The notes under the pieces are model-generated. The model was given only the letters and a program-made list of their open reading frames with translations, was not told where the DNA came from and searched no databases. A stretch of 64,000 nucleotides of DNA from a phage, in the sequence record PV467748.1. One strand, 5' to 3'. Below are positions 1 through 64,000 of the stretch, piece after piece. Numbering within the stretch: position 1 is the first letter of the stretch; every line of letters begins with the position of its first letter. Both the position numbers and the translations under genes were made by a program.

Positions 1-1918
<1,918 letters not shown>

Positions 1919-1947
1919 ACAATAAAGCATAACCAAGAGGATTCAAA

Positions 1948-3930
1948 ATGTCTTTATTATCACCGGGCATTGAGCTCAAAGAAACGTCCGTACAGAGTAC
2001 TGTCGTTCGTAACGCAACGGGTCGTGCAGCGCTGGTTGGTAAATTCCAGTGGGGCCCTGCTTTCCAGGTAACTCAAATTACTAACGAAGTTGAACTGGTG
2101 GATTTGTTTGGAGGTCCTAACAACGAAGTGGCAGATTATTTTATGTCTGGTATGAACTTCCTCCAATATGGTAACGACCTTCGTACTGTTCGTGTTGTTA
2201 ACCGTGAATTCGCTAAAAACGCATCTCCTGTTGCAGGCAATATCGAAACCACTATTACTACGGCTGGTTCTAACTATGCAGTAGGCGATAAAATTAATAT
2301 CAAGCACAACCAAACTGTTGTTGAATCTGAAGGTCGTGTGACTTCTGTAGATACGGATGGTAAAATTCTTTCCGTGTTTATCCCATCAGCAAAAATTATT
2401 GCTTATGCACGTTCTTTAAACCAGTATCCTACCCTGGGCCCGGCTTGGACGGCTGAAGTTACTTCCGCTTCTTCTGGTGTTTCCGGTACTATTACCGTAG
2501 GTAAAATTGTTACGGATTCAGGTATTCTTTTAACTGAAGCAGAGAACAGTGAAGAAGCTATTACTTCCCTGGAATTCCAAGCATCTCTTAAGAAATTTGC
2601 TATGCCAGGCGTAGTTGCTCTTTATCCAGGCGAAATTGGTTCCACCTTAGAAGTAGAAATCGTTTCCAAAGCCGCTTATGATGTTGGTTCTTCTAAAATG
2701 CTGGATATTTATCCGGGCGGTGGTTCTCGTGCTTCTATTGCCAAGGCGGTATTTAATTACGGGCCACAAACAGATGACCAATACGCGATTATTGTTCGTC
2801 GTGATGGCGCTATCGTAGAATCTGTCGTACTTTCTACCAAAGAAGGTGAAAAAGACGTTTACGGTAATAACATTTATCTTGACGACTATTTCGCTAAAGG
2901 TACTTCTAACTATATTTTTGCTACCTCTTTGAACTGGCCTAAAGGCTTCAGCGGTATCATTAATCTGATGGGTGGTGTATCTGCTAACGATCAGGTTACT
3001 GCGAGTGATTTGATGCAGGGTTGGGATTTGTTCGCCGACCGTGAAGCCCTCCATATTAACCTTTTGATTGCCGGGGCCGTTGCCGGTGAAGGTGATGAAG
3101 TTGCTTCTACCGTCCAGAAACACGTTGTTAGTATTGCTGATGAACGTCAGGATTGCTTGGCATTTATTTCTCCTCCTAAAGGACTGTTGGTTAACGTTCC
3201 ATTGACTCGTGCAGTAGATAATCTTATCGACTGGCGTACCGGTGCAGGTACTTTCGATACCAACAACATGAACATTAGCACCACTTATGCTGCTATTGAC
3301 GGTAACTATAAATATCAGTATGACAAATATAATGACGTAAACCGTTGGGTGCCTCTGGCAGCTGATATGGCTGGTTTGTGTGCGCGTACAGATGATGTTT
3401 CTCAGCCTTGGATGTCTCCGGCCGGTTATAACCGTGGTCAGATTCTTAACGTTTTGAAATTGGCAATTGAACCCCGTCAAGCTCAACGCGACCGCATGTA
3501 CCAAGAAGCTATTAACCCGGTTGTTGGTTTTGCTGGTGGCGATGGTTTCGTATTGTTTGGTGATAAGACTGCAACTAAAGTTCCATCTCCGATGGACCAT
3601 ATTAACGTTCGCCGTCTGTTCAATATGCTTAAGAAAAATATCGGTGATGCCTCTAAATATAAACTGTTTGAATTGAACGATAACTTCACTCGTTCAAGCT
3701 TCCGTATGGAAGTTTCTCAGTACTTAGATGGTATTAAGGCACTTGGTGGGATTTATGAAGGACGTGTGGTTTGTGATACTACAGTGAACACCCCTGCGGT
3801 TATAGACCGTAATGAGTTTATTGCTAATATCTACGTTAAACCTTCTCGTTCCATTAACTACATCACGTTGAACTTCGTTGCAACGAGCACTGGTGCTGAT
3901 TTTGATGAATTGATTGGACCTTTAGTATAA
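1948..3930 (+). CDS. 18: contractile tail sheath protein
   Basis: 660 aa; N-terminus and length match T4 gp18; synteny. Confidence 0.95.
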   Translation: MSLLSPGIELKETSVQSTVVRNATGRAALVGKFQWGPAFQVTQITNEVELVDLFGGPNNEVADYFMSGMNFLQYGNDLRTVRVVNREFAKNASPVAGNIETTITTAGSNYAVGDKINIKHNQTVVESEGRVTSVDTDGKILSVFIPSAKIIAYARSLNQYPTLGPAWTAEVTSASSGVSGTITVGKIVTDSGILLTEAENSEEAITSLEFQASLKKFAMPGVVALYPGEIGSTLEVEIVSKAAYDVGSSKMLDIYPGGGSRASIAKAVFNYGPQTDDQYAIIVRRDGAIVESVVLSTKEGEKDVYGNNIYLDDYFAKGTSNYIFATSLNWPKGFSGIINLMGGVSANDQVTASDLMQGWDLFADREALHINLLIAGAVAGEGDEVASTVQKHVVSIADERQDCLAFISPPKGLLVNVPLTRAVDNLIDWRTGAGTFDTNNMNISTTYAAIDGNYKYQYDKYNDVNRWVPLAADMAGLCARTDDVSQPWMSPAGYNRGQILNVLKLAIEPRQAQRDRMYQEAINPVVGFAGGDGFVLFGDKTATKVPSPMDHINVRRLFNMLKKNIGDASKYKLFELNDNFTRSSFRMEVSQYLDGIKALGGIYEGRVVCDTTVNTPAVIDRNEFIANIYVKPSRSINYITLNFVATSTGADFDELIGPLV

Positions 3931-4055
3931 TCTATTATCCCAGGCTGTAATATAAAGAACCTAAAACCATTATACCATGAGTTTGGTTACAGCGTACATC
4001 ACGTAGAATTGCGCCTGGGATTGATTAACTATCAGGAATATGATTTATCAACTGT

Positions 4056-4063
4056 TATAAATA
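4056..4063 (+). promoter_or_regulatory. late promoter TATAAATA upstream of gene 19
   Basis: Exact TATAAATA. Confidence 0.55.
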
Positions 4064-4115
4064 AATTAATCAGAATGTTCCTGGTGGGTCCAGGAACTGA
4101 CTTATGAGGCATCCC

Positions 4116-4607
4116 ATGGAACTTACCGATATCACTAGGGCTTTTGAATCAGGTGACTTTGCACGCCCTAACCTTTTCGAAGTGGAAATTCCATTTCTTG
4201 GTAAAAACTTTAGCTTTAAATGTAAAGCAGCACCTATGCCGGCAGGCATTGTAGAAAAAGTACCGGTTGGCTACATGAACCGTAAAATTAACGTAGCTGG
4301 TGACCGTACGTTTGATGATTGGACAATTACCATTTATAACGATGATGCACATGACACTCGTCAAGCCATTGTTGATTGGCAGAATCTCTGTCATGGTATG
4401 ACCAATGAAATTACCGGTGCAGCACCTGCAGAATATAAGAAACAAGCAGTAGTTCGCCAGTTCCATCGTGACGGCAAGACTGTGACCAAAGAAGTTACAA
4501 TTTACGGCTTATGGCCTACTAACGTTGGTGAAGTCCAGATGGATTGGGATTCGAACAACGAAGTTGAAACGTTTGAAAGTACGTTCGCTATCGATTGGTG
4601 GGAATGA
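4116..4607 (+). CDS. 19: tail tube protein
   Basis: Start moved to internal Met (MELTDITRAFESGDFARPNLF) giving 163 aa as in T4 gp19; high similarity. Confidence 0.9.
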   Translation: MELTDITRAFESGDFARPNLFEVEIPFLGKNFSFKCKAAPMPAGIVEKVPVGYMNRKINVAGDRTFDDWTITIYNDDAHDTRQAIVDWQNLCHGMTNEITGAAPAEYKKQAVVRQFHRDGKTVTKEVTIYGLWPTNVGEVQMDWDSNNEVETFESTFAIDWWE

Positions 4608-4608
4608 G

Positions 4609-4616
4609 TATAAATA
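4609..4616 (+). promoter_or_regulatory. late promoter TATAAATA upstream of gene 20
   Basis: Exact TATAAATA, followed by a GGAGCTTCGGCTCC tetraloop hairpin at 4629-4642. Confidence 0.55.
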
Positions 4617-4664
4617 GAATTATCAAGGAGCTTCGGCTCCTTATCCCATTCATCGGAGACTCTA

Positions 4665-6239
4665 ATGGCAAACTTTAATACAATATTAAGTTTTCTTAAG
4701 CCATGGGCTAATGAAGACGAAAAAGAATATAAACAACAAATTAATAACAATTTAGAGTCTGTCACCGCACCTAAGCTTGATGATGGCGCTCGCGAAATTG
4801 AGACACAAGAGCAAAATATTCCTTATAATGCTCTTATGCAACAGATGTTTGGTAGTAATGAGCCTGAAGTTAAAAATACCAGGGAACTTATTGATACCTA
4901 CCGTAATTTAATGAACAACTATGAAGTCGACAACGCCGTACAGGAAATTGTGTCTGACGCTATTGTCTATGAGGATGATAAAGAAGTAGTTGCATTGAAT
5001 TTAGACGGGACAGAATTTAGTCAAGCAATTAAAGATAAAATCTTGGCCGAATTCAGTGAAGTTTTAAACCTTTTAAATTTCCAACGTAAAGGCACTGACC
5101 ATTTCCAACGCTGGTATGTAGACTCAAGAATTTTCTTTCATAAAATTATAAACCCTAAAAAAATGAAAGATGGCGTACAAGAGCTTCGTCGCTTAGACCC
5201 ACGCCAAGTCCAATATATTCGAGAAATCGTTACACGTATGGAAGATGGTGTTAAAGTTGTAGACGGATATCGCGAGTTTTTCGTTTATGATACAGGCCAT
5301 GAAAGTTATTGCGCTGATGGACGCATTTATTCGGCCGGGACTAAAGTTAAAATTCCTCGTGCTGCAGTGGTTTATGCACATTCTGGATTATTAGATTGTT
5401 GTGGTAAAAACATCATTGGCTATTTGCAACGTGCTATTAAGCCTGCAAACCAGCTTAAATTGATGGAAGACGCAATGGTCATTTACCGTATTACCCGTGC
5501 TCCCGACCGTCGTGTGTTTTATATCGATACTGGTAATATGCCTTCACGTAAGGCGGCAGCACAAATGCAACATATCATGAACACGATGAAAAACCGTGTT
5601 GTGTATGATGCTTCGACAGGTAAAATTAAAAACCAACAACACAATATGTCCATGACTGAAGACTATTGGTTGCAACGTCGTGATGGTAAAGCGGTAACAG
5701 AAGTTGATACAATGCCAGGTGCTACTGGTATGAGTGATATGGATGACGTTCTTTATTTCCGCACAGCACTTTACCGTGCGTTGCGTGTTCCTGAATCACG
5801 TATCCCTAGCGAGTCTAATTCTGGCGTTATGTTTGATGCTGGTACAGCAATCACTCGTGACGAATTAAAATTCTCTAAATGGATTCGTCAACTACAAAAC
5901 AAATTTGAAGAAATTTTCCTAGACCCGTTAAAAACAAACCTCATTCTTAAAAAGATTATTACAGAAGATGAGTGGGAAAAGGAAATAAATAATATTAAAG
6001 TTACGTTTAACCGTGATAGCTATTTCAGTGAAATGAAAGATGCTGAAATCATGGAACGCAGAATCAATATGCTAACGATGGCTGAACCATTTATTGGTAA
6101 GTATATTTCACATCAAACGGCTATGAAAGATTTCCTCCAAATGACCGACGAAGAAATTAATCAAGAAGCTAAGCAAATTGAAGAAGAGTCTAAAGAGGCT
6201 CGTTTCCAAAACCCAGATGAAGAAGAAGAGGATTTCTAA
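4665..6239 (+). CDS. 20: portal vertex protein
   Basis: 524 aa, same length as T4 gp20; synteny. Confidence 0.95.
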
Positions 6240-6484
6240 TGGAAGATTTAATCGAAGCTATTAAATCAAACGACCTCGTAGCAGTTCGTAAAGCAGCAGC
6301 CCCGCTTATCGAATCTCGAGTAACCGCTTTGATTGAAGCCCGTAAAGCAGAAATTGCTCGCTCCGTTATGATTGAAGGCGAAGAAGCTGACGAAGATGAC
6401 GAAGACGACGAAAAATCCGATAAAGCAGATAAGAAAGACAAAAAAGAATCTGACGATGCGGATGACGACGAGGACGACGAATAA
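6239..6484 (+). CDS. 67: prohead core protein
   Basis: 81 aa, acidic C-terminus; position between 20 and 68. Confidence 0.8.
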
Positions 6485-6912
6485 TGTTCCTTATCCCTGA
6501 TGATTACGAATTAACTCTAGAAAGTGTAGAGGCCAAAATTCCAGAAGCACAGGGACGTTTTGCTGCTCTTTCTGAAGCGCTCGAGAAAAGCGATATAAAT
6601 AATCTTGTAGAGAACATGATTGCTGAAGGCGATATCGAATGTGCTATCGCTCTTGGTTCTTTAAATGAATCAATGCCTCTTAACGAATTTATCGTTAAAC
6701 ACGTTTCCTCTAAAGGTGAGCTTACTCGTACTAAAGATATTAAAACCCGTCAACGTAACGCATTCCAAACGACCGGTTTATCTAAAGCAAAGCGCCGTCA
6801 GATTGCTCGCAAAGCATCTAAAACCAAACGTGCTAATCCATCTACTCAAGTGCGTGCTGAACGTAAGCGTAAGAAAGCCCGTTCTAAACGTAAAGCTTTT
6901 GGACTTAACTAA
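6484..6912 (+). CDS. 68: prohead core protein
   Basis: 142 aa, basic C-terminus; synteny. Confidence 0.8.
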
Positions 6913-7547
6913 TGAAACCTGAATTGCTCATCGAACATTGGGGACAACCAGGTGAAATTATCGATGGGGTTCCTATGTTGGAATCTCATGATGGAAAAAA
7001 TTCTGGGCTTGCTCCCGGCCTTTATATAGAAGGCATTTTCATGCAAGCAGAGGTAGTTAACCGTAATAAACGCCTTTACCCAAAACCTATTTTGGAAAAA
7101 GCCGTTGCCGATTATATGGCTGAACAGGTTGCTACTAAACAAGCTTTAGGAGAATTAAACCATCCACCTCGTGCTAACGTTGACCCTATGCAAGCTGCTA
7201 TCATTATTGAAGATATGTGGTGGAAAGGTAATGATGTTTATGGACGTGCACGTATCATCGAAGGTGACCATGGCCCGGGTGATAAACTAGCCGCAAATAT
7301 TCGAGCGGGTTGGGTTCCTGGTGTTAGTTCTCGTGGTCTTGGTTCTTTAACCGAAACCAATAAAGGATATAAGCGTGTAAACGAAGGTTATAAATTAACC
7401 GTCGGCGTTGATGCAGTATGGGGACCATCTGCTCCTGATGCTTATGTAACTCCGAAGCAAATTACAGAATCACAAACGGTAGAAACCGATACCAGTGCCG
7501 ATGACGCCTTTATGGCTCTCGCAGAGGCCATGAAAAAAGCGTTATAA
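6912..7547 (+). CDS. 21: prohead core protease
   Basis: 211 aa; synteny and similarity to T4 gp21. Confidence 0.9.
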   Translation: MKPELLIEHWGQPGEIIDGVPMLESHDGKNSGLAPGLYIEGIFMQAEVVNRNKRLYPKPILEKAVADYMAEQVATKQALGELNHPPRANVDPMQAAIIIEDMWWKGNDVYGRARIIEGDHGPGDKLAANIRAGWVPGVSSRGLGSLTETNKGYKRVNEGYKLTVGVDAVWGPSAPDAYVTPKQITESQTVETDTSADDAFMALAEAMKKAL

Positions 7548-7550
7548 ATA
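7543..7550 (+). promoter_or_regulatory. late promoter TATAAATA upstream of gene 22
   Basis: Exact TATAAATA. Confidence 0.55.
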
Positions 7551-7577
7551 TTATTATCTAAACAACAGGACTACAAA

Positions 7578-8393
7578 ATGCTTAAAGAACAACTAATCGC
7601 CGAAGCACAGAATATTGATGCTTCCGTTGCTCTTGACAGTATTTTCGAATCAGTTAATATTTCTCCGGAAGCAAAAGAAACTTTCGGCACTGTATTCGAA
7701 GCTACCGTCAAGCAACACGCCGTGAAACTGGCTGAATCTCACATCGCTGAAATCGCTGAAAAAGCGGAAGAAGAAGTCGAGAAAAATAAAGAAGAAGCTG
7801 AAGAAAAAGCCGATAAGAAAATCCAAGAAGCTGCCGGTCGTTTCCTTGACCACGTTGCTAAAGAATGGATGGCTGAAAACCAGCTGGCTGTTGATAAAGG
7901 TATTAAAGCCGAACTGTTCGAATCCATGTTGATGGGTATGAAAGAACTGTTTGTTGAACACAATGTGGTTGTTCCAGAAGAAGCAGTAGATGTTGTTGCT
8001 GAAATGGAAGAAGAGCTCCAAGAGCAGAAAGATGAAACCGCTCGTCTGTTCGAAGAAGTTGGTAAGCGCGATGCGTATATTAATTACGTACAGCGTGAAG
8101 TTGCTGTTACGGAAGCAACTAAAGACCTGACTGAATCTCAAAAAGAAAAAGTTAGTTCTCTGGTAGAAGGCATGGATTATTCCGATGCATTCGGTAAAAA
8201 AATTGGCGCTATTGTTGAAATGGTTAAAGGTCAGTCTGACGTTGAAAACCCAATCACTGAAGCCGCTATAAATAAAAATGTAGACGATGCTGCGGCACTG
8301 AATTACATTTCAGAAGCAGTTGAAGAAAAAGGCTCTAAGCCTACCCTGTCCTTCGCGGACCTGTCTGCAATCGCAGCATCACGAATTTCTTAA
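7578..8393 (+). CDS. 22: prohead core scaffold protein
   Basis: 271 aa, highly acidic coiled-coil-like; synteny. Confidence 0.9.
   Translation: MLKEQLIAEAQNIDASVALDSIFESVNISPEAKETFGTVFEATVKQHAVKLAESHIAEIAEKAEEEVEKNKEEAEEKADKKIQEAAGRFLDHVAKEWMAENQLAVDKGIKAELFESMLMGMKELFVEHNVVVPEEAVDVVAEMEEELQEQKDETARLFEEVGKRDAYINYVQREVAVTEATKDLTESQKEKVSSLVEGMDYSDAFGKKIGAIVEMVKGQSDVENPITEAAINKNVDDAAALNYISEAVEEKGSKPTLSFADLSAIAASRIS
8267..8274 (+). promoter_or_regulatory. late promoter TATAAATA inside the 3' end of gene 22, likely serving gene 23
   Basis: Exact TATAAATA about 140 nt upstream of the gene 23 ATG. Confidence 0.45.
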
Positions 8394-8414
8394 TTTAATA
8401 AGGTTATACAACAC

Positions 8415-9974
8415 ATGAAAAAGAATGCATTAGTTCAAAAATGGTCCGCTCTGCTGGAAAACGAAGCCCTTCCTGAAATCGTGGGTGCTTCTAAACAAGC
8501 TATCATCGCTAAAATTTTCGAAAACCAGGAACAAGACATCCTGACTGCTCCGGAATACCGTGATGAAAAAATCTCTGAAGCATTTGGTTCTTTCCTGACC
8601 GAAGCTGAAATTGGTGGTGACCACGGTTATGATGCTACCAATATCGCAGCTGGCCAGACTTCTGGTGCTGTAACTCAGATTGGGCCGGCAGTAATGGGTA
8701 TGGTTCGTCGTGCTATTCCTCATCTGATTGCTTTTGATATTTGTGGTGTTCAGCCTCTGAATAACCCTACCGGCCAGGTATTTGCCCTTCGTGCAGTTTA
8801 TGGTAAAGACCCTATCGCTGCTGGCGCTAAAGAAGCTTTCCATCCGATGTATTCTCCGGACGCTATGTTCTCTGGTCAGGGCGCTGCTCAGACTTTTGAA
8901 GCACTGGCTGCAAGCAAAGTTCTGGAAGTTGGTAAAATTTATTCTCACTTCTTCGAAGCTACCGGTGCTGCACACTTCCAGGCTGTTGAAGCTGTAACCG
9001 TTGATGCTGCTGCTACCGATGCCGCTAAACTGGATGCTGCTGTTACCGCTTTGATTGAAGCTGGTAAGTTGGCTGAATTGGCTGAAGGTATGGCTACTTC
9101 TATCGCTGAACTTCAGGAAGGCTTTAACGGTTCTACTGATAACCCGTGGAACGAAATGGGCTTCCGTATCGATAAACAAGTTATCGAAGCTAAATCTCGT
9201 CAGCTGAAAGCAAGCTACTCTATCGAACTGGCACAGGACCTTCGTGCAGTACACGGTATGGATGCAGATGCTGAACTGTCCGGTATCCTTGCTACCGAAA
9301 TTATGCTCGAAATCAACCGTGAAGTTATCGATTGGATTAACTACTCTGCACAGGTTGGTAAATCTGGTATGACCAACACCGTTGGCGCTAAAGCTGGTGT
9401 GTTTGACTTCCAGGACCCGATTGATATCCGTGGTGCTCGTTGGGCCGGTGAGAGCTTTAAAGCCCTTCTGTTCCAGATTGATAAAGAAGCAGCCGAAATC
9501 GCTCGTCAGACCGGTCGTGGTGCTGGTAACTTCATCATCGCTTCCCGTAACGTAGTTAACGTACTGGCTGCAGTTGATACTTCTGTAAGTTATGCAGCTC
9601 AAGGTCTGGGTCAGGGTTTCAACGTTGACACAACCAAAGCAGTATTTGCCGGTGTTCTTGGTGGTAAATATCGTGTTTACATCGACCAGTATGCTCGTTC
9701 CGATTACTTCACCATCGGTTATAAAGGTTCCAACGAAATGGACGCAGGTATCTACTATGCTCCGTACGTTGCACTGACTCCGCTGCGTGGTTCCGATCCG
9801 AAGAACTTCCAACCGGTAATGGGCTTCAAAACTCGTTACGGTATCGGTATTAACCCGTTCGCTGACCCAGCTGCTCAGGCGCCTACCAAACGTATTCAGA
9901 ATGGTATGCCTGACATCGTTAACAGCCTCGGTCTGAATGGTTACTTCCGTCGCGTATATGTTAAAGGTATCTAA
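8415..9974 (+). CDS. 23: major capsid protein
   Basis: 519 aa; strong similarity to T4 gp23. Confidence 0.97.
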   Translation: MKKNALVQKWSALLENEALPEIVGASKQAIIAKIFENQEQDILTAPEYRDEKISEAFGSFLTEAEIGGDHGYDATNIAAGQTSGAVTQIGPAVMGMVRRAIPHLIAFDICGVQPLNNPTGQVFALRAVYGKDPIAAGAKEAFHPMYSPDAMFSGQGAAQTFEALAASKVLEVGKIYSHFFEATGAAHFQAVEAVTVDAAATDAAKLDAAVTALIEAGKLAELAEGMATSIAELQEGFNGSTDNPWNEMGFRIDKQVIEAKSRQLKASYSIELAQDLRAVHGMDADAELSGILATEIMLEINREVIDWINYSAQVGKSGMTNTVGAKAGVFDFQDPIDIRGARWAGESFKALLFQIDKEAAEIARQTGRGAGNFIIASRNVVNVLAAVDTSVSYAAQGLGQGFNVDTTKAVFAGVLGGKYRVYIDQYARSDYFTIGYKGSNEMDAGIYYAPYVALTPLRGSDPKNFQPVMGFKTRYGIGINPFADPAAQAPTKRIQNGMPDIVNSLGLNGYFRRVYVKGI

Positions 9975-9989
9975 TATAAACCTTATTAT

Positions 9990-10007
9990 GGGAGACTTCG
10001 GTCTCCC
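9990..10007 (+). terminator. intrinsic terminator after gene 23
   Basis: GGGAGAC-TTCG-GTCTCCC hairpin followed by a T-rich tract. Confidence 0.7.
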
Positions 10008-10022
10008 ATTCTTGTTTCTATA

Positions 10023-10289
10023 CTATGCAATCTTAACACGATGGTTGATGATATCACGGAAGTCAATACGATTTTCTTGGATTTTCAGCCAGTTACCAGA
10101 TTTGTCTTTGGTATGGGTAGAGTATTCACCGTTCCACCAGAAGTCGGTAGCATAAGCCATGGCTTCGTATTTCTTAACTAGTGCATTCACTGCATTACCG
10201 TTAGGATTGGAACCATATTTTTCTACCAGGGCTTTGATGTCTTTATCAAGAGCGGAAAGAGTAGTACGAATAAAGTTTAACTTGTTCAT
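10023..10289 (-). CDS. hypothetical early protein in the 23/24 intergenic slot
   Basis: ORF with GAGGAG SD before the internal Met (MNKLNFIRTT...); own early-type promoter upstream; no recognisable domain. Confidence 0.5.
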   Translation of the reverse strand: MNKLNFIRTTLSALDKDIKALVEKYGSNPNGNAVNALVKKYEAMAYATDFWWNGEYSTHTKDKSGNWLKIQENRIDFRDIINHRVKIA

Positions 10290-10318
10290 TTTTAATCTCC
10301 TCATGTTTTGATAGGTCT

Positions 10319-10348
10319 ATAGTAACATGTGATAACCTTGCTGTAAAC
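10319..10348 (-). promoter_or_regulatory. early sigma70-type promoter (GTTTAC, spacer, TACTAT)
   Basis: Reverse complement reads GTTTAC...TACTATAGACCTATC; member of a repeated promoter/leader family. Confidence 0.5.
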
Positions 10349-10354
10349 AACTTT

Positions 10355-10362
10355 TATAAATA
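10355..10362 (+). promoter_or_regulatory. late promoter TATAAATA upstream of gene 24
   Basis: Exact TATAAATA. Confidence 0.55.
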
Positions 10363-10390
10363 AACATATACCCTCAATAAGGAAAGCGCA

Positions 10391-11674
10391 ATGGCAAAGA
10401 TTAACGAATTACTGCGCGAGTCAACAACTACTTCTAGCAACTCATTGGGTCGCCCTAATCTTGTTGCTTTGACCCGTGCTACAACCAAATTGATTTACCG
10501 TGATATTATTGCTGAACAACGTACTAGCCAGCCTATTGCTGCATTGTATGGTGTCAAATATCTTACTCCTGATAATGAATTTAGCTTCCAAACTGGTGCC
10601 GTTTATGGTGGTGAAGTTGGTTCTAAAGACCGTGAAACTATCCCGGAACTCACAGATAAGGCCCAGGCTATTGCCAAGGGTGAATATTTCAAGTATCAGA
10701 ACATAGTTTATAAGGCTCTTCAAGCAAGCCCACTCGCATCCACTAGCGCTACAGGATTGGCTGATGCTCTTCAAGAAGGTTTAGTGTCATTAACATGTCG
10801 TCTGGTTCCGGACGCTGCTCATACCACTAAATTCGAAGCGAGTGATGTAGAAATCTCTGATGCTGTATTCCAGGTAAATAAATGGAATGCTCCTGTTAAG
10901 ACTCGTAAATTGAAGACTGCTTTGACAGTAGAATTGGCACAGGATATGGAATCAAATGGATTCGACGCCCCTGCATTCTTAGAAGACCTCCTGGCTACAG
11001 TAATGGCAGATGAAATTAATAAAGACGTTCTGCAATCCTTGATTACGGTATCTAAACGTTATAAAGTTACCGGTGTATCTGATAACGGCATCATAGATTT
11101 GACTTATGATAGTGCTCCGGAATCTGCACGTAAACTTTATGAAATTGTTTGTGAGATGAATTCTGAAATCCAGAAAACTACTTCTTATTCTGGTACGTTT
11201 GTTGTGGCTTCAAGTCGTGTGGCTGCAATGCTTGCAGGTTCTGGCTGGTTAAAACATAAACCTGAAGATAATAATTGGCTCCCAGAAACCGCCTATGGGT
11301 ATTTGTTGAATGGATTACCTCTGTTCTGTGACGTTAACAGCCCGTTGGATTATGTTATCGTCGGTGTTAAAGAGAACTATGGTGGTAATGAAGTTGTCGG
11401 TTCTATTTTCTATGCCCCGTATACAGAAGGCCTGGATTTAGACGACCAAGAACACGTTGGCGCTTATAAGGTTATTGTCGACCCGGATTCATTACAGCCT
11501 TCTATTTCTCTGATGGTTCGTTATGCACTGTCCGCTAATCCATACACCGTAGCTAAAGACGATAAAGAAGCTCGTGTTATAGATGCAACTAATATGGATT
11601 TAATGGCGGGCCAGAGTAATATGTCTTATCTGCTTGGTGTTAAACTTCCAGCAATTATTTACGAGGCTGATTAA
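10391..11674 (+). CDS. 24: capsid vertex protein gp24 (ortholog copy)
   Basis: 427 aa; very close to T4 gp24. Confidence 0.95.
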   Translation: MAKINELLRESTTTSSNSLGRPNLVALTRATTKLIYRDIIAEQRTSQPIAALYGVKYLTPDNEFSFQTGAVYGGEVGSKDRETIPELTDKAQAIAKGEYFKYQNIVYKALQASPLASTSATGLADALQEGLVSLTCRLVPDAAHTTKFEASDVEISDAVFQVNKWNAPVKTRKLKTALTVELAQDMESNGFDAPAFLEDLLATVMADEINKDVLQSLITVSKRYKVTGVSDNGIIDLTYDSAPESARKLYEIVCEMNSEIQKTTSYSGTFVVASSRVAAMLAGSGWLKHKPEDNNWLPETAYGYLLNGLPLFCDVNSPLDYVIVGVKENYGGNEVVGSIFYAPYTEGLDLDDQEHVGAYKVIVDPDSLQPSISLMVRYALSANPYTVAKDDKEARVIDATNMDLMAGQSNMSYLLGVKLPAIIYEAD

Positions 11675-12954
11675 TGTCTAAGATTGTAGACCTAATTAAA
11701 GAATCCACATTGACGGCTGCCAACTCGGTTGGCCGTCCTGCTCTTCTTTCATACACCCAAGCAACTAATAAACGAATCTTTAAAGCCTTAGTTGCTGAAC
11801 AAAAAACAAGTCAACCTGTTGCCGCTCTGTACGGGGTTCGTGTACTTAATCCTGATGACAAAATGACTTATCTTGGTGGCGCTACATTTGCAGGCCAGAT
11901 TGGTATGTCGGAACGTGAAAATATTCCTGAATTTACCGATTCGTCTACAGCTTATGCAGCCGGCGATATGTTCCAGTTTGAAAGTGTAGTGTTTAAAGTT
12001 CTGGAAGCATCTCCTTTCGCCGGAACCACAGAAACTGACCTCGGTGAAGTTATTTCTGAAGCAGTGGCTGCTGGGCATATTCGTATGGTATCAGATGCGG
12101 CTATTACTTCTAAATTCGAACAGGGCCATCCTGAAATTGCTGAAGCAGGCTTCCGTATTGATAAGTGGCAGACTGAAGTTAAATCACGTAAACTGAAAAC
12201 TTCATTGACCGTCGAATTAGCCCAAGATCTAGAATCAAACGGGTTTAATGCTCCTAATTTCGTTGAAAACCTGCTAGGCATTCAAATGGCAGAAGAAATT
12301 AATAAGGACGTATTACAGTCATTAATTACGGTGAGTTCTCGTTTTAAAGTCCAGGGTGTTTCCGAAAAGGGTGTATTGGACCTTACCAACCCACGTTACG
12401 ATAATGCTCAGGACCGTGCTCGTACATTGTATTATTACATGTGTGAGATGAACTCTGCCGTACAACGCCAGACTTCTTTCGCTGGGACTTATGCAGTAGC
12501 TAGTTCTCGTTGTGCCGCTATTCTTGCCGCATCTGGTTGGGTTGAGAAAAAGGAAGACCAAGACGAACTGGCTTACGGTATATTAAAAAATGGCCTGCCT
12601 CTTTATGCCGATATGAATAGTCCGTGTGATTATGTTATTGTTGGTGTAAATGCTCAGATGGGTGAAGGACAGACGGTCGCATCTTTATATTATGCGCCTT
12701 ATACGGAAGGTTTGAATGAGGTTGATGAGGAAGGGGATACTTCAGTAGGTGAATTTAAGGTTATTGTTGACCCGGAAAGCTTACAACCTACAGTAGCATT
12801 GCTTGCTCGTTATGCATTGACTGCAAACCCTTATACCGTCGCTAAGGACGATAAAGAAGCCCGCATTATTGATGGTTCTGATATGGACAAAATGGCTAAT
12901 CAAAGTCAATTGAGTTCTTATCTCGGTGTAAAATTACCACCTTTAGAAAAATAA
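11674..12954 (+). CDS. capsid vertex protein paralog (second, divergent gp24-like copy)
   Basis: 426 aa; alignable over full length with the upstream gp24 (shared LQSLITVS, YAPYTEGL, KVIVDPxSLQP, ANPYTVAKDDKEAR blocks) at roughly half identity. Confidence 0.85.
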   Translation: MSKIVDLIKESTLTAANSVGRPALLSYTQATNKRIFKALVAEQKTSQPVAALYGVRVLNPDDKMTYLGGATFAGQIGMSERENIPEFTDSSTAYAAGDMFQFESVVFKVLEASPFAGTTETDLGEVISEAVAAGHIRMVSDAAITSKFEQGHPEIAEAGFRIDKWQTEVKSRKLKTSLTVELAQDLESNGFNAPNFVENLLGIQMAEEINKDVLQSLITVSSRFKVQGVSEKGVLDLTNPRYDNAQDRARTLYYYMCEMNSAVQRQTSFAGTYAVASSRCAAILAASGWVEKKEDQDELAYGILKNGLPLYADMNSPCDYVIVGVNAQMGEGQTVASLYYAPYTEGLNEVDEEGDTSVGEFKVIVDPESLQPTVALLARYALTANPYTVAKDDKEARIIDGSDMDKMANQSQLSSYLGVKLPPLEK

Positions 12955-12977
12955 AAGGGACCGTGAGGTCCCTTTTT
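12954..12977. terminator. bidirectional intrinsic terminator between the gp24 paralog and rnlB
   Basis: AAAAGGGACC-GTGA-GGTCCCTTTTT. Confidence 0.7.
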
Positions 12978-12980
12978 CAT

Positions 12981-13988
12981 TTATTTGGATACTAGGTCAA
13001 TCCATACTGCTCGTAGGGTATCTTTTACACACTCAACGAGCTGCTTTTTAACTTCAACAGGATTTTCAGCATCAGTTAATTCTAATTCTTCACGGGCAGC
13101 TTCTTCTAAGATATCTTGGACTGTCAAGCCCATTACCTTTCCAAAATCCTTCGGCGATACTTCACCAATCTTACTGATGACGTTGTTAATGCGGTTAACA
13201 GTCACATAATCAGTGAATTGCCACATCAAGTCCATATCGTCTTGGGATAAAACCACTGCAACTTTAATAGGCTTATCAGACTTTTTCTTCTCGCTGAATT
13301 TAGAGTTCTTACATTTAATCGCTACACGATTTCCGTTTGGAAGCCAGATAGGAACATCAGGTTTCAGTACAAAGCCTTCGGCGGTGAATACTTTACCTTC
13401 TACCTTAGGAATAAAATCTGTTGAGTTCGCAATAGTTAGGCCAGCATTATCCACTGCAAAATTATAATCAGGAACAACAGAATCAAAATCATTAGGAAGT
13501 TTAATAAGGTCTTCAAAGCTACCAGTGGCCAGACATGGCGCAACCTTAAACTTATGGATAATACAGAAGGCTTCCATCAATGTATCGGATAGAACAGATT
13601 CTGAGCCATCTTCCTTAGTAACTCGGATATCGAACACATAAAAGTCTTTATCACCGTAATCCACATTCTTCTGGATACCCGGCCCAGCGAATTCGCCGTA
13701 AATTTGATATGACTGATAATTAATCGATTCAATTAGATGTTGAACGGATTTAATAGAATCAGCATAATTCTTTAAAACAATTTCATAACCAAAGAAATCT
13801 TCAGCAGGGAGGATAGGGCCAGTGCGCTTGGCGCATGTGACTGCGTCACGTTCTATGATTAAACTAAAGTTGGTCCCATGAATCTTCTCACGTGCCACCC
13901 ATTCACCACCAGTCAAACCGTTAGTACGGAGTTTTTCGATAAACTTACTGTTGTAGTGGTTTTCGAGACTGCTATATTTCTTGAACAT
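12981..13988 (-). CDS. rnlB: RNA ligase 2
   Basis: 335 aa; near-identical N-terminus to T4 Rnl2, including the KIHG nucleotidyltransferase lysine motif. Confidence 0.95.
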
Positions 13989-14102
13989 AAATCACCATAA
14001 TAAATATAATTAAATAGAAGAGCTAGTAGTCTTCTGTCACCAAGCCAAATGGTTTAACGGAAGGACCTAGACCCATTATATCACACCTAAATTTAAAGCA
14101 TA

Positions 14103-14312
14103 TTACTTTGAACCAGAACGCGCTTTGCGCCGAACCTTGTTGTTCAATCTTTTACGATAAACAACCTTTTCTTTCGCTTTAAATTTGGCCTTGGCTTGTT
14201 CTACATCAACCCATGCTTTGGCCATGTCCTTAGCGGTCCCGCCCATTTTTTTAGCAATTTCTATAAAATTCAACCCAGATTCGTGTAAAAAATGTACTTT
14301 AACCTTGTCCAT
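14103..14312 (-). CDS. small basic protein with a predicted helix-turn-helix
   Basis: 69 aa; HTH-like segment LNFIEIAKKMGGTAKDMAKAW and a lysine/arginine-rich tail; sits in the T4 24.2/24.3 position. Confidence 0.45.
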   Translation of the reverse strand: MDKVKVHFLHESGLNFIEIAKKMGGTAKDMAKAWVDVEQAKAKFKAKEKVVYRKRLNNKVRRKARSGSK

Positions 14313-14397
14313 AACAATTCTCTCGTTGAGCCGGTAAAACTCATCTTAACATAGAATTTTTAACTTGTAAACAGGAATTTTGTACTTTAATGCAAAA

Positions 14398-14413
14398 TGG
14401 GCCTTGCGGCCCA
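14398..14413 (-). terminator. intrinsic terminator downstream of hoc
   Basis: TGGGCC-TTGC-GGCCCA hairpin with a T-tract on the - strand. Confidence 0.55.
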
Positions 14414-14416
14414 TAA

Positions 14417-15265
14417 TTAATAAACGTAATCGTATATAATACCAGCTTCTAAAGTGGTGCGATGAATAATTCGACCATTACGAGATTCTTGTACATCAAC
14501 CTCTGGATAGTCGGTAATCATTTTTTGAAGTGTATACCGGTGCAAATAATACGGGCTATCCGGGTCATCTGTTTTCCAGTCTTTGCCTTCAAGAGTCATT
14601 TTCTGGATTTCATCCATAACCCACCAACCGCACCAAATATAAGCTGAATTACGTACTGGCAATGGATGAACGTAAGGTAATTCGCCATCCGGAACCGGTG
14701 CGACTTTAGCCGTGACCGTTACATTACCGGTTTTTGTGACAGTCGCCTGGTTATAATCAGCCGCCGAAACCACAACAGAAACTTCAATAACCTGTGAACC
14801 TTCGGTGCTTGTGTCGATTGTTAGAGTATCCGTGGTGCCAACTACAGGAGAACCGTCTTTCTTCCAAGAATAGGCAAAAGTAGCGCCAGCAGGCGCGCCG
14901 ACTACATCCGCTTTAAAAGAAGCTGGAGTGCCTTCCGGAACATTAATTGATTCTGGGGTTAATGTCACAGAAACACCAGACATAGTTTTATTCTGGATAG
15001 TTAAAGTCGTCTCAGCTTCAGCAGTTTCCGGTTCGCCGTCCGCTGGTGTAGTTGTTGCAACAACTTTAATAGTCTTGCTGCCTGCTGGACCAACAGCAAC
15101 ATAATCCATTGCAGCAGTCACAGAAGATTGAGGAACGCCATCAACGGTCCAGACAAATGATTCAGTACCTTCAGCTGCAGCACCGGAACCGGTCGCAGTG
15201 AAATTGGTTGTTGCTCCAATAACGGCCGTAGCCGCCAAAGGAGAAATATCTACGGTATAAGCCAT
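14417..15265 (-). CDS. hoc: highly immunogenic outer capsid protein Hoc (short form)
   Basis: 282 aa; Ig-like repeats plus the conserved C-terminal capsid-binding segment (YIWCGWWVMDEIQKM...); about one Ig domain shorter than T4 Hoc. Confidence 0.9.
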   Translation of the reverse strand: MAYTVDISPLAATAVIGATTNFTATGSGAAAEGTESFVWTVDGVPQSSVTAAMDYVAVGPAGSKTIKVVATTTPADGEPETAEAETTLTIQNKTMSGVSVTLTPESINVPEGTPASFKADVVGAPAGATFAYSWKKDGSPVVGTTDTLTIDTSTEGSQVIEVSVVVSAADYNQATVTKTGNVTVTAKVAPVPDGELPYVHPLPVRNSAYIWCGWWVMDEIQKMTLEGKDWKTDDPDSPYYLHRYTLQKMITDYPEVDVQESRNGRIIHRTTLEAGIIYDYVY

Positions 15266-15274
15266 AATAAACCC

Positions 15275-15946
15275 TTATTTTAAAGTGACAAAAGATGAGT
15301 TACGAGTTTCTCGTACTAGAACAGACCCATTACGATTGATGTAATAAATCAAGCTGAATAGTGTTTGGTGTGCGGTAGGATGTTGGAAAGCAGTTGGACG
15401 TTCTTTCCAATCCGGAGTCTCAGAAATCCATTGGTAAATCCACCAAGGAACAGTGCAATAACCTGGGTTCTTACCGATAAGCAAAAGATTAGGACTGAAG
15501 TTTTCAGGTAAAGAGAATACAGGTTTTTCAGATTCAACAACCTTGGCTACAGCCTTTTTGAATTTCTCTTCGTCAAATGGAACATCCTCTTCGATAATCT
15601 CTACCTTAGGAAGTTCGGCTACCTCTATTACTTCAACAACTGCCTCAGGAGCATCGAACAACAGGGTTGCTTCTTCTTTAGCTGGTTCTACACCTTCGAT
15701 AAAATCATTATCACCAGTGAGTTCGTCAGCAGCATCAATCAAATCAGAAATAGACAACCCGTCTGTTTCCGGAAGTGGTTCGTCAGCCAAGGCTTTAAGG
15801 CCTTCAGAGATATCGATAATCAAATTATCAAACGAACGGGTTTTCTTAAGTTTTAAACCGAACTGTTCGCCGTATTCGATTAACTTAGCTTTAGCTTCTT
15901 TTTTGTCTTTGAGTGCACGAAGCTCTTCAATATATTGAGTATCCAT
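15275..15946 (-). CDS. inh: inhibitor of prohead protease
   Basis: 223 aa; N-terminus resembles T4 Inh; synteny hoc-inh. Confidence 0.8.
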   Translation of the reverse strand: MDTQYIEELRALKDKKEAKAKLIEYGEQFGLKLKKTRSFDNLIIDISEGLKALADEPLPETDGLSISDLIDAADELTGDNDFIEGVEPAKEEATLLFDAPEAVVEVIEVAELPKVEIIEEDVPFDEEKFKKAVAKVVESEKPVFSLPENFSPNLLLIGKNPGYCTVPWWIYQWISETPDWKERPTAFQHPTAHQTLFSLIYYINRNGSVLVRETRNSSFVTLK

Positions 15947-15965
15947 AATTAGTCTCTTGTTGGTG

Positions 15966-15973
15966 TATAAATA
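15966..15973 (+). promoter_or_regulatory. late promoter TATAAATA upstream of uvsW
   Basis: Exact TATAAATA. Confidence 0.5.
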
Positions 15974-15979
15974 TAACTA

Positions 15980-15987
15980 TATTTATA
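15980..15987 (-). promoter_or_regulatory. late promoter (TATAAATA on the - strand) upstream of inh
   Basis: Reverse complement is TATAAATA; divergent from the uvsW late promoter. Confidence 0.45.
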
Positions 15988-16001
15988 ACTGAGAATTACT
16001 T

Positions 16002-17498
16002 ATGCAAATTCAAGTACATTTTGATAATTTTAGTCATGTCCGTATCGAGTGTGATGAATCCACATTCTACGAACTCAGAGACTATTTTAGCTTTGAAGCT
16101 GATGGGTATAAATTCAACCCTAAATTTCGTTATGGGCAATGGGATGGACGTATTCGTCTTCTGGATTATAACCGTAAACTTCCTTATGGATTGGTTCCGC
16201 AAATTAAAAAGTTCGCCGAACAATTTGAATATTCTCTGTGGATTGACCCACGTATTCTTGAACAGGAAGATATTTCTCGTGAAGATTTTGACTCATGGGT
16301 AGCTTCTCAAGAAATTTATTCAGGGTCTACCAAGATTGAGCCTCATTGGTATCAGAATGAAGCTGTATACAACGGCCTGACAAAACGTCGCGCAATTCTG
16401 AATTTACCTACATCCGCAGGTAAATCATTGATTCAGGCGCTCCTGAGTCGATATTACGTTGAGAACTATGAAGGTAAAATTCTTATATTAGTTCCTACTA
16501 CTGCACTTGTCGACCAGATGATTAATGACTTCATCGATTATAGATTGTTCCCTAAAGCAGAAATGCTTGGTATTCGTTCAGGTACTGCTCGTGATTCTGA
16601 TGCAATGATTTACGTTTCAACTTATCAAACTGCTATCAAGCAACCTAAAGAATGGTTTGCTCAGTTTGGTATGTTTATGAACGATGAATGCCACTTGGCT
16701 ACAGGTAAATCTATTTCTACTATCATCGAAGGCCTAACCAACTGTATGTTTAAATTCGGTTTGTCTGGTTCTTTAAAAGATGGTAAAGCTAATTTAATGC
16801 AATATATGGGTTTGTTTGGTGATGTGTTTAAGCCAGTATCCACCTCCCAGTTAATGGAAGAAGGACAGGTTACCGACCTTAAAATCAACAGTATTTTCCT
16901 TCGATACCCAGACGAATTCACTGTTAAGATGAAAGGTAAAGATTACCAATCAGAAATCAAGGTCATTACTAAGGCTACTCGTCGTAATAAATGGGTTGCT
17001 AATTTAGCTGTTAAACTCGCTAAGAAAGAAGAGAACGTATTCCTGATGTTTAAAAACATCGAACACGGTAAAACTCTTTTTGAAATGGTTAAAGAGCAAC
17101 ATAAAGAAGTTTATTACGTATCAGGTGAAGTTAATACCGAAACGCGTAATGCTCTGAAAGTAATGGCGGAAAATGGTAAGGGTATTATTGTTGTTGCAAG
17201 TTATGGTGTGTTCTCTACTGGTATTTCCGTTAAGAACCTTCATCACGTTGTATTTGCCCACCCAGTAAAATCCAAAATCATTGTACTCCAGACAATTGGT
17301 CGTGTACTCCGTAAACATGCCTCTAAATCAACAGCACAGGTATGGGATATCATCGACGACATGGGTGTTAAGCCTAAATCAGCTACGGCTAAAAAGAAAT
17401 ATGTTCATTTGAACTACGCCCTCAAACACGCTTTAGAACGTATTCAACGTTATGCTGATGAGAAATTTAATTACGTAATGAAACAGGTGGATTTATGA
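16002..17498 (+). CDS. uvsW: UvsW DNA/RNA helicase (SF2)
   Basis: 498 aa; helicase motifs (LNLPTSAGKS, DECH); high similarity to T4 UvsW. Confidence 0.95.
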   Translation: MQIQVHFDNFSHVRIECDESTFYELRDYFSFEADGYKFNPKFRYGQWDGRIRLLDYNRKLPYGLVPQIKKFAEQFEYSLWIDPRILEQEDISREDFDSWVASQEIYSGSTKIEPHWYQNEAVYNGLTKRRAILNLPTSAGKSLIQALLSRYYVENYEGKILILVPTTALVDQMINDFIDYRLFPKAEMLGIRSGTARDSDAMIYVSTYQTAIKQPKEWFAQFGMFMNDECHLATGKSISTIIEGLTNCMFKFGLSGSLKDGKANLMQYMGLFGDVFKPVSTSQLMEEGQVTDLKINSIFLRYPDEFTVKMKGKDYQSEIKVITKATRRNKWVANLAVKLAKKEENVFLMFKNIEHGKTLFEMVKEQHKEVYYVSGEVNTETRNALKVMAENGKGIIVVASYGVFSTGISVKNLHHVVFAHPVKSKIIVLQTIGRVLRKHASKSTAQVWDIIDDMGVKPKSATAKKKYVHLNYALKHALERIQRYADEKFNYVMKQVDL

Positions 17499-17722
17499 AA
17501 ACCTTTAAAGAAGTTATTCAAGAAGCATCTATTGAAAGCTTCATGGCTAAAATTGGTTCTTGTCAGACTATGGATGGTCTGAAGGAATTAGAAAAGTATT
17601 ACAAAACTCGTAGTAAGGAAGCTGAACTTCGTGATTCGGACGATATTAGCGTGCGTGATGCATTGGCTGGTAAGAGAGCTGAATTGGAGTCGATGGACGA
17701 CGAGGAAGAGGAAGATTTCTAA
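17495..17722 (+). CDS. uvsW.1: UvsW.1 small acidic protein
   Basis: 75 aa; ATGA overlap with the uvsW stop; same position as in T4. Confidence 0.8.
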   Translation: MKTFKEVIQEASIESFMAKIGSCQTMDGLKELEKYYKTRSKEAELRDSDDISVRDALAGKRAELESMDDEEEEDF

Positions 17723-17730
17723 ACAAAAAA

Positions 17731-17752
17731 GGCCCAACCTTTCGGAAGGGCC
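17731..17752. terminator. stem-loop/terminator between uvsW.1 and uvsY.-2
   Basis: GGCCCAACCTT-TCGG-AAGGGCC imperfect hairpin with flanking A/T runs. Confidence 0.5.
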
Positions 17753-17781
17753 AATAACCATAAATGGCTATACACACTAGA

Positions 17782-17949
17782 CTAAAGTAGTAATTGGGTT
17801 TCGTTCAGCTGTTCTTCAGTGTTTTCCGTAACAGGCATGCTTTGAACGTAATTATAACATGAGCCCGGATGAACCGGACCTTTTTCTGTTTCAACAACCA
17901 ATGCAGCATCGATTGGAGTTTTACAGACAACGCAAATCTTATCTGACAT
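17782..17949 (-). CDS. uvsY.-2: UvsY.-2-like small cysteine-rich protein (below the ORF-track length cutoff)
   Basis: Hand translation: MSDKICVVCKTPIDAALVVETEKGPVHPGSCYNYVQSMPVTENTEEQLNETQLLL (55 aa), which I recall as close to T4 uvsY.-2. Confidence 0.7.
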   Translation of the reverse strand: MSDKICVVCKTPIDAALVVETEKGPVHPGSCYNYVQSMPVTENTEEQLNETQLLL

Positions 17950-17977
17950 GATTGTCTCCTTAGTTTAACTTACATAT

Positions 17978-18076
17978 CTATTTATTACTTGATAAAGCAG
18001 TATTAATGAATTCTTGAAGAAGTTTCATTTTATCGGCATCTACTTTAATGGGTTTGGTATTTTTAGTACGTCTCAT
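17978..18076 (-). CDS. possible small ORF (uvsY.-1 position)
   Basis: 32-codon ORF MRRTKNTKPIKVDADKMKLLQEFINTALSSNK; position only. Confidence 0.3.
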   Translation of the reverse strand: MRRTKNTKPIKVDADKMKLLQEFINTALSSNK

Positions 18077-18511
18077 TTATTTACCTGCCTCAAATTGTCT
18101 CATCTCATGCATGGTCTTAAGGTTAAAACCACGCGCCTTAATAGCATCAAGTGCTGAACTACAAAAGTCCTGTAATAAAGCCCAATACTGAATTGATGTG
18201 TCGATTTTAATTACACTAGAATCCGCAGCCATAACGGTCTTTAATTCAGACTTCTCATACTGGTCCATACAAACCTCATCACCAGGCTCTCCACGTCCCG
18301 TGTAGAAATCTAATCGCTTCTTAAGTGAGGTCTTTTTCTGGATTTCTAATCTCATTATTTCTTTCTTACAATTCGTATACAGCCTTAGCCATTTGCTGTG
18401 CAGCAAAACGTTGTTCTGTACTTCATATTGTAAACGAGTTCCATCAATCTTTAAATCCTCGTCTAATGCGTCCTGAAATGATTCTAATTTATATTCAATC
18501 TCTTTACTCAT
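18077..18511 (-). CDS. uvsY: recombination mediator UvsY
   Basis: Similarity to T4 UvsY across its length; start set to the internal Met (MSKEIEYKLE...). Confidence 0.9.
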   Translation of the reverse strand: MSKEIEYKLESFQDALDEDLKIDGTRLQYEVQNNVLLHSKWLRLYTNCKKEIMRLEIQKKTSLKKRLDFYTGRGEPGDEVCMDQYEKSELKTVMAADSSVIKIDTSIQYWALLQDFCSSALDAIKARGFNLKTMHEMRQFEAGK

Positions 18512-18569
18512 CGCATGTTTCCTGTGTAATAACCATAGGACCATTATACACTATTCATTTGAACAGCAA

Positions 18570-18959
18570 TTAACCACTCTGTGAGAGCTGGATTCTAATT
18601 TGCTCTAATGTATCCGGGTCATCAACTATACTAAACTGAACCGTCACTATAATCGAGTTATCATCATACACAGGTGTCACACCTACAGCCAGGGTAGAAA
18701 TTCTGGGTTCGAAGTTCCGCACAGCGGAAACTATATTACGCTTAATGGTATCCGTGATTAGTGGAGTAATATTCTCAAACAATTGGTTACTGATGTCACA
18801 ACCAAATTCAGGCATAAAAGGGCGTGAACCTTTGCGAGTAGTAATAATGCCTAACAAACTATTTTTTACTGCACGAGCGCCTGTGGCTTTAGCGACGTCT
18901 CTATTCCAAGACGTCCTCATTTCAGGGTCTAAATCTGAATACATTTTATTGATATTCAT
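18570..18959 (-). CDS. 25: baseplate wedge protein
   Basis: 129 aa; strong similarity to T4 gp25. Confidence 0.9.
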   Translation of the reverse strand: MNINKMYSDLDPEMRTSWNRDVAKATGARAVKNSLLGIITTRKGSRPFMPEFGCDISNQLFENITPLITDTIKRNIVSAVRNFEPRISTLAVGVTPVYDDNSIIVTVQFSIVDDPDTLEQIRIQLSQSG

Positions 18960-19582
18960 TACATCACCTTAAAGAACTCTTTAAGTCCCTCAATAACGTG
19001 GACGGTATGTTCACCACATTCACAAGAAATAGGTATAGCCAAAATAGGCTTAGGGGCGACTAGTGCATCATAAACTTCTTTTATGTCTTTTTCTGTTATC
19101 GCAGAATAAAGGTCATCAAGTTCCGCATCACTTAAATCGGAAAGAAAAAGCTTTTCGCCTGCAGAAGTTAAAATATAATCGATACACCCTGCGACCATCA
19201 TAGCCCTATTTTTATCTTCAAAGAGTTTAGGATATCTGAAAACAATTTTAAAGTTGCCAAAGTCTTTAATAACATCCGGCTCTTTACCTAATGTTGCGCG
19301 AGTTAGTGTCATAGGGACAACCTGTGAGCGACCGCAACTACAAACCCACTCACGTTCTATATTCACTTCAGCTAATGAATGGGCCCACAGGTTTATCACC
19401 AGGAGCTCAGATTCTTGCTTGTTTAAATCACGAGCATCTGTGCAATTCGAAATGAGTTCATTGATAAAGGACTCTATTCTGCCTTCTAATTTAGCTTGGA
19501 GCAAGTCCTTATACTCTCTGAGGGTAAATGCTCTGCATTTTATGGTTTTGTTTTTAATTTTTACGTCAAAAGTATAATTCAT
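18959..19582 (-). CDS. 26: baseplate hub subunit
   Basis: 207 aa; synteny 25-26. Confidence 0.85.
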   Translation of the reverse strand: MNYTFDVKIKNKTIKCRAFTLREYKDLLQAKLEGRIESFINELISNCTDARDLNKQESELLVINLWAHSLAEVNIEREWVCSCGRSQVVPMTLTRATLGKEPDVIKDFGNFKIVFRYPKLFEDKNRAMMVAGCIDYILTSAGEKLFLSDLSDAELDDLYSAITEKDIKEVYDALVAPKPILAIPISCECGEHTVHVIEGLKEFFKVM

Positions 19583-19604
19583 TGTCTTCTCCTTTAAGCT
19601 TATT

Positions 19605-19612
19605 TATAAATA
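19605..19612. promoter_or_regulatory. palindromic late promoter shared by divergent genes 26 and 51
   Basis: TATTTATAAATA reads TATAAATA on both strands. Confidence 0.5.
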
Positions 19613-19632
19613 CATCAATAAGAGGACACCCT

Positions 19633-20385
19633 ATGGCTAATATAGTACGTTGTGAAATGCCTGATGGAGTCCACCGATTTAAACCTTTTACAGTAGCTGA
19701 TTATCGTGATTTTATTTTGATTCGAAATGACATGAATAATAAATCACCTGAAGAGCAAAAACAAATTTTAGATGAGTTACTGGAAGAATACTTCGGTGAA
19801 TATCCTATGTCATGGCGCCCGTATATGTTCATTGAACTTTACACATCATCACTCGGCAAGACCAAAATTCCTATCCGATACACTTGTAGTAAGTGTGAAA
19901 AGGATAGACAAGTTTTATTCAATTTGAAACAGACCAAGTTAGATAATCCCACAATTGAAGTGGCCGGCTTGAAGCTAGCATTCAAATTTCCGGAAATAGA
20001 ATATCAAGACAAATCCGAATTGATTCTGAACACCCTCCAAACCGTGGAAGATGAAAACGGGAAATATAATTGGACTGACCTTTCTGAAGAAGACCAATTA
20101 GCCGTAATAGATGCTATAGACTTATCCACTTTAGAGGATATAGTCAAACAAACTAGCCCTATTAATTTTGAACTAAAATATGGATGCTGTAATCGTAGAA
20201 CAATTACGTATACCGATATTTTAGAGGTGTTTAAGCTTATAGTCAATCCGGATGAGATATTTTTATTTTACCAAATAAACCATTTATTGGTAAAGAACAA
20301 TTATTCATTAGAAAGCATTATGCAGATGATTCCAATCGAACGCGGTATTGCTTTGTCTTTGGTTGAAAAGGACCTTAAGAAATGA
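19633..20385 (+). CDS. 51: baseplate hub assembly catalyst
   Basis: Start at internal Met after AAGAGGA SD ([12 protein letters not shown]...); 250 aa vs 249 in T4. Confidence 0.85.
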
Positions 20386-21551
20386 GTTCAAAAACTATGC
20401 AACGTGAAGGCTTTCCTAATATTAGTATACGCCTTTACGAAGATTATGACGCCTGGTTAGAGCATCGTTTTGTTGAACTAGGCGCGACATTTACTACTCT
20501 AACAATGCGAGATGGACTTTACGGTAGTAATGAAGGATTGCTCCAGTTTTATGATGCAAAGAACCTTCATACTAAAATGGACGGTGAGCAGATTATTCAA
20601 ATTTCTGTTAAGAATGCTAACTCTGAGCGTACCCAATCAAGAATTTATGGAAGTAAGCACTTTGCTGTAGGAGTGGATTCTAAGGGCGACAATATCATAA
20701 CAATACAACTCGCCCCAATCCACTTTTTAGAAAATCTTAAATTCGGACGTATGTTCTTCCCTAGTGTTCAAGAAACATTAACTGAAATGATTGGTGTTAT
20801 TTATCAAGACCGTCCACTTCTTGCACCTCCATTGAACGGGATAAACGTTTACGTTCCTAATGTTCCTTGGTGCGATTCAATGGACCGTTATATGGAATTT
20901 GTACGAGAAGTAGGTATGGCTGTTGAATCTGATAAATTTGTATTTGTCTGGGAAGATATAGATGGTATTTCTATTATGGACTACGAATTTATGGTTAATC
21001 AAGAGCCAATTAATTTTGTGGTAGGTGAGCCGCGTTTAATAGGCCAATACGTTCAAGATATGGATACTCCTATCGCATTTGATTTTGAATGGTTAACTAA
21101 AGCCAACCAGCATTCCAGAAAGCCATATGAAAACGCTACTATATACGCCCACTCTTTCTTAGACAAAAACGCCACACGAATTACTTTTGGCGATGGGCAA
21201 AACAGTATATTGGTTTCTCGCTCTGGCGGATATTCCGATTATACCTATCGAAATGGATATGAAGAAGCTGATAGATTAGTTACAATGGCCCAATACGACG
21301 GCTACGCGCATTGTAAGGTATACGGTAACTTTGAACTAACTCCAGGCGATAAGATTAATTTCTATGACCCTAAAAACCAATTCCAATACGATTTTTATGT
21401 AGACGAAGTTATTCATGAAGTGAGTAACAATACATCAATTACAAACCTTTATATGTTTACTAATGGTAAGCCTATTAAGATTGAAGAACCACCGAAGGTT
21501 AAAAATGAACTTAAAACTGATACTCCCTATCAAGAAAATAACGCTGGGTGA
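20382..21551 (+). CDS. 27: baseplate hub subunit
   Basis: 389 aa; synteny and similarity. Confidence 0.9.
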
Positions 21552-22032
21552 TAAAGAGATTTCTATTCCTAAATTGGGTCTTAAACACCAGAAATTGGTT
21601 AAAGATGAAAAAGACCCTTACAAGGCTCTTCACATATTAATGAATTCCATTTATAAAGATTTATCCGCGGCAGAGACTGATTTTGCCGCTCTTCACCTTT
21701 TAGAATTCAATGGAAGATTAAAAAGTAAAGTAACCAAAGACGGGTTTACTTATAACTTAAATGACCTTTATATTTGCCAACGACTTGAATTCCAATTCCA
21801 AGGTAAAACATTTAAATTTAAATCACATGAACCATTTCAAACATTTGGGCCTGTTGATAGTGTATTACAGTCCCTTTACCTTGGTGATGATGTACCAGAT
21901 TTTCTGGATATGCCTGCCTTTGTTGCTACATGGGCCGACGATATAACTTCTACTATAGCTATCCCTGGTCCTAATGGTCCTATCAAAGGATTGCTTAAAA
22001 TCATGGATATCTTAAATGAAGAACGAATCTAA
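21505..22032 (+). CDS. 28: baseplate hub distal subunit (start uncertain)
   Basis: ORF overlapping the gene 27 end; about 175 aa from an internal Met vs 177 in T4. Confidence 0.75.
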
Positions 22033-23752
22033 TCAGAATAGTTTTCGTCGCAATAAACTGATTGAAGAAATGGCTCCTCAGCGTCGTGCTGAGGCGCTAG
22101 CCCAAACTCAGAACGACGAATTAGGAAATATATCAGATGTTTTATCCGATTCCCAGGCGGCGTCTGAATTGCTCTCTGAAGTGGTTGAGACAAAGTCCAA
22201 TCAGATTATTAGTTCTGTAGACCGAGTAGATAAAAGCGTCCAAGATGTTGTTGCTGGGACAGAATTAACGGCTGAAGCTATATCAGAACAAACTCAACAA
22301 TCTAAAGCTCTTTCGGATGCACTAAACGAAAAGATTAATAAGCTTTCTAATATGTTAGAGGCTAAATTTTCTGGTATTTCTATTCCACCGGAAGGGAGTT
22401 CATTAAAGGTTATTGAAGACTCTATTCCGGAAGAACCTAAGGCCGAAACTCCTAAAGTTCCTGCTGTTGTTGAAGATATTCTTCCGCCTGAAGATAATAA
22501 ACCTGACGCTGAATTTATGCCCGAGCCTCCTAAAAATTCAGATGAAGGTAAAGAAGGTGATAAGACTTCTCTTTCTGATAAAATTGAAGCCCTTACTAAA
22601 ATAACTGAAAAGGGATTTAAAGCTTCTATAGGCGTCGCTGATAGAATTTCAGGCATGCTTTTTAAGTATACCATTACCGCTGCCGCTGAAGCTGCTAAAC
22701 TCGCAGCAGGTTTAGTCCTTTTAATATTTGGTATAGATGCCATTCGCGTATACTTCCAATATTTCATGGACCAATTTGAGTCAGGGTGGAAAGAATTTAA
22801 CGATAAGTTTAAAGAGTGGGGACCATTACTTGAAGGGCTAATGACATGGGCCAAGAATGCTGAAGCCATGTTTAGTGAAGGAAACTGGTTAGGTCTGGCT
22901 GAAGCTATTATTCGTGGTATGGTTAATCTTACCAAAAATATGGCACAACTTTTAATGCTTGGTATTTCTAAGTTGATTTCTGCTATTTTAAGTAAAATAC
23001 CTGGTATGGGTGATTTAGCTGAAAACGTAGAGGCTTCTGCTTTAATGTCATATCAGCAAAATACCGGAGCCACTTTGGACGATGAAGACCAAACTAAAGT
23101 GGCCAAGTACCATGATAGACGTTCAGCCGAGGCTTTAGAAACAGCCGAGAAAATGAATAAGAAGTATAAGGATAAACCTGAGCTTATAAACCAGGCAGAG
23201 AAATACGGTAATCTTACTAAAGAACAAGCCGACCAATTACGCGCAGGTGGAATTGACACAAGCTTCCGTGACCTCCCTGAAGAAGAACGTTTAGAGTATT
23301 TCAAGAAACGTGATAAAGCTCAGGCTGATATTATTCGTTTGACACAAACCGCTGATAATATAATGAAGCCAGATTCTAAAGATATCGAAAATGCTAAAGC
23401 ATTTAAAGCTGATATCGAGAAACAATTGGCCGACCCTATTATGGCTAAAGGTGGGGCACCGAAAGACCTTAATATCCAGCAATTACTCGATAAGATGAAT
23501 AAATCTTTAGAGAAATTTAATGAAGCTGAAAAGCCTAAACCTGCTTCTGTAGCGGAATCTCCTGAAAATACCCAGGTTAAAAAGGTTGATGAGCAAATGA
23601 GAGCAAAGGAAAATGCTAAATATAGTCAGCAAGCTCCAACTCAAATAAATCAGCAAACGAATATCAAGAAAACGAGTAAGACAAGCTATAATATGCCTCC
23701 ACAGTCCTCTACTCCTGCTCCTGGTATGCGTCAAGCTACTAAAGTTAATTAG
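22016..23752 (+). CDS. 29: baseplate hub / tail length determinator
   Basis: 578 aa; synteny. Confidence 0.9.
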   Translation: MKNESNQNSFRRNKLIEEMAPQRRAEALAQTQNDELGNISDVLSDSQAASELLSEVVETKSNQIISSVDRVDKSVQDVVAGTELTAEAISEQTQQSKALSDALNEKINKLSNMLEAKFSGISIPPEGSSLKVIEDSIPEEPKAETPKVPAVVEDILPPEDNKPDAEFMPEPPKNSDEGKEGDKTSLSDKIEALTKITEKGFKASIGVADRISGMLFKYTITAAAEAAKLAAGLVLLIFGIDAIRVYFQYFMDQFESGWKEFNDKFKEWGPLLEGLMTWAKNAEAMFSEGNWLGLAEAIIRGMVNLTKNMAQLLMLGISKLISAILSKIPGMGDLAENVEASALMSYQQNTGATLDDEDQTKVAKYHDRRSAEALETAEKMNKKYKDKPELINQAEKYGNLTKEQADQLRAGGIDTSFRDLPEEERLEYFKKRDKAQADIIRLTQTADNIMKPDSKDIENAKAFKADIEKQLADPIMAKGGAPKDLNIQQLLDKMNKSLEKFNEAEKPKPASVAESPENTQVKKVDEQMRAKENAKYSQQAPTQINQQTNIKKTSKTSYNMPPQSSTPAPGMRQATKVN

Positions 23753-23760
23753 GATTAATA

Positions 23761-24849
23761 ATGAAAGTAAAAGAACTTGACTTTGATGTAGCCTCCTTGT
23801 TTAAAGGAGGTTCAAAGACCTCCGCAGGTCAATCTAAAACACCTCCAATAAAAACCACGGTAACCGCTCAGTATCCAGCTGAGCGGGCTTCAGGTAATGA
23901 TACCTCAACCGATATGGTATTAAACGACCTCTATAAAAATGGATTGCTTTTTACTGCATATAATTTTAGTTCTCGTGTATCTCCGGATTTGCGTAACGAC
24001 CGTTCGAGTCAAATGACTAAAAAGTTCTCAAGTGCAGCCAGCAAATTAACAGGTAATAGTGGAACATATAGTGCTGTTAAAAACTTGTTTAGTAATAACT
24101 CTAAGGGCGTTAAATTTGATAGCCAAGCCTTAGCCAATATTCTTTTACCTCGTTCTAAATCTGATGTGGATTCCGTGTCACATAAATTTAACGATGTAGG
24201 CGAATCATTGATTACTAAAGGTGGTGGTACTGCTACAGGTATTTTAAGTAACGTTGCAAGTACTGCGGTATTTGGTGCGTTGGAATCTGTGACTAATGGC
24301 GTAATGGCTGATTCAGGTGAACAGATATACACCACTGCCCGTAGTATGTACGCCGGCCCGGATAACCGTACTAAGGTATTTACTTGGGAAATGACTCCAC
24401 GAAACGCCCAAGACCTTATCCAGATTATTAAAATATATGAAATCTTTAATTACTATTCTTATGGTGAAACCGGCAACTCAGCCTTCGCAGGCGAATTAAA
24501 AGATAAGATTGATACTTGGTACCGTTCTACATTTAAAAAAGAAGCTATTGACAAGTTTGATGGTAAGCTATTAGGGGAAAGTATTACAAGCTTCCTTTCT
24601 AATGTTATTGTGGTAAGTAACCCTACCATTTGGTATATCCGAAACTTTGGCGATAGCAGTTCATATGATGGTCGTGAAGATATTTTCGGCCCGTGTCAAA
24701 TCCAAAGTATCCGTTTCGATAAAACTCCGGACGGGCATTTTAACGGATTGGCTATTGCTCCTAACTTACCATCTACATTTAGTTTAGAAGTTACTTTCCG
24801 TGAAATCATTACTTTGAACCGTGGCTCACTTTATACGGAAGGATTCTAA
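23761..24849 (+). CDS. 48: baseplate tail-tube junction protein
   Basis: 362 aa; synteny. Confidence 0.9.
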   Translation: MKVKELDFDVASLFKGGSKTSAGQSKTPPIKTTVTAQYPAERASGNDTSTDMVLNDLYKNGLLFTAYNFSSRVSPDLRNDRSSQMTKKFSSAASKLTGNSGTYSAVKNLFSNNSKGVKFDSQALANILLPRSKSDVDSVSHKFNDVGESLITKGGGTATGILSNVASTAVFGALESVTNGVMADSGEQIYTTARSMYAGPDNRTKVFTWEMTPRNAQDLIQIIKIYEIFNYYSYGETGNSAFAGELKDKIDTWYRSTFKKEAIDKFDGKLLGESITSFLSNVIVVSNPTIWYIRNFGDSSSYDGREDIFGPCQIQSIRFDKTPDGHFNGLAIAPNLPSTFSLEVTFREIITLNRGSLYTEGF

Positions 24850-25778
24850 TGTATACTTTACAAGAATTTCAGAACCAGGCAATTAATATTGACCTACAGA
24901 GGAATAACCTGTTTAGTGTAGTATTTGCTACAGTTCCTTCTTCTAAATCCCAAGCGCTCCTCGACCAGTTCGGTGGAGCTTTATTTAACAATATCCCATT
25001 GAATAGCGATTTGTTTGGTATTACACAAGGAGAGTTGACCCAAGGTGTTACGACATTAGTGACAGCGGGCACTCAGAAGTTGATTCGTAAGTCAGGCATA
25101 AGTAAATATCTGATTGGAGCTATGTCATCCAGGGTTGTGCAGAGCTTACTAGGAGAGTTTGAAGTAGGTACATATCTGATGGATTTTTTCAATATGGCCT
25201 ATCCTACGGCAGGTCTTTTAGTCCACGCCGTTAAAATCCCAGATAATACTTTGAGCTATGAAATGGATTTGAACCACAACTCGCCTAACATCAAAATTAC
25301 CGGAAGAGAATATTCTCCATTGGTATTAAGCTTCCGTATGGATTCTGAAGCTGCTAACTACCGTGCTTTTAATGATTGGGTCAATAGTGTTCAAGACCCT
25401 ATTACACAATTAAGAGCATTGCCTGAGGATGTTGAAGCCGACATTCAAGTCAACCTTCATTCTCGTAATGGATTGCCACATACGGTAGTAATGCTTAATG
25501 GTTGTGTTCCAATGAGCGTATCTTCCCCGGAATTATCTTACGACGGTGATAACCAAATTGCTTCGTTTGATGTTACATTTGCTTATAGAAGTGTACAGAC
25601 AGGCGCAGTCGGTAAACAGGCTGCTTACGAATGGCTGGAAGATAAGATTATTAAAGGCGTCGCTGGGCTAAGTGAGAATAATTCACTGAGTTCTTCAGTA
25701 GCTAAATTAAGTCGACTTTCAGGAGCGGCTAGTGGATTAACAGGATTGGTTAATAGTAGAATATCGAGGTTGCTATAG
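24849..25778 (+). CDS. 54: baseplate tail-tube initiator
   Basis: 309 aa; synteny. Confidence 0.9.
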   Translation: MYTLQEFQNQAINIDLQRNNLFSVVFATVPSSKSQALLDQFGGALFNNIPLNSDLFGITQGELTQGVTTLVTAGTQKLIRKSGISKYLIGAMSSRVVQSLLGEFEVGTYLMDFFNMAYPTAGLLVHAVKIPDNTLSYEMDLNHNSPNIKITGREYSPLVLSFRMDSEAANYRAFNDWVNSVQDPITQLRALPEDVEADIQVNLHSRNGLPHTVVMLNGCVPMSVSSPELSYDGDNQIASFDVTFAYRSVQTGAVGKQAAYEWLEDKIIKGVAGLSENNSLSSSVAKLSRLSGAASGLTGLVNSRISRLL

Positions 25779-25780
25779 CA

Positions 25781-25806
25781 AAAAAGGAGAGCGTACGCTC
25801 TCCTTT
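25781..25806. terminator. bidirectional intrinsic terminator between gene 54 and the alt-region operon
   Basis: AAAAAGGAGAGCG-TA-CGCTCTCCTTT. Confidence 0.7.
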
Positions 25807-25812
25807 AGGGGG

Positions 25813-26103
25813 TTATTTACGGAACGAAATGAAACCTGCTGCAGTCATTAGTGGTTGCTTTTTATCAAACACCGTAACTGAAATAGGAGCTTCAGATTCG
25901 AGTTGTCCTGTCACTACACCGTTAAAAATGTTTTCGGTTTGTTCTGGATGAGAAAAATTCTCAACAGGCCGGATATCAAACTGTTTGTCTTCACCGAAAA
26001 CTCGACGTAATTCATTACCCACTGCACTGTCAAACTCTTCAGAAGCAGGGATAACGTTTTCAACCACCAGTTCTTGACCATTAAAACGGAATGCAGATTT
26101 CAT
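25813..26103 (-). CDS. hypothetical protein downstream of the alt paralogs
   Basis: 96 aa; GAGGAG SD; early-type promoter upstream. Confidence 0.5.
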   Translation of the reverse strand: MKSAFRFNGQELVVENVIPASEEFDSAVGNELRRVFGEDKQFDIRPVENFSHPEQTENIFNGVVTGQLESEAPISVTVFDKKQPLMTAAGFISFRK

Positions 26104-26131
26104 AATGTTCTCCTCATGTTTGTGTAAGGTA

Positions 26132-26161
26132 ATAGTACCACATCCTTGTGGTGTTGTAAAC
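26132..26161 (-). promoter_or_regulatory. early sigma70-type promoter (GTTTAC ... TACTAT)
   Basis: Reverse complement GTTTAC, 18-nt spacer, TACTAT. Confidence 0.4.
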
Positions 26162-28284
26162 TACATTTTGAATTTATTTGATAAAGAAGAGATATCCAAA
26201 GACGCTGCAAGGATTTCCATAGCTTCGTTGCTTTCAGAAACGGATTCATTAACCAAGAATTGACTAAATCCATCCATCAGGCGAACTTCACCAGTTTCCA
26301 TCAAATGGTCACCATCGTAAACAGATTCGCTGAGCTCTGAAGGAGGTGTTACGGTAGCTTCCATAAGGTATTTGTGAGATACTCTATCATTCATGGCAAA
26401 AGCCGCTACTTTATCAACCTTCAACAATAATCCGCGCGGAAGGATAATTTCTGCTTCTTCGGCATATTCTGTAAGGTCACCAGGAGCGATAACTTTAACT
26501 GCTTCAGCACCTCGAATAACCATACCAATTTCAGCAATTCTATCTGCAGGACCTTCAGGTGCAATTGGATTACCAAACTCGTCTTCTTCCCATTCTACCT
26601 CTTCGTCATCGACTTCACCCACATCAGATGAACTACCACTAGCCAATTTAAACAACTCATCAGCTGAGGACAAAGAACCTTCACCACCAACAAAAACGGC
26701 TTGGTTGTCGAGGGCCATATAATTTTTACCGAATTCACCAAAGATGTTAGGCTTTAATGAGGCTGACACAAAGTTCTTAAAGTAAAATGTTTTGTTATCG
26801 ATATTATGGCGCAGAATTTTGTATGGCAAATCCTGACCACGATACAAAATAGTACCCTTAGGAAGTTTAATACCCTTAGTAAATGCTGAGTCTAAATCCT
26901 TAATCAATTTAATAGCCGTTGTATTGTTTTCGGATTCAGGTTTACCTAAAAGGAATAAGTTCATAGGAGCATATTCAGCCGCGCAATATTCAATAATAGC
27001 ATTGCTTTCGTCTTTGGTTAGGTCCTTAGGTTTAATGAGCTCGCCTGAATAAGCATATGCATCACTAATAGAATCGTTAACCAGTTTATAAACTGCTTCC
27101 ATAGCGAAAGCAATTCGAGAGGCCTTTTCTGAAGGGGAACCCTTAAAACGGGTACTCAGGTTATTAACAATTTTCTTAATAATATCCAGACTATTGGTTG
27201 TATTGATTTGCGAAAGACCACTTAAAAGTCTATCGACTTCTGTATTAAAAAATGCCATATTATTAGAGTAAATTTCAAACCCTTGTTTATCTCTATTAGC
27301 ATAATTTAGTTTAAATTTACTATCAGTCATTAAAGCGTGTGTGAGAGCAATAGTGTATCTAAAGTTGGCAAGGTCCTCGCTCTTAGATTTAAACTGAGAA
27401 GCCTGGCGCATTTTAGTAATAGCACCTTTTTTAAAGTTCTGGCTAATCTGTTCAATACCTTCATTCTCAGGGCCTTCAGCCGTGTGAACAGGTACAGAAG
27501 CTTCAAACTCATTATAAACCTGCAATTCTTTAGGGGACAAAGTTTCAGGTTCGGCAGTAGAATACTGCGCCGCTGCTGCCATACGACGGGAAATCTTAGT
27601 ACGGGTAATGACAGCCTTATCGGTACGTTTCTCTTCAACTTGTGCAATAGATGCCGCTACTGCTTCAACCTTACTTACGGCCTGGCCGGTTTTCTTAGAA
27701 ACATACACTTCGCCAACTTTAGACTCAACTTTAGTATAAAGATCGGCATTAATTTCAGGCATACCCTTGATATCTTCAATATTAGCACCACGACGTACTA
27801 AAAGAACGTAGGTATGTTTTCCGCTGAATTGGAACATGTCGTCAACAACTTTAAACTTACCACCGGTACGAGCCATAGCCAAACGAGCTAATACGCGCTG
27901 AACGGTAGGGCCCTTACCTTTCATTTTCTTAGTAGGGAAACGGAACAGAACTGCGTCCATTTTAAGTTTGTTTATTTGTTCGTATATGGTATCGAAAATG
28001 GTGTTCAGTGTACCAAGTGGATCGGTACCCAACCCGCCCTTGAGTTCTGCCGGAGCGCCTTTAGCTGACAAACTCATCAAAATAACATGAACATATTTGT
28101 CGCCCGGCTTAACCATTTTAATAGCGTCTCCTTGAGACGCATAAGATACCATACGAGCAACCAGATTATCATTACCTGGTGCTTGGATAGAGAAAATCTG
28201 TGGAATACCGGAACCCGGTTTAAGATTTGTTACTGGATAGTTTTTAGCGGAATCACTATCAAAAACCTCATTTAAATTTTCCAT
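26161..28284 (-). CDS. alt: Alt-like packaged mono-ADP-ribosyltransferase, paralog 1
   Basis: 707 aa; N-terminal LNE-V processing motif, PQIFS, KGGLG, RFPTKKMKG; C-terminal R/S/ExE elements (YRGQ, FVSASL, EAEIILPRG). Confidence 0.85.
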   Translation of the reverse strand: MENLNEVFDSDSAKNYPVTNLKPGSGIPQIFSIQAPGNDNLVARMVSYASQGDAIKMVKPGDKYVHVILMSLSAKGAPAELKGGLGTDPLGTLNTIFDTIYEQINKLKMDAVLFRFPTKKMKGKGPTVQRVLARLAMARTGGKFKVVDDMFQFSGKHTYVLLVRRGANIEDIKGMPEINADLYTKVESKVGEVYVSKKTGQAVSKVEAVAASIAQVEEKRTDKAVITRTKISRRMAAAAQYSTAEPETLSPKELQVYNEFEASVPVHTAEGPENEGIEQISQNFKKGAITKMRQASQFKSKSEDLANFRYTIALTHALMTDSKFKLNYANRDKQGFEIYSNNMAFFNTEVDRLLSGLSQINTTNSLDIIKKIVNNLSTRFKGSPSEKASRIAFAMEAVYKLVNDSISDAYAYSGELIKPKDLTKDESNAIIEYCAAEYAPMNLFLLGKPESENNTTAIKLIKDLDSAFTKGIKLPKGTILYRGQDLPYKILRHNIDNKTFYFKNFVSASLKPNIFGEFGKNYMALDNQAVFVGGEGSLSSADELFKLASGSSSDVGEVDDEEVEWEEDEFGNPIAPEGPADRIAEIGMVIRGAEAVKVIAPGDLTEYAEEAEIILPRGLLLKVDKVAAFAMNDRVSHKYLMEATVTPPSELSESVYDGDHLMETGEVRLMDGFSQFLVNESVSESNEAMEILAASLDISSLSNKFKM

Positions 28285-28287
28285 TAT

Positions 28288-30372
28288 TTACCCTTGGATG
28301 AATTTTTCTGGGATGTCATAGAGGTCTATGCATGAAGCCAAAAGAGGCAGTACATCAAACCGGGTAGATTTAACAAATGAATCAAAAGATACAGGGCTTT
28401 CGGAAGTATCGAAGTCATCTTGGTATACAACCAATTCACCAGTTTCCATTAGTACGTCACCATCATACACTACAGATTCTTGAAGCTCATCTGTTGTCAT
28501 AACTTCAGCTTGAATGAGTTTTGTATTATTAGATGTTGTTCCATCATTATTAGAAGCATCTGTTATTTTATTAACTTTGACCATTAATCCACGTGGTAGA
28601 ATAACTTCAGCTTCAGTTGCTATTCCGAGATTTCCTGGATATACAACATTAACTTTATGAGCACCGTCAATTGCCCATCCTATTTGAGCTTTAACGTAAT
28701 CAGGATTTTCCTTATACGCCCTTATTTCATTAGGGTTAATAGTTATTCCTTCTTCATTTTTATCGACTGTCAATTCATTGCGAACTTCCGGTTCTAAAAG
28801 ACCGATACCAGCGTGTGTAACACCAAATCGTCCAAAAATGATAGGGGTTAAAGAAGTAGATACAAAATTTCTGAAATAGAACACTTTATTTTTAACTAGT
28901 GCTTCGTATATAGGAGCAGTCATACTCTGGGCACGATAAACTGTGATGCCTTCTGGTATACGGTCGCCGTTTTCAAAAGCTGAATCTAAATTATTTATCG
29001 CAGATTCAATTTCTTTTTCACTCATTACCTCATATCGTTCTGGATTGTAGCGACCTAAAAGAAGATTATTGATGTCAGTATATCCTGAACCACAATATTC
29101 TCTGATACCACGCTTTTGTGATGGAGTATATTTAGAACCCTCACGAGCAATAGTAATATCAACCATAATACCGCCACCTACACCAGCAAAACTATAAACA
29201 CATTTTTTAATGAACTTGGTCTTAGTGGCTTTCCACTTGGACTCGGTTAATTCATTCCAGACGTCGTCAGGTTGACCTTTACGAGTTTTGTTATGCTTGG
29301 CCAACCATTTGGCTTTGTATTCTTCGAAAATGGTATTAATAGCAGAGGCATATTTTTCTAGAGCTTTAACAGATGTCAAAGGTTCGTTTTTGATGGCCGC
29401 AAGAATTTTATCTTTAATTTTCTCTTGGATTTCACCTATACCGTGAAGAGGAAACATTTTGTAATCGTAATGCAATTCTTCAGCAGTGCCTTCAGCTATT
29501 ATATTAGCAACCTTATTTTTAGCCGCAGGAGAATTGTTATTAGTAACCATTTCCTGGGCCTCAGGGATTAATGGAGCTGTTGCTGGTTTATTAAAATCCA
29601 CTGCAGTAGCTTCATATTTCTTAAACAGTTCACTTTCATTACGATAAGATTCTAACGATTGACTTGCTGCAATAGCACGACGCGAAATCTTAGTCTTGGT
29701 TATAACCATTTTATCAGTGCGACGTTCTTCAACTTTAGCAATACTGCCGGCAATAGCAGTTTCTTTAGTAACCTGCACACCTTCTTTTTTAGAAATATAA
29801 ACTTCACCGACATCAGAATCTACCTTAGTGTATAATTCGGAATTAATTCCAGGCATACCTTTGATATCTTCGATATCAGCTTGTTTACGAACTACTAGAA
29901 TATAAGTATGTTTACCAGTAAATTGGTACATAGCCGGAACTACTTTGAAGCGTCCACCTGTTTTTTGAGTTGCCAAACGTTGGATAATCCGTTGGACGAT
30001 AGGTCCTTGCCCTTTCATTTTCTTGGTTGGAAAACGGAACATCACAGCATCCATACGAAGCTTTTTAACTTGTTCGAATACTACGTCGAAAATGGTATTA
30101 ATAGCATCAATAGGAGTAGGGCCTAAGCCGCCTTTAAGTTCGGCTGGAGAACCTTTAGCTGAAAGGCTCATAAGGATAATGTGGGCGTATTTATCACCTA
30201 ATTTAACCTGTTTAATAGCATCGCCTTCAGAGGCATAAGATACCATACGAGCAACCAATTGGGATTCAGCATCGCCAATCTTCCAAATCTGGGGTACTTT
30301 AAGTTTTGGGTTTAAGTTTACAGTAGGCAGGGTGCCTTCGGACTCAAACACCTCATTCAATTGTTCGGTCAT
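28288..30372 (-). CDS. Alt-like packaged mono-ADP-ribosyltransferase, paralog 2
   Basis: 694 aa; same N-terminal module; C-terminal YRAQ, FVSTSL, EAEVILPRG. Confidence 0.85.
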   Translation of the reverse strand: MTEQLNEVFESEGTLPTVNLNPKLKVPQIWKIGDAESQLVARMVSYASEGDAIKQVKLGDKYAHIILMSLSAKGSPAELKGGLGPTPIDAINTIFDVVFEQVKKLRMDAVMFRFPTKKMKGQGPIVQRIIQRLATQKTGGRFKVVPAMYQFTGKHTYILVVRKQADIEDIKGMPGINSELYTKVDSDVGEVYISKKEGVQVTKETAIAGSIAKVEERRTDKMVITKTKISRRAIAASQSLESYRNESELFKKYEATAVDFNKPATAPLIPEAQEMVTNNNSPAAKNKVANIIAEGTAEELHYDYKMFPLHGIGEIQEKIKDKILAAIKNEPLTSVKALEKYASAINTIFEEYKAKWLAKHNKTRKGQPDDVWNELTESKWKATKTKFIKKCVYSFAGVGGGIMVDITIAREGSKYTPSQKRGIREYCGSGYTDINNLLLGRYNPERYEVMSEKEIESAINNLDSAFENGDRIPEGITVYRAQSMTAPIYEALVKNKVFYFRNFVSTSLTPIIFGRFGVTHAGIGLLEPEVRNELTVDKNEEGITINPNEIRAYKENPDYVKAQIGWAIDGAHKVNVVYPGNLGIATEAEVILPRGLMVKVNKITDASNNDGTTSNNTKLIQAEVMTTDELQESVVYDGDVLMETGELVVYQDDFDTSESPVSFDSFVKSTRFDVLPLLASCIDLYDIPEKFIQG

Positions 30373-30380
30373 AATAATTC

Positions 30381-32276
30381 CTATTTAAATAAATTTGATA
30401 ATTTTTCCATAGAATCTTCGTAAAGGATTTTATCATAACTTTCAAATGAAAGTACTGTGCTATACGAATTTTCTTCTGTGATTTGTTCAGAACCAATAAC
30501 TTCGCACTCCACCAATACGTACTTACCTATAGAACCCATAAGACCTTTAGAAGCACCATACACTTTATTAATTTTAAGCATTACGCCTCTAGGAAGAATA
30601 ACCTCAGTTTCTGTAGACCAATTTGCCAAATTACCTGGTACGATAACTTTAATTTTGTCCGCGCCTTTAATAATTAATCCAAGCTTAATTGTCTCTCTAG
30701 CACTTCCGGTTGCACTTTTAATTGTGTCTTCTAGATTATTATCTATATCGCTAGAAAGAGCTTCGGGATCTAAATTTGATTGAGCGTGTCCCATTTCGCC
30801 AAAAATATTAGGAGCTAATGAGGTAGATGCGAAAATAGGAAGATACATTACTTTATGTTTTATTGAATTCAAAGCCATTTCGGTGGGCATTATTTGAGAT
30901 CGATACACTATAGTTCCTTTAGGGAGCTTTGTACCGTTTTCAAAAGCAGAATCCATATCACCAATCATTTTTATCATTTCATCAGTAGTATCTGTTTTAC
31001 CTAATAAAAAGTTGTTAATGTGATTATATCCACCGCGAGTGTACTTTTTGATAGCCTCTTCTTGAGGTTTAGTTAAATTGGGATTGTCATCTATTTTAAA
31101 CAAAGGTTGTATAGATTTGGTATAGACTGCTACTAATGATTTTATTACTTCTTTTATTTTAGATTCTCTAGCCCATGTACCTTTAACTGAACCATCTAAA
31201 AGAGATGCGGCAACTAATCTAAGGACGTCCACATGTGTTTTACCTGATTTTAAAGCATTTATAACACCATTAGATTTATCTAAAGAATCTGATGATTCTA
31301 AAGCAAACTTTATATCTTTAATTAATTTAAGCCTATGCTCATCTATTTCAAACGACGGATTAACACCATTAAAAATATAATCTAAATATTCTGCCATTTC
31401 TTTAGAAGTATCTTTTAATACTTTAATACCGGCTGACGCTATTTGGCTTTCTTTAGAACCTTCAGAAGAATGCACTGAACTAGTAATAGATAAATCGGAG
31501 TAAACTTTTTTATGTTCTTCTGAAAATTTATTCAATCCTGACGGTTCTGATGTTGAGTATAGTGCATTTATTGCGGCTCGTTTAGAAACCTTTGTTTTGG
31601 TTATAACCATTTTATCTGAACGAGATTTTTCTATTTCATCTATAGATTTAGCTATGGCTTCTAGTTTAGTAACATCTTCACCTGTTTTCTTTGAAACATA
31701 TACATCACCAACTTCAGATTCAACTTTAGTATATAACTCAGCATTAATATTTGGGATGCCTTTTATAGATTCTATATTTTTATTTTTACGGTAGATAAAA
31801 ACATATGAATGTTTACCACTGAATTGGTACAAGGCGTCAAGGACCTTGAATTGTCCACCCGCTCTAGAAGCTATCAATTTGGCTAGGACTCTCTGTACGG
31901 TTTTTTCCTGCCCTTTCATTTTCTTGGTTGGAAAACGGAACATCACAGCATCCATACGAAGAGCTTTAATTTGTTCATAGACTATATCAAATATGGAACG
32001 AATAGCTGAAATAGGATTTGTGCCTAGCCCGCCTTTAAGTTCAGCCGGCGTACCTTTAGGAGATAGGCTCATTAAAATAACATGCACGTATTTATCACCC
32101 GGCTTAACTTGTCTAATGGCATCACCTTCTGAAGTATAAGAAACCATTCGCGCTACAAGGTTATCATTACCTTCTGCCTTTATATTCCAAATCTGTGGTA
32201 CTTTAAGTTTAGGGTTTAAATTAATAGCAGATAAATCTACATCCCCATCAAATATTTCATTTAGTTGTTCAGGCAT
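30381..32276 (-). CDS. Alt-like packaged mono-ADP-ribosyltransferase, paralog 3
   Basis: 631 aa; same N-terminal module; C-terminal YRSQ, FASTSL, ETEVILPRG. Confidence 0.85.
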   Translation of the reverse strand: MPEQLNEIFDGDVDLSAINLNPKLKVPQIWNIKAEGNDNLVARMVSYTSEGDAIRQVKPGDKYVHVILMSLSPKGTPAELKGGLGTNPISAIRSIFDIVYEQIKALRMDAVMFRFPTKKMKGQEKTVQRVLAKLIASRAGGQFKVLDALYQFSGKHSYVFIYRKNKNIESIKGIPNINAELYTKVESEVGDVYVSKKTGEDVTKLEAIAKSIDEIEKSRSDKMVITKTKVSKRAAINALYSTSEPSGLNKFSEEHKKVYSDLSITSSVHSSEGSKESQIASAGIKVLKDTSKEMAEYLDYIFNGVNPSFEIDEHRLKLIKDIKFALESSDSLDKSNGVINALKSGKTHVDVLRLVAASLLDGSVKGTWARESKIKEVIKSLVAVYTKSIQPLFKIDDNPNLTKPQEEAIKKYTRGGYNHINNFLLGKTDTTDEMIKMIGDMDSAFENGTKLPKGTIVYRSQIMPTEMALNSIKHKVMYLPIFASTSLAPNIFGEMGHAQSNLDPEALSSDIDNNLEDTIKSATGSARETIKLGLIIKGADKIKVIVPGNLANWSTETEVILPRGVMLKINKVYGASKGLMGSIGKYVLVECEVIGSEQITEENSYSTVLSFESYDKILYEDSMEKLSNLFK

Positions 32277-32311
32277 AATAATTCCTCTTAATACCTGTAT
32301 TTATGCCAGAA

Positions 32312-32329
32312 AAAGGCCCGAAGGCCTTT
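32312..32329 (-). terminator. intrinsic terminator upstream of alt paralog 3
   Basis: AAAGGCC-CGAA-GGCCTTT with a T-tract on the - strand. Confidence 0.6.
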
Positions 32330-32330
32330 A

Positions 32331-32516
32331 TTAAGGAAGTACTAGCAGAGTACGGTAAACTTCAAATTTAGGACCCTTTTCATAGCGGTCGAAATTATCT
32401 TTAAAATCAGCGAACGCGATTTCATTTTCAAATTCAAGGACAATTTGGGACACTGCGGTGGAGACATCGCCACCTTCTTTATATCCAATAACCACGGTTT
32501 CTAAATAAGCTTTCAT
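32331..32516 (-). CDS. hypothetical small protein (start uncertain)
   Basis: ORF abutting the ligase stop; internal Met start gives 61 aa. Confidence 0.4.
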   Translation of the reverse strand: MKAYLETVVIGYKEGGDVSTAVSQIVLEFENEIAFADFKDNFDRYEKGPKFEVYRTLLVLP

Positions 32517-32517
32517 A

Positions 32518-34023
32518 TTATAGTCCAGTTTGAGACCAATCGCCAAATACATCTTCAAATGTATCAGCTTCTGTTTTATCGAAACGCCAACCTTTAATAA
32601 TTGGAAGGAAAATACCTACAGTATCAGTACGTCCTTTAGAATGAACCCAACCATTACATTCGCAGTCAGCAATACGACCAATCAATTTACCTTCACGGGC
32701 TTGTTTCATAAGAAGTTCACGGTCTAAATCAGGACGGTCTTCTAATGGAATCAATACCTTTTTACCTGATTTATCTTTCTTATGGGTGGTATCTTTAAAG
32801 CCTGAGCCACAGTCACTTGTAATTCGACGACAACGTGATACCAATTCGACACCACCAAGTTTGTTAGGGTCCTTCGAGTGTTCATAATAACCCACTACTT
32901 CTAAAGCGATATCGATTACTTCTTTGAACTTGATAAGATTCTTAGAACGGCGGTTTTCCCAGTAGGAGTCCATGTTCTTAAGGATAATACCTTCCAGACC
33001 TTGGTCGACATATTTCTTATAAACGACTTTAGCTTCTTCAAGATTATTAACCCATTGCGTTTCAATAGGCTCGACACGTGTAAAGCCTTCAGCCATTTGT
33101 ACTAATGCAGCTAAACGAACATCGTATTTTTGACCTTTAATTTTGCCTTCAGAATAAACTTCATCTAACGGAACATAGTCCCATGCCTGCAATACCATAC
33201 CATCTGCTTCAGCTGGAGTAATAGTTCCTTGAAGAGCTTTATTAGCCAAACCATTTGAAGTAGAACGGTCGGCGACTGTCTGGAATTCCTTGGCTTTACT
33301 TAATTCCGGAAGTTCTTCATCAAACATACTAAACAAATCGTTAGATGCTTTAGGTTCAACTTTAGGGGTATGGTAAACTAATTCACCATCAATCATAACG
33401 CCATTAGGATGACGTTGACGAGCTTCTTCGGTCATTTTAATAAGTTCGGCTGCAAGCTTAGTAAGCCCTTGATATTCATTACCACCGCGAGTAAGGAATG
33501 TAACGCCCGAATCACGAACTTCAGCAAAACAACGAGCACCGTCAGCTTTTAATTGAGCAAACGCCGGCCATTTAATATTTTTCTTAATTAGAGCTTCGTC
33601 ATAAGAACTAGCCAACATCTGTGGTTGTTCAGGGATTAAACCTTTCCAAACCTTGTTAGCAATAGAAATCGATGCACCACATTCAAGGTCGCGCATCATT
33701 ACACGACGTAATACCTCGGCATCTGGTCCCTTAGCATCGGCAATGATTTGAGCCAGTTCTTCAATAGCAGCATTACCGGTAACCTTACGAGTAGCCAAAG
33801 TGAATTCAGCGAAATCAAGAAGGTCTTCAAGAGTAATCATACCAAAGGATTGGGACGTAAATCCAGGTTCAGGCCACTTTTTGATGCCGTAGTTCAGACG
33901 ACGGGTATACGCCATACGATAAACGCGTTTCAGAAGCTCATTGTCCTTTTCACGAGCAATAATAGCTTCTTTAGCTTTAGTAGAATCAATAGAAGCAATT
34001 TCGTTTAAAATATCTAAAATCAT
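32518..34023 (-). CDS. 30: ATP-dependent DNA ligase
   Basis: 501 aa; KADG adenylation motif (QLKADGARCF); similarity to T4 gp30. Confidence 0.95.
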   Translation of the reverse strand: MILDILNEIASIDSTKAKEAIIAREKDNELLKRVYRMAYTRRLNYGIKKWPEPGFTSQSFGMITLEDLLDFAEFTLATRKVTGNAAIEELAQIIADAKGPDAEVLRRVMMRDLECGASISIANKVWKGLIPEQPQMLASSYDEALIKKNIKWPAFAQLKADGARCFAEVRDSGVTFLTRGGNEYQGLTKLAAELIKMTEEARQRHPNGVMIDGELVYHTPKVEPKASNDLFSMFDEELPELSKAKEFQTVADRSTSNGLANKALQGTITPAEADGMVLQAWDYVPLDEVYSEGKIKGQKYDVRLAALVQMAEGFTRVEPIETQWVNNLEEAKVVYKKYVDQGLEGIILKNMDSYWENRRSKNLIKFKEVIDIALEVVGYYEHSKDPNKLGGVELVSRCRRITSDCGSGFKDTTHKKDKSGKKVLIPLEDRPDLDRELLMKQAREGKLIGRIADCECNGWVHSKGRTDTVGIFLPIIKGWRFDKTEADTFEDVFGDWSQTGL

Positions 34024-34283
34024 TTTACCGTCCTTACAGTTTGTGTACTTCTATTATAAGCTACTTCATCTAAAAGCTCATTTAAAGTTTTGTGATACGA
34101 TATAATACGCTTATCTTTAATATCGTATTCAGTAACATACATAAATCCGCGCCGAACACATTGGATAAAGATATCTTCATCTTTGGCTTGGAAATATACA
34201 GGGTTCAATCGAAGGAAATATCTAACGTTTCCATAATCATGGGATTTAGGCGTTCCATCAGTAATAGTATGAACTACAAACAT
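34020..34283 (-). CDS. hypothetical protein
   Basis: ORF between the HAD-like gene and ligase; start uncertain. Confidence 0.4.
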   Translation of the reverse strand: MFVVHTITDGTPKSHDYGNVRYFLRLNPVYFQAKDEDIFIQCVRRGFMYVTEYDIKDKRIISYHKTLNELLDEVAYNRSTQTVRTVK

Positions 34284-34284
34284 A

Positions 34285-34923
34285 TTAACCTCGAGCAATC
34301 CATTCAACTGCAGCGTTATTACGAAGGGATTCAATTGCTGCGATATCGTCCCATGAATTAACCTTTACGGCCAGATTAGGTTTAAAGTCACGTTCACCAC
34401 GGGCCAACCAATAAACTTGGATATCCATGAGAACATTAGATGCGGCATCACAGTGGTGAGCCAAATCATCGACATAAAACTTAATGCGTTTGCCGTATGT
34501 ATTTTTAGCTCTTATGAACAGGTCTTCTTTTGATTCTGAATGACCACACATCAGAATCTCCTTGAATGCGCCAGGGAACAAAGCATTCAAATTGAATTGT
34601 CTATTCAGCAGGGCGTCAATTGAGTCGCCTAGCGCAGTCACGGCTACAAAATCGAAGTCTTTTTTGAGCTTGTTGATGTGTTTTAATGCGTCCATGTAAG
34701 GAGACAGATAACGAATAAAATCCGACTGATTATATTTCTCAATTAAACGTGCGCCTAATTCGTCGTCACAATTAAACAGTTCGCCTGGAGATAAGAAACG
34801 TTCGTCCTGAATCATATTCAAAATATGTTCTAAAGGCAAATTATATTTCTGTGCGAAATAAGGCAAGCCGGACTGCCAACTTAAACACACTCCATCGATA
34901 TCTGTTAAGATAACTGGTTTCAT
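34285..34923 (-). CDS. HAD-superfamily hydrolase (nucleotidase/phosphatase-like)
   Basis: 212 aa; N-terminal DxDG motif (ILTDIDGV) typical of HAD phosphatases. Confidence 0.6.
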   Translation of the reverse strand: MKPVILTDIDGVCLSWQSGLPYFAQKYNLPLEHILNMIQDERFLSPGELFNCDDELGARLIEKYNQSDFIRYLSPYMDALKHINKLKKDFDFVAVTALGDSIDALLNRQFNLNALFPGAFKEILMCGHSESKEDLFIRAKNTYGKRIKFYVDDLAHHCDAASNVLMDIQVYWLARGERDFKPNLAVKVNSWDDIAAIESLRNNAAVEWIARG

Positions 34924-35387
34924 AATAAATCTCTCAATTTGTTTAGGATGTCGATAAACTCTTTTTCAGTTAGTATTGTATCACATTCTGTAAGGTGGCT
35001 TGCCATTGAATGCTTTAAAACCTTACCTTTAGCGGCTTGTAACGCATCTCGGAATCCTTTGTTCTGGAGCGCTGCTTCAAAATATGCATTTGTATACAAC
35101 TCTTTCCATGCTGCAGAGTATCTTGAAAAGGGAATTCCAAGCCAGAAAAGCGTCCCACGGTCCGCAGCTCTTGCATAAGCTCTTCCACTTTGCTGGGCGG
35201 CCAATCCGGACATCCCAAATATACGTTTTTGTTGTTCAATATTTTTCACCTTACACCCTTGGAGGAATCCTTCGAGTCCACCAAATTGGATACCATCCAT
35301 AACGAAAGGCCATTTAGCAAAGTTACTTAATGCGCATGATGGCCACGGAAAGTTACTTCTAATTTCTAACTCAGACATCTTTGACAC
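34920..35387 (-). CDS. NADAR (YbiA-like) domain protein, candidate ADP-ribose glycohydrolase
   Basis: 155 aa; LSNFAKWPFVMDGIQFGGLEGFLQGCK matches the YbiA/NADAR signature (SNFAAWP..DG....EHYFQAQK). Confidence 0.65.
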   Translation of the reverse strand: MSKMSELEIRSNFPWPSCALSNFAKWPFVMDGIQFGGLEGFLQGCKVKNIEQQKRIFGMSGLAAQQSGRAYARAADRGTLFWLGIPFSRYSAAWKELYTNAYFEAALQNKGFRDALQAAKGKVLKHSMASHLTECDTILTEKEFIDILNKLRDLL

Positions 35388-35583
35388 TTATAATTTCGAC
35401 ATCGGCCCAATGCCCGTAACCAGGCAGACGGTCTTTAATAGATAATCCACCGTCAGACTTCAGCATTTTAATTGTTTTGGTATACGGTTCATCTTGTGGT
35501 TGCACAGGAGATAAATCAGTTACACGATAAGTCACTTCGACCATTTCCGTACCTAATAATTTCTGAATCAGTTTCTTAAACAT
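35371..35583 (-). CDS. hypothetical protein
   Basis: 70-aa ORF in an operon-like array. Confidence 0.4.
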   Translation of the reverse strand: MFKKLIQKLLGTEMVEVTYRVTDLSPVQPQDEPYTKTIKMLKSDGGLSIKDRLPGYGHWADVEIISVKDV

Positions 35584-35584
35584 G

Positions 35585-35779
35585 TTATCCTCGCTTTAAA
35601 CATTTGATTACGGACAGTTCAGAACCCATACGAACGTCTTCAGTTCCATCGACCCATAGGACGGTGTAGGCTTCTTTAATAGTAGCATTACCTAATTTAA
35701 AAGCAGGTAGAACCTTTGAAATCATACCAGGAATACCTACACCTTTTAATTGGACTGTTTGTGATAAGAATAGTTGCAT
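35585..35779 (-). CDS. hypothetical protein
   Basis: 64-aa ORF, tightly packed. Confidence 0.4.
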   Translation of the reverse strand: MQLFLSQTVQLKGVGIPGMISKVLPAFKLGNATIKEAYTVLWVDGTEDVRMGSELSVIKCLKRG

Positions 35780-36066
35780 TAGAACCTCATCTGAAAGCCA
35801 TGGGATTTAACATTACCACCATAGATGTCAGAGGTATTGACTTCACGGGCGACACTTGGGTCGATGTTAATATCATGGTTGAGCTTAGTGATTGCTAGGG
35901 TGTCACGACCATTAACAGTACGGAATTCTACTGGACATACAACATCGGCATAAGCCTTAATGGATTCACGAGTAGGCTGTTTGTCAGCAGGAACATCTTT
36001 ACTTGCCTTAGAGAAAACAACTTCACAGAAATTTTTACGAGTATCGAAATAAGTGGTCATAAACAT
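35779..36066 (-). CDS. hypothetical protein
   Basis: Start moved to internal Met after GAGGAA SD (MFMTTYF...). Confidence 0.45.
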   Translation of the reverse strand: MFMTTYFDTRKNFCEVVFSKASKDVPADKQPTRESIKAYADVVCPVEFRTVNGRDTLAITKLNHDINIDPSVAREVNTSDIYGGNVKSHGFQMRF

Positions 36067-36081
36067 AATATTTTCCTCAAT

Positions 36082-36097
36082 GGAGGCCGAAGCCTCC
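36082..36097. other. stable stem-loop GGAGGC-CGAA-GCCTCC
   Basis: Perfect 6-bp stem with a CGAA loop between two - strand genes. Confidence 0.5.
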
Positions 36098-36107
36098 ATT
36101 TTTAAGA

Positions 36108-36473
36108 TTAGATATCGAATTCATTCAGAACTACATCAAAGATTGCTTCCAGGTGTTCAGGTTTAGCTCGGTTGCTCAGGATGTGACGAATCCAGGTTTT
36201 AACCAGAAGCTTACGATTAGAACCGTTCCAGCAAGGATGGGTACCTAAATCACGTTGACGGAAATCGTCATCTAAAGCGATTTTAAAAGTAGAACCTTCC
36301 ATAGTGATTGAAACCGTAATACCATTTTCAAAGCGCATGTAAACGTAGTTAGGAGTCATGCACTGTTCGATTTCACACACTGTACCGTTTTCGTGTTTCC
36401 ACAGGCAAATAACTTCGGAAGAACCAGCGATACCGTTAGAAACATATTTACGTTCGAAGTTGATGTAGTTCAT
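36108..36473 (-). CDS. hypothetical protein
   Basis: Start at MNYINFERK after GGAGAATAAAA SD; shares its leader with the next gene upstream. Confidence 0.5.
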   Translation of the reverse strand: MNYINFERKYVSNGIAGSSEVICLWKHENGTVCEIEQCMTPNYVYMRFENGITVSITMEGSTFKIALDDDFRQRDLGTHPCWNGSNRKLLVKTWIRHILSNRAKPEHLEAIFDVVLNEFDI

Positions 36474-36510
36474 TTTTATTCTCCAGTTTGTTTTCGTATT
36501 ATTTGGTACA
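36474..36510 (-). repeat. conserved promoter-proximal leader cassette, copy 1
   Basis: Near-identical to 36881-36917 (ttattctccagtttgttttcgtattatttggtaca). Confidence 0.7.
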
Positions 36511-36515
36511 GCTCT

Positions 36516-36545
36516 ATAATAACACAACCTGTACCAAAGTAAAAC
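36516..36545 (-). promoter_or_regulatory. early-type promoter with -10 inside the inverted repeat GGTACAG/CTGTACC
   Basis: Reverse complement GTTTTAC ... TATTAT; followed by the shared leader. Confidence 0.4.
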
Positions 36546-36547
36546 AT

Positions 36548-36880
36548 TTATTTCACAACATTCCAATTTTTCATATCAAGTTTACCAACTTTTTTCATCT
36601 GAGCAATCAGACGTTCAGCGCGTGTACGGGCATTAACGTAATAGAATTCACCAATTTTGTTTTCTTCAATACGACCAGTAATTACAGTTTTCAGTTCATA
36701 AATCCAACCTGTAAAGAAGTTGTGAAGCTCGATGGTAAATGTGAAATCAGTACCCATACCTTCAGTTGTTTCAACTTCGATGATATCACCTTCAACTGCA
36801 GTCAGGACCCACATGGTTTCTTGATATCCACCGTTGAAACATTTAGCTTTAACAGATGCATTCAGATTTACAGTTTTCAT
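36548..36880 (-). CDS. hypothetical protein
   Basis: 110 aa; leader identical to that of the 36108-36473 gene. Confidence 0.5.
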   Translation of the reverse strand: MKTVNLNASVKAKCFNGGYQETMWVLTAVEGDIIEVETTEGMGTDFTFTIELHNFFTGWIYELKTVITGRIEENKIGEFYYVNARTRAERLIAQMKKVGKLDMKNWNVVK

Positions 36881-36917
36881 TTTATTCTCCAGTTTGTTTT
36901 CGTATTATTTGGTACAT
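36881..36917 (-). repeat. conserved promoter-proximal leader cassette, copy 2
   Basis: Near-identical to 36474-36510. Confidence 0.7.
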
Positions 36918-36921
36918 GTCT

Positions 36922-36950
36922 ATAGTATCATGCCTACCGGAGATGTACAC
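36922..36950 (-). promoter_or_regulatory. early-type promoter (GTGTAC, 17-nt spacer, TACTAT)
   Basis: Directly downstream of a - strand terminator. Confidence 0.45.
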
Positions 36951-36978
36951 CTTTTTTTTAAGATTTAGAAACAAAAAT

Positions 36979-36996
36979 GGGACTCCGAAGAGTCCC
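36979..36996 (-). terminator. intrinsic terminator
   Basis: GGGACTC-CGAA-GAGTCCC followed by ATTTTTGTTTCT on the - strand. Confidence 0.65.
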
Positions 36997-37001
36997 ATAA
37001 C

Positions 37002-37163
37002 TTATGCCTGAGGCTTACCAAAGCAAGCAGCATCTGCACGCAATACTGCACGAGCACGAGCTTGAAGCTTATCAACTACCTGATTGATACGCTTGTTGGA
37101 CGCACGCTTGTAACCAGCGCGTTTAGAGGTACCGTCAACTACTTTAACTTCTTTCTTAGCCAT
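37002..37163 (-). CDS. small basic protein (53 aa), below the ORF-track cutoff
   Basis: Hand translation MAKKEVKVVDGTSKRAGYKRASNKRINQVVDKLQARARAVLRADAACFGKPQA; followed by a terminator. Confidence 0.4.
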   Translation of the reverse strand: MAKKEVKVVDGTSKRAGYKRASNKRINQVVDKLQARARAVLRADAACFGKPQA

Positions 37164-37319
37164 TTTTAAATCTCTTAAATTAGGATGCAGGACTTATTGG
37201 CGTTGCCTGCGCAAGCCCTCAAGGGGAACATAGGTTTTGGATATTTAACGACAGGATAACCATAAACCTCGTCATCATACCAACCACGACTTAGACAGAT
37301 AACCTTTTTCTGACGCGTG

Positions 37320-37348
37320 ATAGTACAAAATACATTCAAGAGGTACAC
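37320..37348 (-). promoter_or_regulatory. early-type promoter (GTGTAC, 17-nt spacer, TACTAT) with a long leader
   Basis: Reverse complement GTGTACCTCTTGAATGTATTTTGTACTAT; about 150 nt upstream of the 37163 start. Confidence 0.4.
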
Positions 37349-37426
37349 CGTAAAACTGTTGGGGTCTTAAAACTATAATGATTCGCAAATCATTAATCAA
37401 ACAGTTCGACGGCTCCTCGATTTAAT

Positions 37427-37675
37427 TTACTTCAGGGTAATAATAAAATGACGTACTGCTTTACGAGCTGCTGAAGCCAAAGGCTTAGCAAATTTCAGTT
37501 CATCTTTAGCTTCCAGTTCAGCAGCCAGAGTAGCCTGAGCAGGATTCAGATGTTTGAAATAACGCAGGATTTCCAGTGCTTCGGCTTCGACATCAATAGA
37601 TGCGCCGTAGTTTTCGTGACCGTTGTTCCAAGCGTTGCGTTGCAGTTCAAGAGCGTGATTCAATTGTTTGTTCAT
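37427..37675 (-). CDS. rIII: rIII lysis-inhibition accessory protein
   Basis: 82 aa; same length and position as T4 rIII, adjacent to gene 31. Confidence 0.8.
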   Translation of the reverse strand: MNKQLNHALELQRNAWNNGHENYGASIDVEAEALEILRYFKHLNPAQATLAAELEAKDELKFAKPLASAARKAVRHFIITLK

Positions 37676-37821
37676 TTTAGTTTCTCAATTCGAGATAAAG
37701 ATTGGTGGACACGTTCTTCTGAATTTCACTTCCTTTCGGCAAGTCTCTCAGTTGTAGTCCACCGCTTAGGATTCTCCGGTTAACTAACTAGTCCGGCAGC
37801 CAATCCATATTATTATTTATA

Positions 37822-38145
37822 TCACTTATAAAGACACGGAATAGCTTTATAGTGACAGGTAACGAATTTCTGTTTAATTTCTTTAGGTTGCTTAATACCG
37901 AGCGCAACTAAAGGATGAGGCACGTTAGCAATCTTACCAACAGGAAGTGGAGTCAAATCACCTACTTCACAAAAACCTTCAGGGACATCAGGTCCTACAG
38001 AATAAATTTCACAAAGTTCGGGGATTTCACCTTGATGAAGCTTGCCAATAACGATACCAGATGCAGTAGTTTCTTCATCGCCAGCTTGTTTTGGTTCGGA
38101 AACGAGAATAACATATTCTCCGACCGCTTTAATAGGAAGTTCCAT
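37822..38145 (-). CDS. 31: co-chaperonin (GroES-like) for capsid folding
   Basis: 107 aa; near-identical C-terminal half to T4 gp31 ([24 protein letters not shown]...[17 protein letters not shown]). Confidence 0.92.
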
Positions 38146-38176
38146 ATTTAATCCATATTGTTTTGTTGATAGATTA

Positions 38177-38203
38177 ATAATAACACGCTATTCTTAAAGC
38201 ATA
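38177..38203 (-). promoter_or_regulatory. candidate MotA-dependent middle promoter for gene 31
   Basis: Reverse complement ATGCTTTAAG (MotA-box-like TGCTTtA), 12 nt, TATTAT. Confidence 0.35.
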
Positions 38204-38503
38204 TTACAGGACAAGCAGAGTTTCAGTCTGAAGCCCGTTAATAGAAATCAGTTTATCGAAACGGAACGAGCGCCAGTCATTAACCTTGGTATCAAATACT
38301 CTGATGTAATTAACAGGTTCTTTATTGGCTTCAGGCCCAGGGGCCTGGACTTCTTTATATGGAAGCAGGTCTAAGTCACGTGTACAAGTCATACGACGGG
38401 CACTACCATCAGCCTTTTCAAACAGAACTTCGTGAAAGCCTACAGACAAAATAGTCTTGACTTTTTCACGCAGACGAATAGTTTCTTGTTCAGTTAAAAT
38501 CAT
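38204..38503 (-). CDS. hypothetical protein
   Basis: 99-aa ORF between 31 and cd. Confidence 0.5.
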   Translation of the reverse strand: MILTEQETIRLREKVKTILSVGFHEVLFEKADGSARRMTCTRDLDLLPYKEVQAPGPEANKEPVNYIRVFDTKVNDWRSFRFDKLISINGLQTETLLVL

Positions 38504-38505
38504 AA

Positions 38506-38739
38506 TTATTCCAGAATAGTTTTAATAGTGGTTGCATTACGCTCTTTTAGAGCTCTTAATAGGCTATGGCAATTTTCAAGAATAGGTACTGTTTTGTAAT
38601 TCATGTTGGCATAAACCCAATCAGATTTATAGTACGATTTCCAACGAGAGAAAAAGTACTTTTTGTATTCTACTGAATAGGCTACTAAGCTTTCACCTTT
38701 TGAATTCAGACCTGAAAACTTAACTAGACGAAATTTCAT
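38506..38739 (-). CDS. hypothetical protein
   Basis: 77-aa ORF. Confidence 0.45.
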   Translation of the reverse strand: MKFRLVKFSGLNSKGESLVAYSVEYKKYFFSRWKSYYKSDWVYANMNYKTVPILENCHSLLRALKERNATTIKTILE

Positions 38740-39284
38740 TATTCACCACAATAGTTTTGAATTGATTCCCAGTTCAGAGAACGGAGGCCAGTACGGTTAT
38801 ACTGGATAACCTCAATGCCTGATTCACGGAGGATATCGTCCCACCCTTCAGGATTTCGGTCATAGAGTTCAGCATAAACCAGTGTTTTAATTCCGGACTG
38901 CGCAATAGACTTAGCACAATCTGCACATGGGGACAGTGTCACATACATCGTAGCACCGTCAATAGAACTTCCTGTACGAGCTGCGAACAGGATAGCATTC
39001 AGTTCGGCATGGATTTCATTTTTAGATGACCATGCAGCGTGAGCCATACGGTGTTCTTTAAGAAGAACGGATTTGTGCGACATCCGAGTTGGGTCATACA
39101 CCACACGGGTCCAGTCCTGTTCCACAGCGTGGTCACAACAGTTAACACCACCGGACGGTGAACCATTATACCCTGTAGAGATAATGCGACCATTCTTTTC
39201 AATAACCGCGCCCACTTTCCATGAACAACATTTTGATTCTTGAGAAATCAGATATGCAATCTGAAGGTATGTGCTTGCTTTCAT
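38739..39284 (-). CDS. cd: dCMP deaminase
   Basis: 181 aa; zinc-binding cytidine/dCMP deaminase motifs (HAELNA, SPCADCA). Confidence 0.9.
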   Translation of the reverse strand: MKASTYLQIAYLISQESKCCSWKVGAVIEKNGRIISTGYNGSPSGGVNCCDHAVEQDWTRVVYDPTRMSHKSVLLKEHRMAHAAWSSKNEIHAELNAILFAARTGSSIDGATMYVTLSPCADCAKSIAQSGIKTLVYAELYDRNPEGWDDILRESGIEVIQYNRTGLRSLNWESIQNYCGE

Positions 39285-39622
39285 TACATCACCATGATAT
39301 AGGCAGATTTAGCAGTTTCAACACGATATAATTCATGTCGCAATTTCGTGATTGATTTTACACGTGAGGTTAATATACCATAACCATCTTTAAAGCGTTT
39401 TTTCTTATCAAAAAATACTACACCCGCTAATGAACTACCAATTTCAACTGGTAACATAGTCAGCAGCACACCGTCATAATCAGCCGGGTTAATGCTTTTG
39501 AACAGGGTATCATTCATCAACAAAGATCGGATAAATTGTATAGCGCCATCAGAGAGACCGCGATGGTCTCCATCCTTATCTTCTTGTAATGCGGTGGTAA
39601 TAGCTTCTACTAAACTAATCAT
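39284..39622 (-). CDS. hypothetical protein
   Basis: 112-aa ORF, coupled to cd. Confidence 0.45.
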   Translation of the reverse strand: MISLVEAITTALQEDKDGDHRGLSDGAIQFIRSLLMNDTLFKSINPADYDGVLLTMLPVEIGSSLAGVVFFDKKKRFKDGYGILTSRVKSITKLRHELYRVETAKSAYIMVM

Positions 39623-39849
39623 TGATATACCCGCTGTGCTTCAACCAAACCGTCTGAACCTAGTTTTAACTGGGTAATCTGGTCGCCATCTTTAGGATTA
39701 ACGATAACCAATACCGCACGTGGTGTTTCCTGGATTACTCGAAGAGTTGCATCAGGAAAACGTACAGAAACCTTATTAATCAGGGCCTGAGCAAATTCTT
39801 TAACTTTAACGTGGAACTGCTCTACAGTAATAGGTTGTTCGCTCAGCAT
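39619..39849 (-). CDS. hypothetical protein
   Basis: 76-aa ORF. Confidence 0.4.
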   Translation of the reverse strand: MLSEQPITVEQFHVKVKEFAQALINKVSVRFPDATLRVIQETPRAVLVIVNPKDGDQITQLKLGSDGLVEAQRVYQ

Positions 39850-40400
39850 TAGATGGTCTCCAACTTAAGTTGTTTGGTAGTGGTAGCTTGGGTAACATCG
39901 CCTTTAACAATATAACACACTTGTTGGAACGACTTAGTCAAAAGCTCTTCGGCTTGACGATCGGCTTGTTCCTTTGTGTTATGGCGAGAATGAACTTCAA
40001 TCTTACCATTTTTAACGATAAGCACTTTCCAATCCGCAGTGGCTTTTACTGGTTTAGGCTCATTTTCAGGAATACTCACCGAGGCCAGTGGACGTACTAC
40101 TTCAATAAAGTAATCGAATTCATGGCCAAAAAAGCCTGAGGAATTAAAAAGAACAGCATTTGCATCATCAGGATTACCTGTGATTTTGCTCAGGTCAACA
40201 AACCTCAACTCATCGTATACACGAATTCGGCTTACACGTTCACGCCCATTATGGTAATCAATTTCAACTTCAAACGGATTCATACCTACATACTTGGCAA
40301 AAGCTGTATTGAGGCCATAAGCGCCGTTATTAGTGAATTTGTTTTTAGTGTATTCACTACCGAACTTATAAAACTTACGCTCTTCAAAGAACTTGCTCAT
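39849..40400 (-). CDS. hypothetical protein
   Basis: Start at MSKFFEERKF after GAGGAAATCGAA SD; early promoter upstream. Confidence 0.5.
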   Translation of the reverse strand: MSKFFEERKFYKFGSEYTKNKFTNNGAYGLNTAFAKYVGMNPFEVEIDYHNGRERVSRIRVYDELRFVDLSKITGNPDDANAVLFNSSGFFGHEFDYFIEVVRPLASVSIPENEPKPVKATADWKVLIVKNGKIEVHSRHNTKEQADRQAEELLTKSFQQVCYIVKGDVTQATTTKQLKLETI

Positions 40401-40430
40401 TTCGATTTCCTCATTTGTTTCGGTAGGACT

Positions 40431-40460
40431 ACTATACCACAGTCCTACCATGATGTAAAC
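40431..40460 (-). promoter_or_regulatory. early-type promoter (GTTTAC ... TATAGT) with -10 in the loop of a 9-bp hairpin
   Basis: GGTAGGACT / AGTCCTACC stem at 40422-40449 flanks the -10. Confidence 0.45.
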
Positions 40461-40462
40461 AC

Positions 40463-40741
40463 TTAAATTGCTTCGACAACTACCGTTTGTTTCTGGAAGT
40501 CCATTTTGCATGAAATAGCCAAAATGTGGTTATCAATTTTAAATGGAACGATTGCAAATGCTGCACCAGACGTGAGTTGGACAGTGATTGCATCAACTGC
40601 ATCTGGGAACATGATTTCCAGAATAGCAGACAAACGGCCGTGAACTTTTAATTCAATCGACGTGTCGACAGGTTCGTATAGGTAATCAGATACAATCTGA
40701 CTAAAAACTACTTTAACAATTTCAGAATAAGTAGGGAACAT
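40463..40741 (-). CDS. hypothetical protein
   Basis: 92-aa ORF. Confidence 0.45.
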   Translation of the reverse strand: MFPTYSEIVKVVFSQIVSDYLYEPVDTSIELKVHGRLSAILEIMFPDAVDAITVQLTSGAAFAIVPFKIDNHILAISCKMDFQKQTVVVEAI

Positions 40742-40748
40742 AATTACC

Positions 40749-40964
40749 TCAGTGTACTGTATGGACCTTCACGTTAACAATAAACCGGTCAACGACTTCA
40801 GTCAGAGGAACGAACTCAACATAGTACTCACCTTTGTAACGTTCATTCAAATCGTTACGGAGAGCGGCAAGCGAGTTAATGAGAGCAGGAGACATATTCT
40901 GTCCTACCAGTTTCTGAAGCTCTTTATAAGCTTCTTCTTCAACTTCATGGTGTTTGTTATACAT
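40749..40964 (-). CDS. hypothetical protein (start uncertain)
   Basis: N-terminus trimmed to avoid overlap with the well-supported upstream ORF. Confidence 0.35.
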   Translation of the reverse strand: MYNKHHEVEEEAYKELQKLVGQNMSPALINSLAALRNDLNERYKGEYYVEFVPLTEVVDRFIVNVKVHTVH

Positions 40965-41153
40965 AATGTTTTTCCAAGAAGGCAAGGAGTTCTGGCGCTG
41001 ATTTAAAAATACCACCATCGACCCTGTCTTCATCTTTATAGTCCATAACATCCAGGCCAATACGTCCATCAGTTAAAGGCCATACGCCGAAGAAAAAGCA
41101 TTTACGTTTTTCAATTTCTTCGATTGTACGAAAAATCTTTTCGATATTATTCA

Positions 41154-41154
<1 letters not shown>
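40957..41154 (-). CDS. hypothetical protein
   Basis: 65 aa; AGGTGA SD; start overlaps the pseT stop by one base. Confidence 0.5.
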
Positions 41155-42379
<1,225 letters not shown>

Positions 42380-42414
42380 AATAATTTCCTCAAATTTTAT
42401 AATCCGTAGGAGCA

Positions 42415-42443
42415 TTATACTCTGCTCCCAAGAGTTTGTAAAC
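42415..42443 (-). promoter_or_regulatory. early promoter GTTTAC-17-TATAAT
   Basis: Consensus-like hexamers on the - strand. Confidence 0.5.
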
Positions 42444-42550
42444 TACTTTCCAAAAAGACCATGCATACACATGCTGAACACAATCCCAAAACAAAAGAAT
42501 GCGGCGCCAAATCTAACGGCATCCCAACCGCAAACACATGTCTCAATCAT
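42443..42550 (-). CDS. candidate 35-aa single-pass membrane peptide, translationally coupled to Rz1
   Basis: Hand translation MIETCVCGWDAVRFGAAFFCFGIVFSMCMHGLFGK; GAGGAG SD; ATGA overlap with the Rz1 stop. Confidence 0.4.
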   Translation of the reverse strand: MIETCVCGWDAVRFGAAFFCFGIVFSMCMHGLFGK

Positions 42551-42837
42551 TTGCACTTCTCCTCTTTTAGTCCAGAACGATAATAACATAACATAGATTT
42601 CTGGTCTTGTACATATCTTTTTACGTCATTCAACCAAATGCGATGTTCTTGAGAGTCTTCAAATGGCATACCGACCCAAGCCTTACCATCGATTACCTTA
42701 ACCTGCCACTTAACATTATGTTCGGCAATAGGTTGTGGCCATGAAGGGTGGAGTTGTTGTTTAGGCGCTACAGGAACATCCTGGGCACATCCAACTAGCA
42801 ATCCAATAGATAACATTACAACAGCCAATTTAATCAT
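42547..42837 (-). CDS. o-spanin (Rz1-like outer-membrane lipoprotein)
   Basis: Signal peptide with lipobox (LLVGC); pseT.2 position of T4. Confidence 0.7.
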   Translation of the reverse strand: MIKLAVVMLSIGLLVGCAQDVPVAPKQQLHPSWPQPIAEHNVKWQVKVIDGKAWVGMPFEDSQEHRIWLNDVKRYVQDQKSMLCYYRSGLKEEKCK

Positions 42838-43187
42838 TCTGTGATGCTCCTGAAGTCTTCTGTAAAGGAATCGAAGGACTTGTTGATTTGTTTTTCGACC
42901 AATCCTGGCTTACTTGCCACCACGTGCGCCTTCTTCGAATCTTTACGGAGCTTTTCATTTTCTACCTTAATTTTATCCATTCGGGCATTCATTTCAGTAG
43001 TGCGGAATTCAATATCAGAGTATTGACCACGAAGGTCCTCTACAGCTTCAGCGTTCTGTTTAGCTGTTTGCTGGGTTGTTTTCAGTTCTTCAGTAAGGGT
43101 ATCAATACGGCTTGATTGATACGAAATAAGACTGTACGCGCCTACTGCAATGGCTCCGGCTAAAAGGTAAATACTTAATTTAGACAT
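42834..43187 (-). CDS. i-spanin (Rz-like)
   Basis: N-terminal TM helix then charged coiled-coil; pseT.3 position. Confidence 0.7.
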   Translation of the reverse strand: MSKLSIYLLAGAIAVGAYSLISYQSSRIDTLTEELKTTQQTAKQNAEAVEDLRGQYSDIEFRTTEMNARMDKIKVENEKLRKDSKKAHVVASKPGLVEKQINKSFDSFTEDFRSITE

Positions 43188-43675
43188 TTGGTAATAATCT
43201 CGATGATGTCATCACGTGACAGGGAATTAATAAGAACCGTTTTAGGATTTTCACACTGAATTTTATACGTTTCAAACATGAAACACAATTCTTCAGCGGT
43301 ATGGTAAGGACTTGAAATGCCAAGGCGATTAAACTTGTCGCTTAATGGGTCACAAATCAAATAGAACGTGATGCCTGAGATTTTAACATTAGGCTGGCTG
43401 ATGTTAATGAATACCTCGGCATCGTATTTGGAAAGGTTGTTTTGGAGAAACTCGACCATAGAGTTAACAGCTTCCGGCATGGCTTCACGCTTTTCTTCTG
43501 CATAACGGGTAGAGTATTCTTTTTGCTTAATTTTCTTTTTAGCATTTTTGGCTAAAGTAACACGAAGATCGGTCAGGTAACCTACTGCACGAGAACCTTT
43601 AAAAACTTGGATGCCGTCAGTAGAGTCACCAAAAGCCTTAACAACCATTTCGTTAGTAATCATTTGCATATTCAT
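43175..43675 (-). CDS. alc: Alc-like protein (host transcription inhibitor), assigned by synteny
   Basis: About 166 aa from an internal Met after AGGAG SD; sits between the spanins and rnlA as T4 alc does. Confidence 0.55.
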   Translation of the reverse strand: MNMQMITNEMVVKAFGDSTDGIQVFKGSRAVGYLTDLRVTLAKNAKKKIKQKEYSTRYAEEKREAMPEAVNSMVEFLQNNLSKYDAEVFINISQPNVKISGITFYLICDPLSDKFNRLGISSPYHTAEELCFMFETYKIQCENPKTVLINSLSRDDIIEIITKCLN

Positions 43676-43704
43676 TTGTTTTCTCCTCATTAGTTGGTAA
43701 GTCT

Positions 43705-43733
43705 ATACTAACACATCATGAGGAGATGTAAAC
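43705..43733 (-). promoter_or_regulatory. early promoter (GTTTAC-17-TAGTAT)
   Basis: Member of the repeated cassette family. Confidence 0.45.
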
Positions 43734-44881
43734 TACTCTACCACAATTTCTTTCAAATATTTTTCAGGGATTTGGGCTTTGTGGTTTTTCAAGAACACAG
43801 AGTTAATCTGGTCTACAACCATATCATAATTAATACCGCCTACGTACGCCTGCATAAGAATAGAGAACAGCCCTGGGAAGTCCTTAAGGATTAATTGACC
43901 TGTAACGGCGTAGTCCTTACGGTCACGACCCTTGAGCTGAGAATATGCTGCTTCTAACAAGGCCAATGATTGTTCTAGGTAATCTAAATGGATACGTTCA
44001 AAGGCATCGATTTTCTCGATAGCAAACGAATCCGTACTGAACAATCCACGAAGGTCATCGGTTCCACCTGCAACTACAACTTCAAACAAACGTTCGTTAT
44101 TGTTAATGGAATCCTTGGTATGATGCAGTGCACTGTACCAGGCCGTTTTGAGTTTAAAGAACGTACCATCTTTCAGTACAAAGATGAAACCTTCAATACC
44201 CTCTTGTTTACGGATGTTTTCTACGAAATCACCCTCAGTAAGGTCATAACTTTCAACCAAATGCTTACGCAACGCAGCGTCCTTAAACAGTTCAGCATAC
44301 GGAATATATTCACCTGTTTCATTATTACGAACGTTCAACAGGATAAGATTTGTTTCTTGGTAAGCCAGCACGATACGGTTGGTAGGTGCTACATATTCAA
44401 GGTTGCAGGTGTACCCTGCTTTGGTGATTTCTTCCAGTCGAGCAGCGAAGGCCTCGTTTTCAGGGAGACGAAGGAAACGTAAAGAATCATGTACCATTGA
44501 TGAATGGATAGAACCTTTAGATTTAACAGAAAGATACTGTCGGTCCATGAATGTAGAAATCAGAGAACCGTCTTCCTTAGCCATTACGAGGTCGATATTT
44601 TCCGGCGACAAATCCAGACCGATAGTCATAGGGTTTTCGTCGAGGTTAAAGAACTTTTGCATAGGACGAGCAGCAATACGTACCGGACCGTTCTCGTCCA
44701 TTTCAAACATAATGCCTCGGCACTCTAGTGCGCCGTCTTCCAACCAATCACTGTACGATGCATAGTTATAACTAAAGATGCGATAGTTGACTCCTAGCGC
44801 ACTCTGAAAGTCTTTAAAGAAGAACTTAGATTTAGTCGAGTTTTTAACCAGGGCCATCAAGTTATCATATAATTCAATCAT
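43733..44881 (-). CDS. rnlA: RNA ligase 1
   Basis: 382 aa; strong similarity to T4 Rnl1 (YRIFSYNYASYSDW, ALECRGIMFEMD). Confidence 0.92.
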   Translation of the reverse strand: MIELYDNLMALVKNSTKSKFFFKDFQSALGVNYRIFSYNYASYSDWLEDGALECRGIMFEMDENGPVRIAARPMQKFFNLDENPMTIGLDLSPENIDLVMAKEDGSLISTFMDRQYLSVKSKGSIHSSMVHDSLRFLRLPENEAFAARLEEITKAGYTCNLEYVAPTNRIVLAYQETNLILLNVRNNETGEYIPYAELFKDAALRKHLVESYDLTEGDFVENIRKQEGIEGFIFVLKDGTFFKLKTAWYSALHHTKDSINNNERLFEVVVAGGTDDLRGLFSTDSFAIEKIDAFERIHLDYLEQSLALLEAAYSQLKGRDRKDYAVTGQLILKDFPGLFSILMQAYVGGINYDMVVDQINSVFLKNHKAQIPEKYLKEIVVE

Positions 44882-45291
44882 TGCTTTATCCTATGTTGAG
44901 TATTCCAAGGTGGATTAAATTTCTTTATGAACATTGGCTCTTCAAGAGACATGGTCTCAACTGACATAGTTCCAAGTTCGTTAGTCATCGACAGATTAAA
45001 GCACTGCCGTGCATAGAACTCCACCTTTTTACCTGCCATTAATGCTTCATGAATCAGAATGGACTTAGTCGAATCTGACGTTTGGTCCTTACGATTAATA
45101 GCTGTACGGTAGTAGTTGATGCGCTTACGAAGATTTTTAGTCTTCCCGACGTAGACTAGTATATCATCAACCGCTATAGCATATATGACATTTTGTTTAT
45201 TTGGTACTGTGAGTGGAGCTATGGTGGCGTCATCTTGGAGTTCTAGGGTGACGTACTTGATAAAGCTAAATTCGTCTGCGATTTCTTTCAT
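44878..45291 (-). CDS. denA: endonuclease II (GIY-YIG)
   Basis: Start at MKEIADEFSFIKY; near-identical to T4 EndoII (VIYAIA...YVGKTKNLRKRINYYR). Confidence 0.9.
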   Translation of the reverse strand: MKEIADEFSFIKYVTLELQDDATIAPLTVPNKQNVIYAIAVDDILVYVGKTKNLRKRINYYRTAINRKDQTSDSTKSILIHEALMAGKKVEFYARQCFNLSMTNELGTMSVETMSLEEPMFIKKFNPPWNTQHRIKQ

Positions 45292-45299
45292 AGCAATAA

Positions 45300-45313
45300 G
45301 GGGCCGAAGCCCC
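45300..45313 (-). terminator. stem-loop / putative terminator after nrdB
   Basis: GGGGCC-GA-AGCCCC. Confidence 0.45.
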
Positions 45314-45318
45314 ATTCC

Positions 45319-46497
45319 TTAAAAATATTTCTTGTACGATGCCATTACTTTTTCATCGACATCGTTATCAATTTGTGCTACAAGGTAAGAACTGATTTCC
45401 ACTTCCTGAGGAGCAGCCTGTACAGCATCAGAGTTCAGGTATTCTCGAATCCAAGGATAAGGATGGCGAGTAGGGGCATCAGTAATAGGACATGGTAAGC
45501 CACATTGCTTCATACGAGAAACTGTCAGGTAATCGACAAAAGCACCCATGTTCTGAGTATTTAATCCAGGGCAAGTACCATCTTTGAACAGGTGAGTGGC
45601 CCATTCTTTTTCTTGACGGTTAACTTCCATGAAAATATCAACGGCTTCTTGTTCGCACTCTTGAGCAATTTTAACCCATTCATCCCCATCAGTACCAAGT
45701 TGGAGTTGACGAATAATGTACTGAGTACCCTTAAGGTGAAGCTGTTCATCACGTGCAATGAACTTCATAATCTTAGCATTACCTTCCATGATTTCCATGT
45801 TTTTATGGAAGTTAAAGGTGCATGCGAAAGATACATAAAAACGAATAGCTTCCAACGCGTTGATTACATGAAGGCAAAGGTAAAGGGATTTCATTAGCTC
45901 ACGCTTCCAATACATCTCATGCTCAATAGCATCTTCAATATCGTCTTCGTCTGCATTAATTTCTTTTTGGTATTCGATATCAGCTTTAGCATTCTGCCAA
46001 TAGCGAGTTTTCTCAATAACGTCATCATAGTAACGACCAATGGACTCGGCACGTTTCATGATAGCGTCGTCTAACAGAATTTCATCAAATACCTTAGATG
46101 GGTCTGTATAGAGGTTACGCATGATATGGGTATACGAACGAGAGTGAATGGTTTCACTAAAGGTCCATGTAGCCACCCATGTATCAAGGCTAGGGTCTGA
46201 AATCAAGGCTTGAAGTGCAGCAGAAGGAGCACGTCCCTGGATACTGTCCAGAAGTGATTGATACTTCAGATTATTGGTAAAAATATTTTGCTGGAATTGT
46301 GGAAGCTTATTAAACTGGGCAGCATCCATCATCAAGTTAACTTCCTCTGGACGCCAGAAAAAACTCAACTGCTTCTCACAAAGCTCTTCGAATACTTTAT
46401 GGCGTTGGATATCATAACGAGCAATACCCAATCCTGAACCAAAGAACATCGGTTCGACTAAAACATTAACTGGGGTAGTATTAAAAACTGTAGACAT
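45319..46497 (-). CDS. nrdB: ribonucleotide reductase small subunit (uninterrupted)
   Basis: Continuous ORF; di-iron ligand motifs; start at MSTVFNTTPV. Confidence 0.93.
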   Translation of the reverse strand: MSTVFNTTPVNVLVEPMFFGSGLGIARYDIQRHKVFEELCEKQLSFFWRPEEVNLMMDAAQFNKLPQFQQNIFTNNLKYQSLLDSIQGRAPSAALQALISDPSLDTWVATWTFSETIHSRSYTHIMRNLYTDPSKVFDEILLDDAIMKRAESIGRYYDDVIEKTRYWQNAKADIEYQKEINADEDDIEDAIEHEMYWKRELMKSLYLCLHVINALEAIRFYVSFACTFNFHKNMEIMEGNAKIMKFIARDEQLHLKGTQYIIRQLQLGTDGDEWVKIAQECEQEAVDIFMEVNRQEKEWATHLFKDGTCPGLNTQNMGAFVDYLTVSRMKQCGLPCPITDAPTRHPYPWIREYLNSDAVQAAPQEVEISSYLVAQIDNDVDEKVMASYKKYF

Positions 46498-46550
46498 GTT
46501 ATTCTCATTTGTTAGTGACTCATCCATGAGTCAATTATAATCAGATTTTA

Positions 46551-48806
46551 TTAAAGCTTACAAGCTGCGCAATCATCGGCTTTAGGAGTTTCTAATTCAT
46601 AATCATCAGTACCAGAGCCATCACGGGTATTGTGGTAGTAAAAATTCTTGAGCCCATAATACCATCCGTACAGCAGGTCATCAAGCATTACCGACATAGG
46701 AACTTTTCCTTTTGGGAAAATCTGTGGGTCGTAATATGTATTAGCTGATGCTGATTGACACACCCATTTCAACGCTATTGCCACTTGGGTAAGATAAGGT
46801 TTATTACCTTTCTTAGCAAGGGTCCAAGCATAATCATACAACCCTAGGTTATGTTCTACATTAGGAACTACCTGACGGAAGTTACCTTCTTTAGATTCTT
46901 TAATACTTACCGGGCCACGTGGAGGTTCGATACCGTTTGTAGAGTTGGAAACCTGGCTGCTTGATTCACACGGCATAAGTGCTGATAATGTGCTATTACG
47001 GATGCCATGTTTAGCCAAGTCTTCCCGCAACGACGTCCAGTCACAAACATAGTTAGGGGCTGCGATTTGGTCAATCTTTTTATTGTACCAGTCGATAGGT
47101 AATTCGCCTCGAGACCATTTAGTGTCTGAATAATACTCGCAAGGTCCTTTTTCTTCGGCCAACTTGATGGATGCTCGGATAAGTCCATATTGTAATCTCT
47201 CAAACAATTCATGAGTTAAATCGTTAGCGTCTTCATAAGAAGCAAAGTTGCTTGCTAACCAAGCGGCATAGTTCGTAACACCAACGCCCAGGTTACGACG
47301 TTTCTTAGCCTTCAGAGCTTCAGGAACAGGATAATCTTGGTAGTCTAACAAGTTATCAAGTGCACGGACTTGTACTTCAGCAAGCTCGTTAATTTTGTCT
47401 TGGTCCTGCCAATCGAAATTATCCAGCACAAATGCAGACAACGTACACAATCCGATTTCAGCGTCCGGACTATTCACATCAGTAGTCGGGATAGCAATTT
47501 CACAACACAAGTTGCTCTGGCGAATAGGAGCTTTTTCACGAATAAATGGTGTGAAGTTGTTAGTGTTATCAACGAACTGAGGATAAATTCGTGCAGTGCC
47601 TGAACGTTCAGTCATGAACAATTCAAAGAGGTCACGTGCTTTAATACGTTTCTTACGAATACTAGGGTCTTTTTCTGCGGCTTCATACAATTCACGGAAA
47701 CGGTCTTGGTCTTCGAAATAAGAATGGTAAAGCTCACCACCCATTTCATGAGGACTAAACAGGGTAATATAATCATTTTTACCGAAACGTTCCATCATAA
47801 GGTCGTTCATCTGGATTCCGTAGTCCATATGGCGAATACGGTTCTCATCGACTCCTTTGTTGTTTTTCAGAACGAGCAGATTTTCAACTTCCAAATGCCA
47901 AATAGGATAATAAGCAGTAGCAGCGCCGCCACGGATTCCACCTTGTGAACATGATTTAACAGCAGTCTGGAAATGTTTCCAGAATGGAATAACGCCTGTA
48001 TGTTTGACTTCACCCATGCCAATACGAGAACCTTCAGCACGAATCATACCAACGTTGATACCAATACCTGCACGTTTAGAAATGTATTCAATTATTGAGT
48101 TAGCAGTTTTGTTAATAGATTTCAGTGAGTCGCCTGCTTCAATAACCACACAAGAACTAAATTGACGGGTAGGTGTACGTGCTCCAGCCATAATAGGAGT
48201 CGGTAATGAAACCTGACGGGTACTTACAGCATCATAAAAACGAATAATATGGGCTAAACGATTACCCGGCTCGTCTTGGTGTAAGGCCATGCCAATACAC
48301 ATGATAGCGAACTGAGGGGTTTCGTAGATTTTACCGGTTGTTTTATCTTTAACCAGATATTTCTCTTTAAGCTGCATCGCCCCAGCATAAGTCAATTCGA
48401 AATCGCGTTCATGCTTTATATGAGATTCTAAGAAAGTAATTTCTTCTGCAGAATATCGAGACAGCAATTCGGGGTCATATTTACCTTCGTTAACACAATA
48501 GGAAATATGGTCAATAAAACTACGTGGTTCGAACTGGCCATAAACTTCTTTACGCAGTGCAAACATCAATTCTTTTGCAGCCACATATTGGTAATCAGGC
48601 TCTTCAACCGAGATAAGGTTGGCTGCTACCTTAACAGTCAGATTCTGGATATCTTTGGTAGTCATACCATCACGAAGATGAGATTTGATTTCTTCATATA
48701 ATTTATAGGGGTCGATTTGGGTTCCTTCACAGCCCCAAGTCAGAACTTTAATAATTTTTTGTGCGTCAAAATCTTGGGATACACCACTACTTTTTTGTAC
48801 TTGCAT
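46551..48806 (-). CDS. nrdA: ribonucleotide reductase large subunit
   Basis: 751 aa; active-site NLCCEI motif; C-terminal CxxC. Confidence 0.95.
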   Translation of the reverse strand: MQVQKSSGVSQDFDAQKIIKVLTWGCEGTQIDPYKLYEEIKSHLRDGMTTKDIQNLTVKVAANLISVEEPDYQYVAAKELMFALRKEVYGQFEPRSFIDHISYCVNEGKYDPELLSRYSAEEITFLESHIKHERDFELTYAGAMQLKEKYLVKDKTTGKIYETPQFAIMCIGMALHQDEPGNRLAHIIRFYDAVSTRQVSLPTPIMAGARTPTRQFSSCVVIEAGDSLKSINKTANSIIEYISKRAGIGINVGMIRAEGSRIGMGEVKHTGVIPFWKHFQTAVKSCSQGGIRGGAATAYYPIWHLEVENLLVLKNNKGVDENRIRHMDYGIQMNDLMMERFGKNDYITLFSPHEMGGELYHSYFEDQDRFRELYEAAEKDPSIRKKRIKARDLFELFMTERSGTARIYPQFVDNTNNFTPFIREKAPIRQSNLCCEIAIPTTDVNSPDAEIGLCTLSAFVLDNFDWQDQDKINELAEVQVRALDNLLDYQDYPVPEALKAKKRRNLGVGVTNYAAWLASNFASYEDANDLTHELFERLQYGLIRASIKLAEEKGPCEYYSDTKWSRGELPIDWYNKKIDQIAAPNYVCDWTSLREDLAKHGIRNSTLSALMPCESSSQVSNSTNGIEPPRGPVSIKESKEGNFRQVVPNVEHNLGLYDYAWTLAKKGNKPYLTQVAIALKWVCQSASANTYYDPQIFPKGKVPMSVMLDDLLYGWYYGLKNFYYHNTRDGSGTDDYELETPKADDCAACKL

Positions 48807-48869
48807 AATTTCCTCAATATGTTAGGTTCTACAATTATTCTATCATAGAACCTGTTAAGCATGGACTGA

Positions 48870-48877
48870 TATTTATA
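48870..48877 (-). promoter_or_regulatory. possible late promoter (TATAAATA on the - strand) upstream of nrdA
   Basis: Reverse complement is an exact TATAAATA. Confidence 0.3.
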
Positions 48878-48934
48878 GAATGAAATTCAGTCCGACCATA
48901 ATAACCAAAAACAGAGTACAGATTATTTGAATTT

Positions 48935-48938
<4 letters not shown>
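48873..48938 (-). CDS. possible 21-aa hydrophobic leader peptide coupled to td
   Basis: MKIQIICTLFLVIMVGLNFIL; ATGA overlap with the td stop; may be chance. Confidence 0.2.
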
Positions 48939-50620
<1,682 letters not shown>

Positions 50621-50645
50621 TTTATTCTCCTTAGTTGACAAGGCT

Positions 50646-50675
50646 ATAGTATCACTACCATAGCCTGATGTAAAC
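50646..50675 (-). promoter_or_regulatory. early promoter (GTTTAC ... TACTAT) inside inverted repeat AGGCTAT/ATAGCCT
   Basis: Cassette family member. Confidence 0.45.
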
Positions 50676-50903
50676 TTATTTTTGAATTAAGCCCATATAA
50701 AATTTAGCGTCTTCCGGGTGCATACCGTCACAATACTCGCCAGCCATAAAGCGGGTAAGGTCTTCAAGAGGACCTTGAACTTCAATTTGCATACTACAGA
50801 ATTGTGTGTCTTTGATATAAGTCATAGTCAAAGAAGGATAACTATTACGGATAACTTCGTAAGTGTATTCAAAATCAACGATATCAATATTAACTTTAGC
50901 CAT
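50676..50903 (-). CDS. hypothetical protein
   Basis: 75 aa; GAGGAAAATAAAATG initiation region. Confidence 0.45.
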
Positions 50904-50932
50904 TTTATTTTCCTCATGTAGTTGATAGGTCT

Positions 50933-50961
50933 ATAGTATCATGACTACAGACCTTGTAAAC
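50933..50961 (-). promoter_or_regulatory. early promoter GTTTAC-17-TACTAT
   Basis: Cassette family member; leader nearly identical to 51616-51652. Confidence 0.5.
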
Positions 50962-50963
50962 AC

Positions 50964-51224
50964 TTATTTTTGAATTTTATCGAGCCACTTACCGAGTTTA
51001 ATCATTTCTTTGGTAGCTTTTTCCATACTTCTGAATTTAACCAGTAAAGGTTGGGCATCAACACCCATAACTAAGCTGGTTACAAGACTATGTTCACCTA
51101 CAAGCCATAAAGAATACGTTTGAATATCGAGCCCGTAATTTCGGTCTTTATGGACCCGTACACCCATCACTTCAAATTTCTCACTGGCTTTTTCTACTGC
51201 ATCCAGGAAATCATCTTTAGTCAT
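50964..51224 (-). CDS. hypothetical protein (start uncertain)
   Basis: ORF downstream of the 129-aa gene. Confidence 0.4.
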   Translation of the reverse strand: MTKDDFLDAVEKASEKFEVMGVRVHKDRNYGLDIQTYSLWLVGEHSLVTSLVMGVDAQPLLVKFRSMEKATKEMIKLGKWLDKIQK

Positions 51225-51225
51225 A

Positions 51226-51615
51226 TTAGGCCTTAAAAGTTTTTTGCAAAAGTTCAATGATTTGGTCAACGTTCTGTTCGGTGACAATGCAATGGATTTG
51301 AGTCACACCTGCCTTAGCAATAGGCGCATCGATTTCTTTATCTTCCACAACATATTCACGGAAGCAATAGAACTCATCTTCGTGCAATTCAAAATAATTT
51401 GGCGCTAACCCAACTTCATTATAAATCTCGCCGTTAGCGCATTCGATTTCAGTCACAAATTTGTCGCCATCCATGGTCAACATATCCTTTACTTCAAACC
51501 AACCGCCGTTGTCTTGGATAAGGTCGACCATGCTTTTATTATTTTCATATTCGTCCATTTCAATAAAGTCTTTAATGCATTCAGGGCGAAGTTCGTATTT
51601 TTTACCGATTTCCAT
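51226..51615 (-). CDS. hypothetical acidic protein
   Basis: 129 aa; cassette promoter/leader upstream. Confidence 0.5.
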   Translation of the reverse strand: MEIGKKYELRPECIKDFIEMDEYENNKSMVDLIQDNGGWFEVKDMLTMDGDKFVTEIECANGEIYNEVGLAPNYFELHEDEFYCFREYVVEDKEIDAPIAKAGVTQIHCIVTEQNVDQIIELLQKTFKA

Positions 51616-51644
51616 TTTTATTTCCTCATGTAGTTGATAGGTCT

Positions 51645-51673
51645 ATAGTATCATGTTTAAAGGCATTGTAAAC
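51645..51673 (-). promoter_or_regulatory. early promoter GTTTAC-17-TACTAT
   Basis: Cassette family member. Confidence 0.5.
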
Positions 51674-51725
51674 CATTAAGTGCCAAAAAGGGAAGACCGA
51701 AGTCTTCCCATTATAAATCAATAAC

Positions 51726-52631
51726 TTATAGACCAGCTAACAAATCGTCCAGGCCGTCGTCATCAGAAGGACTTACTGATGGTTCAGGAGTAGTGGAACG
51801 AGTTGGTGTAGACGGTTTGGAATCATAGGCATCAAGGTCTGCACTGAATGCGTCCAGGTCATCACCAATCTTATCAGCAGCTGCAGAAGCTTTAGCGGCA
51901 GCACCACCAAGAGCAGCAGTACCAACAACTTTCTTAAACTTGGCTTCGTTAGTTTCGAACGATTTGAACTCGAGCAGTTTAGAAAGGTCGTGCATTTCTT
52001 CCATCAATTTGGCTTGGTAAGCTTCATCATTGATGTTAGGAATTTCAGACTGGCCCATGAATTTGGAATCGTCGTAGTTTTTGAAGTCGCCAACTTTCTT
52101 AGATTTCAGTACGAAGTTCGCACCATCAAACGGACATGTTACGTCAACCGGCACTTCACCGATATCAGTATCAACTTCAACCATCTGGTTGATTTTATCC
52201 ATAATTTTCTGACCGAAACGGAATTTAAACACTTTACCTTCGTTAGCAGGCACTGCACTATCCTTAATAACAAGGATGTTAGCCCAGAAGGAAGTTTTAC
52301 GTTTCATCAGCTTGTATTCGGCATTATTAGTATTATACGTATCGTTCTGGTTCATGTATTTACATACAGGACAAGAATCGAAATCACCGTGAGTAGACGT
52401 ACAGTTTTCAATATACCATTGACCATTTTTCTTAAAGCCGTGGTTAACGAGCTTAATGAATGGAGATGGATTTTCTTCGTTTTTCGAAGGTAGGAAACGA
52501 ATTACCGCAGTACCAACACCGTTGTCATCTTTCAATTTCCATTCAGCTTTATCATCGGAAGAGAAAGAAGAACCACCTTTCATTGCAGACAGTTGAGCAG
52601 CCAGTTGGGAAGGGTCTTTACGTTTAAACAT
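51726..52631 (-). CDS. 32: single-stranded DNA-binding protein
   Basis: 301 aa; near-identical N-terminus and zinc-binding region vs T4 gp32; acidic C-terminal tail. Confidence 0.95.
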
Positions 52632-52695
52632 ATTATTTACCTTAGCAGATTTAGCAGTTGTATTTTATTGACAGTTTTTAACAGATTGAGTTAGT

Positions 52696-52720
52696 ATATT
52701 AACACAGTTGATTTGAAGCA
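52696..52720 (-). promoter_or_regulatory. candidate MotA-dependent middle promoter for gene 32
   Basis: Reverse complement ATGCTTCA (MotA-box-like), 11 nt, TAATAT. Confidence 0.35.
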
Positions 52721-53374
52721 TTAAAACTTGCAAGATTTGATAGTTTCAATGAACAATTTACGAGCTTCTAAATTATCGATTATAAGAATTTTCTTATAAG
52801 CATTTAATTTAGTCGAATACTTAGACCACACCAAATCGTTGGTCTGTTCATCATGTTTATTTATTATGTCCATAAATGAATCAAGCAAAATAAACGTTTC
52901 GAATGAAATAACATTCGATTGAAGGAGCTTAAAAATATAGCTCGAATTAACTTTTTTATTATAATCAAAAATTTCAGAAAGCGCTTGAACTTCCACTTTC
53001 TTACTGAAATAATAGATGTTTTTGATATCGTCCTCAAAAACTTGTTTTATTCTTTTAAGTCTACCGATATATTCTCGGTAAAAGACTAAGGCGTCAGCAT
53101 CACTGATGTCGCCAATCCATGCGTCTTGGTTAGCCACCAAGTTACTCATGAAGATAAGAGCAAGCTCTTTCAAAGTGTATTTATCACTCAATTTCTCGAA
53201 GAAATATTTGTCACGACGTTTTTGGTAAGCCGTATCAGAGATTCGCATGACCCAGTTATATTTTATAACGTCGTATTTGGCGTTGAAGTGATGTTTGAGC
53301 ATTAAGTATAGTGAATATACGCTCTTACCATTCACCATACGGTTATTGTTTGGTGGCATGCGAATCTTAATCAT
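52721..53374 (-). CDS. 59: helicase loader
   Basis: 217 aa; very high similarity to T4 gp59. Confidence 0.92.
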   Translation of the reverse strand: MIKIRMPPNNNRMVNGKSVYSLYLMLKHHFNAKYDVIKYNWVMRISDTAYQKRRDKYFFEKLSDKYTLKELALIFMSNLVANQDAWIGDISDADALVFYREYIGRLKRIKQVFEDDIKNIYYFSKKVEVQALSEIFDYNKKVNSSYIFKLLQSNVISFETFILLDSFMDIINKHDEQTNDLVWSKYSTKLNAYKKILIIDNLEARKLFIETIKSCKF

Positions 53375-53673
53375 AACAAGAAATCCAGGGTATTAGTTTT
53401 TTGCGTTCGTGCCATTGAAGGACGAAGCAAGTTATCATCAATGGCCTCGTTCATAATTTTATCAATAATTCCTGCAGGCAAATAACGGGCAAAGTTACCT
53501 TCAGGGATGCTGTTCTCTTCCAACCATGCGGTAGCCGCTTCGAGATAGCTACATCCTTCGGCCTCAACAAAGGCCTCAATATCAAGGCCATTCTGTTGTT
53601 TATTTACCAATACATGGACGGGTTCAGAAGCGGTATTAACCGCTCCATCAAAATCATTCAAAGATTGTGTCAT
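53371..53673 (-). CDS. 33: late-transcription accessory protein
   Basis: 100 aa; C-terminus ...LLRPS...TLDFLL as in T4 gp33. Confidence 0.75.
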   Translation of the reverse strand: MTQSLNDFDGAVNTASEPVHVLVNKQQNGLDIEAFVEAEGCSYLEAATAWLEENSIPEGNFARYLPAGIIDKIMNEAIDDNLLRPSMARTQKTNTLDFLL

Positions 53674-53932
53674 ACAGTTCTACCACTTCAGTTTTTTCGT
53701 CTTCGAAACGTTCACGAGTGCCTTTATGATACAGGGAGAACAGCTGGTTAAACATTTTACCGTCGACACCAAGTTCAGTCTTAGCACGGTCTTTGATATC
53801 TTTAATTTCATCGCCATAGGCTTCCATTTTTAATTTAGTATCGGAAGCAGTTTTAATCAACTGGGCTAGGGTATTACCATGTTCTTCTTGATTGAATTCA
53901 ACTTTCACTTTTTCTTTAGCCATTATATTCAC
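53654..53932 (-). CDS. dsbA: dsDNA-binding protein
   Basis: 92 aa; position between 33 and rnh. Confidence 0.75.
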   Translation of the reverse strand: MNIMAKEKVKVEFNQEEHGNTLAQLIKTASDTKLKMEAYGDEIKDIKDRAKTELGVDGKMFNQLFSLYHKGTRERFEDEKTEVVELYDTIFE

Positions 53933-53933
53933 C

Positions 53934-54881
53934 TTAATAGAAATCAGCTACTGTAGCAGTTAGTTTAGACAAACCAGATTTAACGAAATAAGGATAAACT
54001 TTAGATTTCGAAGGTTTGTTATACGTATTATATCTTTCAGTAATTAAAGCAACAATATCATCTGGAATAAAGTCCATATCAATTAAGATTTGGTTTTCAC
54101 AGAAACGTTCATATTGTTCCTCAGTAAGAAGTGTTTTAATTATATCATGGTCATAATAATTCAGAGCAATTGCTTCAAGTTCCTTGGCACGAGTGCTAGG
54201 AGTACGTTCGCCTTCAACCATAGTCAACCAATAATCACCACGAACTTTAATACTCGCAACGTTATCCTTGCGGTCGCCTTTAACAACCTTAGTCACGCAA
54301 TCAAGCAGAGCATCGCCAGATTTTGTTTTGACGAATTTTTTCTGCATTGGAGACCATTGTTTTACACCAGGGAATTTATGAAGTTGGGTAAAGTCACCAT
54401 CCGAAGAACCGATCATAACAGGATGACCTAAAGCCGTAAGGATACGAGTCAATACAGCAATATGGTCATCAGCCTCGATTGTATCGATATTCATAACAAT
54501 ATAAGGCATATTATGTTCAAGCTCATCAACAATAATATGCATTGCCGTAAATAAGCCTTCCCAATCAAATGGTGATTCGTCACGAGCCTTAGCACGGTTT
54601 TTCTTATAATAAGAAGAATAACGACGACGCCAATAACCTGATTTAGAGTTATCAACACAAATGATTAGTTGGTTGTAACCTTGTTTTTTAAAGTCTTTAA
54701 TATTTTTCTTAATCGAATTCAGCACGAGGTGTCGAAGCATTGCTGTAGTTACTTTAGGAAATCCAGCGTTTTCACCAAATTCTTGGAAGGCTGCAGCCAT
54801 AATGATTTGGCTGAAATCTAGGAGTAAAAACCCGTCTTTTTGTTGGTCTTCTTCAGGAAGTAAAAAATCTAAATCGTTCAT
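53934..54881 (-). CDS. rnh: RNase H (5'-3' exonuclease, FEN family)
   Basis: Start at MNDLDFLL; acidic metal-binding residues typical of FEN; synteny. Confidence 0.9.
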   Translation of the reverse strand: MNDLDFLLPEEDQQKDGFLLLDFSQIIMAAAFQEFGENAGFPKVTTAMLRHLVLNSIKKNIKDFKKQGYNQLIICVDNSKSGYWRRRYSSYYKKNRAKARDESPFDWEGLFTAMHIIVDELEHNMPYIVMNIDTIEADDHIAVLTRILTALGHPVMIGSSDGDFTQLHKFPGVKQWSPMQKKFVKTKSGDALLDCVTKVVKGDRKDNVASIKVRGDYWLTMVEGERTPSTRAKELEAIALNYYDHDIIKTLLTEEQYERFCENQILIDMDFIPDDIVALITERYNTYNKPSKSKVYPYFVKSGLSKLTATVADFY

Positions 54882-54912
54882 ATGAACCTCTGTCCAATTA
54901 GTGTAGAGGTTC

Positions 54913-54941
54913 ATTATATCATGACCCTAGAAGAAGTAAAC
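54913..54941 (-). promoter_or_regulatory. early promoter GTTTAC-17-TATAAT for rnh
   Basis: Consensus hexamers; overlaps a 10-bp inverted repeat spanning the rnh start. Confidence 0.5.
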
Positions 54942-54948
54942 ACTTTGC

Positions 54949-54956
54949 TATAAATA
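54949..54956 (+). promoter_or_regulatory. late promoter TATAAATA upstream of gene 34
   Basis: Exact TATAAATA about 30 nt before the ATG. Confidence 0.55.
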
Positions 54957-54988
54957 GTTCTATACCCTGAAAACGAAAAGGAAATAAA

Positions 54989-57900
54989 ATGGCCGATATT
55001 TTAAAACCTGCATTCCGTGCTACATCCGGACTCGATGCTGCGGGCGAGAAAGTTATCAATGTTGCCAAAGCCGATTACAATGTATTAGATGATGGCGTCA
55101 ACGTTGAATTCTTTATAGATGAGAACACCATCCAGGCGTACGACGAGACGCGCGGATATAAGAAAGGGTTTGCAGTAATCCATGACCAACGTATCTGGGT
55201 TGCTCAACGTGATATCGATGCTCCAGCAGGAACCTTTGTACCTGGTTATTGGACTGCTACCCGTACTGACCCTAAATGGATTACTGTAGCATCTCCTACA
55301 CGCCAGCTGGCTTCCGGTGAATATATTGCTGTGGATTCCGCTGCTAGCTTTACCACATTTACCCTGCCTCCTAACCCTACTGATGGCGATACCGTTGTAA
55401 TTAAAGATATCGGCGGTCGTGTAGGTTATAATGAAATCAAGGTCCAATCTAGTTCTGCTCCAGGTGGTGGTAATCAGAAAATTGTCCGTTTTGGTAACCA
55501 GTTCACTGAGACCTTAATTACGAAGCCTTTTTCCTATAATATGATTATCTTTGCCAACCGTCTTTGGCATTTCTGGGAATCAGGTAATGAAGAACGTGGT
55601 ATCCGTGTAGAACCTAACACCGCTCAGTTCCAAGCTCAAGCAGGCGATAATGTTCTCCGTCGTTATACTTCAGGTGCAGTAATTAAGTTTACTCTTCCTA
55701 AGTATGCGAACCAAGGTGATATTATTAAAACCGCTGATATCGATGGTTTAGGAAGTAAGTTCCACTTAATTGTTGAAACGTTTGATGCTTCATCTTCATT
55801 AGGTAAGCTTGGTCAGCATAGCATGGAATTCCGTACCTCCGGCGATGGATTCTTTGTTTATAACTCTACCGAAAAATTATGGTACGTTTGGGACGGCGAC
55901 CTTAAAACCCGTTTACGTGTAATTCGCGATGATGTTGAGCTCTTGGCTAACGAAAGTGTTATTGTTTTTGGCCCTAATAATACAACACCACAGACGATTA
56001 ATATCACATTACCTACAGGCGTAGCCCAGGGTGATGTCGTTAAGATTGCTCTGAACTATCTCCGTAAAGCTCAGACGGTAAATATTAAGGCTGCCGTAGG
56101 AGATAAAATAGCTTCTTCGGTTCAATTGCTCCAGTTCCCTAAACGTTCTGAATATCCGCCAGATACTGAATGGGTTCTGAATGACGTATTGACCTTCAAT
56201 GGCAACTTAAGTTATACTCCGGTTATTGAACTTAGCTATATAGAAGACACCGCTACAGGTGGCAAATATTGGGTTGTTGCTCAGAACGTTCCTACTATAG
56301 AACGTGTGGATTCTAAGGACGATTTAACCCGTGCTCGCCTCGGTGTTATTGCTCTGGCGTCACAAACGCAAGCAAACGTCGACCATGAAAATAATCCTGA
56401 AAAAGAACTTGCAATTACTCCACAGACTTTAGCTAATCGTGTAGCGACTGAATCTCGTCGTGGTATTGCTCGTATTGCTACTACTGCTCAGGTGAACCAG
56501 GATACAACCTTCGCATTCCAGGACGATTTAATTATTTCTCCTAAGAAATTAAACGAACGTACTGCAACCGAAACTCGTCGTGGTGTTGCTGAAATTGCTA
56601 CGCAAGTTGAAACTGATGCCGGCATAGATGATACCACAATCATCACTCCTAAGAAGCTACAAGCGCGCCAGGGTTCGGAAAGTCTTTCAGGTATTGTAAC
56701 ATATACCTCTACCGTAGGAACCACTCCTGCGACTGCTAGAGACACTGTAGGTACTAACGTTTATAATAAGAACGTAGGCAATTTGGTTATTTCTCCTAAA
56801 GCACTTGACCAGTATAAAGCTACTCAAGTTCAACAGGGTACAGTATATCTTTCTAACCAATCCGAAGTTAACGCAGGTCAATCTGCAAGTGGATTTGCTA
56901 ACAGTGCTGTTTCTCCTGAAACATTACATGCTCGTGTGGCTCTTGATACTCGTACAGGGTTAATTGAAATTGCTACGCAACAGGAAACTGATACCGGAAC
57001 AGATTATACTCGTGCAGTAACGCCTAAAACGTTAAATGATAGGAAAGCTACGGAAGGATTGACTGGTATTGCTAGAATTGCAACACAGGTAGAATTTGAT
57101 GCAGGTACGTTAGATAATGTTATTTCAACTCCGTTGAAAATTAAAACAAGATTTAATGATACTGCTAGAACTTCTGTCTCAGCAGCCAGTGGTTTGGTTG
57201 AATCAGGAACCTTATGGAACCATTATACACTAGATATTAGAGAAGCAAATGAGACTCAACGTGGTACTGCTCGCCTGGCGACCCAGACCGAAGTCAACGT
57301 TGGTACCGATGATAAAACCATCATCACTCCTTTGAAATTACACTCTAAAAAATCTACTGAAAGCTCTGAAGGTATTATTCGTGTTGCAACGAATACCGAA
57401 ACAACCGCAGGAACTTCTAAAGTTTTGGCTGTAAGCCCTTCTGGTTTAAAATATGTAGTACAGACCGAAACCACTTGGGAAGCTACTGCACTTCGTCGTG
57501 GATTTGTTAAACTAACCGAAGGTGCTTTAACCCATTCAGGAAATAAAGTTACCGGTTCCGGTGTTAAATTTAACTCAGGTACAGGCCTTTATGAGAACGA
57601 TGATACTGTTCTGAACGCAGCGAACTATCCTAAAACGGGTTATGCGGTTTCATCTTACGAGATGAATAAAACCTTACAGAACTTTTTACCTATAAATGCT
57701 ACGGCTGTGAACTCCGAGAAATTAGATGGCCTAGATTCACTCCAGTTCATTCGTAGAGACGTCGACCAAACGGTTAATGGTTCTTTAACCCTGGCCAAAC
57801 AATTGAACCTGGCGGCTCCTCTGGTGTCTTCTAGTACTGCTAATATTACCGGCAACACTATTTTAGGTTCTCTGGAAGTAACCGGGAATTCTACTTTTAA

Positions 57901-59032
57901 AAATGATGTATCTGTTAGCTCAGGTAAATCTATTAAATTTGTAGGACCCCAGTCTGGCGCAGGTTCTTGGGATTCTCAGGCAACTAATTTTGCACCTATT
58001 TTCTCTGAGATAAATTCTACTGTTGATGCTAGTTATCACCCTATTGTTAAGCAACGACTAGGGCAAGGTACTTTCTCTTTAGGTACTTTAAATGACGGCT
58101 CCGGCGATTTTAAAATCCATCATATCAGCGGTGCTTTAAAATCTTCCTACTGGACCTTTAATACGACTGGTGACTTTGCTGTTAATAGTGGTTCCATTAG
58201 TATTTCTAAGAATGCTAATATCACAGGTATAACCACTTCTAACGGTGTTTCTACAACCACACTAAATGCTTCTGCTCTGTCTTCATTACAAAACGTAACT
58301 ACTTCAGGTACTATCGTTTCTACCGGACAGGTATCGGCAAATAATGGTTTGGTTGCTCAAAAATACGTTCGTTCTGTTGGTGTTAAACCTACATTAGCAT
58401 CCCAGGCCCCTACTGCAGAAACAGTTGGCTTCTGGTCTGTTGATATCAATGATTCGGCTACATTTAACCTGTTCCCTGGTTATTGGACGATGAAAACTAA
58501 ACGCCAGGTTAATATCGATACGGTCCAAACTAAACCTGCCGGTGTTTCTGATGAGATATGGAATGCTTCTGGTTGGTTGACAGAAACGGGTGCATTTAGT
58601 TCCCCGGCCATTCGTTATCGTAACGAAGACGGTAGTTTTGGTGACGAGGTTCTCGGTACATCAGGTCAGAAATTACGTGGTACTTGGTTTGATTATTCTG
58701 TTCGTGATAAGGAAGTTAAATATCCTGGTACGTTAACTCAGTTTGGTAATACTCTGGATTCATGTTATCAGGATTGGGTGTGCTATCCTACAGGATTGAA
58801 TGGCGGTACTATTCGTTATACTCGCACCTGGCAGAAGAATAAAAACGCATGGACTACGTTCTCTATGGTCTATACCGCAGATAACCCTCCTTCTGCGGAA
58901 GAGGTTGGTGCATTACCTGCTGATAACGCTACAATGGGTAACATTACAATCCTTGATTGGTTACGTATTGGTAACGTTCGTATTATTCCTGACCCGGTCA
59001 CTAAATCCGTTAAGTTTGAGTGGATTGAATAA
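54989..59032 (+). CDS. 34: long tail fiber proximal subunit
   Basis: 1347 aa; extensive similarity to T4 gp34, including the C-terminal NATMGNxTIxDxLRIGNVRI block. Confidence 0.95.
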   Translation: MADILKPAFRATSGLDAAGEKVINVAKADYNVLDDGVNVEFFIDENTIQAYDETRGYKKGFAVIHDQRIWVAQRDIDAPAGTFVPGYWTATRTDPKWITVASPTRQLASGEYIAVDSAASFTTFTLPPNPTDGDTVVIKDIGGRVGYNEIKVQSSSAPGGGNQKIVRFGNQFTETLITKPFSYNMIIFANRLWHFWESGNEERGIRVEPNTAQFQAQAGDNVLRRYTSGAVIKFTLPKYANQGDIIKTADIDGLGSKFHLIVETFDASSSLGKLGQHSMEFRTSGDGFFVYNSTEKLWYVWDGDLKTRLRVIRDDVELLANESVIVFGPNNTTPQTINITLPTGVAQGDVVKIALNYLRKAQTVNIKAAVGDKIASSVQLLQFPKRSEYPPDTEWVLNDVLTFNGNLSYTPVIELSYIEDTATGGKYWVVAQNVPTIERVDSKDDLTRARLGVIALASQTQANVDHENNPEKELAITPQTLANRVATESRRGIARIATTAQVNQDTTFAFQDDLIISPKKLNERTATETRRGVAEIATQVETDAGIDDTTIITPKKLQARQGSESLSGIVTYTSTVGTTPATARDTVGTNVYNKNVGNLVISPKALDQYKATQVQQGTVYLSNQSEVNAGQSASGFANSAVSPETLHARVALDTRTGLIEIATQQETDTGTDYTRAVTPKTLNDRKATEGLTGIARIATQVEFDAGTLDNVISTPLKIKTRFNDTARTSVSAASGLVESGTLWNHYTLDIREANETQRGTARLATQTEVNVGTDDKTIITPLKLHSKKSTESSEGIIRVATNTETTAGTSKVLAVSPSGLKYVVQTETTWEATALRRGFVKLTEGALTHSGNKVTGSGVKFNSGTGLYENDDTVLNAANYPKTGYAVSSYEMNKTLQNFLPINATAVNSEKLDGLDSLQFIRRDVDQTVNGSLTLAKQLNLAAPLVSSSTANITGNTILGSLEVTGNSTFKNDVSVSSGKSIKFVGPQSGAGSWDSQATNFAPIFSEINSTVDASYHPIVKQRLGQGTFSLGTLNDGSGDFKIHHISGALKSSYWTFNTTGDFAVNSGSISISKNANITGITTSNGVSTTTLNASALSSLQNVTTSGTIVSTGQVSANNGLVAQKYVRSVGVKPTLASQAPTAETVGFWSVDINDSATFNLFPGYWTMKTKRQVNIDTVQTKPAGVSDEIWNASGWLTETGAFSSPAIRYRNEDGSFGDEVLGTSGQKLRGTWFDYSVRDKEVKYPGTLTQFGNTLDSCYQDWVCYPTGLNGGTIRYTRTWQKNKNAWTTFSMVYTADNPPSAEEVGALPADNATMGNITILDWLRIGNVRIIPDPVTKSVKFEWIE

Positions 59033-59040
59033 GAGGTATT

Positions 59041-60162
59041 ATGGAAAGATTTATGGCAGAATTTGGACAAGGATATGTCCAGGTTCCTACATTATCTGAA
59101 AACAATGCTGTAAGGTATAAACTTAGTATAGCTGGTAGTTGTACTAAGTCTACCACAAAAGCATATGTTAAATTTCAAGATGGGAACTTCGGTTCCCAGA
59201 ATTTTCAAAATGGATTAAACCTTATAGAAATCGATGTTAGTGCCGAACCTAAAATCGTTGCTAACAAAACTTATAGTTTTACAAAAGATTTTGATGTTAT
59301 TTCTGAAGCTTTTATAACGTATATAAACTCTATACCAGCCAATAGAATAGTTTGTTTAGTATCTTCCGGTAGATTAAATGCTTCACAAAAACTTATCGAT
59401 TGGTTCCGTGCAGCAGGAAGTACTGCATTTCCATCTAAATGGCTAATAGACCGCTTCGAGCCGTCTTATTCAGCGTTTTATGTTTCAGGAAGGAATGCTA
59501 TAGTAATGGAACATGTGCTTTATAATGATGGGGTATTGGTCGAAGATGTTTCTACCCCATTAGAAGTCGTTTTTGACGACATCAGTGATGTCGGTGGTAC
59601 AGGATATCCTGTCAGAATTGTTGAAGACGAAAGCACTTATCTAAGCAATGATGGAGATGAAATTAAGCGATTTCCTACCGAATCTCCTACTACCCCATTA
59701 ACAGATTATAATATGAAACCAGGTGAATTCTTTTACCTTAAGTTTCAATTAATGTGCGACCAGGCTTTAAAAGACGTCGGGACTTCTCAGATGTCTGTTA
59801 GATTTTTTAATGCCTCAGGTGCTTTAACTGGGACAGTTAATATGGACGTTCCTTCCAACGTTCCTGCCGGTGCATGGATGACATTTGAACGGGTAGTAAT
59901 GGTTCCTGAAGGTACTACAGACTTTACCCTTTATGCCAGAAAAACAGCTTCGGCTGGCCAAGGTGGAGTTCGAAATGTTATGTTCGGTGAGATATCTGAA
60001 TCAGAACCTCAGCCAAAACCTGCCGAATTTGGTGTTAACGGTATTCGTATGAACTTTGGTACAGAAACTAAAAATATGGGTACTACCATAGCCCAGCTAT
60101 ATGATAAAACAGGCACTAAACCTGGACAGGTTTGGGTCGCCGAATTTAGAGAAAAATATTAA
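59041..60162 (+). CDS. 35: long tail fiber hinge connector
   Basis: 373 aa; synteny 34-35-36-37. Confidence 0.9.
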   Translation: MERFMAEFGQGYVQVPTLSENNAVRYKLSIAGSCTKSTTKAYVKFQDGNFGSQNFQNGLNLIEIDVSAEPKIVANKTYSFTKDFDVISEAFITYINSIPANRIVCLVSSGRLNASQKLIDWFRAAGSTAFPSKWLIDRFEPSYSAFYVSGRNAIVMEHVLYNDGVLVEDVSTPLEVVFDDISDVGGTGYPVRIVEDESTYLSNDGDEIKRFPTESPTTPLTDYNMKPGEFFYLKFQLMCDQALKDVGTSQMSVRFFNASGALTGTVNMDVPSNVPAGAWMTFERVVMVPEGTTDFTLYARKTASAGQGGVRNVMFGEISESEPQPKPAEFGVNGIRMNFGTETKNMGTTIAQLYDKTGTKPGQVWVAEFREKY

Positions 60163-60189
60163 GGAACCTTCGGGTTCCTTTTTCGTTTT
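60161..60189 (+). terminator. intrinsic terminator after gene 35
   Basis: AAGGAACC-TTCG-GGTTCCTT followed by TTTCGTTTTC. Confidence 0.65.
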
Positions 60190-60237
60190 CTACAGCCATA
60201 AATATATAAAAGGCTATAACTCCCAAAGGAAACTCAA

Positions 60238-60885
60238 ATGGCAGATTTAAAATTAGGTTCTACAGCAGGAGGTTCGGTATTATGGCACCAAGGTAATTTC
60301 CCCTTAACGCCTGTATCAAATGACCTTCTTTACAAAACATATAAGGTTTATACCGAGTATAATAAACCACAAGCAGCTGATAATGATTTCGTTTCAAAAG
60401 CTAACGGTGGTAATTATAAGAATACCGTGTATTTTGAAAAAGGTTTGACCTTTAATGATACTAATGGATATGGTATTAAATTAGGAGCAAGAACTGGCGG
60501 AGCACCGTTCACAGCTTCTTTCCGTATTAAAGGCGCTTTTGGATATGAAACGGAAGATGGTACACCGTTCGTTATATTTGACCCGAATACGGCAGTTGGT
60601 GCTAAACGCCTCACAGTAATGGGTGATTCATTATTCCGCCAAGTATATGATGAATCAGGTCGTGTATTCAGCCCCGGCAACACCCCTACTAAAGCTCAAG
60701 TTGGATTGTCATTAGTAGATAACGCAAAACAGGTCCAAATAAATAATACTAATATGCAAACAATGACTGGGGTACTTGCGGCTCCTAACTTCATTTCATT
60801 AAATCCGGCCTCTGACGCAGGACATGTTCCGCGTTTCGACCAGATTGTTATTAAAGATTCTATCCAAGATTTTGGTTATTATTAA
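60238..60885 (+). CDS. 36: long tail fiber distal connector
   Basis: 215 aa; synteny. Confidence 0.9.
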   Translation: MADLKLGSTAGGSVLWHQGNFPLTPVSNDLLYKTYKVYTEYNKPQAADNDFVSKANGGNYKNTVYFEKGLTFNDTNGYGIKLGARTGGAPFTASFRIKGAFGYETEDGTPFVIFDPNTAVGAKRLTVMGDSLFRQVYDESGRVFSPGNTPTKAQVGLSLVDNAKQVQINNTNMQTMTGVLAAPNFISLNPASDAGHVPRFDQIVIKDSIQDFGYY

Positions 60886-60893
60886 GAGGCATT

Positions 60894-63800
60894 ATGGCTA
60901 CTTTAAAACAGATACAATTTAAAAGAAGTAAAGTAGCTGGTGTACGTCCTACGCCAGCGCAGTTGGCTGAAGGCGAGCTGGCTATTAACTTAAAAGACCG
61001 TTTGTTATTTACCAAAGATGACACTGGAGCGATTATCGACCTTGGCTTTGCTAAAGGTGGTAATATTGACGGTAACGTTATTCATAATGGTAATTACAAT
61101 CAAACCGGTGATTATACCCTGAATGGTACTTTTACCCAAACTGGTGATTTTAATTTAACAGGTATTGCTCGTGTAACTCGCGATATTATTGCCGCAGGTC
61201 AGATAATGACTGAAGGTGGAGAACTTATTTCTAAGAGTACCTCAACTTCTCACCTTCGTTTCTTTGATGGCAATGACCGTGAACGTGGCATTATCTTTTC
61301 TCCTAATAATGCAGGGGCAACCAACCAAGTAGTTAATATTCGTGTACAAGATTATTCTACCGCAAGCGAAAGCACTTATGCATTTTCAGGCGCCGGTGTA
61401 TTTTCTTCTCCTGTAGTTTTTGGATGGAAATCTGTATCAACTCCCGTAATTTATACTAATAAAGTTATTACAAATGGTAAAGTTGCCGGCGATTATGATA
61501 TCTATTCATTGGCCGATAATACCCCATTGGCAGAAAGTGAAACAGCTATTAACCATCTCCGTGTTATGCGAAATGCTGTAGGCGCGGGTATATTTCACGA
61601 AGTTAAAGATAATGACGGAATAACCTGGTATGCTGGAGATGGATTGGACGCTTATCTTTGGTCATTTACATGGTCAGGTGGATTGAAAGCCGGTCATTCT
61701 ATTTCCGTAGGCACCCCAGGTAACTCTAAAGGATATTCTGAATTAGGAAATGCTTCAATTGCTCTTGGCGATAATGACACCGGGCTAAAATGGCATCAGG
61801 ATGGATATTTCCATACAGTAAACAACGGCACGAGAACTTTCCTGTACAGCCCAGCAGAAACCACCAGTCTTAGAAAAATGGTTATGGGGTATTCTACTAA
61901 CGGAACCGATTTAACTACTCCTCCTACTGAAAACTATGCTCTTGCTACTGTTGTTACTTACCATGATAATAACGCGTACGGTGACGGTCAAACTCTTTTA
62001 GGGTATTATCAAGGCGGTAATTATCACCACTATTTCCGTGGTAAGGGCACTACAAACGTTAACACCGCTGGCGGTTTGTTAGTTACTCCTGGTAATATTG
62101 ATGTTGTAGGTGGTTCGGTTAATATTGATGGTCGCAACAACGCTTCGACTCTTTTGTTCAGAGGAAATACAACAGGAAGTAGTTCAGTTGATAATATGAC
62201 TATCAGCGTTTGGGGTAACACCTTTACTAATGTCGCCGGTGACCGCAAAAACGTAATGGAAATATCTGATGCCGTTGGTTGGATGCATTATATTCAGCGT
62301 AAGACTGATAATACAGTCGAAGCCCATTTAAATGGCGGCATGAATGTAAACGAAAGCATCAACGTCGGCAGAGAAGTTAACGCCTCCGGCACTATTGCTG
62401 GTAATGCTGTCAATGCCCTTAGAATTTGGAACGACGACTACGGTGCCATTTTCCGCCGTTCAGAAAACAGTCTTCATATTATTCCTACTGCTTTTGGTGA
62501 AGGTAAAACCGGTGATATTGGCCCACTTCGTCCATTTAGTTTGGCTTTAGATACAGGTAAGGTCGTTATTCCTGACCTAGATTTGAGTTATGCTTCTTTT
62601 GCAGCAAACGGCTATATTAAATTCGGTGGCCATGGTGCAGGCGCTGGTGGTTATGATATTCAATATGCACAAGCAGCTCCTGTTTTCCAAGAAATTGACG
62701 ATGACGCGGTAAGTAAATATTATCCTATTGTCAAGCAGAAATTCTTACAAGGAAAAGCTGTTTGGTCTTTAGGTACTGAAATTAATTCCGGTACTTTTGT
62801 TTTGCATCATTACAAAGAAGACGGGACCCAAGGTCATACATCAAGATTTAATGCCGATGGTACAGTTAACTTCCCGGATAACGTACAGGTTGGTGGCGGT
62901 GAAGCTACTATTGGCAAAAATGGTAACATCTGGTCTGATATCTGGAAAACGTTTACTTCTGCCGGTGATGTAACCAATCTTCTTGGTGCTGTCTATAGCC
63001 GTGTTTCTAAAGAAGGCGACACGATGACCGGCCGCTTAACTCTTAAAACCAACTCAGATGCTGTGGTTATTGATTATCCAGCAGATGAAGCGGGTTATGT
63101 TAAGGGTAAAAAAGGTGGTGCTGATAACTGGTATGTCGGTAACGGTGGTGCTGATAATGGTTTAGCCTTCTGGAGCTTCCAATCCCAAGGTGGTATTAAT
63201 ATTAACCCTAATGGCGAGGTTATTTTAGCCCCACAAGGTGTTGCAATGTTCAATATAAACCGCGACCGTATTCATATGAACGGTGCTAACTGGATTGCAC
63301 ATAAATCTGGTGCATGGGGTGACCAATGGGGTTTAGAAGCACCTTATTTCCTTGAGTTTGGTAGTGTGGGTGAAGACACTTATTATCCCATTATTAAAGG
63401 CCGATCTTTAATTAGTGGTCAGGGTTATACTACTTCTGTTGATTTAGGCATGCGTCGTACTCCACAAACATGGGGACAAGCGATAATTCGAGTAGGTAAT
63501 GCCGAGGGTGGCGACGGTCCTGTAGGTATTTTCGAATTCCACTCTAGCGGTTTATTTTACGCCCCGACTTTAGTCCAGACTCCTGCCATTGGTGTTGGTA
63601 CTGTTAACGGATTAGGCTCTCCTAGTATTGCTATCGGTGATAATGACACAGGATTATCACATGGTGGCGATGGACGAATTAATATGGTTGCCAATGGTAT
63701 GCATATTGCATCTTGGGCTAGCTCTTACCATATCCATGAAGGTCTTTGGGATACCACTGGGGCCTTGTGGACTGAAACAGGAAGAGCTATTATTTCTTTT

Positions 63801-64000
63801 GGTCATTTAGTCCAACAAAACGATAGCTATTCAACATTTGTTCGTGACGTTTATGTTCGTTCTGATATTCGTGTTAAAAAAGACCTTGTTAAATTTGAAA
63901 ATGCTTCACAGACACTTTCAAAAATTAACGGTTACACTTATATGCAGAAACGTGGCCTAGATGAAGAAGGTAATCAGAAATGGGAACCTAACGCCGGTTT
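60894..64000 (+). CDS. 37: long tail fiber distal subunit, 3'-truncated by the window end
   Basis: Open frame from ATG 60894 to the window end (absent from the ORF track because there is no stop); N-terminus MATLKQIQFKRSKVAGVRPT typical of gp37. Confidence 0.9.
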   Translation, partial: MATLKQIQFKRSKVAGVRPTPAQLAEGELAINLKDRLLFTKDDTGAIIDLGFAKGGNIDGNVIHNGNYNQTGDYTLNGTFTQTGDFNLTGIARVTRDIIAAGQIMTEGGELISKSTSTSHLRFFDGNDRERGIIFSPNNAGATNQVVNIRVQDYSTASESTYAFSGAGVFSSPVVFGWKSVSTPVIYTNKVITNGKVAGDYDIYSLADNTPLAESETAINHLRVMRNAVGAGIFHEVKDNDGITWYAGDGLDAYLWSFTWSGGLKAGHSISVGTPGNSKGYSELGNASIALGDNDTGLKWHQDGYFHTVNNGTRTFLYSPAETTSLRKMVMGYSTNGTDLTTPPTENYALATVVTYHDNNAYGDGQTLLGYYQGGNYHHYFRGKGTTNVNTAGGLLVTPGNIDVVGGSVNIDGRNNASTLLFRGNTTGSSSVDNMTISVWGNTFTNVAGDRKNVMEISDAVGWMHYIQRKTDNTVEAHLNGGMNVNESINVGREVNASGTIAGNAVNALRIWNDDYGAIFRRSENSLHIIPTAFGEGKTGDIGPLRPFSLALDTGKVVIPDLDLSYASFAANGYIKFGGHGAGAGGYDIQYAQAAPVFQEIDDDAVSKYYPIVKQKFLQGKAVWSLGTEINSGTFVLHHYKEDGTQGHTSRFNADGTVNFPDNVQVGGGEATIGKNGNIWSDIWKTFTSAGDVTNLLGAVYSRVSKEGDTMTGRLTLKTNSDAVVIDYPADEAGYVKGKKGGADNWYVGNGGADNGLAFWSFQSQGGININPNGEVILAPQGVAMFNINRDRIHMNGANWIAHKSGAWGDQWGLEAPYFLEFGSVGEDTYYPIIKGRSLISGQGYTTSVDLGMRRTPQTWGQAIIRVGNAEGGDGPVGIFEFHSSGLFYAPTLVQTPAIGVGTVNGLGSPSIAIGDNDTGLSHGGDGRINMVANGMHIASWASSYHIHEGLWDTTGALWTETGRAIISFGHLVQQNDSYSTFVRDVYVRSDIRVKKDLVKFENASQTLSKINGYTYMQKRGLDEEGNQKWEPNAG

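Follow-up and report, generated by a model that had tools for sequence, protein, structure and literature searches.

In a 64,000-nucleotide stretch of phage DNA (sequence record PV467748.1, hereafter the window), two adjoining genes are best read as independent members of the conserved 30.x block. In this reading, gene 30.3 is adfN and encodes an anti-DarT enzyme, gene 30.2 encodes a ligase-linked phosphomonoesterase of the HAD type, and the short overlap between the two is a matter of packing. We put the probability of this reading at roughly 0.9. The gene in the window is an intact ortholog of T4 adfN, to which the T4 function can probably be transferred on the basis of 87% identity and the conservation of all functional residues. 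Family, fold, residues, orthology and synteny were read in the window itself; the enzymology and the DarTG1 phenotype are those of the T4 ortholog and come from the literature. The anti-DarT function is thus already known and published for the 87%-identical T4 protein, and the case in the window is not new.

The source phage is, judging from its closest relatives, a JS98-like (Dhakavirus-type) T4-like coliphage. Over 2.1 kb around adfN and 30.2, the DNA is 93-97% identical to that of phages fDHCT2, KIT01, NC-G and JS98, and the gene names 30.1-30.6 are used in the records of these four phages. The minus strand is the coding strand for all genes of the 30.x block, from 30.4 down to the Alt-like genes (Table 1).

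Table 1. Positions in the window of the genes of the 30.x block, the ligase gene and the Alt-like genes
Feature	Position	Strand	Product or supporting match
adfN (gene 30.3)	34920..35378	-	152-aa NADAR-fold DNA ADP-ribosylglycohydrolase, anti-DarTG1 factor (function by orthology to T4)
gene 30.2	34285..34923	-	212-aa HAD-superfamily phosphatase (predicted); helical C1-type cap, short form, nucleotidase-like
ATGA overlap (adfN stop and 30.2 start)	34920..34923	-	direct sequence reading; identical arrangement in T4
gene 30.4	35371..35583	-	70 aa; phrog_2042, E 3.3e-34
gene 30.1	34020..34283	-	87-aa DUF3045 protein between 30.2 and ligase; PF11243, E 3.5e-19
gene 30	32518..34023	-	ATP-dependent DNA ligase; PF01068, E 2.7e-23
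Alt-like gene 1	30381..32276	-	ADP-ribosyltransferase; PF03496, E 2.5e-15
Alt-like gene 2	28288..30372	-	ADP-ribosyltransferase; PF03496, E 2.2e-36
Alt-like gene 3	26161..28284	-	ADP-ribosyltransferase; PF03496, E 2.6e-17

Gene model, family and fold of gp30.3

The preliminary description of this DNA had reported the NADAR gene as an ORF of 155 aa (34920..35387). The ORF is present at that location, but it begins at a GTG at 35387, and an ATG nine bases further on gives a protein of 152 aa. Given that the 152-aa version corresponds residue for residue to T4 gp30.3, and also to database homologs of 152 aa, the true start is very probably at 35378. Apart from this start codon, the coordinates and motifs of the preliminary description were confirmed. 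With this start, the catalytic residues land on the published T4 numbering, namely E36 and K43. The window protein and T4 AdfN are of equal length and 87% identical over 152 of 152 aa. Both genes are flanked by 30.4 and 30.2, an arrangement that is also found in RB69, and both overlap 30.2 through the same ATGA. The differences from T4 are 20 substitutions, none of which falls in a family-invariant column, and the phage itself, which is JS98-like and not a Tequatrovirus.

In a direct Pfam scan, the protein matched PF08010 (Phage_30_3, "Bacteriophage protein GP30.3") over 138 of 138 profile positions, with an E-value of 1.7e-64 and a score of 216 bits (cut-off 36). It is also a full-length match to phrog_652. 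The relationship to the NADAR superfamily, which had initially been proposed from a YbiA-like signature, is more distant at the sequence level. The motif quoted for it, LSNFAKWPFVMDGIQFGGLEGFLQGCK, is present, and the family profile aligns it with residues 29-82 of YbiA (FSNFAAWP..DG....EHYFQAQK), but only weakly (E 0.019); in this alignment, E36 and K43 fall on the EHYFQAQK of YbiA. Against the NADAR profile itself (PF08719), the window protein gave no match at E<=1, whereas 13 of 40 diverse family members did match, the best of them with E 1.5e-7. Some database entries of the gp30.3 family carry the label YbiA/DUF1768. Because the window protein does not score against PF08719 and its sequence link to YbiA is weak, the superfamily membership rests on the fold, the motifs and the transitive PF08719 matches. 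We consider this link to be solid, and the proposal of a NADAR-superfamily enzyme is upheld. A sequence search with gp30.3 against PDB chains returned nothing at E<=10, and NCBIfam gave nothing useful for either gp30.3 or gp30.2.

We also examined the residues expected in the active site. E36, K43 and H123 do not vary in an alignment of 40 homologs with identities as low as 36%. The conserved catalytic Glu/Lys pair is represented by E36 and K43 in T4 and by E43 in PnNADAR. It has previously been reported that a His at the last strand is the hallmark of the phage (gp30.3-type) NADARs, and that the catalytic residue found there in other NADARs is Glu in the YbiA type and Asp in the BC4488/DarG1 type (PMC11125620, PMC11543638). 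In the AF2 model of the window protein (pLDDT 94.7), H123 is located at the end of the last strand (120-122). H123 therefore probably corresponds to the hallmark His, as the counterpart of the catalytic Glu/Asp (E125 in PnNADAR), and it sets gp30.3 of the window apart from the DarG1/BC4488 and YbiA types. The C-terminal helix (138-151) is intact in the model, and the alignment with T4 and RB69 confirmed that the last 15 residues are present. Identity to the window protein is only 15-20% for the NADAR antitoxins of the DarG1 type and for the superfamily at large (PF08719; structures 8bat and 8bau; E. coli YbiA, 2b3w).

Another ORF lies on the minus strand within adfN, in a different frame (35015..35239), and corresponds to 30.3' of T4. 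The two versions share 59% identity, as against 87% for the adfN frame, and the ORF was rejected, as it gives no sign of independent constraint.

The T4 ortholog and the predicted role of AdfN

The resistance of T-even phages to DarTG1 has been mapped to gene 30.3, which was renamed adfN, for anti-DarT factor NADAR (Johannesman et al., Nat Commun 2025, PMC11825919). In the same study, AdfN was characterised as a guanine-ADP-ribose DNA glycohydrolase. The purified T4 protein strips ADP-ribose from DarT1-modified DNA, and E36A, K43A and truncation of the last helix all impair it (PMC11825919). Deletion of adfN makes T4 sensitive to DarTG1, so that AdfN is necessary for resistance (PMC11825919). 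The preliminary description had regarded the phage gene as a candidate for counter-defence; this was right, and with an 87%-identical ortholog of such a function, the gene is more than a candidate. RB69 is sensitive to DarTG1 because a frameshift removes the last 15 residues of its gp30.3 (PMC11825919). We checked the RB69 record and found that the protein stops at T137, without the C-terminal helix; over the shared 137 residues it is 87% identical to the window protein, whose allele is of full length.

Hydrolysis of guanine-ADPr by T4 gp30.3 in vitro was also found in an independent study (PMC11125620). The NADARs tested so far, including T4 gp30.3, act on guanine-ADPr on DNA and not on thymidine-ADPr (PMC11825919, PMC11125620), and T4 AdfN does not counter the thymidine-modifying DarTG2 (PMC11825919). 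Further data on T4 are available from HIDEN-SEQ, a transposon-sequencing preprint. Under DarTG1, insertions in 30.3 were lost (log2FC -7.25, adj p 0). On K-12 without DarTG1, in LB and in M9, they were neutral, with 27 of 28 sites hit and a log2FC of +0.12.

On these grounds, AdfN of the window would act as follows. A host DarT1 toxin would ADP-ribosylate guanine in the phage DNA, thereby blocking replication. AdfN, a free-standing N-glycosidase with the NADAR fold, would hydrolyse the bond between guanine and ribose and free ADP-ribose, and in this way replicable DNA would be restored. Catalysis would proceed via the Glu36/Lys43 pair, with the phage-type His123 in place of the catalytic Glu/Asp of other NADARs, and the C-terminal helix would be needed for full activity. 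There is one set of results that does not fit this scheme easily. T4 AdfN did not rescue uninfected cells from DarT1 toxicity and did not fully protect T5 and Bas25, and it appears to need an additional T-even protein in vivo (PMC11825919). Since T4 AdfN gives no rescue outside T-even infection, the in-vivo mechanism is incompletely understood. The same results distinguish the phage enzyme from the DarG1-type antitoxins: the NADAR of the window is an orphan that has no DarT partner, and the T4 enzyme is no antitoxin in uninfected cells.

We also considered the possibility that the phage NADAR works mainly on small molecules, such as soluble ADPr-derived immune signals or, as in the case of E. 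coli YbiA, reactive riboflavin intermediates, and that its activity on DNA is secondary. However, the T4 ortholog is tied both genetically and biochemically to DarTG1 and to the removal of ADPr from DNA, and T4 30.3 has no phenotype when DarTG1 is absent. A principal role in small-molecule metabolism or signalling is therefore very unlikely.

The preliminary description had further noted an array of Alt ADP-ribosyltransferases (ARTs) about 2.6 kb away in the same direction, and had asked whether the NADAR counters a host DarT-like system or trims ADP-ribosylation inflicted by the phage itself. The array is indeed there: its first gene begins 2644 nt downstream, at position 32276 of the same strand. 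If the NADAR were to reverse or limit the ADP-ribosylation carried out by the three nearby Alt-like ARTs, then its position on the same strand as this triple array would be readily explained, and the early-gene closeness of T4-like NADARs to ARTs has indeed been noted earlier (PMC9503650). However, Alt is described, in the T4 annotation and in PMC9503650, as an ADP-ribosyltransferase of protein (RNA polymerase), which does not agree with the preference of the tested NADARs for guanine-ADPr on DNA. Moreover, insertions in T4 30.3 are neutral without DarTG1 in both media. The adjacency to alt also follows from the conserved gene order of T4, and in many T4-like genomes the NADAR is located elsewhere. 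We therefore regard the trimming of self-inflicted ADP-ribosylation as extremely unlikely, and for T4 the question is resolved in the direction of host DarT1.

The three Alt-like genes (707, 694 and 631 aa, all PF03496) stand in tandem in the window, as opposed to the single alt of T4 and RB69. In related phages, the Alt paralogs beside the ligase are only ~45% identical. This suggests that Alt paralogs may diversify rapidly.

Among the enzymes by which phages respond to DarT toxins, which ADP-ribosylate phage DNA, AdfN is one that has been characterised. Since adfN is intact in the window, its JS98-like phage is predicted to resist E. coli strains that carry DarTG1. Such a prediction is of use for host-range prediction and for phage-therapy cocktails, and it adds no new biology.

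Gene 30.2 and its relation to adfN and DNA ligase

The 212-aa product of gene 30.2 matches phrog_420 (E 1.5e-70) and is 74% identical to T4 gp30.2, from which it differs by the absence of the ~70-residue C-terminal tail of the T4 protein; long and short forms are both common in the family. The four HAD motifs are all conserved among 37 homologs: D8, D10, K132, D152 and D153 are invariant, and T96 is conserved in at least 90%. The AF2 model (pLDDT 92.5) has a Rossmannoid HAD core, in which a group of helices (residues 16-86) follows strand 1 as an inserted C1-type cap. In the HAD superfamily, a C1-type cap usually goes together with a small-molecule substrate. Given that the active site of gp30.2 is capped in this manner, its substrate is most likely a small molecule.

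The protein is predicted to be a Mg-dependent HAD phosphomonoesterase, most like the 5'(3')-deoxyribonucleotidases. Against PF06941 (NT5C), it scored 13.2 bits (E 0.081), which is below the family cut-off of 24.8. NT5C is nevertheless the most frequent weak Pfam match among the homologs (8 of 37, best E 0.0029), and the family profile gave E 0.31 with 2jao. Because the matches of the gp30.2 profile to PDB sequences are all sub-threshold, no specific HAD subfamily was assigned. The NT5C/cdN/mdN nucleotidases and other C1-capped HAD phosphatases are the closest known proteins, in the sense of resemblance and not of membership. In HIDEN-SEQ, T4 30.2 was non-essential on K-12, with 72 of 72 sites hit, and was neutral in M9; these T4 data make 30.2 an accessory gene, dispensable under laboratory conditions. 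No paper was found when the literature was searched for "gp30.2".

The NADAR gene had initially been described as coupled to this HAD-type hydrolase. The HAD gene is real and so is the overlap, but a functional coupling is supported neither by synteny nor by the T4 transposon data. To begin with the overlap, gene 30.1 starts 1 nt past the stop of 30.2, the coordinates of 30.1 and the ligase start overlap by 4 nt, and the final 8 nt of gene 30.4 run into the ATG of adfN. All junctions from 30.6 to the ligase are either overlaps of 1-8 nt or 1-nt gaps. With packing as tight as this throughout, the ATGA overlap is not special, but reflects the general style of the block.

We analyzed the synteny of 76 gp30.2-family loci from IMG/VR (L082-L157) and 80 NADAR loci, taking neighbours within 4 kb. 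A DNA ligase gene was found downstream in 72 of the 76 gp30.2 loci, which come from diverse T4-like phages; in 64 it was within 400 nt, in several cases with an overlap. A gp30.3-type NADAR was found in 38 of the 76, with 20 of these abutting, and most of the 80 NADAR loci had no gp30.2 in the neighbourhood. In at least 11 T4-like genomes (~160-175 kb), the gp30.3-family NADAR and the 30.2-ligase block are ~55-60 kb apart (locus pairs L037/L112, L042/L131, L052/L151, L053/L109, L059/L107, L064/L114, L067/L105, L072/L097, L073/L146, L077/L106 and L081/L098). The comparison of 72 with 38 among the same 76 loci indicates that the HAD gene tracks the ligase and not the NADAR. In other words, the link of 30.2 with the ligase is stronger than its link with the NADAR, and gp30.2 could serve DNA ligase in some nucleotide-related way.

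These results also bear on a two-step scheme, in which AdfN frees ADP-ribose, or a phosphorylated derivative of it, and gp30.2 then dephosphorylates or detoxifies the product, or in which gp30.2 is the T-even-specific factor of AdfN. The stop/start overlap is kept in T4 as well, and half of the gp30.2 loci do have the NADAR upstream on the same strand, which would be in keeping with a module; T4 AdfN is also fully effective only in T-even infection, and RB69, where it works, has 30.2. However, the other half of the gp30.2 loci have no NADAR nearby, many genomes keep the two genes far apart, and the neighbouring genes are packed just as tightly. The T4 insertion data are more direct: under DarTG1, insertions at 71 sites of 30.2 were neutral (log2FC -0.12, p 0.61), in contrast to the value of -7.25 for 30.3. 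In addition, purified AdfN is active alone in vitro. For T4, the two-step module is thus largely refuted, and we consider it exceedingly improbable. The narrower idea that gp30.2 is the missing cofactor of AdfN was likewise rejected, as the HIDEN-SEQ tables give it no DarTG1 phenotype and its synteny follows the ligase.

The distant NADARs in the T4-like genomes with separated loci are ~40% identical. Either the NADAR gene has moved within the T4 superfamily, or it has been acquired there independently. In several clades, 30.2 and the ligase gene overlap with no gene between them.

Genes 30.4 and 30.1 and the extent of the block

Under DarTG1, the only other gene with a significant effect in the T4 block from 30 to 30.9 was 30.4 (HIDEN-SEQ; log2FC -1.79, adj p 0.014). 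This introduces the question of whether gp30.4 is a T-even-specific helper that AdfN needs in vivo. The significant depletion, the failure of AdfN outside T-even infection and the fact that gp30.4-like ORFs abut the NADAR in 29 of 29 T-even-type loci all speak for it. However, insertions in 30.4 are expected to disturb the translation of the overlapping adfN. Also, in phages that have the NADAR elsewhere, gp30.4-like genes are still located beside the HAD gene, which argues against an obligate pair of 30.4 and NADAR. A helper role for gp30.4 therefore seems very unlikely. The simplest explanation for the depletion of 30.4 is a polar or translational-coupling effect on adfN, although the authors of HIDEN-SEQ state that polar effects are uncommon in their data.

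With regard to the extent of the block, a terminator-like hairpin on the minus strand (36977..36998; a 9-bp stem and a T run) is located just after an ORF of 53 aa (37002..37163), and a non-coding gap of ~120 nt (36881..37001) comes after it. The hairpin and gap probably mark the upstream boundary of a transcription unit that contains 30.8 through 30. A promoter scan was uninformative, since it gave 11 sigma-70-like sites, fewer than the 16±4 in shuffled controls, and a search of positions 32000-38000 against Rfam found no RNA family. The ORFs on the plus strand across the region are, in our judgement, shadows of the minus-strand genes, in view of the ORF list and the family matches of the latter.

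The gp30.1 protein (DUF3045) has a pattern of conservation different from that of its neighbour. Its identity reaches 97-98% among loci of the JS98 type, yet is only ~42% in phages where the adjacent gp30.2 is 100% identical (loci L002, L003, L007, L008 and L021). By this pattern of identities, gp30.1 appears to behave as a swapped cassette. A metagenomic homolog, P0132, is a fusion of gp30.2 and DUF3045.

Follow-up and report, generated by a model that had tools for sequence, protein, structure and literature searches.

Promoter-early-stem-loop (PeSL) elements have been described in T4-like phages, namely in RB49/phi1 (Arbiol et al. 2010, PMC2839356) and in PST/T4 and nt-1/KVP40 (Comeau et al. 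2014, PMC4122927). The early promoter of these elements follows the consensus TTTACW..N17..TAYWAT in the T4/PST group, and the stem-loop has five published positions, with overlap of the -10 box among the commonest subclasses; crossovers of the published PeSL mini-circles were mapped to the interval from the ribosome-binding site to the -10 box (PMC2839356, PMC4122927). The locus of genes 30.7 and 30.8, and the genus Dhakavirus at this site, go unmentioned in both papers (PMC2839356, PMC4122927). T4 early promoters are very strong, combining an UP element with a -35 box, a TGn motif and a -10 box, and are read by the unmodified host polymerase (PMC2988021).

The target of the RegB nuclease and ribosomal protein S1 in T4 is an 11-nt stretch of single-stranded RNA composed of GGA and an A-rich tail, GGAGRAYARAA, with the optimum GGAGAAUAAAA (PMC1702504). 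These 11 nt are needed for efficient cleavage by RegB together with S1 (Durand et al. 2006, PMC1702504), and the T4 30.7 mRNA is a standard experimental RegB substrate (PMC9409239).

The DNA analysed here is a window of 64,000 nt from sequence record PV467748.1, belonging to a T4-like coliphage of the genus Dhakavirus (JS98/Bp7/IME08 group). Its 30.8/30.7 locus is orthologous to the T4-type region upstream of the DNA ligase gene 30, in which experimental work by Truncaite et al. from 2006 (Virology 344:378) reportedly placed two early promoters, a terminator, a stem-loop and RegB sites before 30.8 and 30.7. The TuIa record AJ621579, which is used below, presumably forms part of the same body of work. 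The reading preferred for the window, with a probability of roughly three in four, is that two tandem cassettes of the PeSL kind stand before 30.8 and 30.7, that a repeat has been copied between them, and that recombination at these cassettes swaps, deletes or adds genes.

Gene Content and Synteny of the Locus

Positions 35000-38500 of the window align over their full length with the Dhakavirus coliphages fDHCT2, WG01, IME281, Bp7, QL01, KIT01 and others at 93-98% nucleotide identity, and IME08 covers 87% of this region. The gene order around the locus is that of T4, with 31, rIII, 30.9, 30.8, 30.7, 30.6 ... 30 all on the minus strand. Gene 30.9 (37002-37163, minus strand; 53 aa), the upstream neighbour of 30.8, is an ORF with a match to PHROG 1427, and its homologue is annotated as 30.9 in IME08 and T4. 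Gene 30.8 (36548-36880, minus strand; 110 aa; Pfam Phage_30_8, E = 4.6e-48) is the module bounded by two repeats, and is followed by gene 30.7 (36108-36473, minus strand; 121 aa; Pfam Phage_T4_Gp30_7, E = 4.1e-52), whose product is 90-100% identical across the compared relatives in Dhakavirus, Tequatrovirus, Mosigvirus and Gaprivervirus. Downstream of 30.7 lies an ORF for a 30.6-like gene (35779-36066, minus strand). Between the two, a UUCG-loop hairpin (36079-36100, minus strand; fold of -16.6 kcal/mol, z = -3.9) precedes GAGGAAAA and the ATG of the 30.6-like gene. This hairpin, which has no T-run, closes the two-gene unit 30.8-30.7, and the same layout after 30.7 is found in T4, T2, SP18, one Mosigvirus and one Jiaodavirus. 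At the other end of the locus, the ORF-free gap between rIII and 30.9 (37160-37430) is unremarkable in its folding (z = -1.0).

An earlier note on this DNA had called 30.8 and 30.7 two unrelated genes whose proteins show no similarity to each other. The absence of similarity is borne out, as a BLASTP comparison of the two proteins yields no alignment at E <= 100 and they fall into different Pfam families; the genes are not orphans, however, as both are conserved, syntenic T4 genes. Sequence searches of the PDB with gp30.7 and gp30.8 returned zero matches, and scanning 35500-37800 against Rfam at E <= 1 gave no match.

Terminator, Promoters and Stem-Loops of the Two Cassettes

Read on the coding strand, the first cassette runs from the 30.9 stop codon through a UUCG terminator, A8, GTGTAC, TGn-TACTAT, the leader and GGAGAATAAAATG to gene 30.8. 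The intrinsic terminator after 30.9, which constitutes the stem-loop of this cassette (36966-37000, minus strand), was detected by the terminator scan with 9 pairs and a loop of 4, and consists of the stem AUGGGACUC-UUCG-GAGUCCCAU followed by UUUUUGUUU. Its hairpin and T-run (36977-36998) fold at -16.2 kcal/mol (z = -5.4), and none of 200 shuffles folds as well. The hairpin, which sits upstream of the AT-rich region of cassette 1, is kept in all relatives compared, and among the hairpins of the locus it is the only one to combine a GC-rich stem with a T-run.

The early promoter P30.8 (36922-36959, minus strand), predicted by reading the sequence, is composed of A8 (36952-36959), the -35 box GTGTAC (36945-36950), TGn (36928-36930) and the -10 box TACTAT (36922-36927), and would start transcription near 36915. 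Written as TGTACA-16-TACTAT with TGn, it agrees with the E. coli consensus at 8 of 12 positions and was not reported by a generic sigma-70 scan. It nonetheless fits the T4-type early pattern and is orthologous to an early promoter annotated in the T4 relative SA21RB. Its -35 box carries one mismatch to the T4/PST-group consensus, reading GTGTAC here and GTATAC in JS98 (loci L003/L010), not GTTTAC.

In the second cassette, the 30.8 stop codon (36548-36550) is included in an AT-rich run, GAAATAAATG, that leads into the promoter P30.7; the coding strand then continues with GTTTTAC, a spacer containing TTTGGTACAG, TGn-TATTAT, CTGTACCAAA, the leader, GGAGAATAAAAATG and gene 30.7. P30.7 (36516-36550, minus strand) was predicted by the promoter scan from a -35 box (G)TTTTAC (36539-36545), TGn (36522-36524) and a -10 box TATTAT (36516-36521), with a probable transcription start near 36509. 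Its form TTTACT-16-TATTAT with TGn was reported by the generic sigma-70 scan, and the promoter is kept from T4 to Klebsiella phages. Both promoters have an AT-rich region or A-tract, a GT(T/G)TAC -35 box, TGn and TAYWAT, and this geometry recurs, with different leaders, at about ten further sites in the window. The spacer is 16 nt, not 17, in P30.8 and P30.7 and likewise in the other early promoters of the window.

The stem-loop of cassette 2 (36502-36538, minus strand; identified by RNA folding) is an inverted repeat, TTTGGTACAG ... CTGTACCAAA, placed across the -10 box of P30.7; it has no T-run, and P30.8 shows no hairpin of this kind. When the read-through RNA of 30.8 is folded (-18.7 kcal/mol overall, z = -2.6), this element is one of two hairpins, and a 65-nt slice containing the P30.7 hairpin alone folds at -12.6 kcal/mol (z = -2.6). 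A hairpin is present at this position in 13 of 13 compared genomes, with differing sequences and z-scores from -1.4 to -7.6, and reaches -16 to -17 kcal/mol in T4, SP18, the Mosigvirus compared and IME08. The SA21RB record annotates the element at this position as a promoter-overlapping terminator. Because the arms flank the -10 box, the hairpin could be formed only by RNA reading through from 30.8, whereas RNA started at P30.7 would lack the 5′ arm.

A related arrangement is known from the T4 genes e, soc, 49 and I-TevI, where long transcripts fold the ribosome-binding site into a hairpin and transcripts starting from a promoter within that hairpin leave the site accessible. The present locus resembles these genes in that P30.7 lies between the hairpin arms in every lineage examined, but the internal promoter is early here, not late. 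Moreover, the 3′ arm in the window belongs to the 5′ end of the leader, with about 18 nt between it and the downstream ribosome-binding site, which is therefore not hidden as it is in the T4 genes. The 3′ arm of CC31-like and Moon-like phages includes the 30.7 GGAG.

The earlier note had described a terminator, early promoter and leader duplicated as one cassette. An early-type promoter is indeed predicted before each gene, both P30.8 and P30.7 having TGn and T4-type geometry, and a strong terminator hairpin with a T-run directly precedes one of the two cassettes, that of 30.8. The claim of a duplicated terminator does not hold: only cassette 1 follows a terminator, no such element lies between 30.8 and 30.7, and the stem-loop of cassette 2 is a different one that spans its own -10 box.

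A Leader Repeated Before Both Genes

The 37-mer TGTACCAAATAATACGAAAACAAACTGGAGAATAAAA occurs at 36474-36510 and at 36880-36916, both on the minus strand, and these are its only two occurrences in the window; a search permitting up to 3 mismatches found no further copies there (shuffle expectation 0.00). The repeat search lengthens the pair to 51 nt with 92% identity (36474-36524 and 36880-36930) and a spacing of 406 nt, in agreement with the near-identical leader of about 37 nt that had been noted before both genes. Copy A (36880-36930, minus strand; exact core 36880-36916) and copy B (36474-36524, minus strand; exact core 36474-36510), each located by pattern and repeat search, both contain a -10 box, the leader and GGAGAATAAAA. 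The latter lies at 36880-36890 in copy A, with the 30.8 ATG at 36878-36880, and at 36474-36484 in copy B, with the 30.7 ATG at 36471-36473. The repeat extends from the -10 box to the ATG, and the -35 boxes and spacers are unlike between the two cassettes; the first 10 nt of copy B are the 3′ arm of the P30.7 hairpin. All 45 matching Dhakavirus records contain the repeat. In some Dhakaviruses, copies have point changes, for instance G to T or A mid-repeat, that are not mirrored in the partner copy. The number of places per record given by megablast undercounts second copies with one central mismatch and is unusable for deletion variants.

Likeness of this kind could in principle be a general consensus of early promoters and translation starts, reached by functional convergence and not by copying. 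Other early promoters in the window do have long stretches in common with one another (TGATACTATAGACCTATCAACTACATGAGGA), and the 3′ 11-13 nt of the repeat (GGAGAATAAAATG) are a functional consensus. However, the 25 nt that separate the ribosome-binding site from the -10 region (TGTACCAAATAATACGAAAACAAAC) occur only at these two sites, even with up to 3 mismatches, and are unlike the leaders of the other early promoters, and the orthologous leaders in other genera differ, making convergence very improbable. Of the approximately 12 early-promoter cassettes within the 64-kb window, which include a second cluster at 50.6-51.7 kb, only the 30.8/30.7 pair has a near-identical leader.

Slightly less probable still is that the repeat is the remnant of a tandem duplication of promoter plus gene whose coding regions have since diverged. 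Such an origin would be in keeping with two units that stand in tandem, in the same orientation and with similar lengths (110 and 121 aa), but it is opposed by the lack of detectable protein similarity and the separate Pfam families. A 100% identical leader beside dissimilar coding sequence contradicts the expectation of shared descent, and the two leaders of T4 are unlike.

Both leaders are predicted to be poor in structure. The copy A leader, before 30.8, has a minimum free energy of -0.7 kcal/mol (z = +1.9) and folds worse than 198 of 200 shuffles, and the copy B leader, before 30.7, has one of -0.6 kcal/mol (z = +1.6) and folds worse than 194 of 200. Each ends in the 11-nt GGAGAATAAAA (RNA GGAGAAUAAAA) followed by ATG, an exact match to the RegB/S1 consensus that is predicted to be single-stranded, and GGAG, 6-7 nt upstream of the ATG in both cassettes, represents the ribosome-binding site. 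The window contains three copies of GGAGAATAAAA, where 0.06 would be expected, and two of these are in the 30.8 and 30.7 leaders. The likeness to the T4 RegB/S1 sites lies in this exact 11-nt consensus serving as ribosome-binding site in both leaders; the difference is that the RegB of this lineage is only 58% identical to that of T4, and cleavage here is a prediction. The RegB homologue, encoded outside the window, was found by tblastn of phage records at 58% identity in IME540 and in fDHCT2, the closest relative (E = 2e-49 for fDHCT2), whereas a pattern-based RegB search in IMG/VR missed Dhakavirus contigs.

Replacement and Loss of 30.8 Among Relatives

Alignment of the window with IME08 gives 93-100% identity on both flanks and 33-60% only from about 36870 to 36545, which corresponds to the 30.8 ORF between the cassettes. 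IME08 carries a 122-aa allele of gp30.8 with 39% identity to that of the window. In phages that match the window at 97-100% identity in both gp30.9 and gp30.7, gp30.8 is either 96-100% identical or, as the 122-aa allele, 37-39% identical. The IME08 30.8 ORF is approximately 93% identical to 30.8 of the Gaprivervirus phages SP18/VR20, and the upstream promoter and leader are unrelated save for ACTGGAGAATAAAATG. The same precise replacement of the 30.8 ORF is seen between T4 and the Tequatrovirus 101117BS1.

Phages T2 and TuIa are without 30.8, with the junction in or beside the common sequence from ribosome site to ATG. Aligned with T4, T2 is missing about 400 nt, precisely from one ribosome-site/ATG sequence to the other. 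Its T4-type terminator, P30.8 and 30.8 leader are joined directly to the 30.7 ATG, the junction lying within GGAGAATAAA(A)ATG. In TuIa, it is a Mosigvirus-type 30.8 cassette that is fused at the same point beside the 30.7 ATG, indicating a second, independent deletion event. Additional genes are also found at the borders of the cassettes. In SP18, a gene named 30.6A stands between 30.9 and 30.8 with a terminator-like hairpin on either side, and one or two further genes separate 30.8 from 30.7 in Jiaodavirus and in other phages of Klebsiella, Citrobacter and Enterobacter.

The comparison of flanks in related phages that the earlier note had proposed is thus positive, with replacement (IME08, 101117BS1) and deletion (T2, TuIa) at the cassettes, and these comparative data support the PeSL reading. 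The note's wording of PeSL-type mobile cassettes is correct as to the parts, but mobility applies only in the sense of a substrate for homologous recombination, with a leader that is present in one tandem pair and not scattered. The T4 order of 30.8 and 30.7 is kept everywhere, which argues against free shuffling.

In the preferred reading, for which promoter activity, transcription starts, RegB cleavage, the mechanism and direction of conversion and the role of the P30.7 hairpin are derived from sequence and by analogy, host sigma-70 RNA polymerase would initiate at the T4-type early promoter of each cassette, cassette 1 being shielded from upstream transcription by the 30.9 terminator. An A-rich leader of about 35-40 nt would be transcribed, without secondary structure, and its last 11 nt, GGAGAAUAAAA, would be ribosome-binding site and RegB/S1 target in one. 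Each of the small genes would then be expressed in a strong, immediate burst of translation followed by RegB-mediated inactivation through a cut within GGAG. The 37-51 nt of identity would have arisen by gene conversion or unequal homologous recombination between the cassettes, with the common -10 region and the common GGAGAATAAAATG as anchors of exchange. The cassettes would in this way act as short homology patches bounding the 30.8 ORF, at which a gene may be swapped, lost or gained with its expression signals left intact.

Leader Likeness Across Lineages

Likeness of the two leaders was measured as the longest exact word common to the two upstream regions with the ribosome site excluded, in place of a gapped-identity matrix made noisy by register shifts. 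Within a genome, this word is 25 nt long in the window, 33 nt in Jiaodavirus, 26 nt in a Marfa-like phage, 22 nt in a Moon-like phage and 15 nt in L039, and only 5-7 nt in T4, SP18, the Mosigvirus compared and CC31. Comparisons between lineages give a median of 6.5-8 nt and a maximum of 17 nt. Leaders that are alike within a genome and different between lineages, as they are in about five of these, indicate concerted evolution of the two sequences. Dhakavirus and Marfa-like genomes each have the exact leader just two times, the Marfa-like copies being about 1.5 kb apart; the three to six places matched by the Marfa-type leader are accordingly more likely to be weaker matches, which may lie at other early promoters, than a dispersed family. 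As the near-identical leader is confined to one tandem pair, local gene conversion fits better than a dispersed mobile element and is the simplest cause of the repeated likeness, with selection for co-regulation as the main rival.

According to this rival, the stretch from +1 to the ribosome-binding site is a cis-regulatory site, for protein or small RNA binding, translation efficiency or decay, that brings gp30.8 and gp30.7 to the same timing and amount, so that selection holds the leaders identical and recombination is merely the means. It would account for the recurrence of lineage-specific, within-genome identity in about five lineages, for the persistence of this identity across about 1.5 kb and two inserted genes in the Marfa-like phages, and for a leader pair that is locus-specific and not dispersed. 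It is nevertheless judged unlikely: the leaders are dissimilar in T4, SP18, the Mosigvirus compared and CC31, suggesting that identity is not required for function, and T2 and TuIa do without 30.8 entirely. Furthermore, the leader has neither a predicted structure nor an Rfam match, and the point changes in some Dhakavirus copies are unmatched in the partner copy.

Evidence on the direction of copying points both ways. That the first 10 nt of the leader double as the 3′ arm of the conserved P30.7 hairpin speaks for 30.7 as the donor and 30.8 as the recipient, but the Mosigvirus 30.8 leader resembles the Dhakavirus leader about as closely as any 30.7 leader does. The lineage-specific leader of Jiaodavirus, ACCACCCAA, is matched by TTGGGTGGT, the 5′ arm of its P30.7 hairpin. 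It is conceivable, though on balance doubtful, that the cassettes underwent re-homogenisation more than once, as independent events in four or five genera at least (Dhakavirus, Jiaodavirus, Marfa-like, Moon-like and L039-type), with a lineage-specific sequence each time and, in Jiaodavirus, with a change of the hairpin 5′ arm to fit the new leader. If so, this would imply either recurrent directed gene conversion between adjacent early-promoter cassettes, with the hairpin as a possible point of nucleation, or selection for identical 5′ UTRs of 30.8 and 30.7, and the 406-bp unit would be a simple natural system in which to measure cassette-mediated recombination in T4-like phages.

Relation to Described Elements and Significance

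All sequence-level features of PeSLs are present at the locus, including the association with indels and replacements. Both cassettes contain a stop codon or AT-rich region, a sigma-70-like early promoter, a stem-loop, a ribosome-binding site and an ATG. Their stem-loops match two of the five subclasses, one lying upstream in the AT-rich region and the other overlapping the -10 box, and the small, non-essential gene that they flank is replaced or deleted between close relatives. The locus differs from the published elements in that its stems are not of the polyG/polyC type of RB49, that the identity between copies resides in the transcribed leader and not in the stem-loop or AT-rich part, and that the near-identical copies form one local pair in the window, the genome-wide family of the published elements being matched only in part. 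In addition, mini-circles are part of the published PeSLs, whereas the 30.8/30.7 cassettes are known here from sequence. A circle or deletion arising between these two cassettes would measure 406 bp, as given by the repeat spacing. With respect to the orthologous T4 region, the difference is that the T4 leaders have only GGAGAATAAAA(A)TG in common, the long identity being a property of Dhakavirus and, independently, of some other genera.

The 30.8/30.7 pair is accordingly a new, well-bounded example of a known element, PeSL, to which the apparent recurrent homogenisation of the pair across genera is a modest extra, and the locus leaves existing knowledge of PeSL elements unchanged. The 406-bp unit with its direct repeats of 37-51 nt is a handy test case for the mini-circle/deletion model and could serve as a safe insertion site in the engineering of Dhakavirus phages. 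Sequenced phages display three states at this site, with either of two 30.8 alleles or no 30.8, and breakpoints at the promoter and the ribosome-binding site. The locus therefore provides a clean, bounded natural case of how T4-like phages exchange small accessory genes with their expression signals unbroken.

Early-Promoter Cassettes Downstream of a Putative Gene 32

The minus strand holds a second tandem cluster of early-promoter cassettes at 50600-51720, directly downstream of ORF 51726-52631, a putative gene 32 homologue. The cluster opens with a UUCG terminator hairpin, followed by three predicted promoters at approximately 51673, 50961 and 50675, each with a small ORF behind it. A repeat search of the window identified 67-nt copies at 50900-50966 and 51612-51678 that are 87% identical. 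Two upstream ORFs in this cluster terminate in the same ATTCAAAAATAAG, their proteins ending ...IQK*, so that the AT-rich element upstream of the promoter extends over the final codons of both. The third cassette contains an exact GGAGAATAAAA site on the minus strand (50620-50630).

Other Repeats in the Window

Three paralogous genes encoding products of 707, 694 and 631 aa are arranged in tandem on the minus strand at 26161-32276, adjoining the DNA ligase gene 30 (32518-34023). They share 69-73% nucleotide identity across repeated blocks, and an ADP-ribosyltransferase domain (Pfam ADPrib_exo_Tox) is present in all three, which look like Alt-like enzymes encoded in succession. On the plus strand, five copies of a 68-nt unit with 60-71% identity were found at 56414-57282, inside the 1347-aa proximal long-tail-fibre gene (ORF 54989-59032; Pfam Gp34_2nd); these units presumably represent a repeated structural motif of gp34.

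The Region Between rIII and 30.9

A gap of approximately 260 nt separates rIII from 30.9 on the minus strand (37164-37426). No convincing ORF was found in this gap, an Rfam scan covering it returned no match, and its predicted folding is not unusual (z = -1.0). Distant relatives display a long-range GGGAGC...GCTCCC pairing directly upstream of 30.9.

The Hairpin at the 30.7 Promoter

The -10 box of P30.7, the predicted early promoter of gene 30.7, is spanned by a hairpin whose 3′ arm carries AGC in the window (36511-36513, minus strand), whereas all close relatives, including the closest, fDHCT2, carry ACC. The perfect inverted repeat of 12 bp formed with ACC (TTTGGTACAGGT/ACCTGTACCAAA) is reduced to 10 bp by the AGC of the window, and the hairpin is weakened from approximately -17 kcal/mol to -12.6 kcal/mol. 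In the loci of a Citrobacter Moon-like phage (L031), a metagenomic phage (L036) and Enterobacter phage CC31 (L040), where the 30.7 ATG is at position 2501, CTCCGTTGTAT is predicted to pair with ATACAACGGAG across the P30.7 -10 box, approximately 60 nt upstream of this ATG (-20 to -23 kcal/mol, z = -6 to -7.6). On every RNA that reads through into 30.7, this pairing would bury the GGAG that serves the gene as ribosome-binding and RegB site, and the only translatable 30.7 RNA in these three phages would be that begun at P30.7 itself.

Possible Displacement of Gene 30.6A

Gene 30.6A is located after 30.7 in phage TuIa, whereas in Shigella phage SP18 it lies between 30.9 and 30.8 (region 1360-1860 of locus L025); a 204-aa gene after 30.7 in Mosigvirus LF82-4 is probably also 30.6A. 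In SP18 the gene has a terminator hairpin on either side; the two hairpins resemble each other (GGGACTCTTCGGAGTCCC and GACTCCTTCGGGAGTC), and only a ribosome-binding site precedes the gene. It may have been displaced at hairpin-plus-ribosome-site junctions, not at promoters.

Follow-up and report, generated by a model that had tools for sequence, protein, structure and literature searches.

Conserved structured RNA domains, possibly a portable cassette, in the spacer between rIII and gene 30.9 of T4-like phages

The comparative analysis performed in this study revealed that the 263-bp spacer between rIII and gene 30.9 (37164-37426, minus strand), in a 64-kb stretch of DNA from a T4-like phage (Dhakavirus) referred to here as the window, holds conserved, non-coding RNA domains whose structure is kept on the gene strand, which are portable between phages, and which occur also without gp30.9. 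The evidence favours an autonomous structured RNA over autoregulation by gp30.9, and the sequence comparisons lead us to suggest, tentatively and at somewhat below an even chance, that the spacer is a portable, autonomous structured RNA cassette. It appears to be a phage RNA family that has not been described, and no prior description of a spacer RNA was found in the literature on the rIII-30.9 region, gp30.9, or the small RNAs of T4. The expression of rIII and 30.9 is reportedly the subject of a 2003 paper in Biologija.

The upstream cistron, rIII (37427-37675, minus strand), encodes an 82-aa protein that matches phrog_1457 (E 5e-43), and gene 30.9 (37002-37163, minus strand) encodes a basic protein of 53 aa that matches phrog_1427 (E 4e-27), with a Shine-Dalgarno-like AAGAGA (37171-37176, minus strand) placed 7 nt 5' of its start codon. 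An earlier note on this DNA had pointed to a lysine/arginine-rich ORF of 53 aa, followed by a terminator, and had proposed a search with the peptide. The ORF, annotated as gp30.9 in phage E33, is a real and conserved protein, since the search returned homologues in 980 phage records (tblastn) besides the PHROG match. Lysine and arginine account for 14 of its 53 residues (pI 10.8), the motif G(T/D)SKRAGYKR.SN.R.N shows little or no variation across an alignment of ten homologues, and a single-sequence AlphaFold model predicted one long helix (residues 12-47) with a basic tail; sequence searches of Pfam and the PDB returned no relatives. The terminator is likewise present 3' of 30.9 as an intrinsic terminator (AUGGGACUC-UUCG-GAGUCCCAU followed by a U tract; 36977-36998, minus strand), and its stem covaries among relatives. 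No tRNA or tmRNA cloverleaf was found by ARAGORN anywhere in the 64-kb window. Just downstream of this locus, a PeSL-like repeat of 51 nt was observed at 36474-36524 and 36880-36930.

The spacer matched 776 phage records, and its conservation is far beyond chance. Compared with T4, the identity reached 97.8% in module A and 95.8% from the pseudoknot PK to hairpin H3 (all described below) vs 84% in rIII, 78% in gp31, and 68% in 30.9, the RNA domains being better conserved than the adjoining genes. The gap had been described earlier as free of ORFs above about 20 codons, which holds for ATG starts only; with GTG or TTG starts, ORFs of 57 aa (37175-37348) and 41 aa (37275-37400) can be read on the gene strand. 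These ORFs, together with the short CDSs annotated in the gap of R5505, G3F9, and phage 132 (34-62 aa in some records), could mark a decayed or unannotated protein-coding gene, a reading that we regard as scarcely credible: the frame, length, and presence of the ORFs differ between relatives, in which they are disrupted by 1-nt indels and a deletion of ~50 nt, neither ORF matched a PHROG family, and the substitutions track base pairing, not codons. Because three of the 1-nt indels interrupt blocks without any other variation, the spacer is non-coding, and a coding gap was rejected on these indels and the absence of a PHROG family. A host or prophage origin was also rejected, as the spacer had no match in 5,426 E. 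coli genomes. Within the window, blastn with the spacer found only the spacer itself.

Module A (37332-37421, minus strand) is a 90-nt extended hairpin, defined by its consensus fold and covariation, with four helices, namely GAGG/CCUC, GCCGU/ACGGU, GAACUGUU/AACAGUUU, and an apical stem AAUGAUU-UGCG-AAUCAUU, and with the conserved internal-loop bases CUGAUUA, UAUAGUUUUAAGACCCC, and GUGUAC. Among 12 sequences from four phage groups, 98% of the cells were paired and 13 of the 27 pairs showed double-sided changes, a level reached in 0 of 500 shuffles, while slid alignments gave three double-sided pairs at most. Two G-U pairs are invariant, and the covariance model of module A (R1) detected a single copy in the 64-kb window at 115.7 bits. 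The minimum free energy of module A (-23.9 kcal/mol, z -3.26) is low, whereas the fold energy of the whole spacer is ordinary (z -0.5). The structural evidence is comparative rather than thermodynamic, module A excepted.

The second conserved domain, PK (37226-37279, minus strand), is a classical H-type pseudoknot supported by covariation and was found in every Tevenvirinae rIII-30.9 spacer examined. Stem 1 pairs 37267-37276 with 37247-37255, and in stem 2 the loop GGUU (37258-37261) pairs with AACC (37233-37236) across the A-rich linker AAAUAUCCAA (37237-37246). In a hand alignment of 31 distinct sequences, 84% of the cells were paired and 9 of 18 pairs carried double-sided changes; a MAFFT alignment gave 78.6% paired (30-48% when slid) and 55 double-sided cells (9-25 when slid; 0 of 500 shuffles). 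The PK model (R2) scored 71.9 bits, again with a single copy in the window. The G-U and U-G pairs of stem 1 are conserved in 20-24 of 32 sequences, and since conserved G-U pairs would be A-C mismatches on the opposite strand, the paired structure belongs to the gene strand.

Two covarying hairpins follow PK in the window: H2 (CCCCUUGAGGG, or CCCCTTGAGGG as DNA; 37216-37226, minus strand), succeeded by a conserved CUUGCG, and H3 (GCAGG...CCUGC with the conserved loop CAAYGYCAAUAAGU; 37187-37210, minus strand). The outer pair of H2 changes from C-G to G-C in L065, and the stem of H3 becomes CUGG/CCAG, GAGAG/CUCUC, GGGAGC/GCUCCC, or GGCGA/UCGCC in other genera. Both hairpins had been named in the earlier note, which proposed a covariation analysis as a check; they are real, compensatory changes support A, PK, H2, and H3, and the two hairpins are part of a much larger structured RNA comprising module A and PK. 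Module M (37280-37331, minus strand), a small hairpin CACG..CAGA-loop-UCUG..CGUG, is variable: T4 has lost it by deletion, other phages have a 137-nt module in its place, and in some genera it is located 3' of the pseudoknot. Its stem CAGA/UCUG changes to CAGC/GCUG or CAGGC/GCUUG in relatives, and its fold by itself is not significant (z -0.7). The 137-nt module shares strings of 12-14 nt with E. coli rnpB and was considered as an RNase P RNA fragment, which was rejected, as the local alignment scores were no better than those of shuffles. The order of the modules differs between genera, with H2 preceding PK in some of them.

Copies of A and PK were also found, on the transcribed strand, in three unrelated groups of coliphages, within tRNA clusters or elsewhere between genes, and the copies outside T4-like phages are always oriented as the neighbouring genes. 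A and M lie between tRNA-Gln and tRNA-Pro in PsgM04F and phiWec188/190. In muut, the whole cassette, nearly identical to the T4-type sequence, lies between tRNA-Gly and tRNA-Gln, and the final 27 rIII codons are joined to the ribosome-binding site and ATG of 30.9, so that the cassette precedes an ORF. The rV5-like phage LTH01 has diverged copies of A and PK with compensatory changes, adjoining a tRNA-like sequence, tRNA-Met, and an rnaD homologue, and no homologue of gp30.9 or rIII was found across its 141 kb. In 28 records of Kuravirus, A alone precedes a terminator and the terminase gene; phiEco32 lacks it. Both of the PK-containing transfers end at the 30.9 ribosome-binding site or start codon, without the ORF. 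In a pattern scan of IMG/VR, most matches were chance matches as judged by model R1. The foreign copies could be products of recent recombination that are neutrally carried, and the compensatory differences in LTH01 and Kuravirus may stem from unsampled T4-like donors. A bolder reading, which we hold to be possible though clearly short of an even chance, is that an undescribed set of autonomous RNAs (A, the PK core, and, in many relatives, the 137-nt module) has spread by exchange between four or more unrelated groups of virulent phages of enterobacteria (T4-like, phAPEC8-like, rV5-like, and phiEco32-like). These RNAs would target a conserved component of the host or of a defence system, or would be a new type of processing ribozyme.

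Concerning the mechanism, the spacer would be a cassette of the independently folding RNA domains A, M, PK, H2, and H3 on the gene strand, probably transcribed within the rIII-to-30.9 message, as no terminator-like site was found between rIII and 30.9. The early-type promoter proposed earlier, GTGTAC-17-TACTAT (37320-37348, minus strand; GTGTAC 37343-37348, TACTAT 37320-37325), is present and straddles the boundary between modules A and M. It is plausible in the window phage because the same hexamers with the same spacing lie upstream of 30.8 (36916-36944), and the cassette might be transcribed from this internal site as well; it is not conserved, however, its -10 being deleted in T4 and phage 132 and its spacer being 11 nt in R5505. 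Since this promoter is not conserved and is preceded by the 5' halves of the module A helices, read-through from rIII would also be required for synthesis of the conserved RNA. The cassette would then act as RNA independently of gp30.9, working in, or cut from, any transcript that carries it, and a conserved host (enterobacterial) or phage factor would presumably recognise it. PK, H2, and H3 may represent the ancestral core in T4-like phages, with A as an accessory domain swapped among coliphage families.

The RNA may be long-lived, either as a stable small RNA or as a domain that resists nucleases, in the manner of the T4 stable RNAs rnaC and rnaD (species 1 and 2), which are also conserved structured phage RNAs and belong to the T4 tRNA cluster. 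The homologues of A and PK in the tRNA clusters of other myoviruses, in LTH01 beside the rnaD homologue, are suggestive of such a processed RNA by analogy, but the T4-like cassette lies between two protein genes, outside the tRNA cluster. The spacer was rejected as a relative of rnaC or rnaD, as blastn against the T4 tRNA region gave chance words only.

Alternatively, the conservation may reflect DNA-level signals rather than RNA, either promoters (GTGTAC-17-TACTAT and (T/C)TGATT-17-TATAGT) or a recombination cassette of the promoter-early stem-loop (PeSL) type, by which genes of T4-type phages are shuffled. The conserved blocks do contain two promoter-like sites, the inner one being a sigma-70-like TTGATT-17-TATAGT within module A (37372-37400, minus strand), whose first hexamer is CTGATT in most relatives; in each of the four phage groups, its hexamers fall on the unpaired bases that are conserved in module A, and its spacer is the apical hairpin. 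Further, the region is rearranged between phages, the muut copy being circularly permuted with a flanking 13-bp direct repeat, and T4-type phages have documented PeSL cassettes (PMC2839356, PMC4122927). The cassette shares with PeSLs an intergenic and modular nature and the tie to rearrangements in a hyperplastic region; PeSLs, however, are short, multi-copy combinations of a promoter and a stem-loop, whereas A and PK are far longer, constrained by RNA pairing, and single-copy in the 64 kb. Compensatory changes with G-U intermediates keep the helices whose two halves flank and include the promoter-like sites, which argues against this explanation because signals in duplex DNA have no need of pairing. 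Moreover, promoter-like sites are no commoner in the region than in shuffled sequence (4 found, 4.9 expected), and T4 is without the -10 of the outer site. We consider a purely DNA-level origin decidedly improbable.

A stronger contender, although we judge it unlikely, is that the spacer is a cis-acting leader of 30.9 in which PK, H2, and H3 serve as a protein-binding operator, in the simplest case for gp30.9 itself, with autogenous control of translation or mRNA stability and with module A as an unrelated addition. The leaders of T4 gene 32, with its pseudoknot, and of the ribosomal proteins S15, L20, and S4 are precedents for autogenous control. The position of PK, H2, and H3 directly 5' of 30.9, together with a Shine-Dalgarno hairpin in the non-T-even genera, fits a cis-regulatory leader: the three elements lie between rIII and 30.9 in all of the ~45 Tevenvirinae spacers examined (about a dozen genera), and a covarying hairpin after H3 sequesters the Shine-Dalgarno sequence in those genera (UCUCC..GGAAGA; CACCUC..GAGGAU in L065). 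The small size, basicity, and predicted long helix with a basic tail of gp30.9 also agree with such a role, and the transplanted cassette of muut still lies 5' of an ORF that uses the 30.9 ribosome-binding site. Like the spacer, the gene 32 leader is an element of the T4 phage family with a classical H-type pseudoknot in the UTR 5' of a gene whose small product resembles a nucleic-acid-binding protein, and this likeness underlies the autoregulation idea of the earlier note. In gene 32, an unstructured A/U-rich tract leads from the pseudoknot into the ribosome-binding site, whereas here at least two hairpins follow PK, there is no sequence similarity, and the spacer pseudoknot occurs also without 30.9. 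An element of an autogenous operator would adjoin the ribosome-binding site at a fixed distance, but PK is separated from the AUG by ~63 nt in the window and by anything from ~60 to >300 nt in relatives, where modules are inserted between the two and, in some genera, H2 precedes PK. Neither the window nor T4 has a hairpin that sequesters the Shine-Dalgarno sequence of 30.9, RNA binding by gp30.9, which has no Pfam or PDB relatives, is only hypothetical, and PK always occurs with 30.9 in Tevenvirinae but together with A and without gp30.9 in LTH01. The suggestion of autoregulation or an RNA element has thus been strengthened in its second part, by covariation, and weakened in its first, by the variable spacing, the reordering, and the occurrence of PK without 30.9.

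That the modules are RNA-processing elements, either an undescribed self-cleaving ribozyme or the recognition structure of a dedicated RNase, at which polycistronic transcripts (rIII / 30.9 or tRNA precursors) are cut, appears improbable to us. Hammerhead, twister, and HDV-like ribozymes cut transcripts in other phages. The patchy, portable spread among unrelated phages, in tRNA clusters and at transcribed sites between genes, is consistent with such a function, as are the very high conservation of unpaired bases and a resemblance of PK to pistol (Rfam RF02679). The loop of PK pairs downstream across an A-rich linker, in the manner of pistol P1, and the string CCACGUUAAAUA on the 3' side of PK stem 1 is near-identical to the pistol sequence. 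In the phage-associated pistol ribozyme, the loop of the P1 hairpin forms a pseudoknot with a downstream strand that is flanked by the 5' strands of P2 and P3; on the 3' side, P3 is connected to P2 by a strict 2-nt junction, usually GU, at which cleavage takes place (PMC4604425). In contrast, PK stem 1 has 9-10 bp instead of ~5, 2-4 loop bases are left unpaired, and neither a P2 helix around the pseudoknot strand nor a fixed 2-nt junction after P3 can be drawn; no sequence in the linker pairs with bases after H2, and H2 is not downstream of PK in several genera. Pistol membership was rejected on the unmatched Rfam model and the absence of P2 and of the junction. With E values allowed up to 10, slices of 181-281 nt matched no ribozyme model of Rfam, and the CUGAUUA of module A, rejected as a hammerhead by inspection, is without G8 of the hammerhead core and is not accompanied by GAAA after the apical stem. 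More generally, the spacer matched no Rfam 15 family, whether searched as part of a 2.5-kb region or as a 281-nt slice (E up to 10), and ten related loci yielded tRNAs alone (E up to 1). Finally, PK, H2, and H3 could form the aptamer of a riboswitch, a small-molecule sensor controlling 30.9, to which we assign a very slight probability. The preQ1, SAM-II, and guanidine-III aptamers are H-type pseudoknots with an A-rich linker and conserved junction bases, features that are present here, and H3 has a conserved alternative inner helix, GGC-AAY-GYC. Against this, neither an aptamer match nor a ligand-related gene was found for the H-type classes (preQ1, SAM-II/V, guanidine-III) and no riboswitch model of Rfam matched; the downstream gene encodes a tiny basic protein without a metabolic link, the spacing to the ribosome-binding site varies, and the pseudoknot is also located in tRNA clusters without a downstream gene.

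The portable RNA cassette that we prefer would matter for phage biology in several respects. The equivalent gap of T4 (130,541-130,784; a 244-263-nt gap) is annotated as empty, although T4 is the reference phage, and the gap is among the most conserved segments of the region, with pairing kept across about a dozen genera. If functional, the cassette would represent a new structured RNA family, offer a concrete handle on gp30.9, and bear on the acquisition of the same RNA domains by diverse coliphages, frequently within tRNA clusters, for which RNA processing, stability, or the countering of host systems that act on RNA are possible reasons. If the exchange among the four phage groups is true, T4 has an unannotated functional RNA. 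For annotation in general, the spacer also serves as a warning, as several records place spurious ORFs, even a "glycogen branching enzyme", on the spacer RNA.

On the minus strand of this T4-like phage of the genus Dhakavirus (99.3% identity with vB_EcoM-E33 over 751 bases), the gene order is cd, 31.2, 31.1, gp31 (37822-38145), rIII (37427-37675), a gap (37164-37426), gp30.9 (37002-37163), a terminator, and 30.8 (36548-36880); the elements of the gap described here lie on that strand. The gap, confirmed to be 263 bp long, is very probably a functional structured RNA on the gene strand. It is the most conserved segment of the rIII-30.9 locus: the spacer alone matches 776 phage records, two of its blocks hardly vary among Dhakavirus, Mosigvirus, and Tequatrovirus, and the identity to T4 is 97.8% in an extended hairpin (module A) and 95.8% from a pseudoknot (PK) to a small hairpin (H3), compared with 84% for rIII, 78% for gp31, and 68% for 30.9.

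This conservation above that of the flanking genes, together with three 1-nt indels within the invariant block and a segment of about 50 nt that has been lost from T4 and gives way to a 137-nt insert in other phages, excludes a conserved reading frame in the gap; a coding sequence is the least probable of the weaker rivals. The claim in the earlier note that the gap holds no ORF above about 20 codons was correct for ATG starts but not for GTG/TTG starts, which open same-strand ORFs of 57 and 41 aa that are not conserved and match no PHROG family. Some public records matching window 37164-37426 (e.g., MK524178, OR352946, and MN994497) carry a "1,4-alpha-glucan branching enzyme, GH-13-type" or short hypothetical proteins over the RNA region or the adjacent gp30.9 gene, and these glucan-branching-enzyme and short-ORF annotations are almost certainly artefacts.

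Module A (90 nt, 37332-37421) comprises helices GAGG/CCUC, GCCGU/ACGGU, and GAACUGUU/AACAGUUU and an apical stem AAUGAUU-UGCG-AAUCAUU, and its RNAalifold structure is also its minimum-energy fold (z -3.26). Over 12 distinct sequences drawn from four phage groups, pairing held in 98% of cells and 13 of the 27 pairs had changed on both sides; none of the 500 shuffles reached these values, and slid controls gave at most 3. A small variable hairpin (module M, 37280-37331) is followed by PK (37226-37279), a classical H-type pseudoknot supported by covariation, in which loop bases of a 9-10 bp stem 1 pair with a strand beyond a 10-11 nt A-rich linker. In the window, stem 2 has just GGUU/AACC; in relatives it is CAAGGUU/AACCUUG, GAAAGUU/AACUUUC, UUGUGAG/CUCACAA, or UAGUAGUU/AACUACUA. 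When 31 distinct sequences were aligned with the structure as a guide, 84% of PK cells paired and 9 of 18 pairs were double-sided; a plain MAFFT alignment, partly out of register, gave 78.6% paired versus 30-48% when slid and 55 double-sided cells versus 9-25, with 0/500 shuffles reaching the observed values.

The two hairpins pointed out in the earlier note were found at 37216-37226 (H2, CCCCUUGAGGG plus CUUGCG) and 37187-37210 (H3, GCAGG..CCUGC, loop CAAYGYCAAUAAGU), and both covary; the H3 stem becomes CUGG/CCAG, GAGAG/CUCUC, GGGAGC/GCUCCC, or GGCGA/UCGCC in other genera. Folding and covariation across homologous regions thus supported A, PK, H2, and H3, bearing out the proposed RNA element. 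Covariance models detected module A and PK once each in the 64-kb window, and conserved G-U pairs in both indicate that the gene strand is the RNA strand.

The 5' halves of the module A helices start a few bases past the rIII stop codon; therefore, the conserved RNA must be made by read-through from rIII, and no terminator-like site was found by scanning between rIII and 30.9. The hexamers of the previously proposed promoter, GTGTAC-17-TACTAT, are present (37343-37348 and 37320-37325) and plausible for this phage, since an element with the same hexamers and spacing, overlapping a 51-nt repeat, lies upstream of 30.8 (36916-36944). The promoter is, however, not conserved: T4 and phage 132 have lost its -10 by deletion, and R5505 has an 11-nt spacer. 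A second promoter-like site from the scan, (T/C)TGATT-17-TATAGT (37372-37400), coincides in all lineages with the unpaired bases that module A conserves, and promoter-like sites in the region are no commoner than in shuffled sequence. Signals acting at the DNA level are considered a weaker rival, and a distinctly improbable one.

Downstream, the 53-aa basic ORF was present as described (14 Lys+Arg, pI 10.8), and scanning recovered the terminator after it (36977-36998). The peptide is a real protein, with a phrog_1427 match (E 4e-27) and tblastn matches in 980 phage records; across ten aligned homologues, the motif G(T/D)SKRAGYKR.SN.R.N shows little or no variation. Pfam and PDB searches found no relatives, and a single-sequence structure model predicted one long helix (residues 12-47, pLDDT 77).

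A rIII-30.9 gap of 120-416 nt is kept in every sampled Tevenvirinae genus (Tequatro-, Mosig-, Dhaka-, Gelderland-, Mosuguk-, Karam-, and Kanagawavirus, plus T4-like phages of Klebsiella, Edwardsiella, and other enterobacteria whose genus was not established). PK is present in all of these gaps, and the other modules are shuffled among genera, with H2 ahead of PK in some; module A is restricted to the T-even-like genera and is truncated in STML-198. Outside the T-even genera, a conserved covarying hairpin just upstream of the start codon (loci L023-L028 and L038-L065) pairs the 30.9 Shine-Dalgarno sequence; the window and T4 are without this hairpin, which reads UCUCC-loop-GGAAGA, with a compensatory change to CACCUC-loop-GAGGAU in L065.

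The richly covarying 137-nt module is inserted at differing spacer positions and is single-copy in 404 phage records, nearly all with 80-100% identity across genera. It lies outside the window (GCGGCAAGUGCAUGC...GUGUGCAACAGAUAAGAGC; phage LZ9, L066:587-723, also L007, L023-L025, and L027), and covariation is seen in several of its helices, a GNRA-capped hairpin among them. It matches no Rfam family, and its assignment as RNase P RNA was rejected, as the short string matches were not significant. A short module, GGUGAUUCGCUACCUUAGUGCGGCUAG (4-bp stem, 5-nt loop; L005:575-605, T4 just past the rIII stop, L023, L026, and L028), stands before module A in T4 and Mosigvirus and after the pseudoknot in Klebsiella, Proteus, and Citrobacter phages, and is absent from the window.

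The occurrence outside T4-like phages is the most informative result of this analysis. Three phages of about 150 kb carry modules A and M between tRNA-Gln and tRNA-Pro (75-85% identity, compensatory changes), and muut (Stephanstirmvirinae) carries the complete cassette between tRNA-Gly and tRNA-Gln, ending exactly at the 30.9 ATG, with a 13-bp direct repeat, TTTATTGGAGATT, flanking the insert. In rV5-like LTH01, a diverged A+PK with new compensatory pairs (e.g., GGGG/CCCC for GAGG/CCUC) adjoins a tRNA-like sequence, tRNA-Met, and a homologue of the T4 stable RNA rnaD, and the whole 141-kb genome holds no gp30.9 or rIII homologue. In 28 Kuravirus records, module A occurs by itself, its helices fully compensated, flanked by a stop codon on one side and, ahead of the terminase gene, an intrinsic terminator on the other; phiEco32 itself lacks it. 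Nothing similar to the spacer was found in 5,426 E. coli genomes.

We tentatively favour an autonomous RNA, that is, a stable or processed domain that a conserved factor, from the host or the phage, would recognise. Four features speak for this reading and against a dedicated gp30.9 operator: A and PK are portable, occur where gp30.9 is missing, are located among tRNAs and stable RNAs, and stand at variable distances from the start codon. A 30.9-specific leader or autoregulation, as earlier suggested, is nevertheless a serious rival, if a rather unlikely one, since T4-like phages invariably have the core upstream of 30.9 and the Shine-Dalgarno-sequestering hairpin follows it in other genera.

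A new processing ribozyme is a weaker, improbable rival: PK resembles the front half of the pistol ribozyme but fails its defining P2/P3 architecture. A riboswitch is very improbable, and no Rfam 15 family matches the spacer. The T4 gene 32 leader resembles PK solely in its H-type pseudoknot, the T4 stable RNAs rnaC and rnaD are unrelated to the spacer in sequence, and our search of the literature library found no paper describing a rIII-30.9 spacer RNA. We rate the spacer as an orphan structured phage RNA or leader.

Several minor observations accompany these loci. The insert in muut is circularly permuted relative to the T4-type sequence; at L068:2713-2799, an in-frame fusion joins the 30.9 ribosome-binding site and ATG to the last 27 codons of rIII and creates an ORF of 28 codons. 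The two elements beside A+PK in LTH01 are unannotated: one (L069:1563-1646) is tRNA-like, with a 7-bp acceptor stem and a T arm, and receives no ARAGORN call, and the other (L069:1745-1855) is the clear rnaD homologue. In the window, the 51-nt direct repeat (36474-36524 and 36880-36930, 92% identical) lies upstream of 30.8 and of the next gene, where it takes in the 5' untranslated region, the ribosome-binding site, and some of the promoter-like sequence; it resembles a promoter-early stem-loop (PeSL) cassette, and GTGTAC-17-TACTAT, with hexamers as in the gap, sits just upstream of the 36880 copy.

Follow-up and report, generated by a model that had tools for sequence, protein, structure and literature searches.

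The locus under study lies on the minus strand of the 64,000-nucleotide stretch of phage DNA analysed here (hereafter the window), in a region that resembles Dhakavirus (JS98-type, T4-like) coliphages at 93–95% nucleotide identity. Its genes follow the order rnlA, alc, pseT.3, pseT.2, a small open reading frame (ORF), a gene for a 106-aa protein and pseT. The gene rnlA lies at 43733–44881 (minus strand), the assignments in this string being based on the annotation of relatives, the ORF listing and profile matches, and the relatives’ annotation together with the ORF identify the first gene of the string as an alc homologue (43175..43690, minus strand). The two following genes encode homologues of the T4 spanin pair, namely the i-spanin PseT.3 (117 aa; 42834..43187, minus strand), which matches phrog_739 (E 8.2e-36), and the o-spanin lipoprotein PseT.2 (96 aa; 42547..42837, minus strand), which matches phrog_812 (E 2.4e-43) and is called Rz1 or Rz-like spanin in relatives. 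Downstream of the small ORF come the gene for the 106-aa protein (42059..42379, minus strand), a match to phrog_2364 that PHROG annotates as of unknown function, and then pseT (41154–42062, minus strand).

The small ORF itself (42443..42550, minus strand) consists of 35 codons and a TAG, running from the ATG at 42550–42548 to the stop at 42445–42443. Its product, MIETCVCGWDAVRFGAAFFCFGIVFSMCMHGLFGK, belongs to phrog_23289 and is predicted to be a microprotein that crosses the membrane once; its predicted tryptic peptide is MIETCVCGWDAVR. The start codon overlaps the TGA stop of the o-spanin gene (42549–42547) as ATGA (42547..42550), and a Shine-Dalgarno sequence, GAGGAG (42559..42564, minus strand), precedes it with an 8-nt spacer, inside the last codons of the o-spanin gene (KEEKCK). 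Across this start region the minus strand reads AAAGAGGAGAAGTGCAAATGATTGAG. The original prediction had described a hydrophobic ORF of 36 codons behind an Rz1-like gene, equipped with exactly these two signals and translationally coupled to the o-spanin gene; the ORF (35 codons plus stop), the Shine-Dalgarno sequence and the overlap are all found in place, and with them the sequence features on which such coupling would depend. The Shine-Dalgarno sequence is kept as GAGG(A/G) in all T4-type copies of the ORF but that of phage 005, where it has been lost by deletion. The ORF listing also gives a longer, 48-aa form starting from an ATG at 42589, which we reject because in 8 of 23 copies a stop codon interrupts the extension in frame; for the same reason, we take the ATG of the ATGA as the conserved start. 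A protein homologue search with the 48-aa form as query yielded no candidate. ATGA overlaps also occur at the pseT.3/pseT.2 junction and between the phrog_2364 gene and pseT, and are thus the usual packing in this region, so that coupling alone provides no argument for a shared function.

Two sites resembling T4 early promoters, both identified as consensus matches only, flank this gene string on the minus strand. The one upstream of alc (43705..43733) is composed of GTTTACA, a 16-nt spacer and TAGTAT; the other (42414..42443) is composed of GTTTACA, a 17-nt spacer and TATAAT, matches the consensus at 11 of 12 positions, and has as its first G the final base of the TAG of the small ORF. A general promoter scan detected no more sites than in shuffled sequence. 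The late-promoter motif TATAAATA does not occur within 42300–44950, and no MotA-box pattern was found between the two early-type sites. The upstream site is a candidate promoter for the four genes from alc through pseT.3 and pseT.2 to the small ORF, which are likely to be co-transcribed early. A hairpin with an 8-bp stem (42407..42430, minus strand; MFE −13.7 kcal/mol, z −2.3) holds the −10 hexamer of the downstream site in its loop, and its sequence is nearly unchanged in all the T4-type copies that we read.

Over its entire length (residues 1–35 against profile positions 1–35 of 35), the peptide matches phrog_23289 with an E-value of 1.5e-15 and 57.9 bits. This family is listed in PHROGs v4 as of unknown function and has no characterised member, such that membership is uninformative about mechanism. 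That the ORF was unannotated, as the original prediction had it, holds for many relatives, since it is skipped in RefSeq JS98, KIT01, SP18, VR25, UGJNEcP4, EAWsc9, phage 212 and the two Kuraviruses discussed below, but five records list it as a hypothetical protein (LHE83, with accession WEY10244.1, CLB_P2, MX01, NC-G and ABTNLsp5). The novelty of the family is therefore modest, as it has already been catalogued though not characterised. Full-length matches to the peptide are found by tblastn in 88–91 phage records at 57–100% identity, and the carriers are confined to Dhakavirus, Gaprivervirus and the two Kuraviruses. Profile-guided scans returned, from IMG/VR, only isolate genomes that were already known, from metagenomes two contigs, both with the same T4-type context, and from GTDB genomes no copy. 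No copy was detected in plasmids, where three Sinorhizobium matches at E = 1 were at chance level, and no match in complete E. coli genomes. A phmmer search of 1.84 billion representative proteins retrieved one true cluster, P0001 (34 aa, an IME341-type variant), and no distant relatives; a 669-aa repetitive protein in the same search was a spurious match. The peptide has no match in Pfam, NCBIfam, PADLOC or the PDB, and none at E-values up to 10 among the anti-defence and defence models of PADLOC and NCBIfam. In the literature, we found nothing on the small ORF or on the function of pseT.1, and our searches there turned up neither Ribo-seq nor proteomics datasets for these phages.

To characterise the ORF we gathered 25 copies, 23 from annotated records and IMG/VR (the window included) and 2 from metagenome contigs, which represent 23 distinct nucleotide versions and 18 distinct peptides. 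The frame of the small ORF is open in all 23 versions and the other two sense frames in none, while the three antisense frames are open in 15, 18 and 0 of them. Length changes among copies occur in frame only, giving 34 or 35 codons, and variation concentrates at the third codon position, which is variable in 31 of the 35 alignment columns as compared with 14 for the first position and 16 for the second. The median pairwise dN/dS is 0.21. Mean pS and pN, calculated over identical phage pairs, are 0.48 and 0.157 for the small ORF and 0.39 and 0.126 for the o-spanin gene; the nearly equal pN/pS ratios (~0.33 versus 0.32) indicate that the ORF is under the same selective constraint as the o-spanin. 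In phage CUA3 only residues 23–35 were matched at first, which could suggest a truncation, but the missing part corresponds to a stretch of N in the assembly, and the gene is not disrupted. An antisense ORF of 40 aa (42461–42583, plus strand) was also rejected, given the codon-position pattern and its closure in 8 of the 23 versions. From these comparisons, the small ORF is almost certainly a real protein-coding gene under purifying selection, conserved in related phages at full length and with an intact frame.

The site that it occupies, immediately after pseT.2, holds different genes in different phages. In T4-type loci (L010–L014) and in a Mosigvirus-type locus (L009), pseT.1 starts at the same ATGA junction. 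Its product, PseT.1, is a soluble protein of 72–76 aa (phrog_2347), unrelated to the 35-aa peptide, and no pseT.1 homologue was found in the 64-kb window. In L009, pseT.1 also ends at the same TAG-GTTTACA promoter as the small ORF, the two promoter sites being nearly identical, with two substitutions that both fall between the hexamers. The shared start and the shared end imply that the small ORF and pseT.1 are alternative cassettes inserted between fixed boundaries and, as read from these junctions, the promoter-like site at 42414..42443 is the 3′ boundary of a swappable slot. In other phages the slot is filled in other ways: Jiaodavirus has a PseT.1-like ORF 10 nt past the o-spanin stop, Bragavirus a soluble 70-aa ORF, and Roskilde- and Ishigurovirus hairpin-like sequence only, followed by unrelated genes; several other genera have no comparable ORF there.

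Members of Gelderlandvirus (CGG4-1, S16, SEA1), Moonvirus (Merlin) and Karamvirus (CkP1) carry in the same slot a hydrophobic ORF of 22–23 aa, exemplified by M(M)DPLVVLIICVTVYYTVKLFTK and MDPLVVLILCVTFYKICKLAMR and following the pattern MDPLVVLIxCVTxY...KL, which is kept at the peptide level through many synonymous changes. An ATG of this ORF overlaps the o-spanin stop as ATGA in Gelderlandvirus, the ATG shares one base with the o-spanin TAA in CkP1, and the o-spanin CDS annotated in Merlin extends 13 nt into the ORF. Behind it lies a GC-rich hairpin followed by a short T-tract, GGGCTTCGGCCCTTT. This second ORF is mostly unannotated, and gp141.1 of S16 is called in another, non-conserved frame. 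Homology between the 35-aa and 22-aa peptides was considered and is not detectable (hhalign probability 0.75%).

Outside of the T4-type phages, the small ORF is carried by the Kuravirus podoviruses 172-1 and NJ01, with 74% amino-acid identity to the copy in the window. There it has its own GAGG Shine-Dalgarno sequence and lies in an unannotated gap among a series of small ORFs that point leftward. The map of 172-1 places the holin and endolysin genes at 24.3–25.0 kb, the Rz-like spanin at 43.7–44.0 kb and the small ORF at 76.2 kb, which puts ~32 kb between it and the spanin gene and, counted across the ends of the record, ~25 kb between it and the holin and endolysin genes. When four Kuraviruses are aligned, the small ORF appears as a 117-nt indel present in these two and absent from the other two. 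The two phages without it read TTGAGGTTAATATG followed directly by TTCAAG, the ATG at that point being the start of the next gene, and the two carriers read TTGAGGTTAAyATG, the small ORF and then TAGTTGAGGTTAACTATG, again followed by TTCAAG. Comparison of these junctions indicates that the ribosome-binding site and start codon (TTGAGGTTAAyATG) are duplicated on both sides of the insert. Between Kuravirus and T4-type copies, pS reaches saturation (0.65–1.08) and pN remains low (0.07–0.25), which implies selection at the protein level after a move between unrelated phage lineages. The synonymous saturation against every T4-type copy, together with Kuravirus flanks bearing the duplicated local ribosome-binding site, leads us to reject contamination or chimeric assembly as the origin of these copies. 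Junctions and divergence taken together show that the small ORF travelled as a cassette of one ORF from one coliphage lineage to another, unrelated one; its only two Kuravirus carriers are closely related and come from related hosts and sources.

The original prediction also attributed to the peptide a single transmembrane helix, and the hydropathy and structure predictions concur. The best 19-residue Kyte-Doolittle mean is 1.84 for the peptide of the window and 1.84–2.52 over all 18 variants, and AlphaFold2, run on the single sequence, predicts one continuous helix over residues 3–33 with a mean pLDDT of 83.8. On the position-independent Hessa scale, insertion energies are marginal, ranging from −2.5 to +1.8 kcal/mol across variants, with the window variant as the least favourable (+1.8 kcal/mol). 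Fourteen positions are invariant, namely M1, E3, C5, G8, F19, C20, F21, G22, I23, C28, G31, F33, G34 and K35; W9 and D10, in the N-terminal tail, are usual but not invariant. The N-terminal 10–13 residues are acidic (E3, D10 and often D7), and K35 is the only charge at the C-terminal end. Small residues recur at heptad spacing (G8, G15, which is Ala in some copies, G22, and S26, which is Thr in some), to which a G31-x-x-G34 motif is added. The peptide has no lipobox, Cys5 not being preceded by a signal peptide, and is too short to hold a periplasmic domain. The positive-inside rule is a guide to membrane topology, and the Pf3 coat protein is a YidC-inserted protein with N-out/C-in orientation. 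From this rule and the analogy with Pf3 coat we infer an N-out/C-in topology for the 35-aa peptide, which has few charges; such topology would place the invariant Cys5 in the oxidising periplasm.

The reading that best accommodates these observations, to which we attribute a probability of roughly 60%, is that the small ORF is transcribed early and translationally coupled, that it encodes an inner-membrane microprotein with one pass and probably an N-out orientation, and that it is a swappable, horizontally mobile accessory gene whose product probably acts by helix packing. The peptide would be made early from the alc-pseT.3-pseT.2 transcript, by coupled or Shine-Dalgarno-driven initiation. 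One helix, comprising approximately residues 14–33, would then insert in the membrane, leaving the acidic N-terminal tail (with E3, C5, G8, W9 and D10) in the periplasm and K35 in the cytoplasm. The peptide would work by packing its helix against another, be it that of a second copy or of an inner-membrane protein of the host or the phage, and a candidate contact surface is the invariant core formed by F19-C20-F21-G22-I23, C28 and G31-x-F33-G34. It would be a dispensable accessory factor, possibly involved in host interaction, and would stand outside the spanin machine. The comparisons across phages favour such a swappable accessory gene over a component of lysis.

A lysis component is what its placement in a “spanin operon” had suggested, either in lysis timing or in some envelope function. 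As a spanin accessory, the peptide would lie in the inner membrane beside the i-spanin and tune how spanins mature, how disulfides are isomerised or when the membranes fuse. The small ORF adjoins the o-spanin gene with an ATGA overlap in all the T4-type copies collected, and it encodes a predicted membrane peptide with an invariant Cys in its probable periplasmic tail. T4 PseT.2 has two essential C-terminal cysteines (PMC6139136), which Cys5, if periplasmic, could contact in the o-spanin. However, Kongari et al. 2018 (PMC6139136) found that a lambda mutant with amber mutations in both Rz and Rz1 is complemented by T4 PseT.3 and PseT.2 alone; the pair replaces Rz/Rz1 without help. The slot is also variable: T4, Mosigvirus and Jiaodavirus have the soluble PseT.1 type instead, Roskilde- and Ishigurovirus only hairpin-like sequence, and the small ORF is found in ~90 of 1442 records with a PseT.2 relative, so that most phages of this spanin family lack it. 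Nor do the peptide alleles follow those of the spanins. Two spanin allele types exist among carriers, with i-spanins ~35% and o-spanins ~65% identical between types, and i- and o-spanin identities are correlated with each other (Spearman 0.82), whereas those of the peptide are correlated with neither o-spanin nor i-spanin identity (Spearman 0.13 and 0.14, not significant); one and the same peptide occurs in MX01 and in SP18 beside spanins of different types (i-spanins ~35% identical). Distribution, allele correlations and the distance of the Kuravirus copies from their spanin gene thus agree in revealing no consistent linkage or co-evolution of the small ORF with spanin genes, and the ATGA overlap, generic in this region, adds nothing specific. 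The peptide itself shows no i-, o- or u-spanin homology, lipobox or periplasmic coiled coil, its only match being phrog_23289 and none coming from Pfam. On this balance the proposed role in lysis fares badly and a spanin accessory is unlikely, although the envelope part of the proposal keeps some plausibility through the 22-aa hydrophobic ORF, apparently unrelated, that Gelderland-, Moon- and Karamvirus have in the same slot.

A second alternative, which we also hold to be doubtful, is that the peptide perturbs the membrane by itself, much as type I toxins and pinholins do. Its oligomers would depolarise the inner membrane or make it permeable, with host shut-off, superinfection exclusion or lysis triggering as possible outcomes, and no specific partner would be needed. 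Small membrane toxins measure 19–50 aa, and the peptide resembles them in size and in its single hydrophobic helix. Its heptad-spaced small residues and the G31-x-x-G34 motif could aid self-association, and portability between unrelated phages is consistent with a function that requires no phage partner. By contrast, the peptide has at neither end a cluster of charges such as holins and many type I toxins usually show: with one transmembrane domain and a C-terminus reduced to a single Lys, the peptide lacks the charged C-terminal domain that accompanies such a segment in holins. It has no homology to known toxin or holin families in Pfam, NCBIfam, PADLOC or the PDB. The flanking promoter-like sites, as far as consensus matches go, are of the early type, and depolarisation that early in infection would be costly for the phage. 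No endolysin was seen among the ORFs at 39.5–45.5 kb of the window and, in Kuravirus 172-1, the small ORF is not beside the holin and endolysin genes either.

More speculatively, the two micro-peptides found after pseT.2 might have something in common despite their apparent lack of relationship. Their presence at one and the same junction is suggestive that the position beside the o-spanin gene may matter, and the occurrence of the 22-aa ORF in the slot in three genera is what keeps a spanin- or envelope-accessory role at a low but appreciable probability. If generalised, the site after the o-spanin stop in T-even-type phages would be a dedicated docking place for tiny inner-membrane peptides that serve as a hitherto unrecognised and optional third partner in disrupting the envelope, and that might, for instance, hold back or time the membrane fusion brought about by spanins. 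It would be occupied by a 35-aa family (FCFGI...GxFGK) in Dhaka- and Gaprivervirus and by the 22-aa MDPLVVLI family in the other genera, the Kuravirus copy being a secondary capture. We regard this generalisation as quite improbable, and the coincidence could simply reflect the commonness of small hydrophobic ORFs in the accessory regions of T-even phages. Finally, that the small ORF is non-functional, a chance or relic frame whose conservation derives from an antisense frame, an RNA element or promoter-proximal DNA, could appeal to the frequency of spurious calls among very short ORFs, to its omission by several annotation pipelines and to a codon-for-codon antisense frame that is open in the window and in Kuravirus, but the sense frame that never closes (antisense frames being open in 15/23 and 18/23 at best), the excess of variation at sense position 3, which is antisense position 1, the peptide identity of 57–100% in spite of saturated synonymous sites and the independent gain by a podovirus with its own ribosome-binding site make chance, antisense and RNA-element readings effectively ruled out.

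A tiny and inconsistently annotated phage gene has proved to be real, selected and probably membrane-inserted. It exemplifies a clean allelic replacement of cassettes at a fixed operon junction, where PseT.1, the 35-aa peptide or the 22-aa peptide can be found, as well as the transfer of a single ORF, with duplication of the ribosome-binding site, between myovirus and podovirus lineages, in one direction or the other. A search for a phenotype could draw on the Kuraviruses, where the 117-nt indel sets apart natural phages that are otherwise nearly isogenic; Kuravirus pEC-N1203-2Af.1, for one, lacks the cassette. If the target were a host inner-membrane protein or a defence system, the peptide would join the few phage microproteins of known function; if it modulated the spanins instead, it would represent a new component in a lysis pathway thought to be complete.

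Among known systems, phrog_23289 differs in nothing, as it is the same gene as the GenBank hypothetical proteins. T4 PseT.1 shares with the 35-aa peptide the slot, the ATGA start overlap, the opening ATG ATT in T4-type copies and, in L009, the early-type promoter behind it; being a soluble, charged protein of 72–76 aa without sequence similarity, it is a positional alternative and not a homologue. With T4 PseT.3 and PseT.2, the peptide has in common the gene string, probably the transcript, the envelope compartment and, as in PseT.2, conserved cysteines, but that pair needs no third component and the peptide is absent from most carriers of that spanin family. The 22-aa ORF of the slot is likewise tiny and hydrophobic, with an acidic N-terminal and a basic C-terminal end and a start that overlaps or lies close to the o-spanin stop; it differs in being shorter and in having a hairpin and T-tract behind it in place of a promoter, and is itself uncharacterised. 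The regulatory microproteins MgtS, AcrZ and MgrB are small single-pass membrane proteins. Neither they nor the Pf3 coat protein have any sequence relationship with the 35-aa peptide in Pfam, NCBIfam, the PDB or the 1.84 billion representative proteins, and the likeness is one of architecture only: 30–50 aa, one helix and a plausible packing against a larger membrane protein, to which Pf3 coat adds the same combination of an acidic N-terminal tail and a basic C-terminal end.

Alleles of the small ORF (window 42443-42550, minus strand), which encodes a predicted single-helix membrane peptide of 35 aa directly after the o-spanin gene, recombine independently of the spanin allele types. Two such types are in circulation among these phages, as a comparison of L016, L018, L022, L027, L028 and L040 (loci from related phage genomes, each with its own local coordinates) with the window and L001-L008 shows. 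Identity between the types is about 35% for the i-spanins and about 65% for the o-spanins, and across the same loci and the window the types of the two proteins always change together. The 35-aa ORF is a single-ORF cassette common to one podovirus and one myovirus lineage. It corresponds to a 117-nt indel in the Kuraviruses 172-1 (L017 957-1073) and NJ01 (L019 3001-3117), as compared with two other Kuraviruses (L042, L043) that do not have it and whose flanks are closely similar when aligned across the junction. A duplicated RBS and start codon, TTGAGGTTAAyATG, lies on both flanks of the indel. In phage vB_EcoM_005 (L015 1501-1796), a deletion shortens the o-spanin gene after about residue 63, still yielding an ATGA junction between the shortened gene and the small ORF. 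This o-spanin would have lost both essential C-terminal cysteines; either the phage is spanin-defective or the deletion is an error of the assembly.

Downstream, an 8-bp hairpin, GGGAGCA...TGCTCC(T) (42407-42430, minus strand; -13.7 kcal/mol, z -2.3), is found within the T4-early-type promoter-like site at 42414-42443, and the TATAAT -10 hexamer of that site falls within the hairpin loop. Every Dhaka-, Gapriver- or Mosigvirus-type locus seen has a near-identical copy of the hairpin, which could stabilise the 3' end of the transcript from upstream or mark where that transcript is processed. Many relatives have an additional ORF of about 160-172 aa (MTLRDNSFVAKPEYIS...) between this promoter-like site and the phrog_2364 gene, as in KIT01 (L001 1672-2154), CLB_P2 (L020 936-1433) and MX01 (L021 972-1454), which explains a gap of ~456 bp in the megablast matches; no such ORF occurs in the window (between 42379 and 42443), in LHE83 or in IME281.

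A second family of hydrophobic ORFs (22-23 aa, MDPLVVLIxCVTxY..KL..), apparently unrelated to the 35-aa family, lies directly 3' of the o-spanin gene in Gelderlandvirus CGG4-1 (L045 988-1059), S16 (L050 501-572), SEA1 (L053 501-572), Moonvirus Merlin (L051 501-569) and Karamvirus CkP1 (L052 504-572). The peptide is kept in these five loci despite synonymous changes, and the hairpin GGGCTTCGGCCCTTT follows the ORF. Most records leave it unannotated; gp141.1 of S16 is annotated in a different frame, which is truncated in SEA1.

Between nrdB and rnlA, a 145-aa ORF (window 44878-45315, minus strand) with a GIY-YIG-like motif (IYAI...VYVGKT..LRKRI) looks like an ordinary gene, presumably occupying the place of denA (endonuclease II) on the T4 map.

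Follow-up and report, generated by a model that had tools for sequence, protein, structure and literature searches.

T4-type phages are reported to carry promoter-early stem-loops (PeSLs), which have been described in phi1/RB49 (Arbiol 2010, PMC2839356) and in PST/T4 and nt-1/KVP40 (Comeau 2014, PMC4122927). These elements are bounded by a stop codon on the 5' side and by a Shine-Dalgarno sequence (SD) and ATG on the 3' side, and they fall into subclasses in which the stem-loop lies between the -35 and -10 or overlaps the -10, other positions also being described (PMC2839356). One such stem-loop lowered read-through into lacZ to an extent similar to that of the rrnB T1 terminator (PMC2839356). 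JS98-type phages are mentioned only in passing in those parts of the PeSL literature that were available. For the T4 genes e, soc, 49, and I-TevI, long transcripts from upstream are known to fold the SD or AUG into a helix, and a promoter located inside that helix gives rise to translatable transcripts without the 5' arm (PMC3014915).

The DNA analyzed here is a stretch of 64,000 nt from sequence record PV467748.1 (the window). It matches Dhakavirus sequences at 93-96% identity with the frd/32 synteny kept, and is a Dhakavirus genome, that of a JS98-like, T4-type phage. The minus-strand gene order at the locus of interest is gene 32 - frd.2 - orf232 - frd.3 - frd.1 - frd - td, and includes homologs of frd.2 (51226-51615, 129 aa, Pfam FRD2), orf232 (50964-51224, 86 aa), frd.3 (50676-50903, 75 aa, Pfam Phage_FRD3), and frd.1 (50381-50620, 79 aa, DUF5417). 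The orf232 homolog has no promoter of its own and starts 1 nt past the frd.2 stop codon, suggesting translational coupling. The gene 32 intrinsic terminator, GGGAAGACTTCGGTCTTCCC followed by TTTTT, lies at 51690-51709 on the minus strand, 16 nt upstream of the frd.2 promoter, and is the sole minus-strand terminator-like site within 49700-52800. An Rfam search of 49000-53000 returned no family at E <= 1.

Nine or ten cassettes of about 60 bp were found in the window, each ahead of an early gene. They have the architecture of PeSLs, a published element type, and are to that extent largely ordinary. Each cassette comprises the stop codon of the prior gene, an A-rich tract, a GTTTAC -35, a spacer of 17 or 18 nt ending in TGn, a TAnnnT -10, the conserved start region (A)TCAAC, GAGGA, and ATG. 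In most window copies the gap between the stop codon and the -35 is -1 to 5 nt, and the SD and ATG follow 44-55 nt past the -35, in agreement with the boundaries given for PeSLs; the sigma-70-like hexamers, the TG ahead of the -10, and the A/T-rich tracts upstream (e.g., aaaaataagt) agree with PeSL promoters as well. A first-pass annotation of this DNA had proposed a family of promoter-leader cassettes, and this description is borne out: the copies show the T4-type early-promoter pattern (GTTTAC -35, TAnnnT -10, upstream A-tract, early-gene strand), carry an SD and ATG, and stand before orthologs of T4 early genes.

The pattern GTTTAC-N17/18-TACTATAG occurs four times in the window, against 0.00 occurrences expected from 100 shuffles. 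Scanning with a looser pattern, GTTTAC-N16-19-TAnnnT followed by an SD and ATG, gave matches at 10348, 26161, 40460, 42443, 43733, 50675, 50961, 51673, and 54941, with a weaker one at 14372; cassettes are referred to below by these positions. The scan recovered all copies previously listed, every one on the minus strand, and added 54941 and the weaker 14372, which had been missed. No SD-linked copy is on the plus strand, whose two matches to the pattern fall in coding sequence and lack an SD. The cassettes precede frd.1-3, alt.-3, alc, and ORFs without a Pfam match, the Pfam matches downstream being FRD2, FRD3, DUF5417, and ALC. In IMG/VR, a scan with the exact pattern GTTTAC-N17/18-TACTATAG returned mostly chance matches in unrelated contigs, and only loci with at least two promoter-like sites were reused.

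Three cassettes, all on the minus strand, serve the frd genes; here and throughout, +1 was placed 7 nt after the -10 by assumption. The frd.2 early promoter and leader (51613-51673) follow the gene 32 terminator and consist of GTTTAC at 51673-51668, a 17-nt spacer, the -10 TACTAT at 51650-51645, an inferred +1 at ~51638, the SD GAGGA at 51627-51623, and the ATG at 51615-51613; this cassette contains no inverted repeat and no hairpin (fold z = -0.9). The frd.3 cassette (50901-50961) has its -35 at 50961-50956, 2 nt from the stop codon of the upstream gene, with the -10 TACTAT at 50938-50933, an inferred +1 at ~50926, the SD at 50915-50911, and the ATG at 50903-50901. In the frd.1 cassette (50618-50675) the -35 (50675-50670) comes immediately after the frd.3 stop codon TAA and is followed by the -10 TACTAT at 50651-50646, the SD AAGGAG at 50632-50627, and the ATG at 50620-50618. 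The frd.1 copy carries the variant CTCCTTAG..GACAAGGCTATAGTA in place of the string quoted in the first-pass annotation.

RNA folding, with z-scores computed against dinucleotide shuffles, gave z <= -2.3 in five of nine window copies, as befits the stem-loop of a PeSL. The frd.1 hairpin (MFE -18.4, z = -4.1) has an 11-nt inverted repeat (50641-50651/50656-50666, 91%) around a 4-nt GUGA loop, and that of frd.3 (MFE -15.2, z = -2.9) has an 11-nt repeat (50927-50937/50944-50954, 91%) with a 6-nt loop. On the same strand, the alc cassette (43673-43733, z = -3.9), whose -35 overlaps the stop codon of rnlA, contains an 18-nt repeat (43682-43699/43709-43726, 78%); its spacer CTCCTCAT pairs with ATGAGGAG, and the SD is inside ATGAGGAG. 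The cassette at 40398-40460 (minus strand, z = -2.7) places its -10 TATAGT in the 10-nt loop of GGTAGGACT/AGTCCTACC, a perfect 9-nt repeat (40422-40430/40441-40449, 100%), and the one at 42377-42443 (minus strand, z = -2.3) places TATAAT in the loop of GGGAGC/GCTCC, a 6-nt repeat (42409-42414/42423-42428). A leader hairpin of another layout is found in the rnh cassette (54879-54941, minus strand), with the 5' arm at the -10/discriminator (54914-54905) and the 3' arm over the SD and AUG (54891-54882). Folding detected no significant hairpin in copies 51673, 26161 (the alt.-3 (DUF5498) cassette, 26101-26161, minus strand), and 10348 (10287-10348), the last of which precedes a minus-strand ORF of 93 aa, an insertion with the major capsid gene on one side and the capsid vertex gene on the other. 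Altogether three to four of the nine to ten cassettes in the window are without a hairpin. The inverted repeats noted in the first-pass annotation are real and longer than it gave, and the frd.3 repeat is an addition to its list; its placement of the -10 in the hairpin loop is correct for 40460 and 42443, but in 50675 and 50961 the -10 lies in the 3' arm.

The same annotation had suggested a combined terminator-promoter unit. The published PeSL reading, the genomic context, and the strand asymmetry described below fit this suggestion, but no U-tract follows the embedded hairpins, AUCAAC or a similar sequence being found there, and a canonical terminator was rejected on this ground. The lack of a U-tract can be attributed to the constraint on the discriminator and start region at that position. 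Together with the sequestration of the SD by ~40% of strong hairpins, it leaves the term "terminator" unproven here.

Roughly one in three of these promoters has a spacer that is complementary to that promoter's own downstream sequence. Duplexes between a promoter's own spacer and own leader average -10.95 kcal/mol versus -8.44 kcal/mol for chimeras (p = 5e-5, n = 28). For 70 non-redundant promoters, de-duplicated at 85% but retaining sub-families from duplication and so not independent, which inflates the p-values, the figures are -10.3 for own duplexes and -7.2 for chimeras (z = -10.9), and strong pairs make up 24 of the 70 own combinations versus 5.3% of chimeras. The extended stems CTCCTGTAG/CTACAGGAG and CTCCATTAG/CTAATGGAG support covariation alongside the duplex energies. 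A JS98 paralog of the 42443 cassette shows a compensatory change, from GGGAGC/GCTCC to GGGACC/GGTCCC; since orthologous Dhakavirus promoters are either too similar or wholly replaced, the covariation evidence rests on paralogs. Spacer-leader pairing is present in T4 too, at dmd, motB.2, ndd.4, alc, alt.-3, frd.1, cd.2, and 30.7.

The helices contain G.U pairs and consequently fold better as mRNA-sense RNA. The sense minus antisense MFE is -1.74 kcal/mol versus 0.03 in shuffles (p = 2e-4), and 13 of the 14 hairpins that do not touch the SD are better in the sense RNA. Given the assumed start 7 nt past the -10, every 5' arm precedes +1. A strong hairpin is found at 22 of 34 promoters that abut an upstream ORF versus 2 of 36 others (Fisher p = 1.2e-7, a value likewise inflated by relatedness), and this association holds in the Dhakavirus and T4 sets separately. 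Hairpins are weak after intrinsic terminators, and embedded hairpins and separate terminators are complementary in their distribution. The context rule and the sense-strand folding together point to selection on the promoter spacers as RNA. The SD is inside the strong hairpin in 10 of 24 cases, and its predicted unpaired probability is 0.37 in the long RNA versus 0.76 in RNA begun at +1. Measured by accessibility, SD occlusion is not promoter-specific: the SD is hidden equally in chimeras and in native pairs, because spacers generically carry CTCC and leaders GGAG, and no covariation is claimed from this measure.

Considering these results jointly, we think it probable that these are early-promoter cassettes of PeSL type, that the hairpin on read-through RNA insulates the downstream gene, and that the cassettes recombine. 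The hairpins most likely act on read-through RNA, by attenuation or translational silencing. A hairpin would form only in RNA reading through from the upstream gene and never in RNA from the cassette's own promoter, and would in this way shield the downstream gene from transcription begun upstream. Where both arms precede ~+8 (50675, 50961, 40460, and 42443), the hairpin may be an attenuator or a 3'-end structure, and where the spacer is anti-SD (43733 and, in a variant layout, 54941), the SD would be buried. Under this arrangement, the main source of expression of each small gene would be its own immediate-early promoter.

A hairpin on read-through RNA could instead serve as an RNase E-type processing signal and 5' or 3' stabilizer, or as a translational-coupling device opened by ribosomes that terminate at the neighboring stop codon, which we regard as unlikely. 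Both the sense asymmetry and the context rule fit such a role as well as they fit attenuation, and the stop codon lies within -1 to 7 nt of the -35 with an A/U-rich tract just 5' of the stem; yet the 5' arm usually begins 8-20 nt beyond the stop codon, at the limit of a terminating ribosome's reach or outside it. The processing variant envisages AU-rich single-stranded RNA at the stop codon followed by the stem-loop, with polycistronic early RNA cut into stable units. There are no known processing sites at these cassettes, and the published PeSL stem-loop blocked transcription in a lacZ transcriptional fusion (PMC2839356). Coupling through a terminating ribosome was rejected, the 5' arm being mostly too distant from the stop codon.

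The likeness among the copies bears on a simpler explanation, that these are plain early promoters whose resemblance and repeats reflect lineage consensus and duplication or gene conversion, the hairpins having no function. Copies 50961 and 51673 share all 31 nt from -17 to +14, which none of 1000 column shuffles reproduced, and JS98 has five promoter pairs with at most one mismatch in the first 12 spacer bases versus 0.09 expected. The copies are therefore related beyond the promoter consensus, contrary to the refuting condition set in the first-pass annotation, and this conservation in a small-gene context corresponds to the repeated copies of PeSLs. The plain-promoter explanation accommodates identical or near-identical cassettes at unlinked sites, swaps between orthologous positions, and the several cassettes without a hairpin, and CTATAG and TCATGA in the consensus are themselves palindromes; quasi-palindrome correction during replication may also sharpen the repeats. 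We nevertheless judge it improbable, because own spacer-leader pairs are far more complementary than chimeras of the same consensus, the arms vary in sequence yet remain paired, the hairpins are tied to genomic context, and the G.U pairs favor one strand, which would be unexpected from palindrome correction at the DNA level. A DNA-level operator or cruciform, at which a phage or host protein on the -10 repeat would switch early promoters, was also suggested by the earlier "operator-like element" and is very improbable: the symmetry is centered on or adjoins the -10 and the start region TATAGACCTATCAAC is conserved, but promoters differ in arm sequence, stem length (5-15 bp), loop size (4-10 nt or more), and register, leaving no conserved palindrome at a fixed position and no single recognition sequence, the arms covary, structure is better in sense than in antisense RNA, and promoters of the same class after terminators lack the repeat, though equal shut-off would be expected of them. 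An operator could connect with the shut-off of T4 early promoters, the mechanism of which is described as not completely understood (PMC3014915).

Returning to the insulating, recombining cassettes that we favor, comparison with relatives bears on their mobility. In QL01 a frd.2-type spacer is found at the frd.3 promoter, and in the relative L133 the frd.3 module is transposed with breakpoints at the cassette edges. JS98 and L135 have extra genes exactly at cassette leaders, and insertions occur at 42380 and 51615. Only about two of eight indels relative to JS98 in the 25-56 kb region are at a cassette, other indels being at plain gene boundaries, so the cassettes are not the sole recombination points. 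Near-identical cassettes would be substrates for homologous recombination, by which the cassettes may be homogenized and the flanking genes moved, duplicated, or deleted.

A broader proposal can be advanced only tentatively. Taken jointly, it holds that in T-even-type phages, T4 included, the promoter spacer may form the 5' arm of a hairpin confined to upstream-derived transcripts, that "a terminator upstream, or a hairpin inside the promoter" may be a general rule of genome compaction, and that the anti-SD form may tie translation to the gene's own promoter. If true, the anti-SD form would produce a brief pulse of immediate-early expression followed by silence on later read-through RNA. If upheld, the proposal would supply a reason why the spacers of T4-type early promoters cannot vary freely, and a simple insulation design rule for very compact phage genomes and for engineered phages. 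In the annotation of JS98-like phages, a group with several therapeutic candidates, the cassettes mark immediate-early transcription units and flag sites at which accessory genes are gained, lost, or moved.

A comparison of the cassettes with described PeSLs shows the same order of parts (A/T-rich stop-codon tract, sigma-70-type -35 and -10, stem-loop, SD, and ATG). Both kinds of element occur many times in a genome, have stems with G-T pairs, and are associated with small genes; in several cases the cassettes here, like PeSLs, also coincide with insertions, deletions, or rearrangements that distinguish close relatives. The cassettes differ in that the -35 of the window copies is GTTTAC, the T4 type, whereas that of PeSLs is TTGACA, and in that the stems are not of the G-run/C-run type of RB49. 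The T4/PST stems presented in PMC4122927 lie just upstream of the promoter, whereas those found here in the window and in T4 lie around the -10. Neither SD-burying stems nor the abutting-ORF rule is mentioned in the available parts of PMC2839356 and PMC4122927, and the word "translation" is absent from the 2010 PeSL text (PMC2839356).

The T4 early promoters (PMC2988021, PMC1524935) share with the cassettes GTTTAC at -36 to -31, an A-rich UP-like tract, GT/TG ahead of the -10, a TAnnnT -10, and placement before the orthologs of alc, frd.1, frd.2, frd.3, alt.-3, and rnh; unlike them, the window lineage prefers TACTAT, then AGACCTATCAAC. Spacer-leader complementarity is unmentioned in these two reviews, and we did not find the "terminator or hairpin-in-promoter" rule stated in the T4 reviews or in the available parts of the PeSL papers, older T4 literature lying outside the scope of both comparisons. 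Like an intrinsic terminator, the embedded structure forms a stable hairpin where the upstream gene ends, but its loop is often 10 nt.

The gating of e, soc, 49, and I-TevI has the predicted geometry of 43733, 54941, and 10 of the 24 strong hairpins, whereas the hairpins of 50675, 50961, 40460, and 42443 exclude the SD. The internal promoter in those T4 genes is late (gp55, TATAAATA) and delays expression, whereas the window promoters are early and sigma-70-dependent in type, so that the logic here would be restriction to the cassette's own early transcripts. If true, the anti-SD hairpins would be the early-promoter counterpart of the late-promoter gate of e, soc, 49, and I-TevI.

The 4.5 kb surrounding the frd-region cassettes matches Dhakavirus (JS98-like, T4-type) phages in a sequence search, with JS98, JS10, IME08, and others at 92-95% identity; the 36-56 kb portion is likewise Dhakavirus-like, with numerous indels among relatives. 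The capsid kilobase (9700-10700) is 99.9% identical to phage NC-G, as compared with a best value of 95.6% (QL01) for the frd region (49000-53500), indicating that the source genome is mosaic relative to sequenced Dhakaviruses. Synteny with JS98 and QL01, together with Pfam, identified the minus-strand genes as gene 32 (51726-52631), frd.2 (51226-51615; FRD2), an orf232 homologue (50964-51224), frd.3 (50676-50903; Phage_FRD3), and frd.1 (50381-50620; DUF5417), followed by frd and td. A 271-aa ORF with a GTG start (49792-50607, minus strand), mechanically called across frd.1, is an artefact of an upstream frame that is merely open; comparison with QL01 and JS98 places the true frd start near 50372 on that strand.

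The three intergenic stretches of this region read, on the minus strand, GTTTAC-aatgcctttaaacatga-TACTAT-agacctatcaactacatgaggaaataaaaATG, GTTTAC-aaggtctgtagtcatga-TACTAT-agacctatcaactacatgaggaaaataaaATG, and GTTTAC-atcaggctatggtagtga-TACTAT-agccttgtcaactaaggagaataaaATG. By consensus scan these promoters are sigma-70-like with a TG preceding the -10, and the gene 32 terminator (51690-51709) is the sole terminator-like minus-strand site found in the frd region. Four matches to the motif GTTTAC-N16-19-TACTATAG are present in the window, and 100 shuffles gave none. A looser window scan (GTTTAC-N16-19-TAnnnT plus SD and ATG) recovered every copy listed in the first-pass annotation and added one before rnh (54941; copies are named by the 5' edge of the -35) as well as a weaker match at 14372. 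Every match linked to an SD and ATG is on the minus strand; the plus strand of the window has only two pattern matches, both within coding sequence and lacking an SD.

These copies had been proposed to form a family of near-identical cassettes, a proposal that would fail if they resembled one another no more than the promoter consensus dictates. When each alignment column was permuted among promoters, keeping the consensus and destroying linkage between columns, the 31-nt identity between copies 50961 (frd.3) and 51673 (frd.2) was reproduced in 0 of 1000 shuffles. JS98 has five pairs of unlinked promoters with at most one mismatch in the first 12 spacer bases (0.09 expected), and five promoter pairs with at most one over -17 to +14 (0 expected). 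The cassettes are thus more alike than the consensus predicts, and the family is real.

Relatives of the window differ at several cassettes. The frd.3 promoter of QL01 (segment L129, 2440-2504) carries the frd.2 promoter spacer aatgcctttaaacatga in place of the hairpin spacer and has no hairpin (window counterparts 50901-50961 and 51613-51673), as though one cassette had converted the other. In the relative L133, the module of cassette plus frd.3 is found on the opposite side of orf232, one breakpoint coinciding with the 5' edge of the -35 (window 50961/50960) and the other with the end of frd.3 (50682). Both L133 and a second relative, L135, have an additional frd.2-like gene at the frd.1 cassette position; it is preceded (~2728-2760) by GGGAACAT-gataat-ATGTTCCC, which forms a perfect 8-bp hairpin around a -10-like loop, has no GTTTAC -35, and may be a degraded or different cassette class. 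In JS98, extra genes begin precisely at the leaders of cassettes 42443 and 51673. Among them is a 148-aa ORF (MKILWYVENANN...) that is unannotated in the record (~15580-16027, minus strand, of the segment NC_010105.1 120524-170523) and lies directly behind its cassette; the window lacks this ORF, and its copy of the cassette (42377-42443) drives the next gene instead. Other indels fall at plain gene boundaries, so the cassettes are frequent junctions and not the sole ones. The 93-aa cassette-driven gene between capsid genes is present in only ~79 records, and hundreds of other T4-like phages match just the flanking capsid genes. A 32-nt exact match to window 10296-10327 (-10 and leader) is located at an unannotated spot in vB_EcoM-pEB20 (168 kb), a phage otherwise dissimilar across this kilobase; more distant T4-type phages therefore appear to share cassette segments.

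The inverted repeats noted earlier around the -10 are also genuine, and some are longer than first stated: 11 nt at 50641-50651/50656-50666 and at 50927-50937/50944-50954, 9 nt at 40422-40430/40441-40449, 6 nt at 42409-42414/42423-42428, and an imperfect 18 nt at 43682-43699/43709-43726. RNA folded from the -35 to the ATG was significantly structured in five copies (z -2.3 to -4.1) and not in copies 51673, 26161 (alt.-3), and 10348. The rnh cassette (54879-54941, minus strand) has a different hairpin, in which AUGAACCUCU just after the -10 (54914-54905) pairs with AGAGGUUCAU (54891-54882), spanning the SD and reaching the AUG. Transcripts from the rnh promoter itself would be without most of the 5' arm, and the arrangement is also kept in JS98 and T4.

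For promoters from the window, 135 kb of JS98, and 100 kb of T4, each spacer was paired in silico with the -10-to-ATG segment of its own promoter and with that of every other promoter, and the energies were compared. Own pairs scored -10.95 versus -8.44 kcal/mol for these chimeras (permutation p = 5e-5, n = 28). Adding T4-like IMG/VR loci and removing redundancy at 85% gave a phylogenetically non-independent set of 70 promoters, with values of -10.3 and -7.2 (z = -10.9); 24 of the 70 own pairs reached -13 kcal/mol or better, versus 5.3% of chimeras. In a fixed register (a loop of 4 nt plus the -10 hexamer), nine promoters had at least five contiguous pairs against 0.9 expected. The arms vary yet pair (AGGTCT/AGACCT, AGGCT/AGCCT, GGGCT/AGCCC, GAGGAC/GTCCTC), including in paralogues (GGGAGC/GCTCC versus GGGACC/GGTCCC). 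In T4, stems of 10-15 bp surround the -10 upstream of dmd, motB.2, ndd.4, alc, alt.-3, frd.1, cd.2, and 30.7; the hairpins at its alc and alt.-3 promoters are nearly identical and bury the SD. A sub-family of T4's own, made up of near-identical promoter-leader cassettes (tttcacaaaacGTTTAC...GGTACTATACAACTATCAACTACTGATAC), occupies at least four sites, mostly behind terminators and without hairpins.

Strong hairpins occur at 22 of the 34 promoters with a -35 no more than 7 nt from the upstream ORF stop codon, versus 2 of the 36 others (Fisher p = 1.2e-7, n = 70), an association present in the Dhakavirus and T4 sets separately; promoters behind an intrinsic terminator have weak spacer-leader complementarity. 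The frd region is this rule in miniature: copy 51673, 16 nt behind the gene 32 terminator, has no hairpin, and copies 50961 and 50675 (frd.1), adjoining the orf232 and frd.3 stop codons, respectively, have 11-bp stems.

With +1 assumed to be 7 nt after the -10, a placement supported solely by a conserved A at that position, every 5' arm lies upstream of the start, so that the hairpin could form only in RNA arriving from upstream and not in the promoter's own transcript. The 24 strong hairpins fall into two groups: 14 (including 50675, 50961, 40460, and 42443) stop between -1 and +8, short of the SD, and 10, among them window copy 43733 (alc), take in the whole SD. In the latter, the first spacer bases after GTTTAC (CTCC, CTCCT, CTCCTCAT, CTCCTGTAG, CTCCATTAG) pair with the leader (GGAG, AGGAG, ATGAGGAG, CTACAGGAG, CTAATGGAG). 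The SD is predicted to be unpaired with a probability of 0.37 in long RNA, compared with 0.76 in RNA initiated at +1. It is hidden just as well in chimeras as in own pairs, so this measure reflects a generic anti-SD/SD relation and gives no pair-specific covariation. Four cassette SDs (10297-10302, 26110-26115, 43683-43688, and 50627-50632) contain GGAG, the motif at which RegB endoribonuclease cuts T4 early mRNAs; JS98 encodes regB. The GGAG of copy 43733 is predicted to be base-paired in read-through RNA, and the remaining window cassettes have the SD GAGGAA, without GGAG.

The suggestion that the cassettes are combined terminator-promoter units holds in part, agreeing with the published promoter-early stem-loop (PeSL) model in which one such stem-loop reduced lacZ read-through to an extent similar to the rrnB T1 terminator (PMC2839356), although the embedded hairpins have no U-tract. 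The arms, which vary between promoters and covary, and the strand asymmetry contradict the alternative of an operator-like element. Folding of the sense strand is more stable than that of the reverse complement by 1.74 kcal/mol (0.03 in dinucleotide shuffles; p = 2e-4), the sense strand is favored in 13 of the 14 strong hairpins not touching the SD, and G.U pairs make up 29 of 264 in strong duplexes; this folding bias argues for selection on mRNA-sense RNA and not on a DNA cruciform or protein site. That the hairpins have no function is contradicted by the chimera control and the abutting-ORF rule.

The most economical reading of these patterns is that the cassettes carry the pattern expected of the phage's early promoters, of the PeSL type. 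The embedded hairpin would act on read-through RNA; where genes abut, it would replace a terminator for which no room exists, and the anti-SD version would silence translation of the downstream gene on such RNA. The shared ~60 bp would also serve the phage's efficient homologous recombination, which would keep copies alike and shuffle the genes they flank.

PeSLs were described by the Krisch laboratory as elements in which a stop codon set in A/T-rich sequence at the end of the upstream gene precedes a sigma-70-type promoter and a stem-loop, followed by an SD and an ATG, with mini-circles arising by recombination between neighboring PeSLs (PMC2839356), and were extended to T4/PST and KVP40/nt-1, the T4 type being TTTACW-N17-TAYWAT (PMC4122927). 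The available text of these papers gives JS98 only a passing mention, and the cassettes thus belong to a known kind of element that has barely been described in this genus. The text of the 2010 paper (PMC2839356) does not discuss translation, and a review of T4 transcription is silent on structure at early promoters. Quantitative additions that may be new are the abutting-ORF rule, the bias toward folding as sense RNA, the subclass of hairpins that bury the SD, and the occurrence of all of these in T4. T4-type stems were placed just upstream of the promoter (PMC4122927), whereas in our analysis the stems of T4 enclose the -10.
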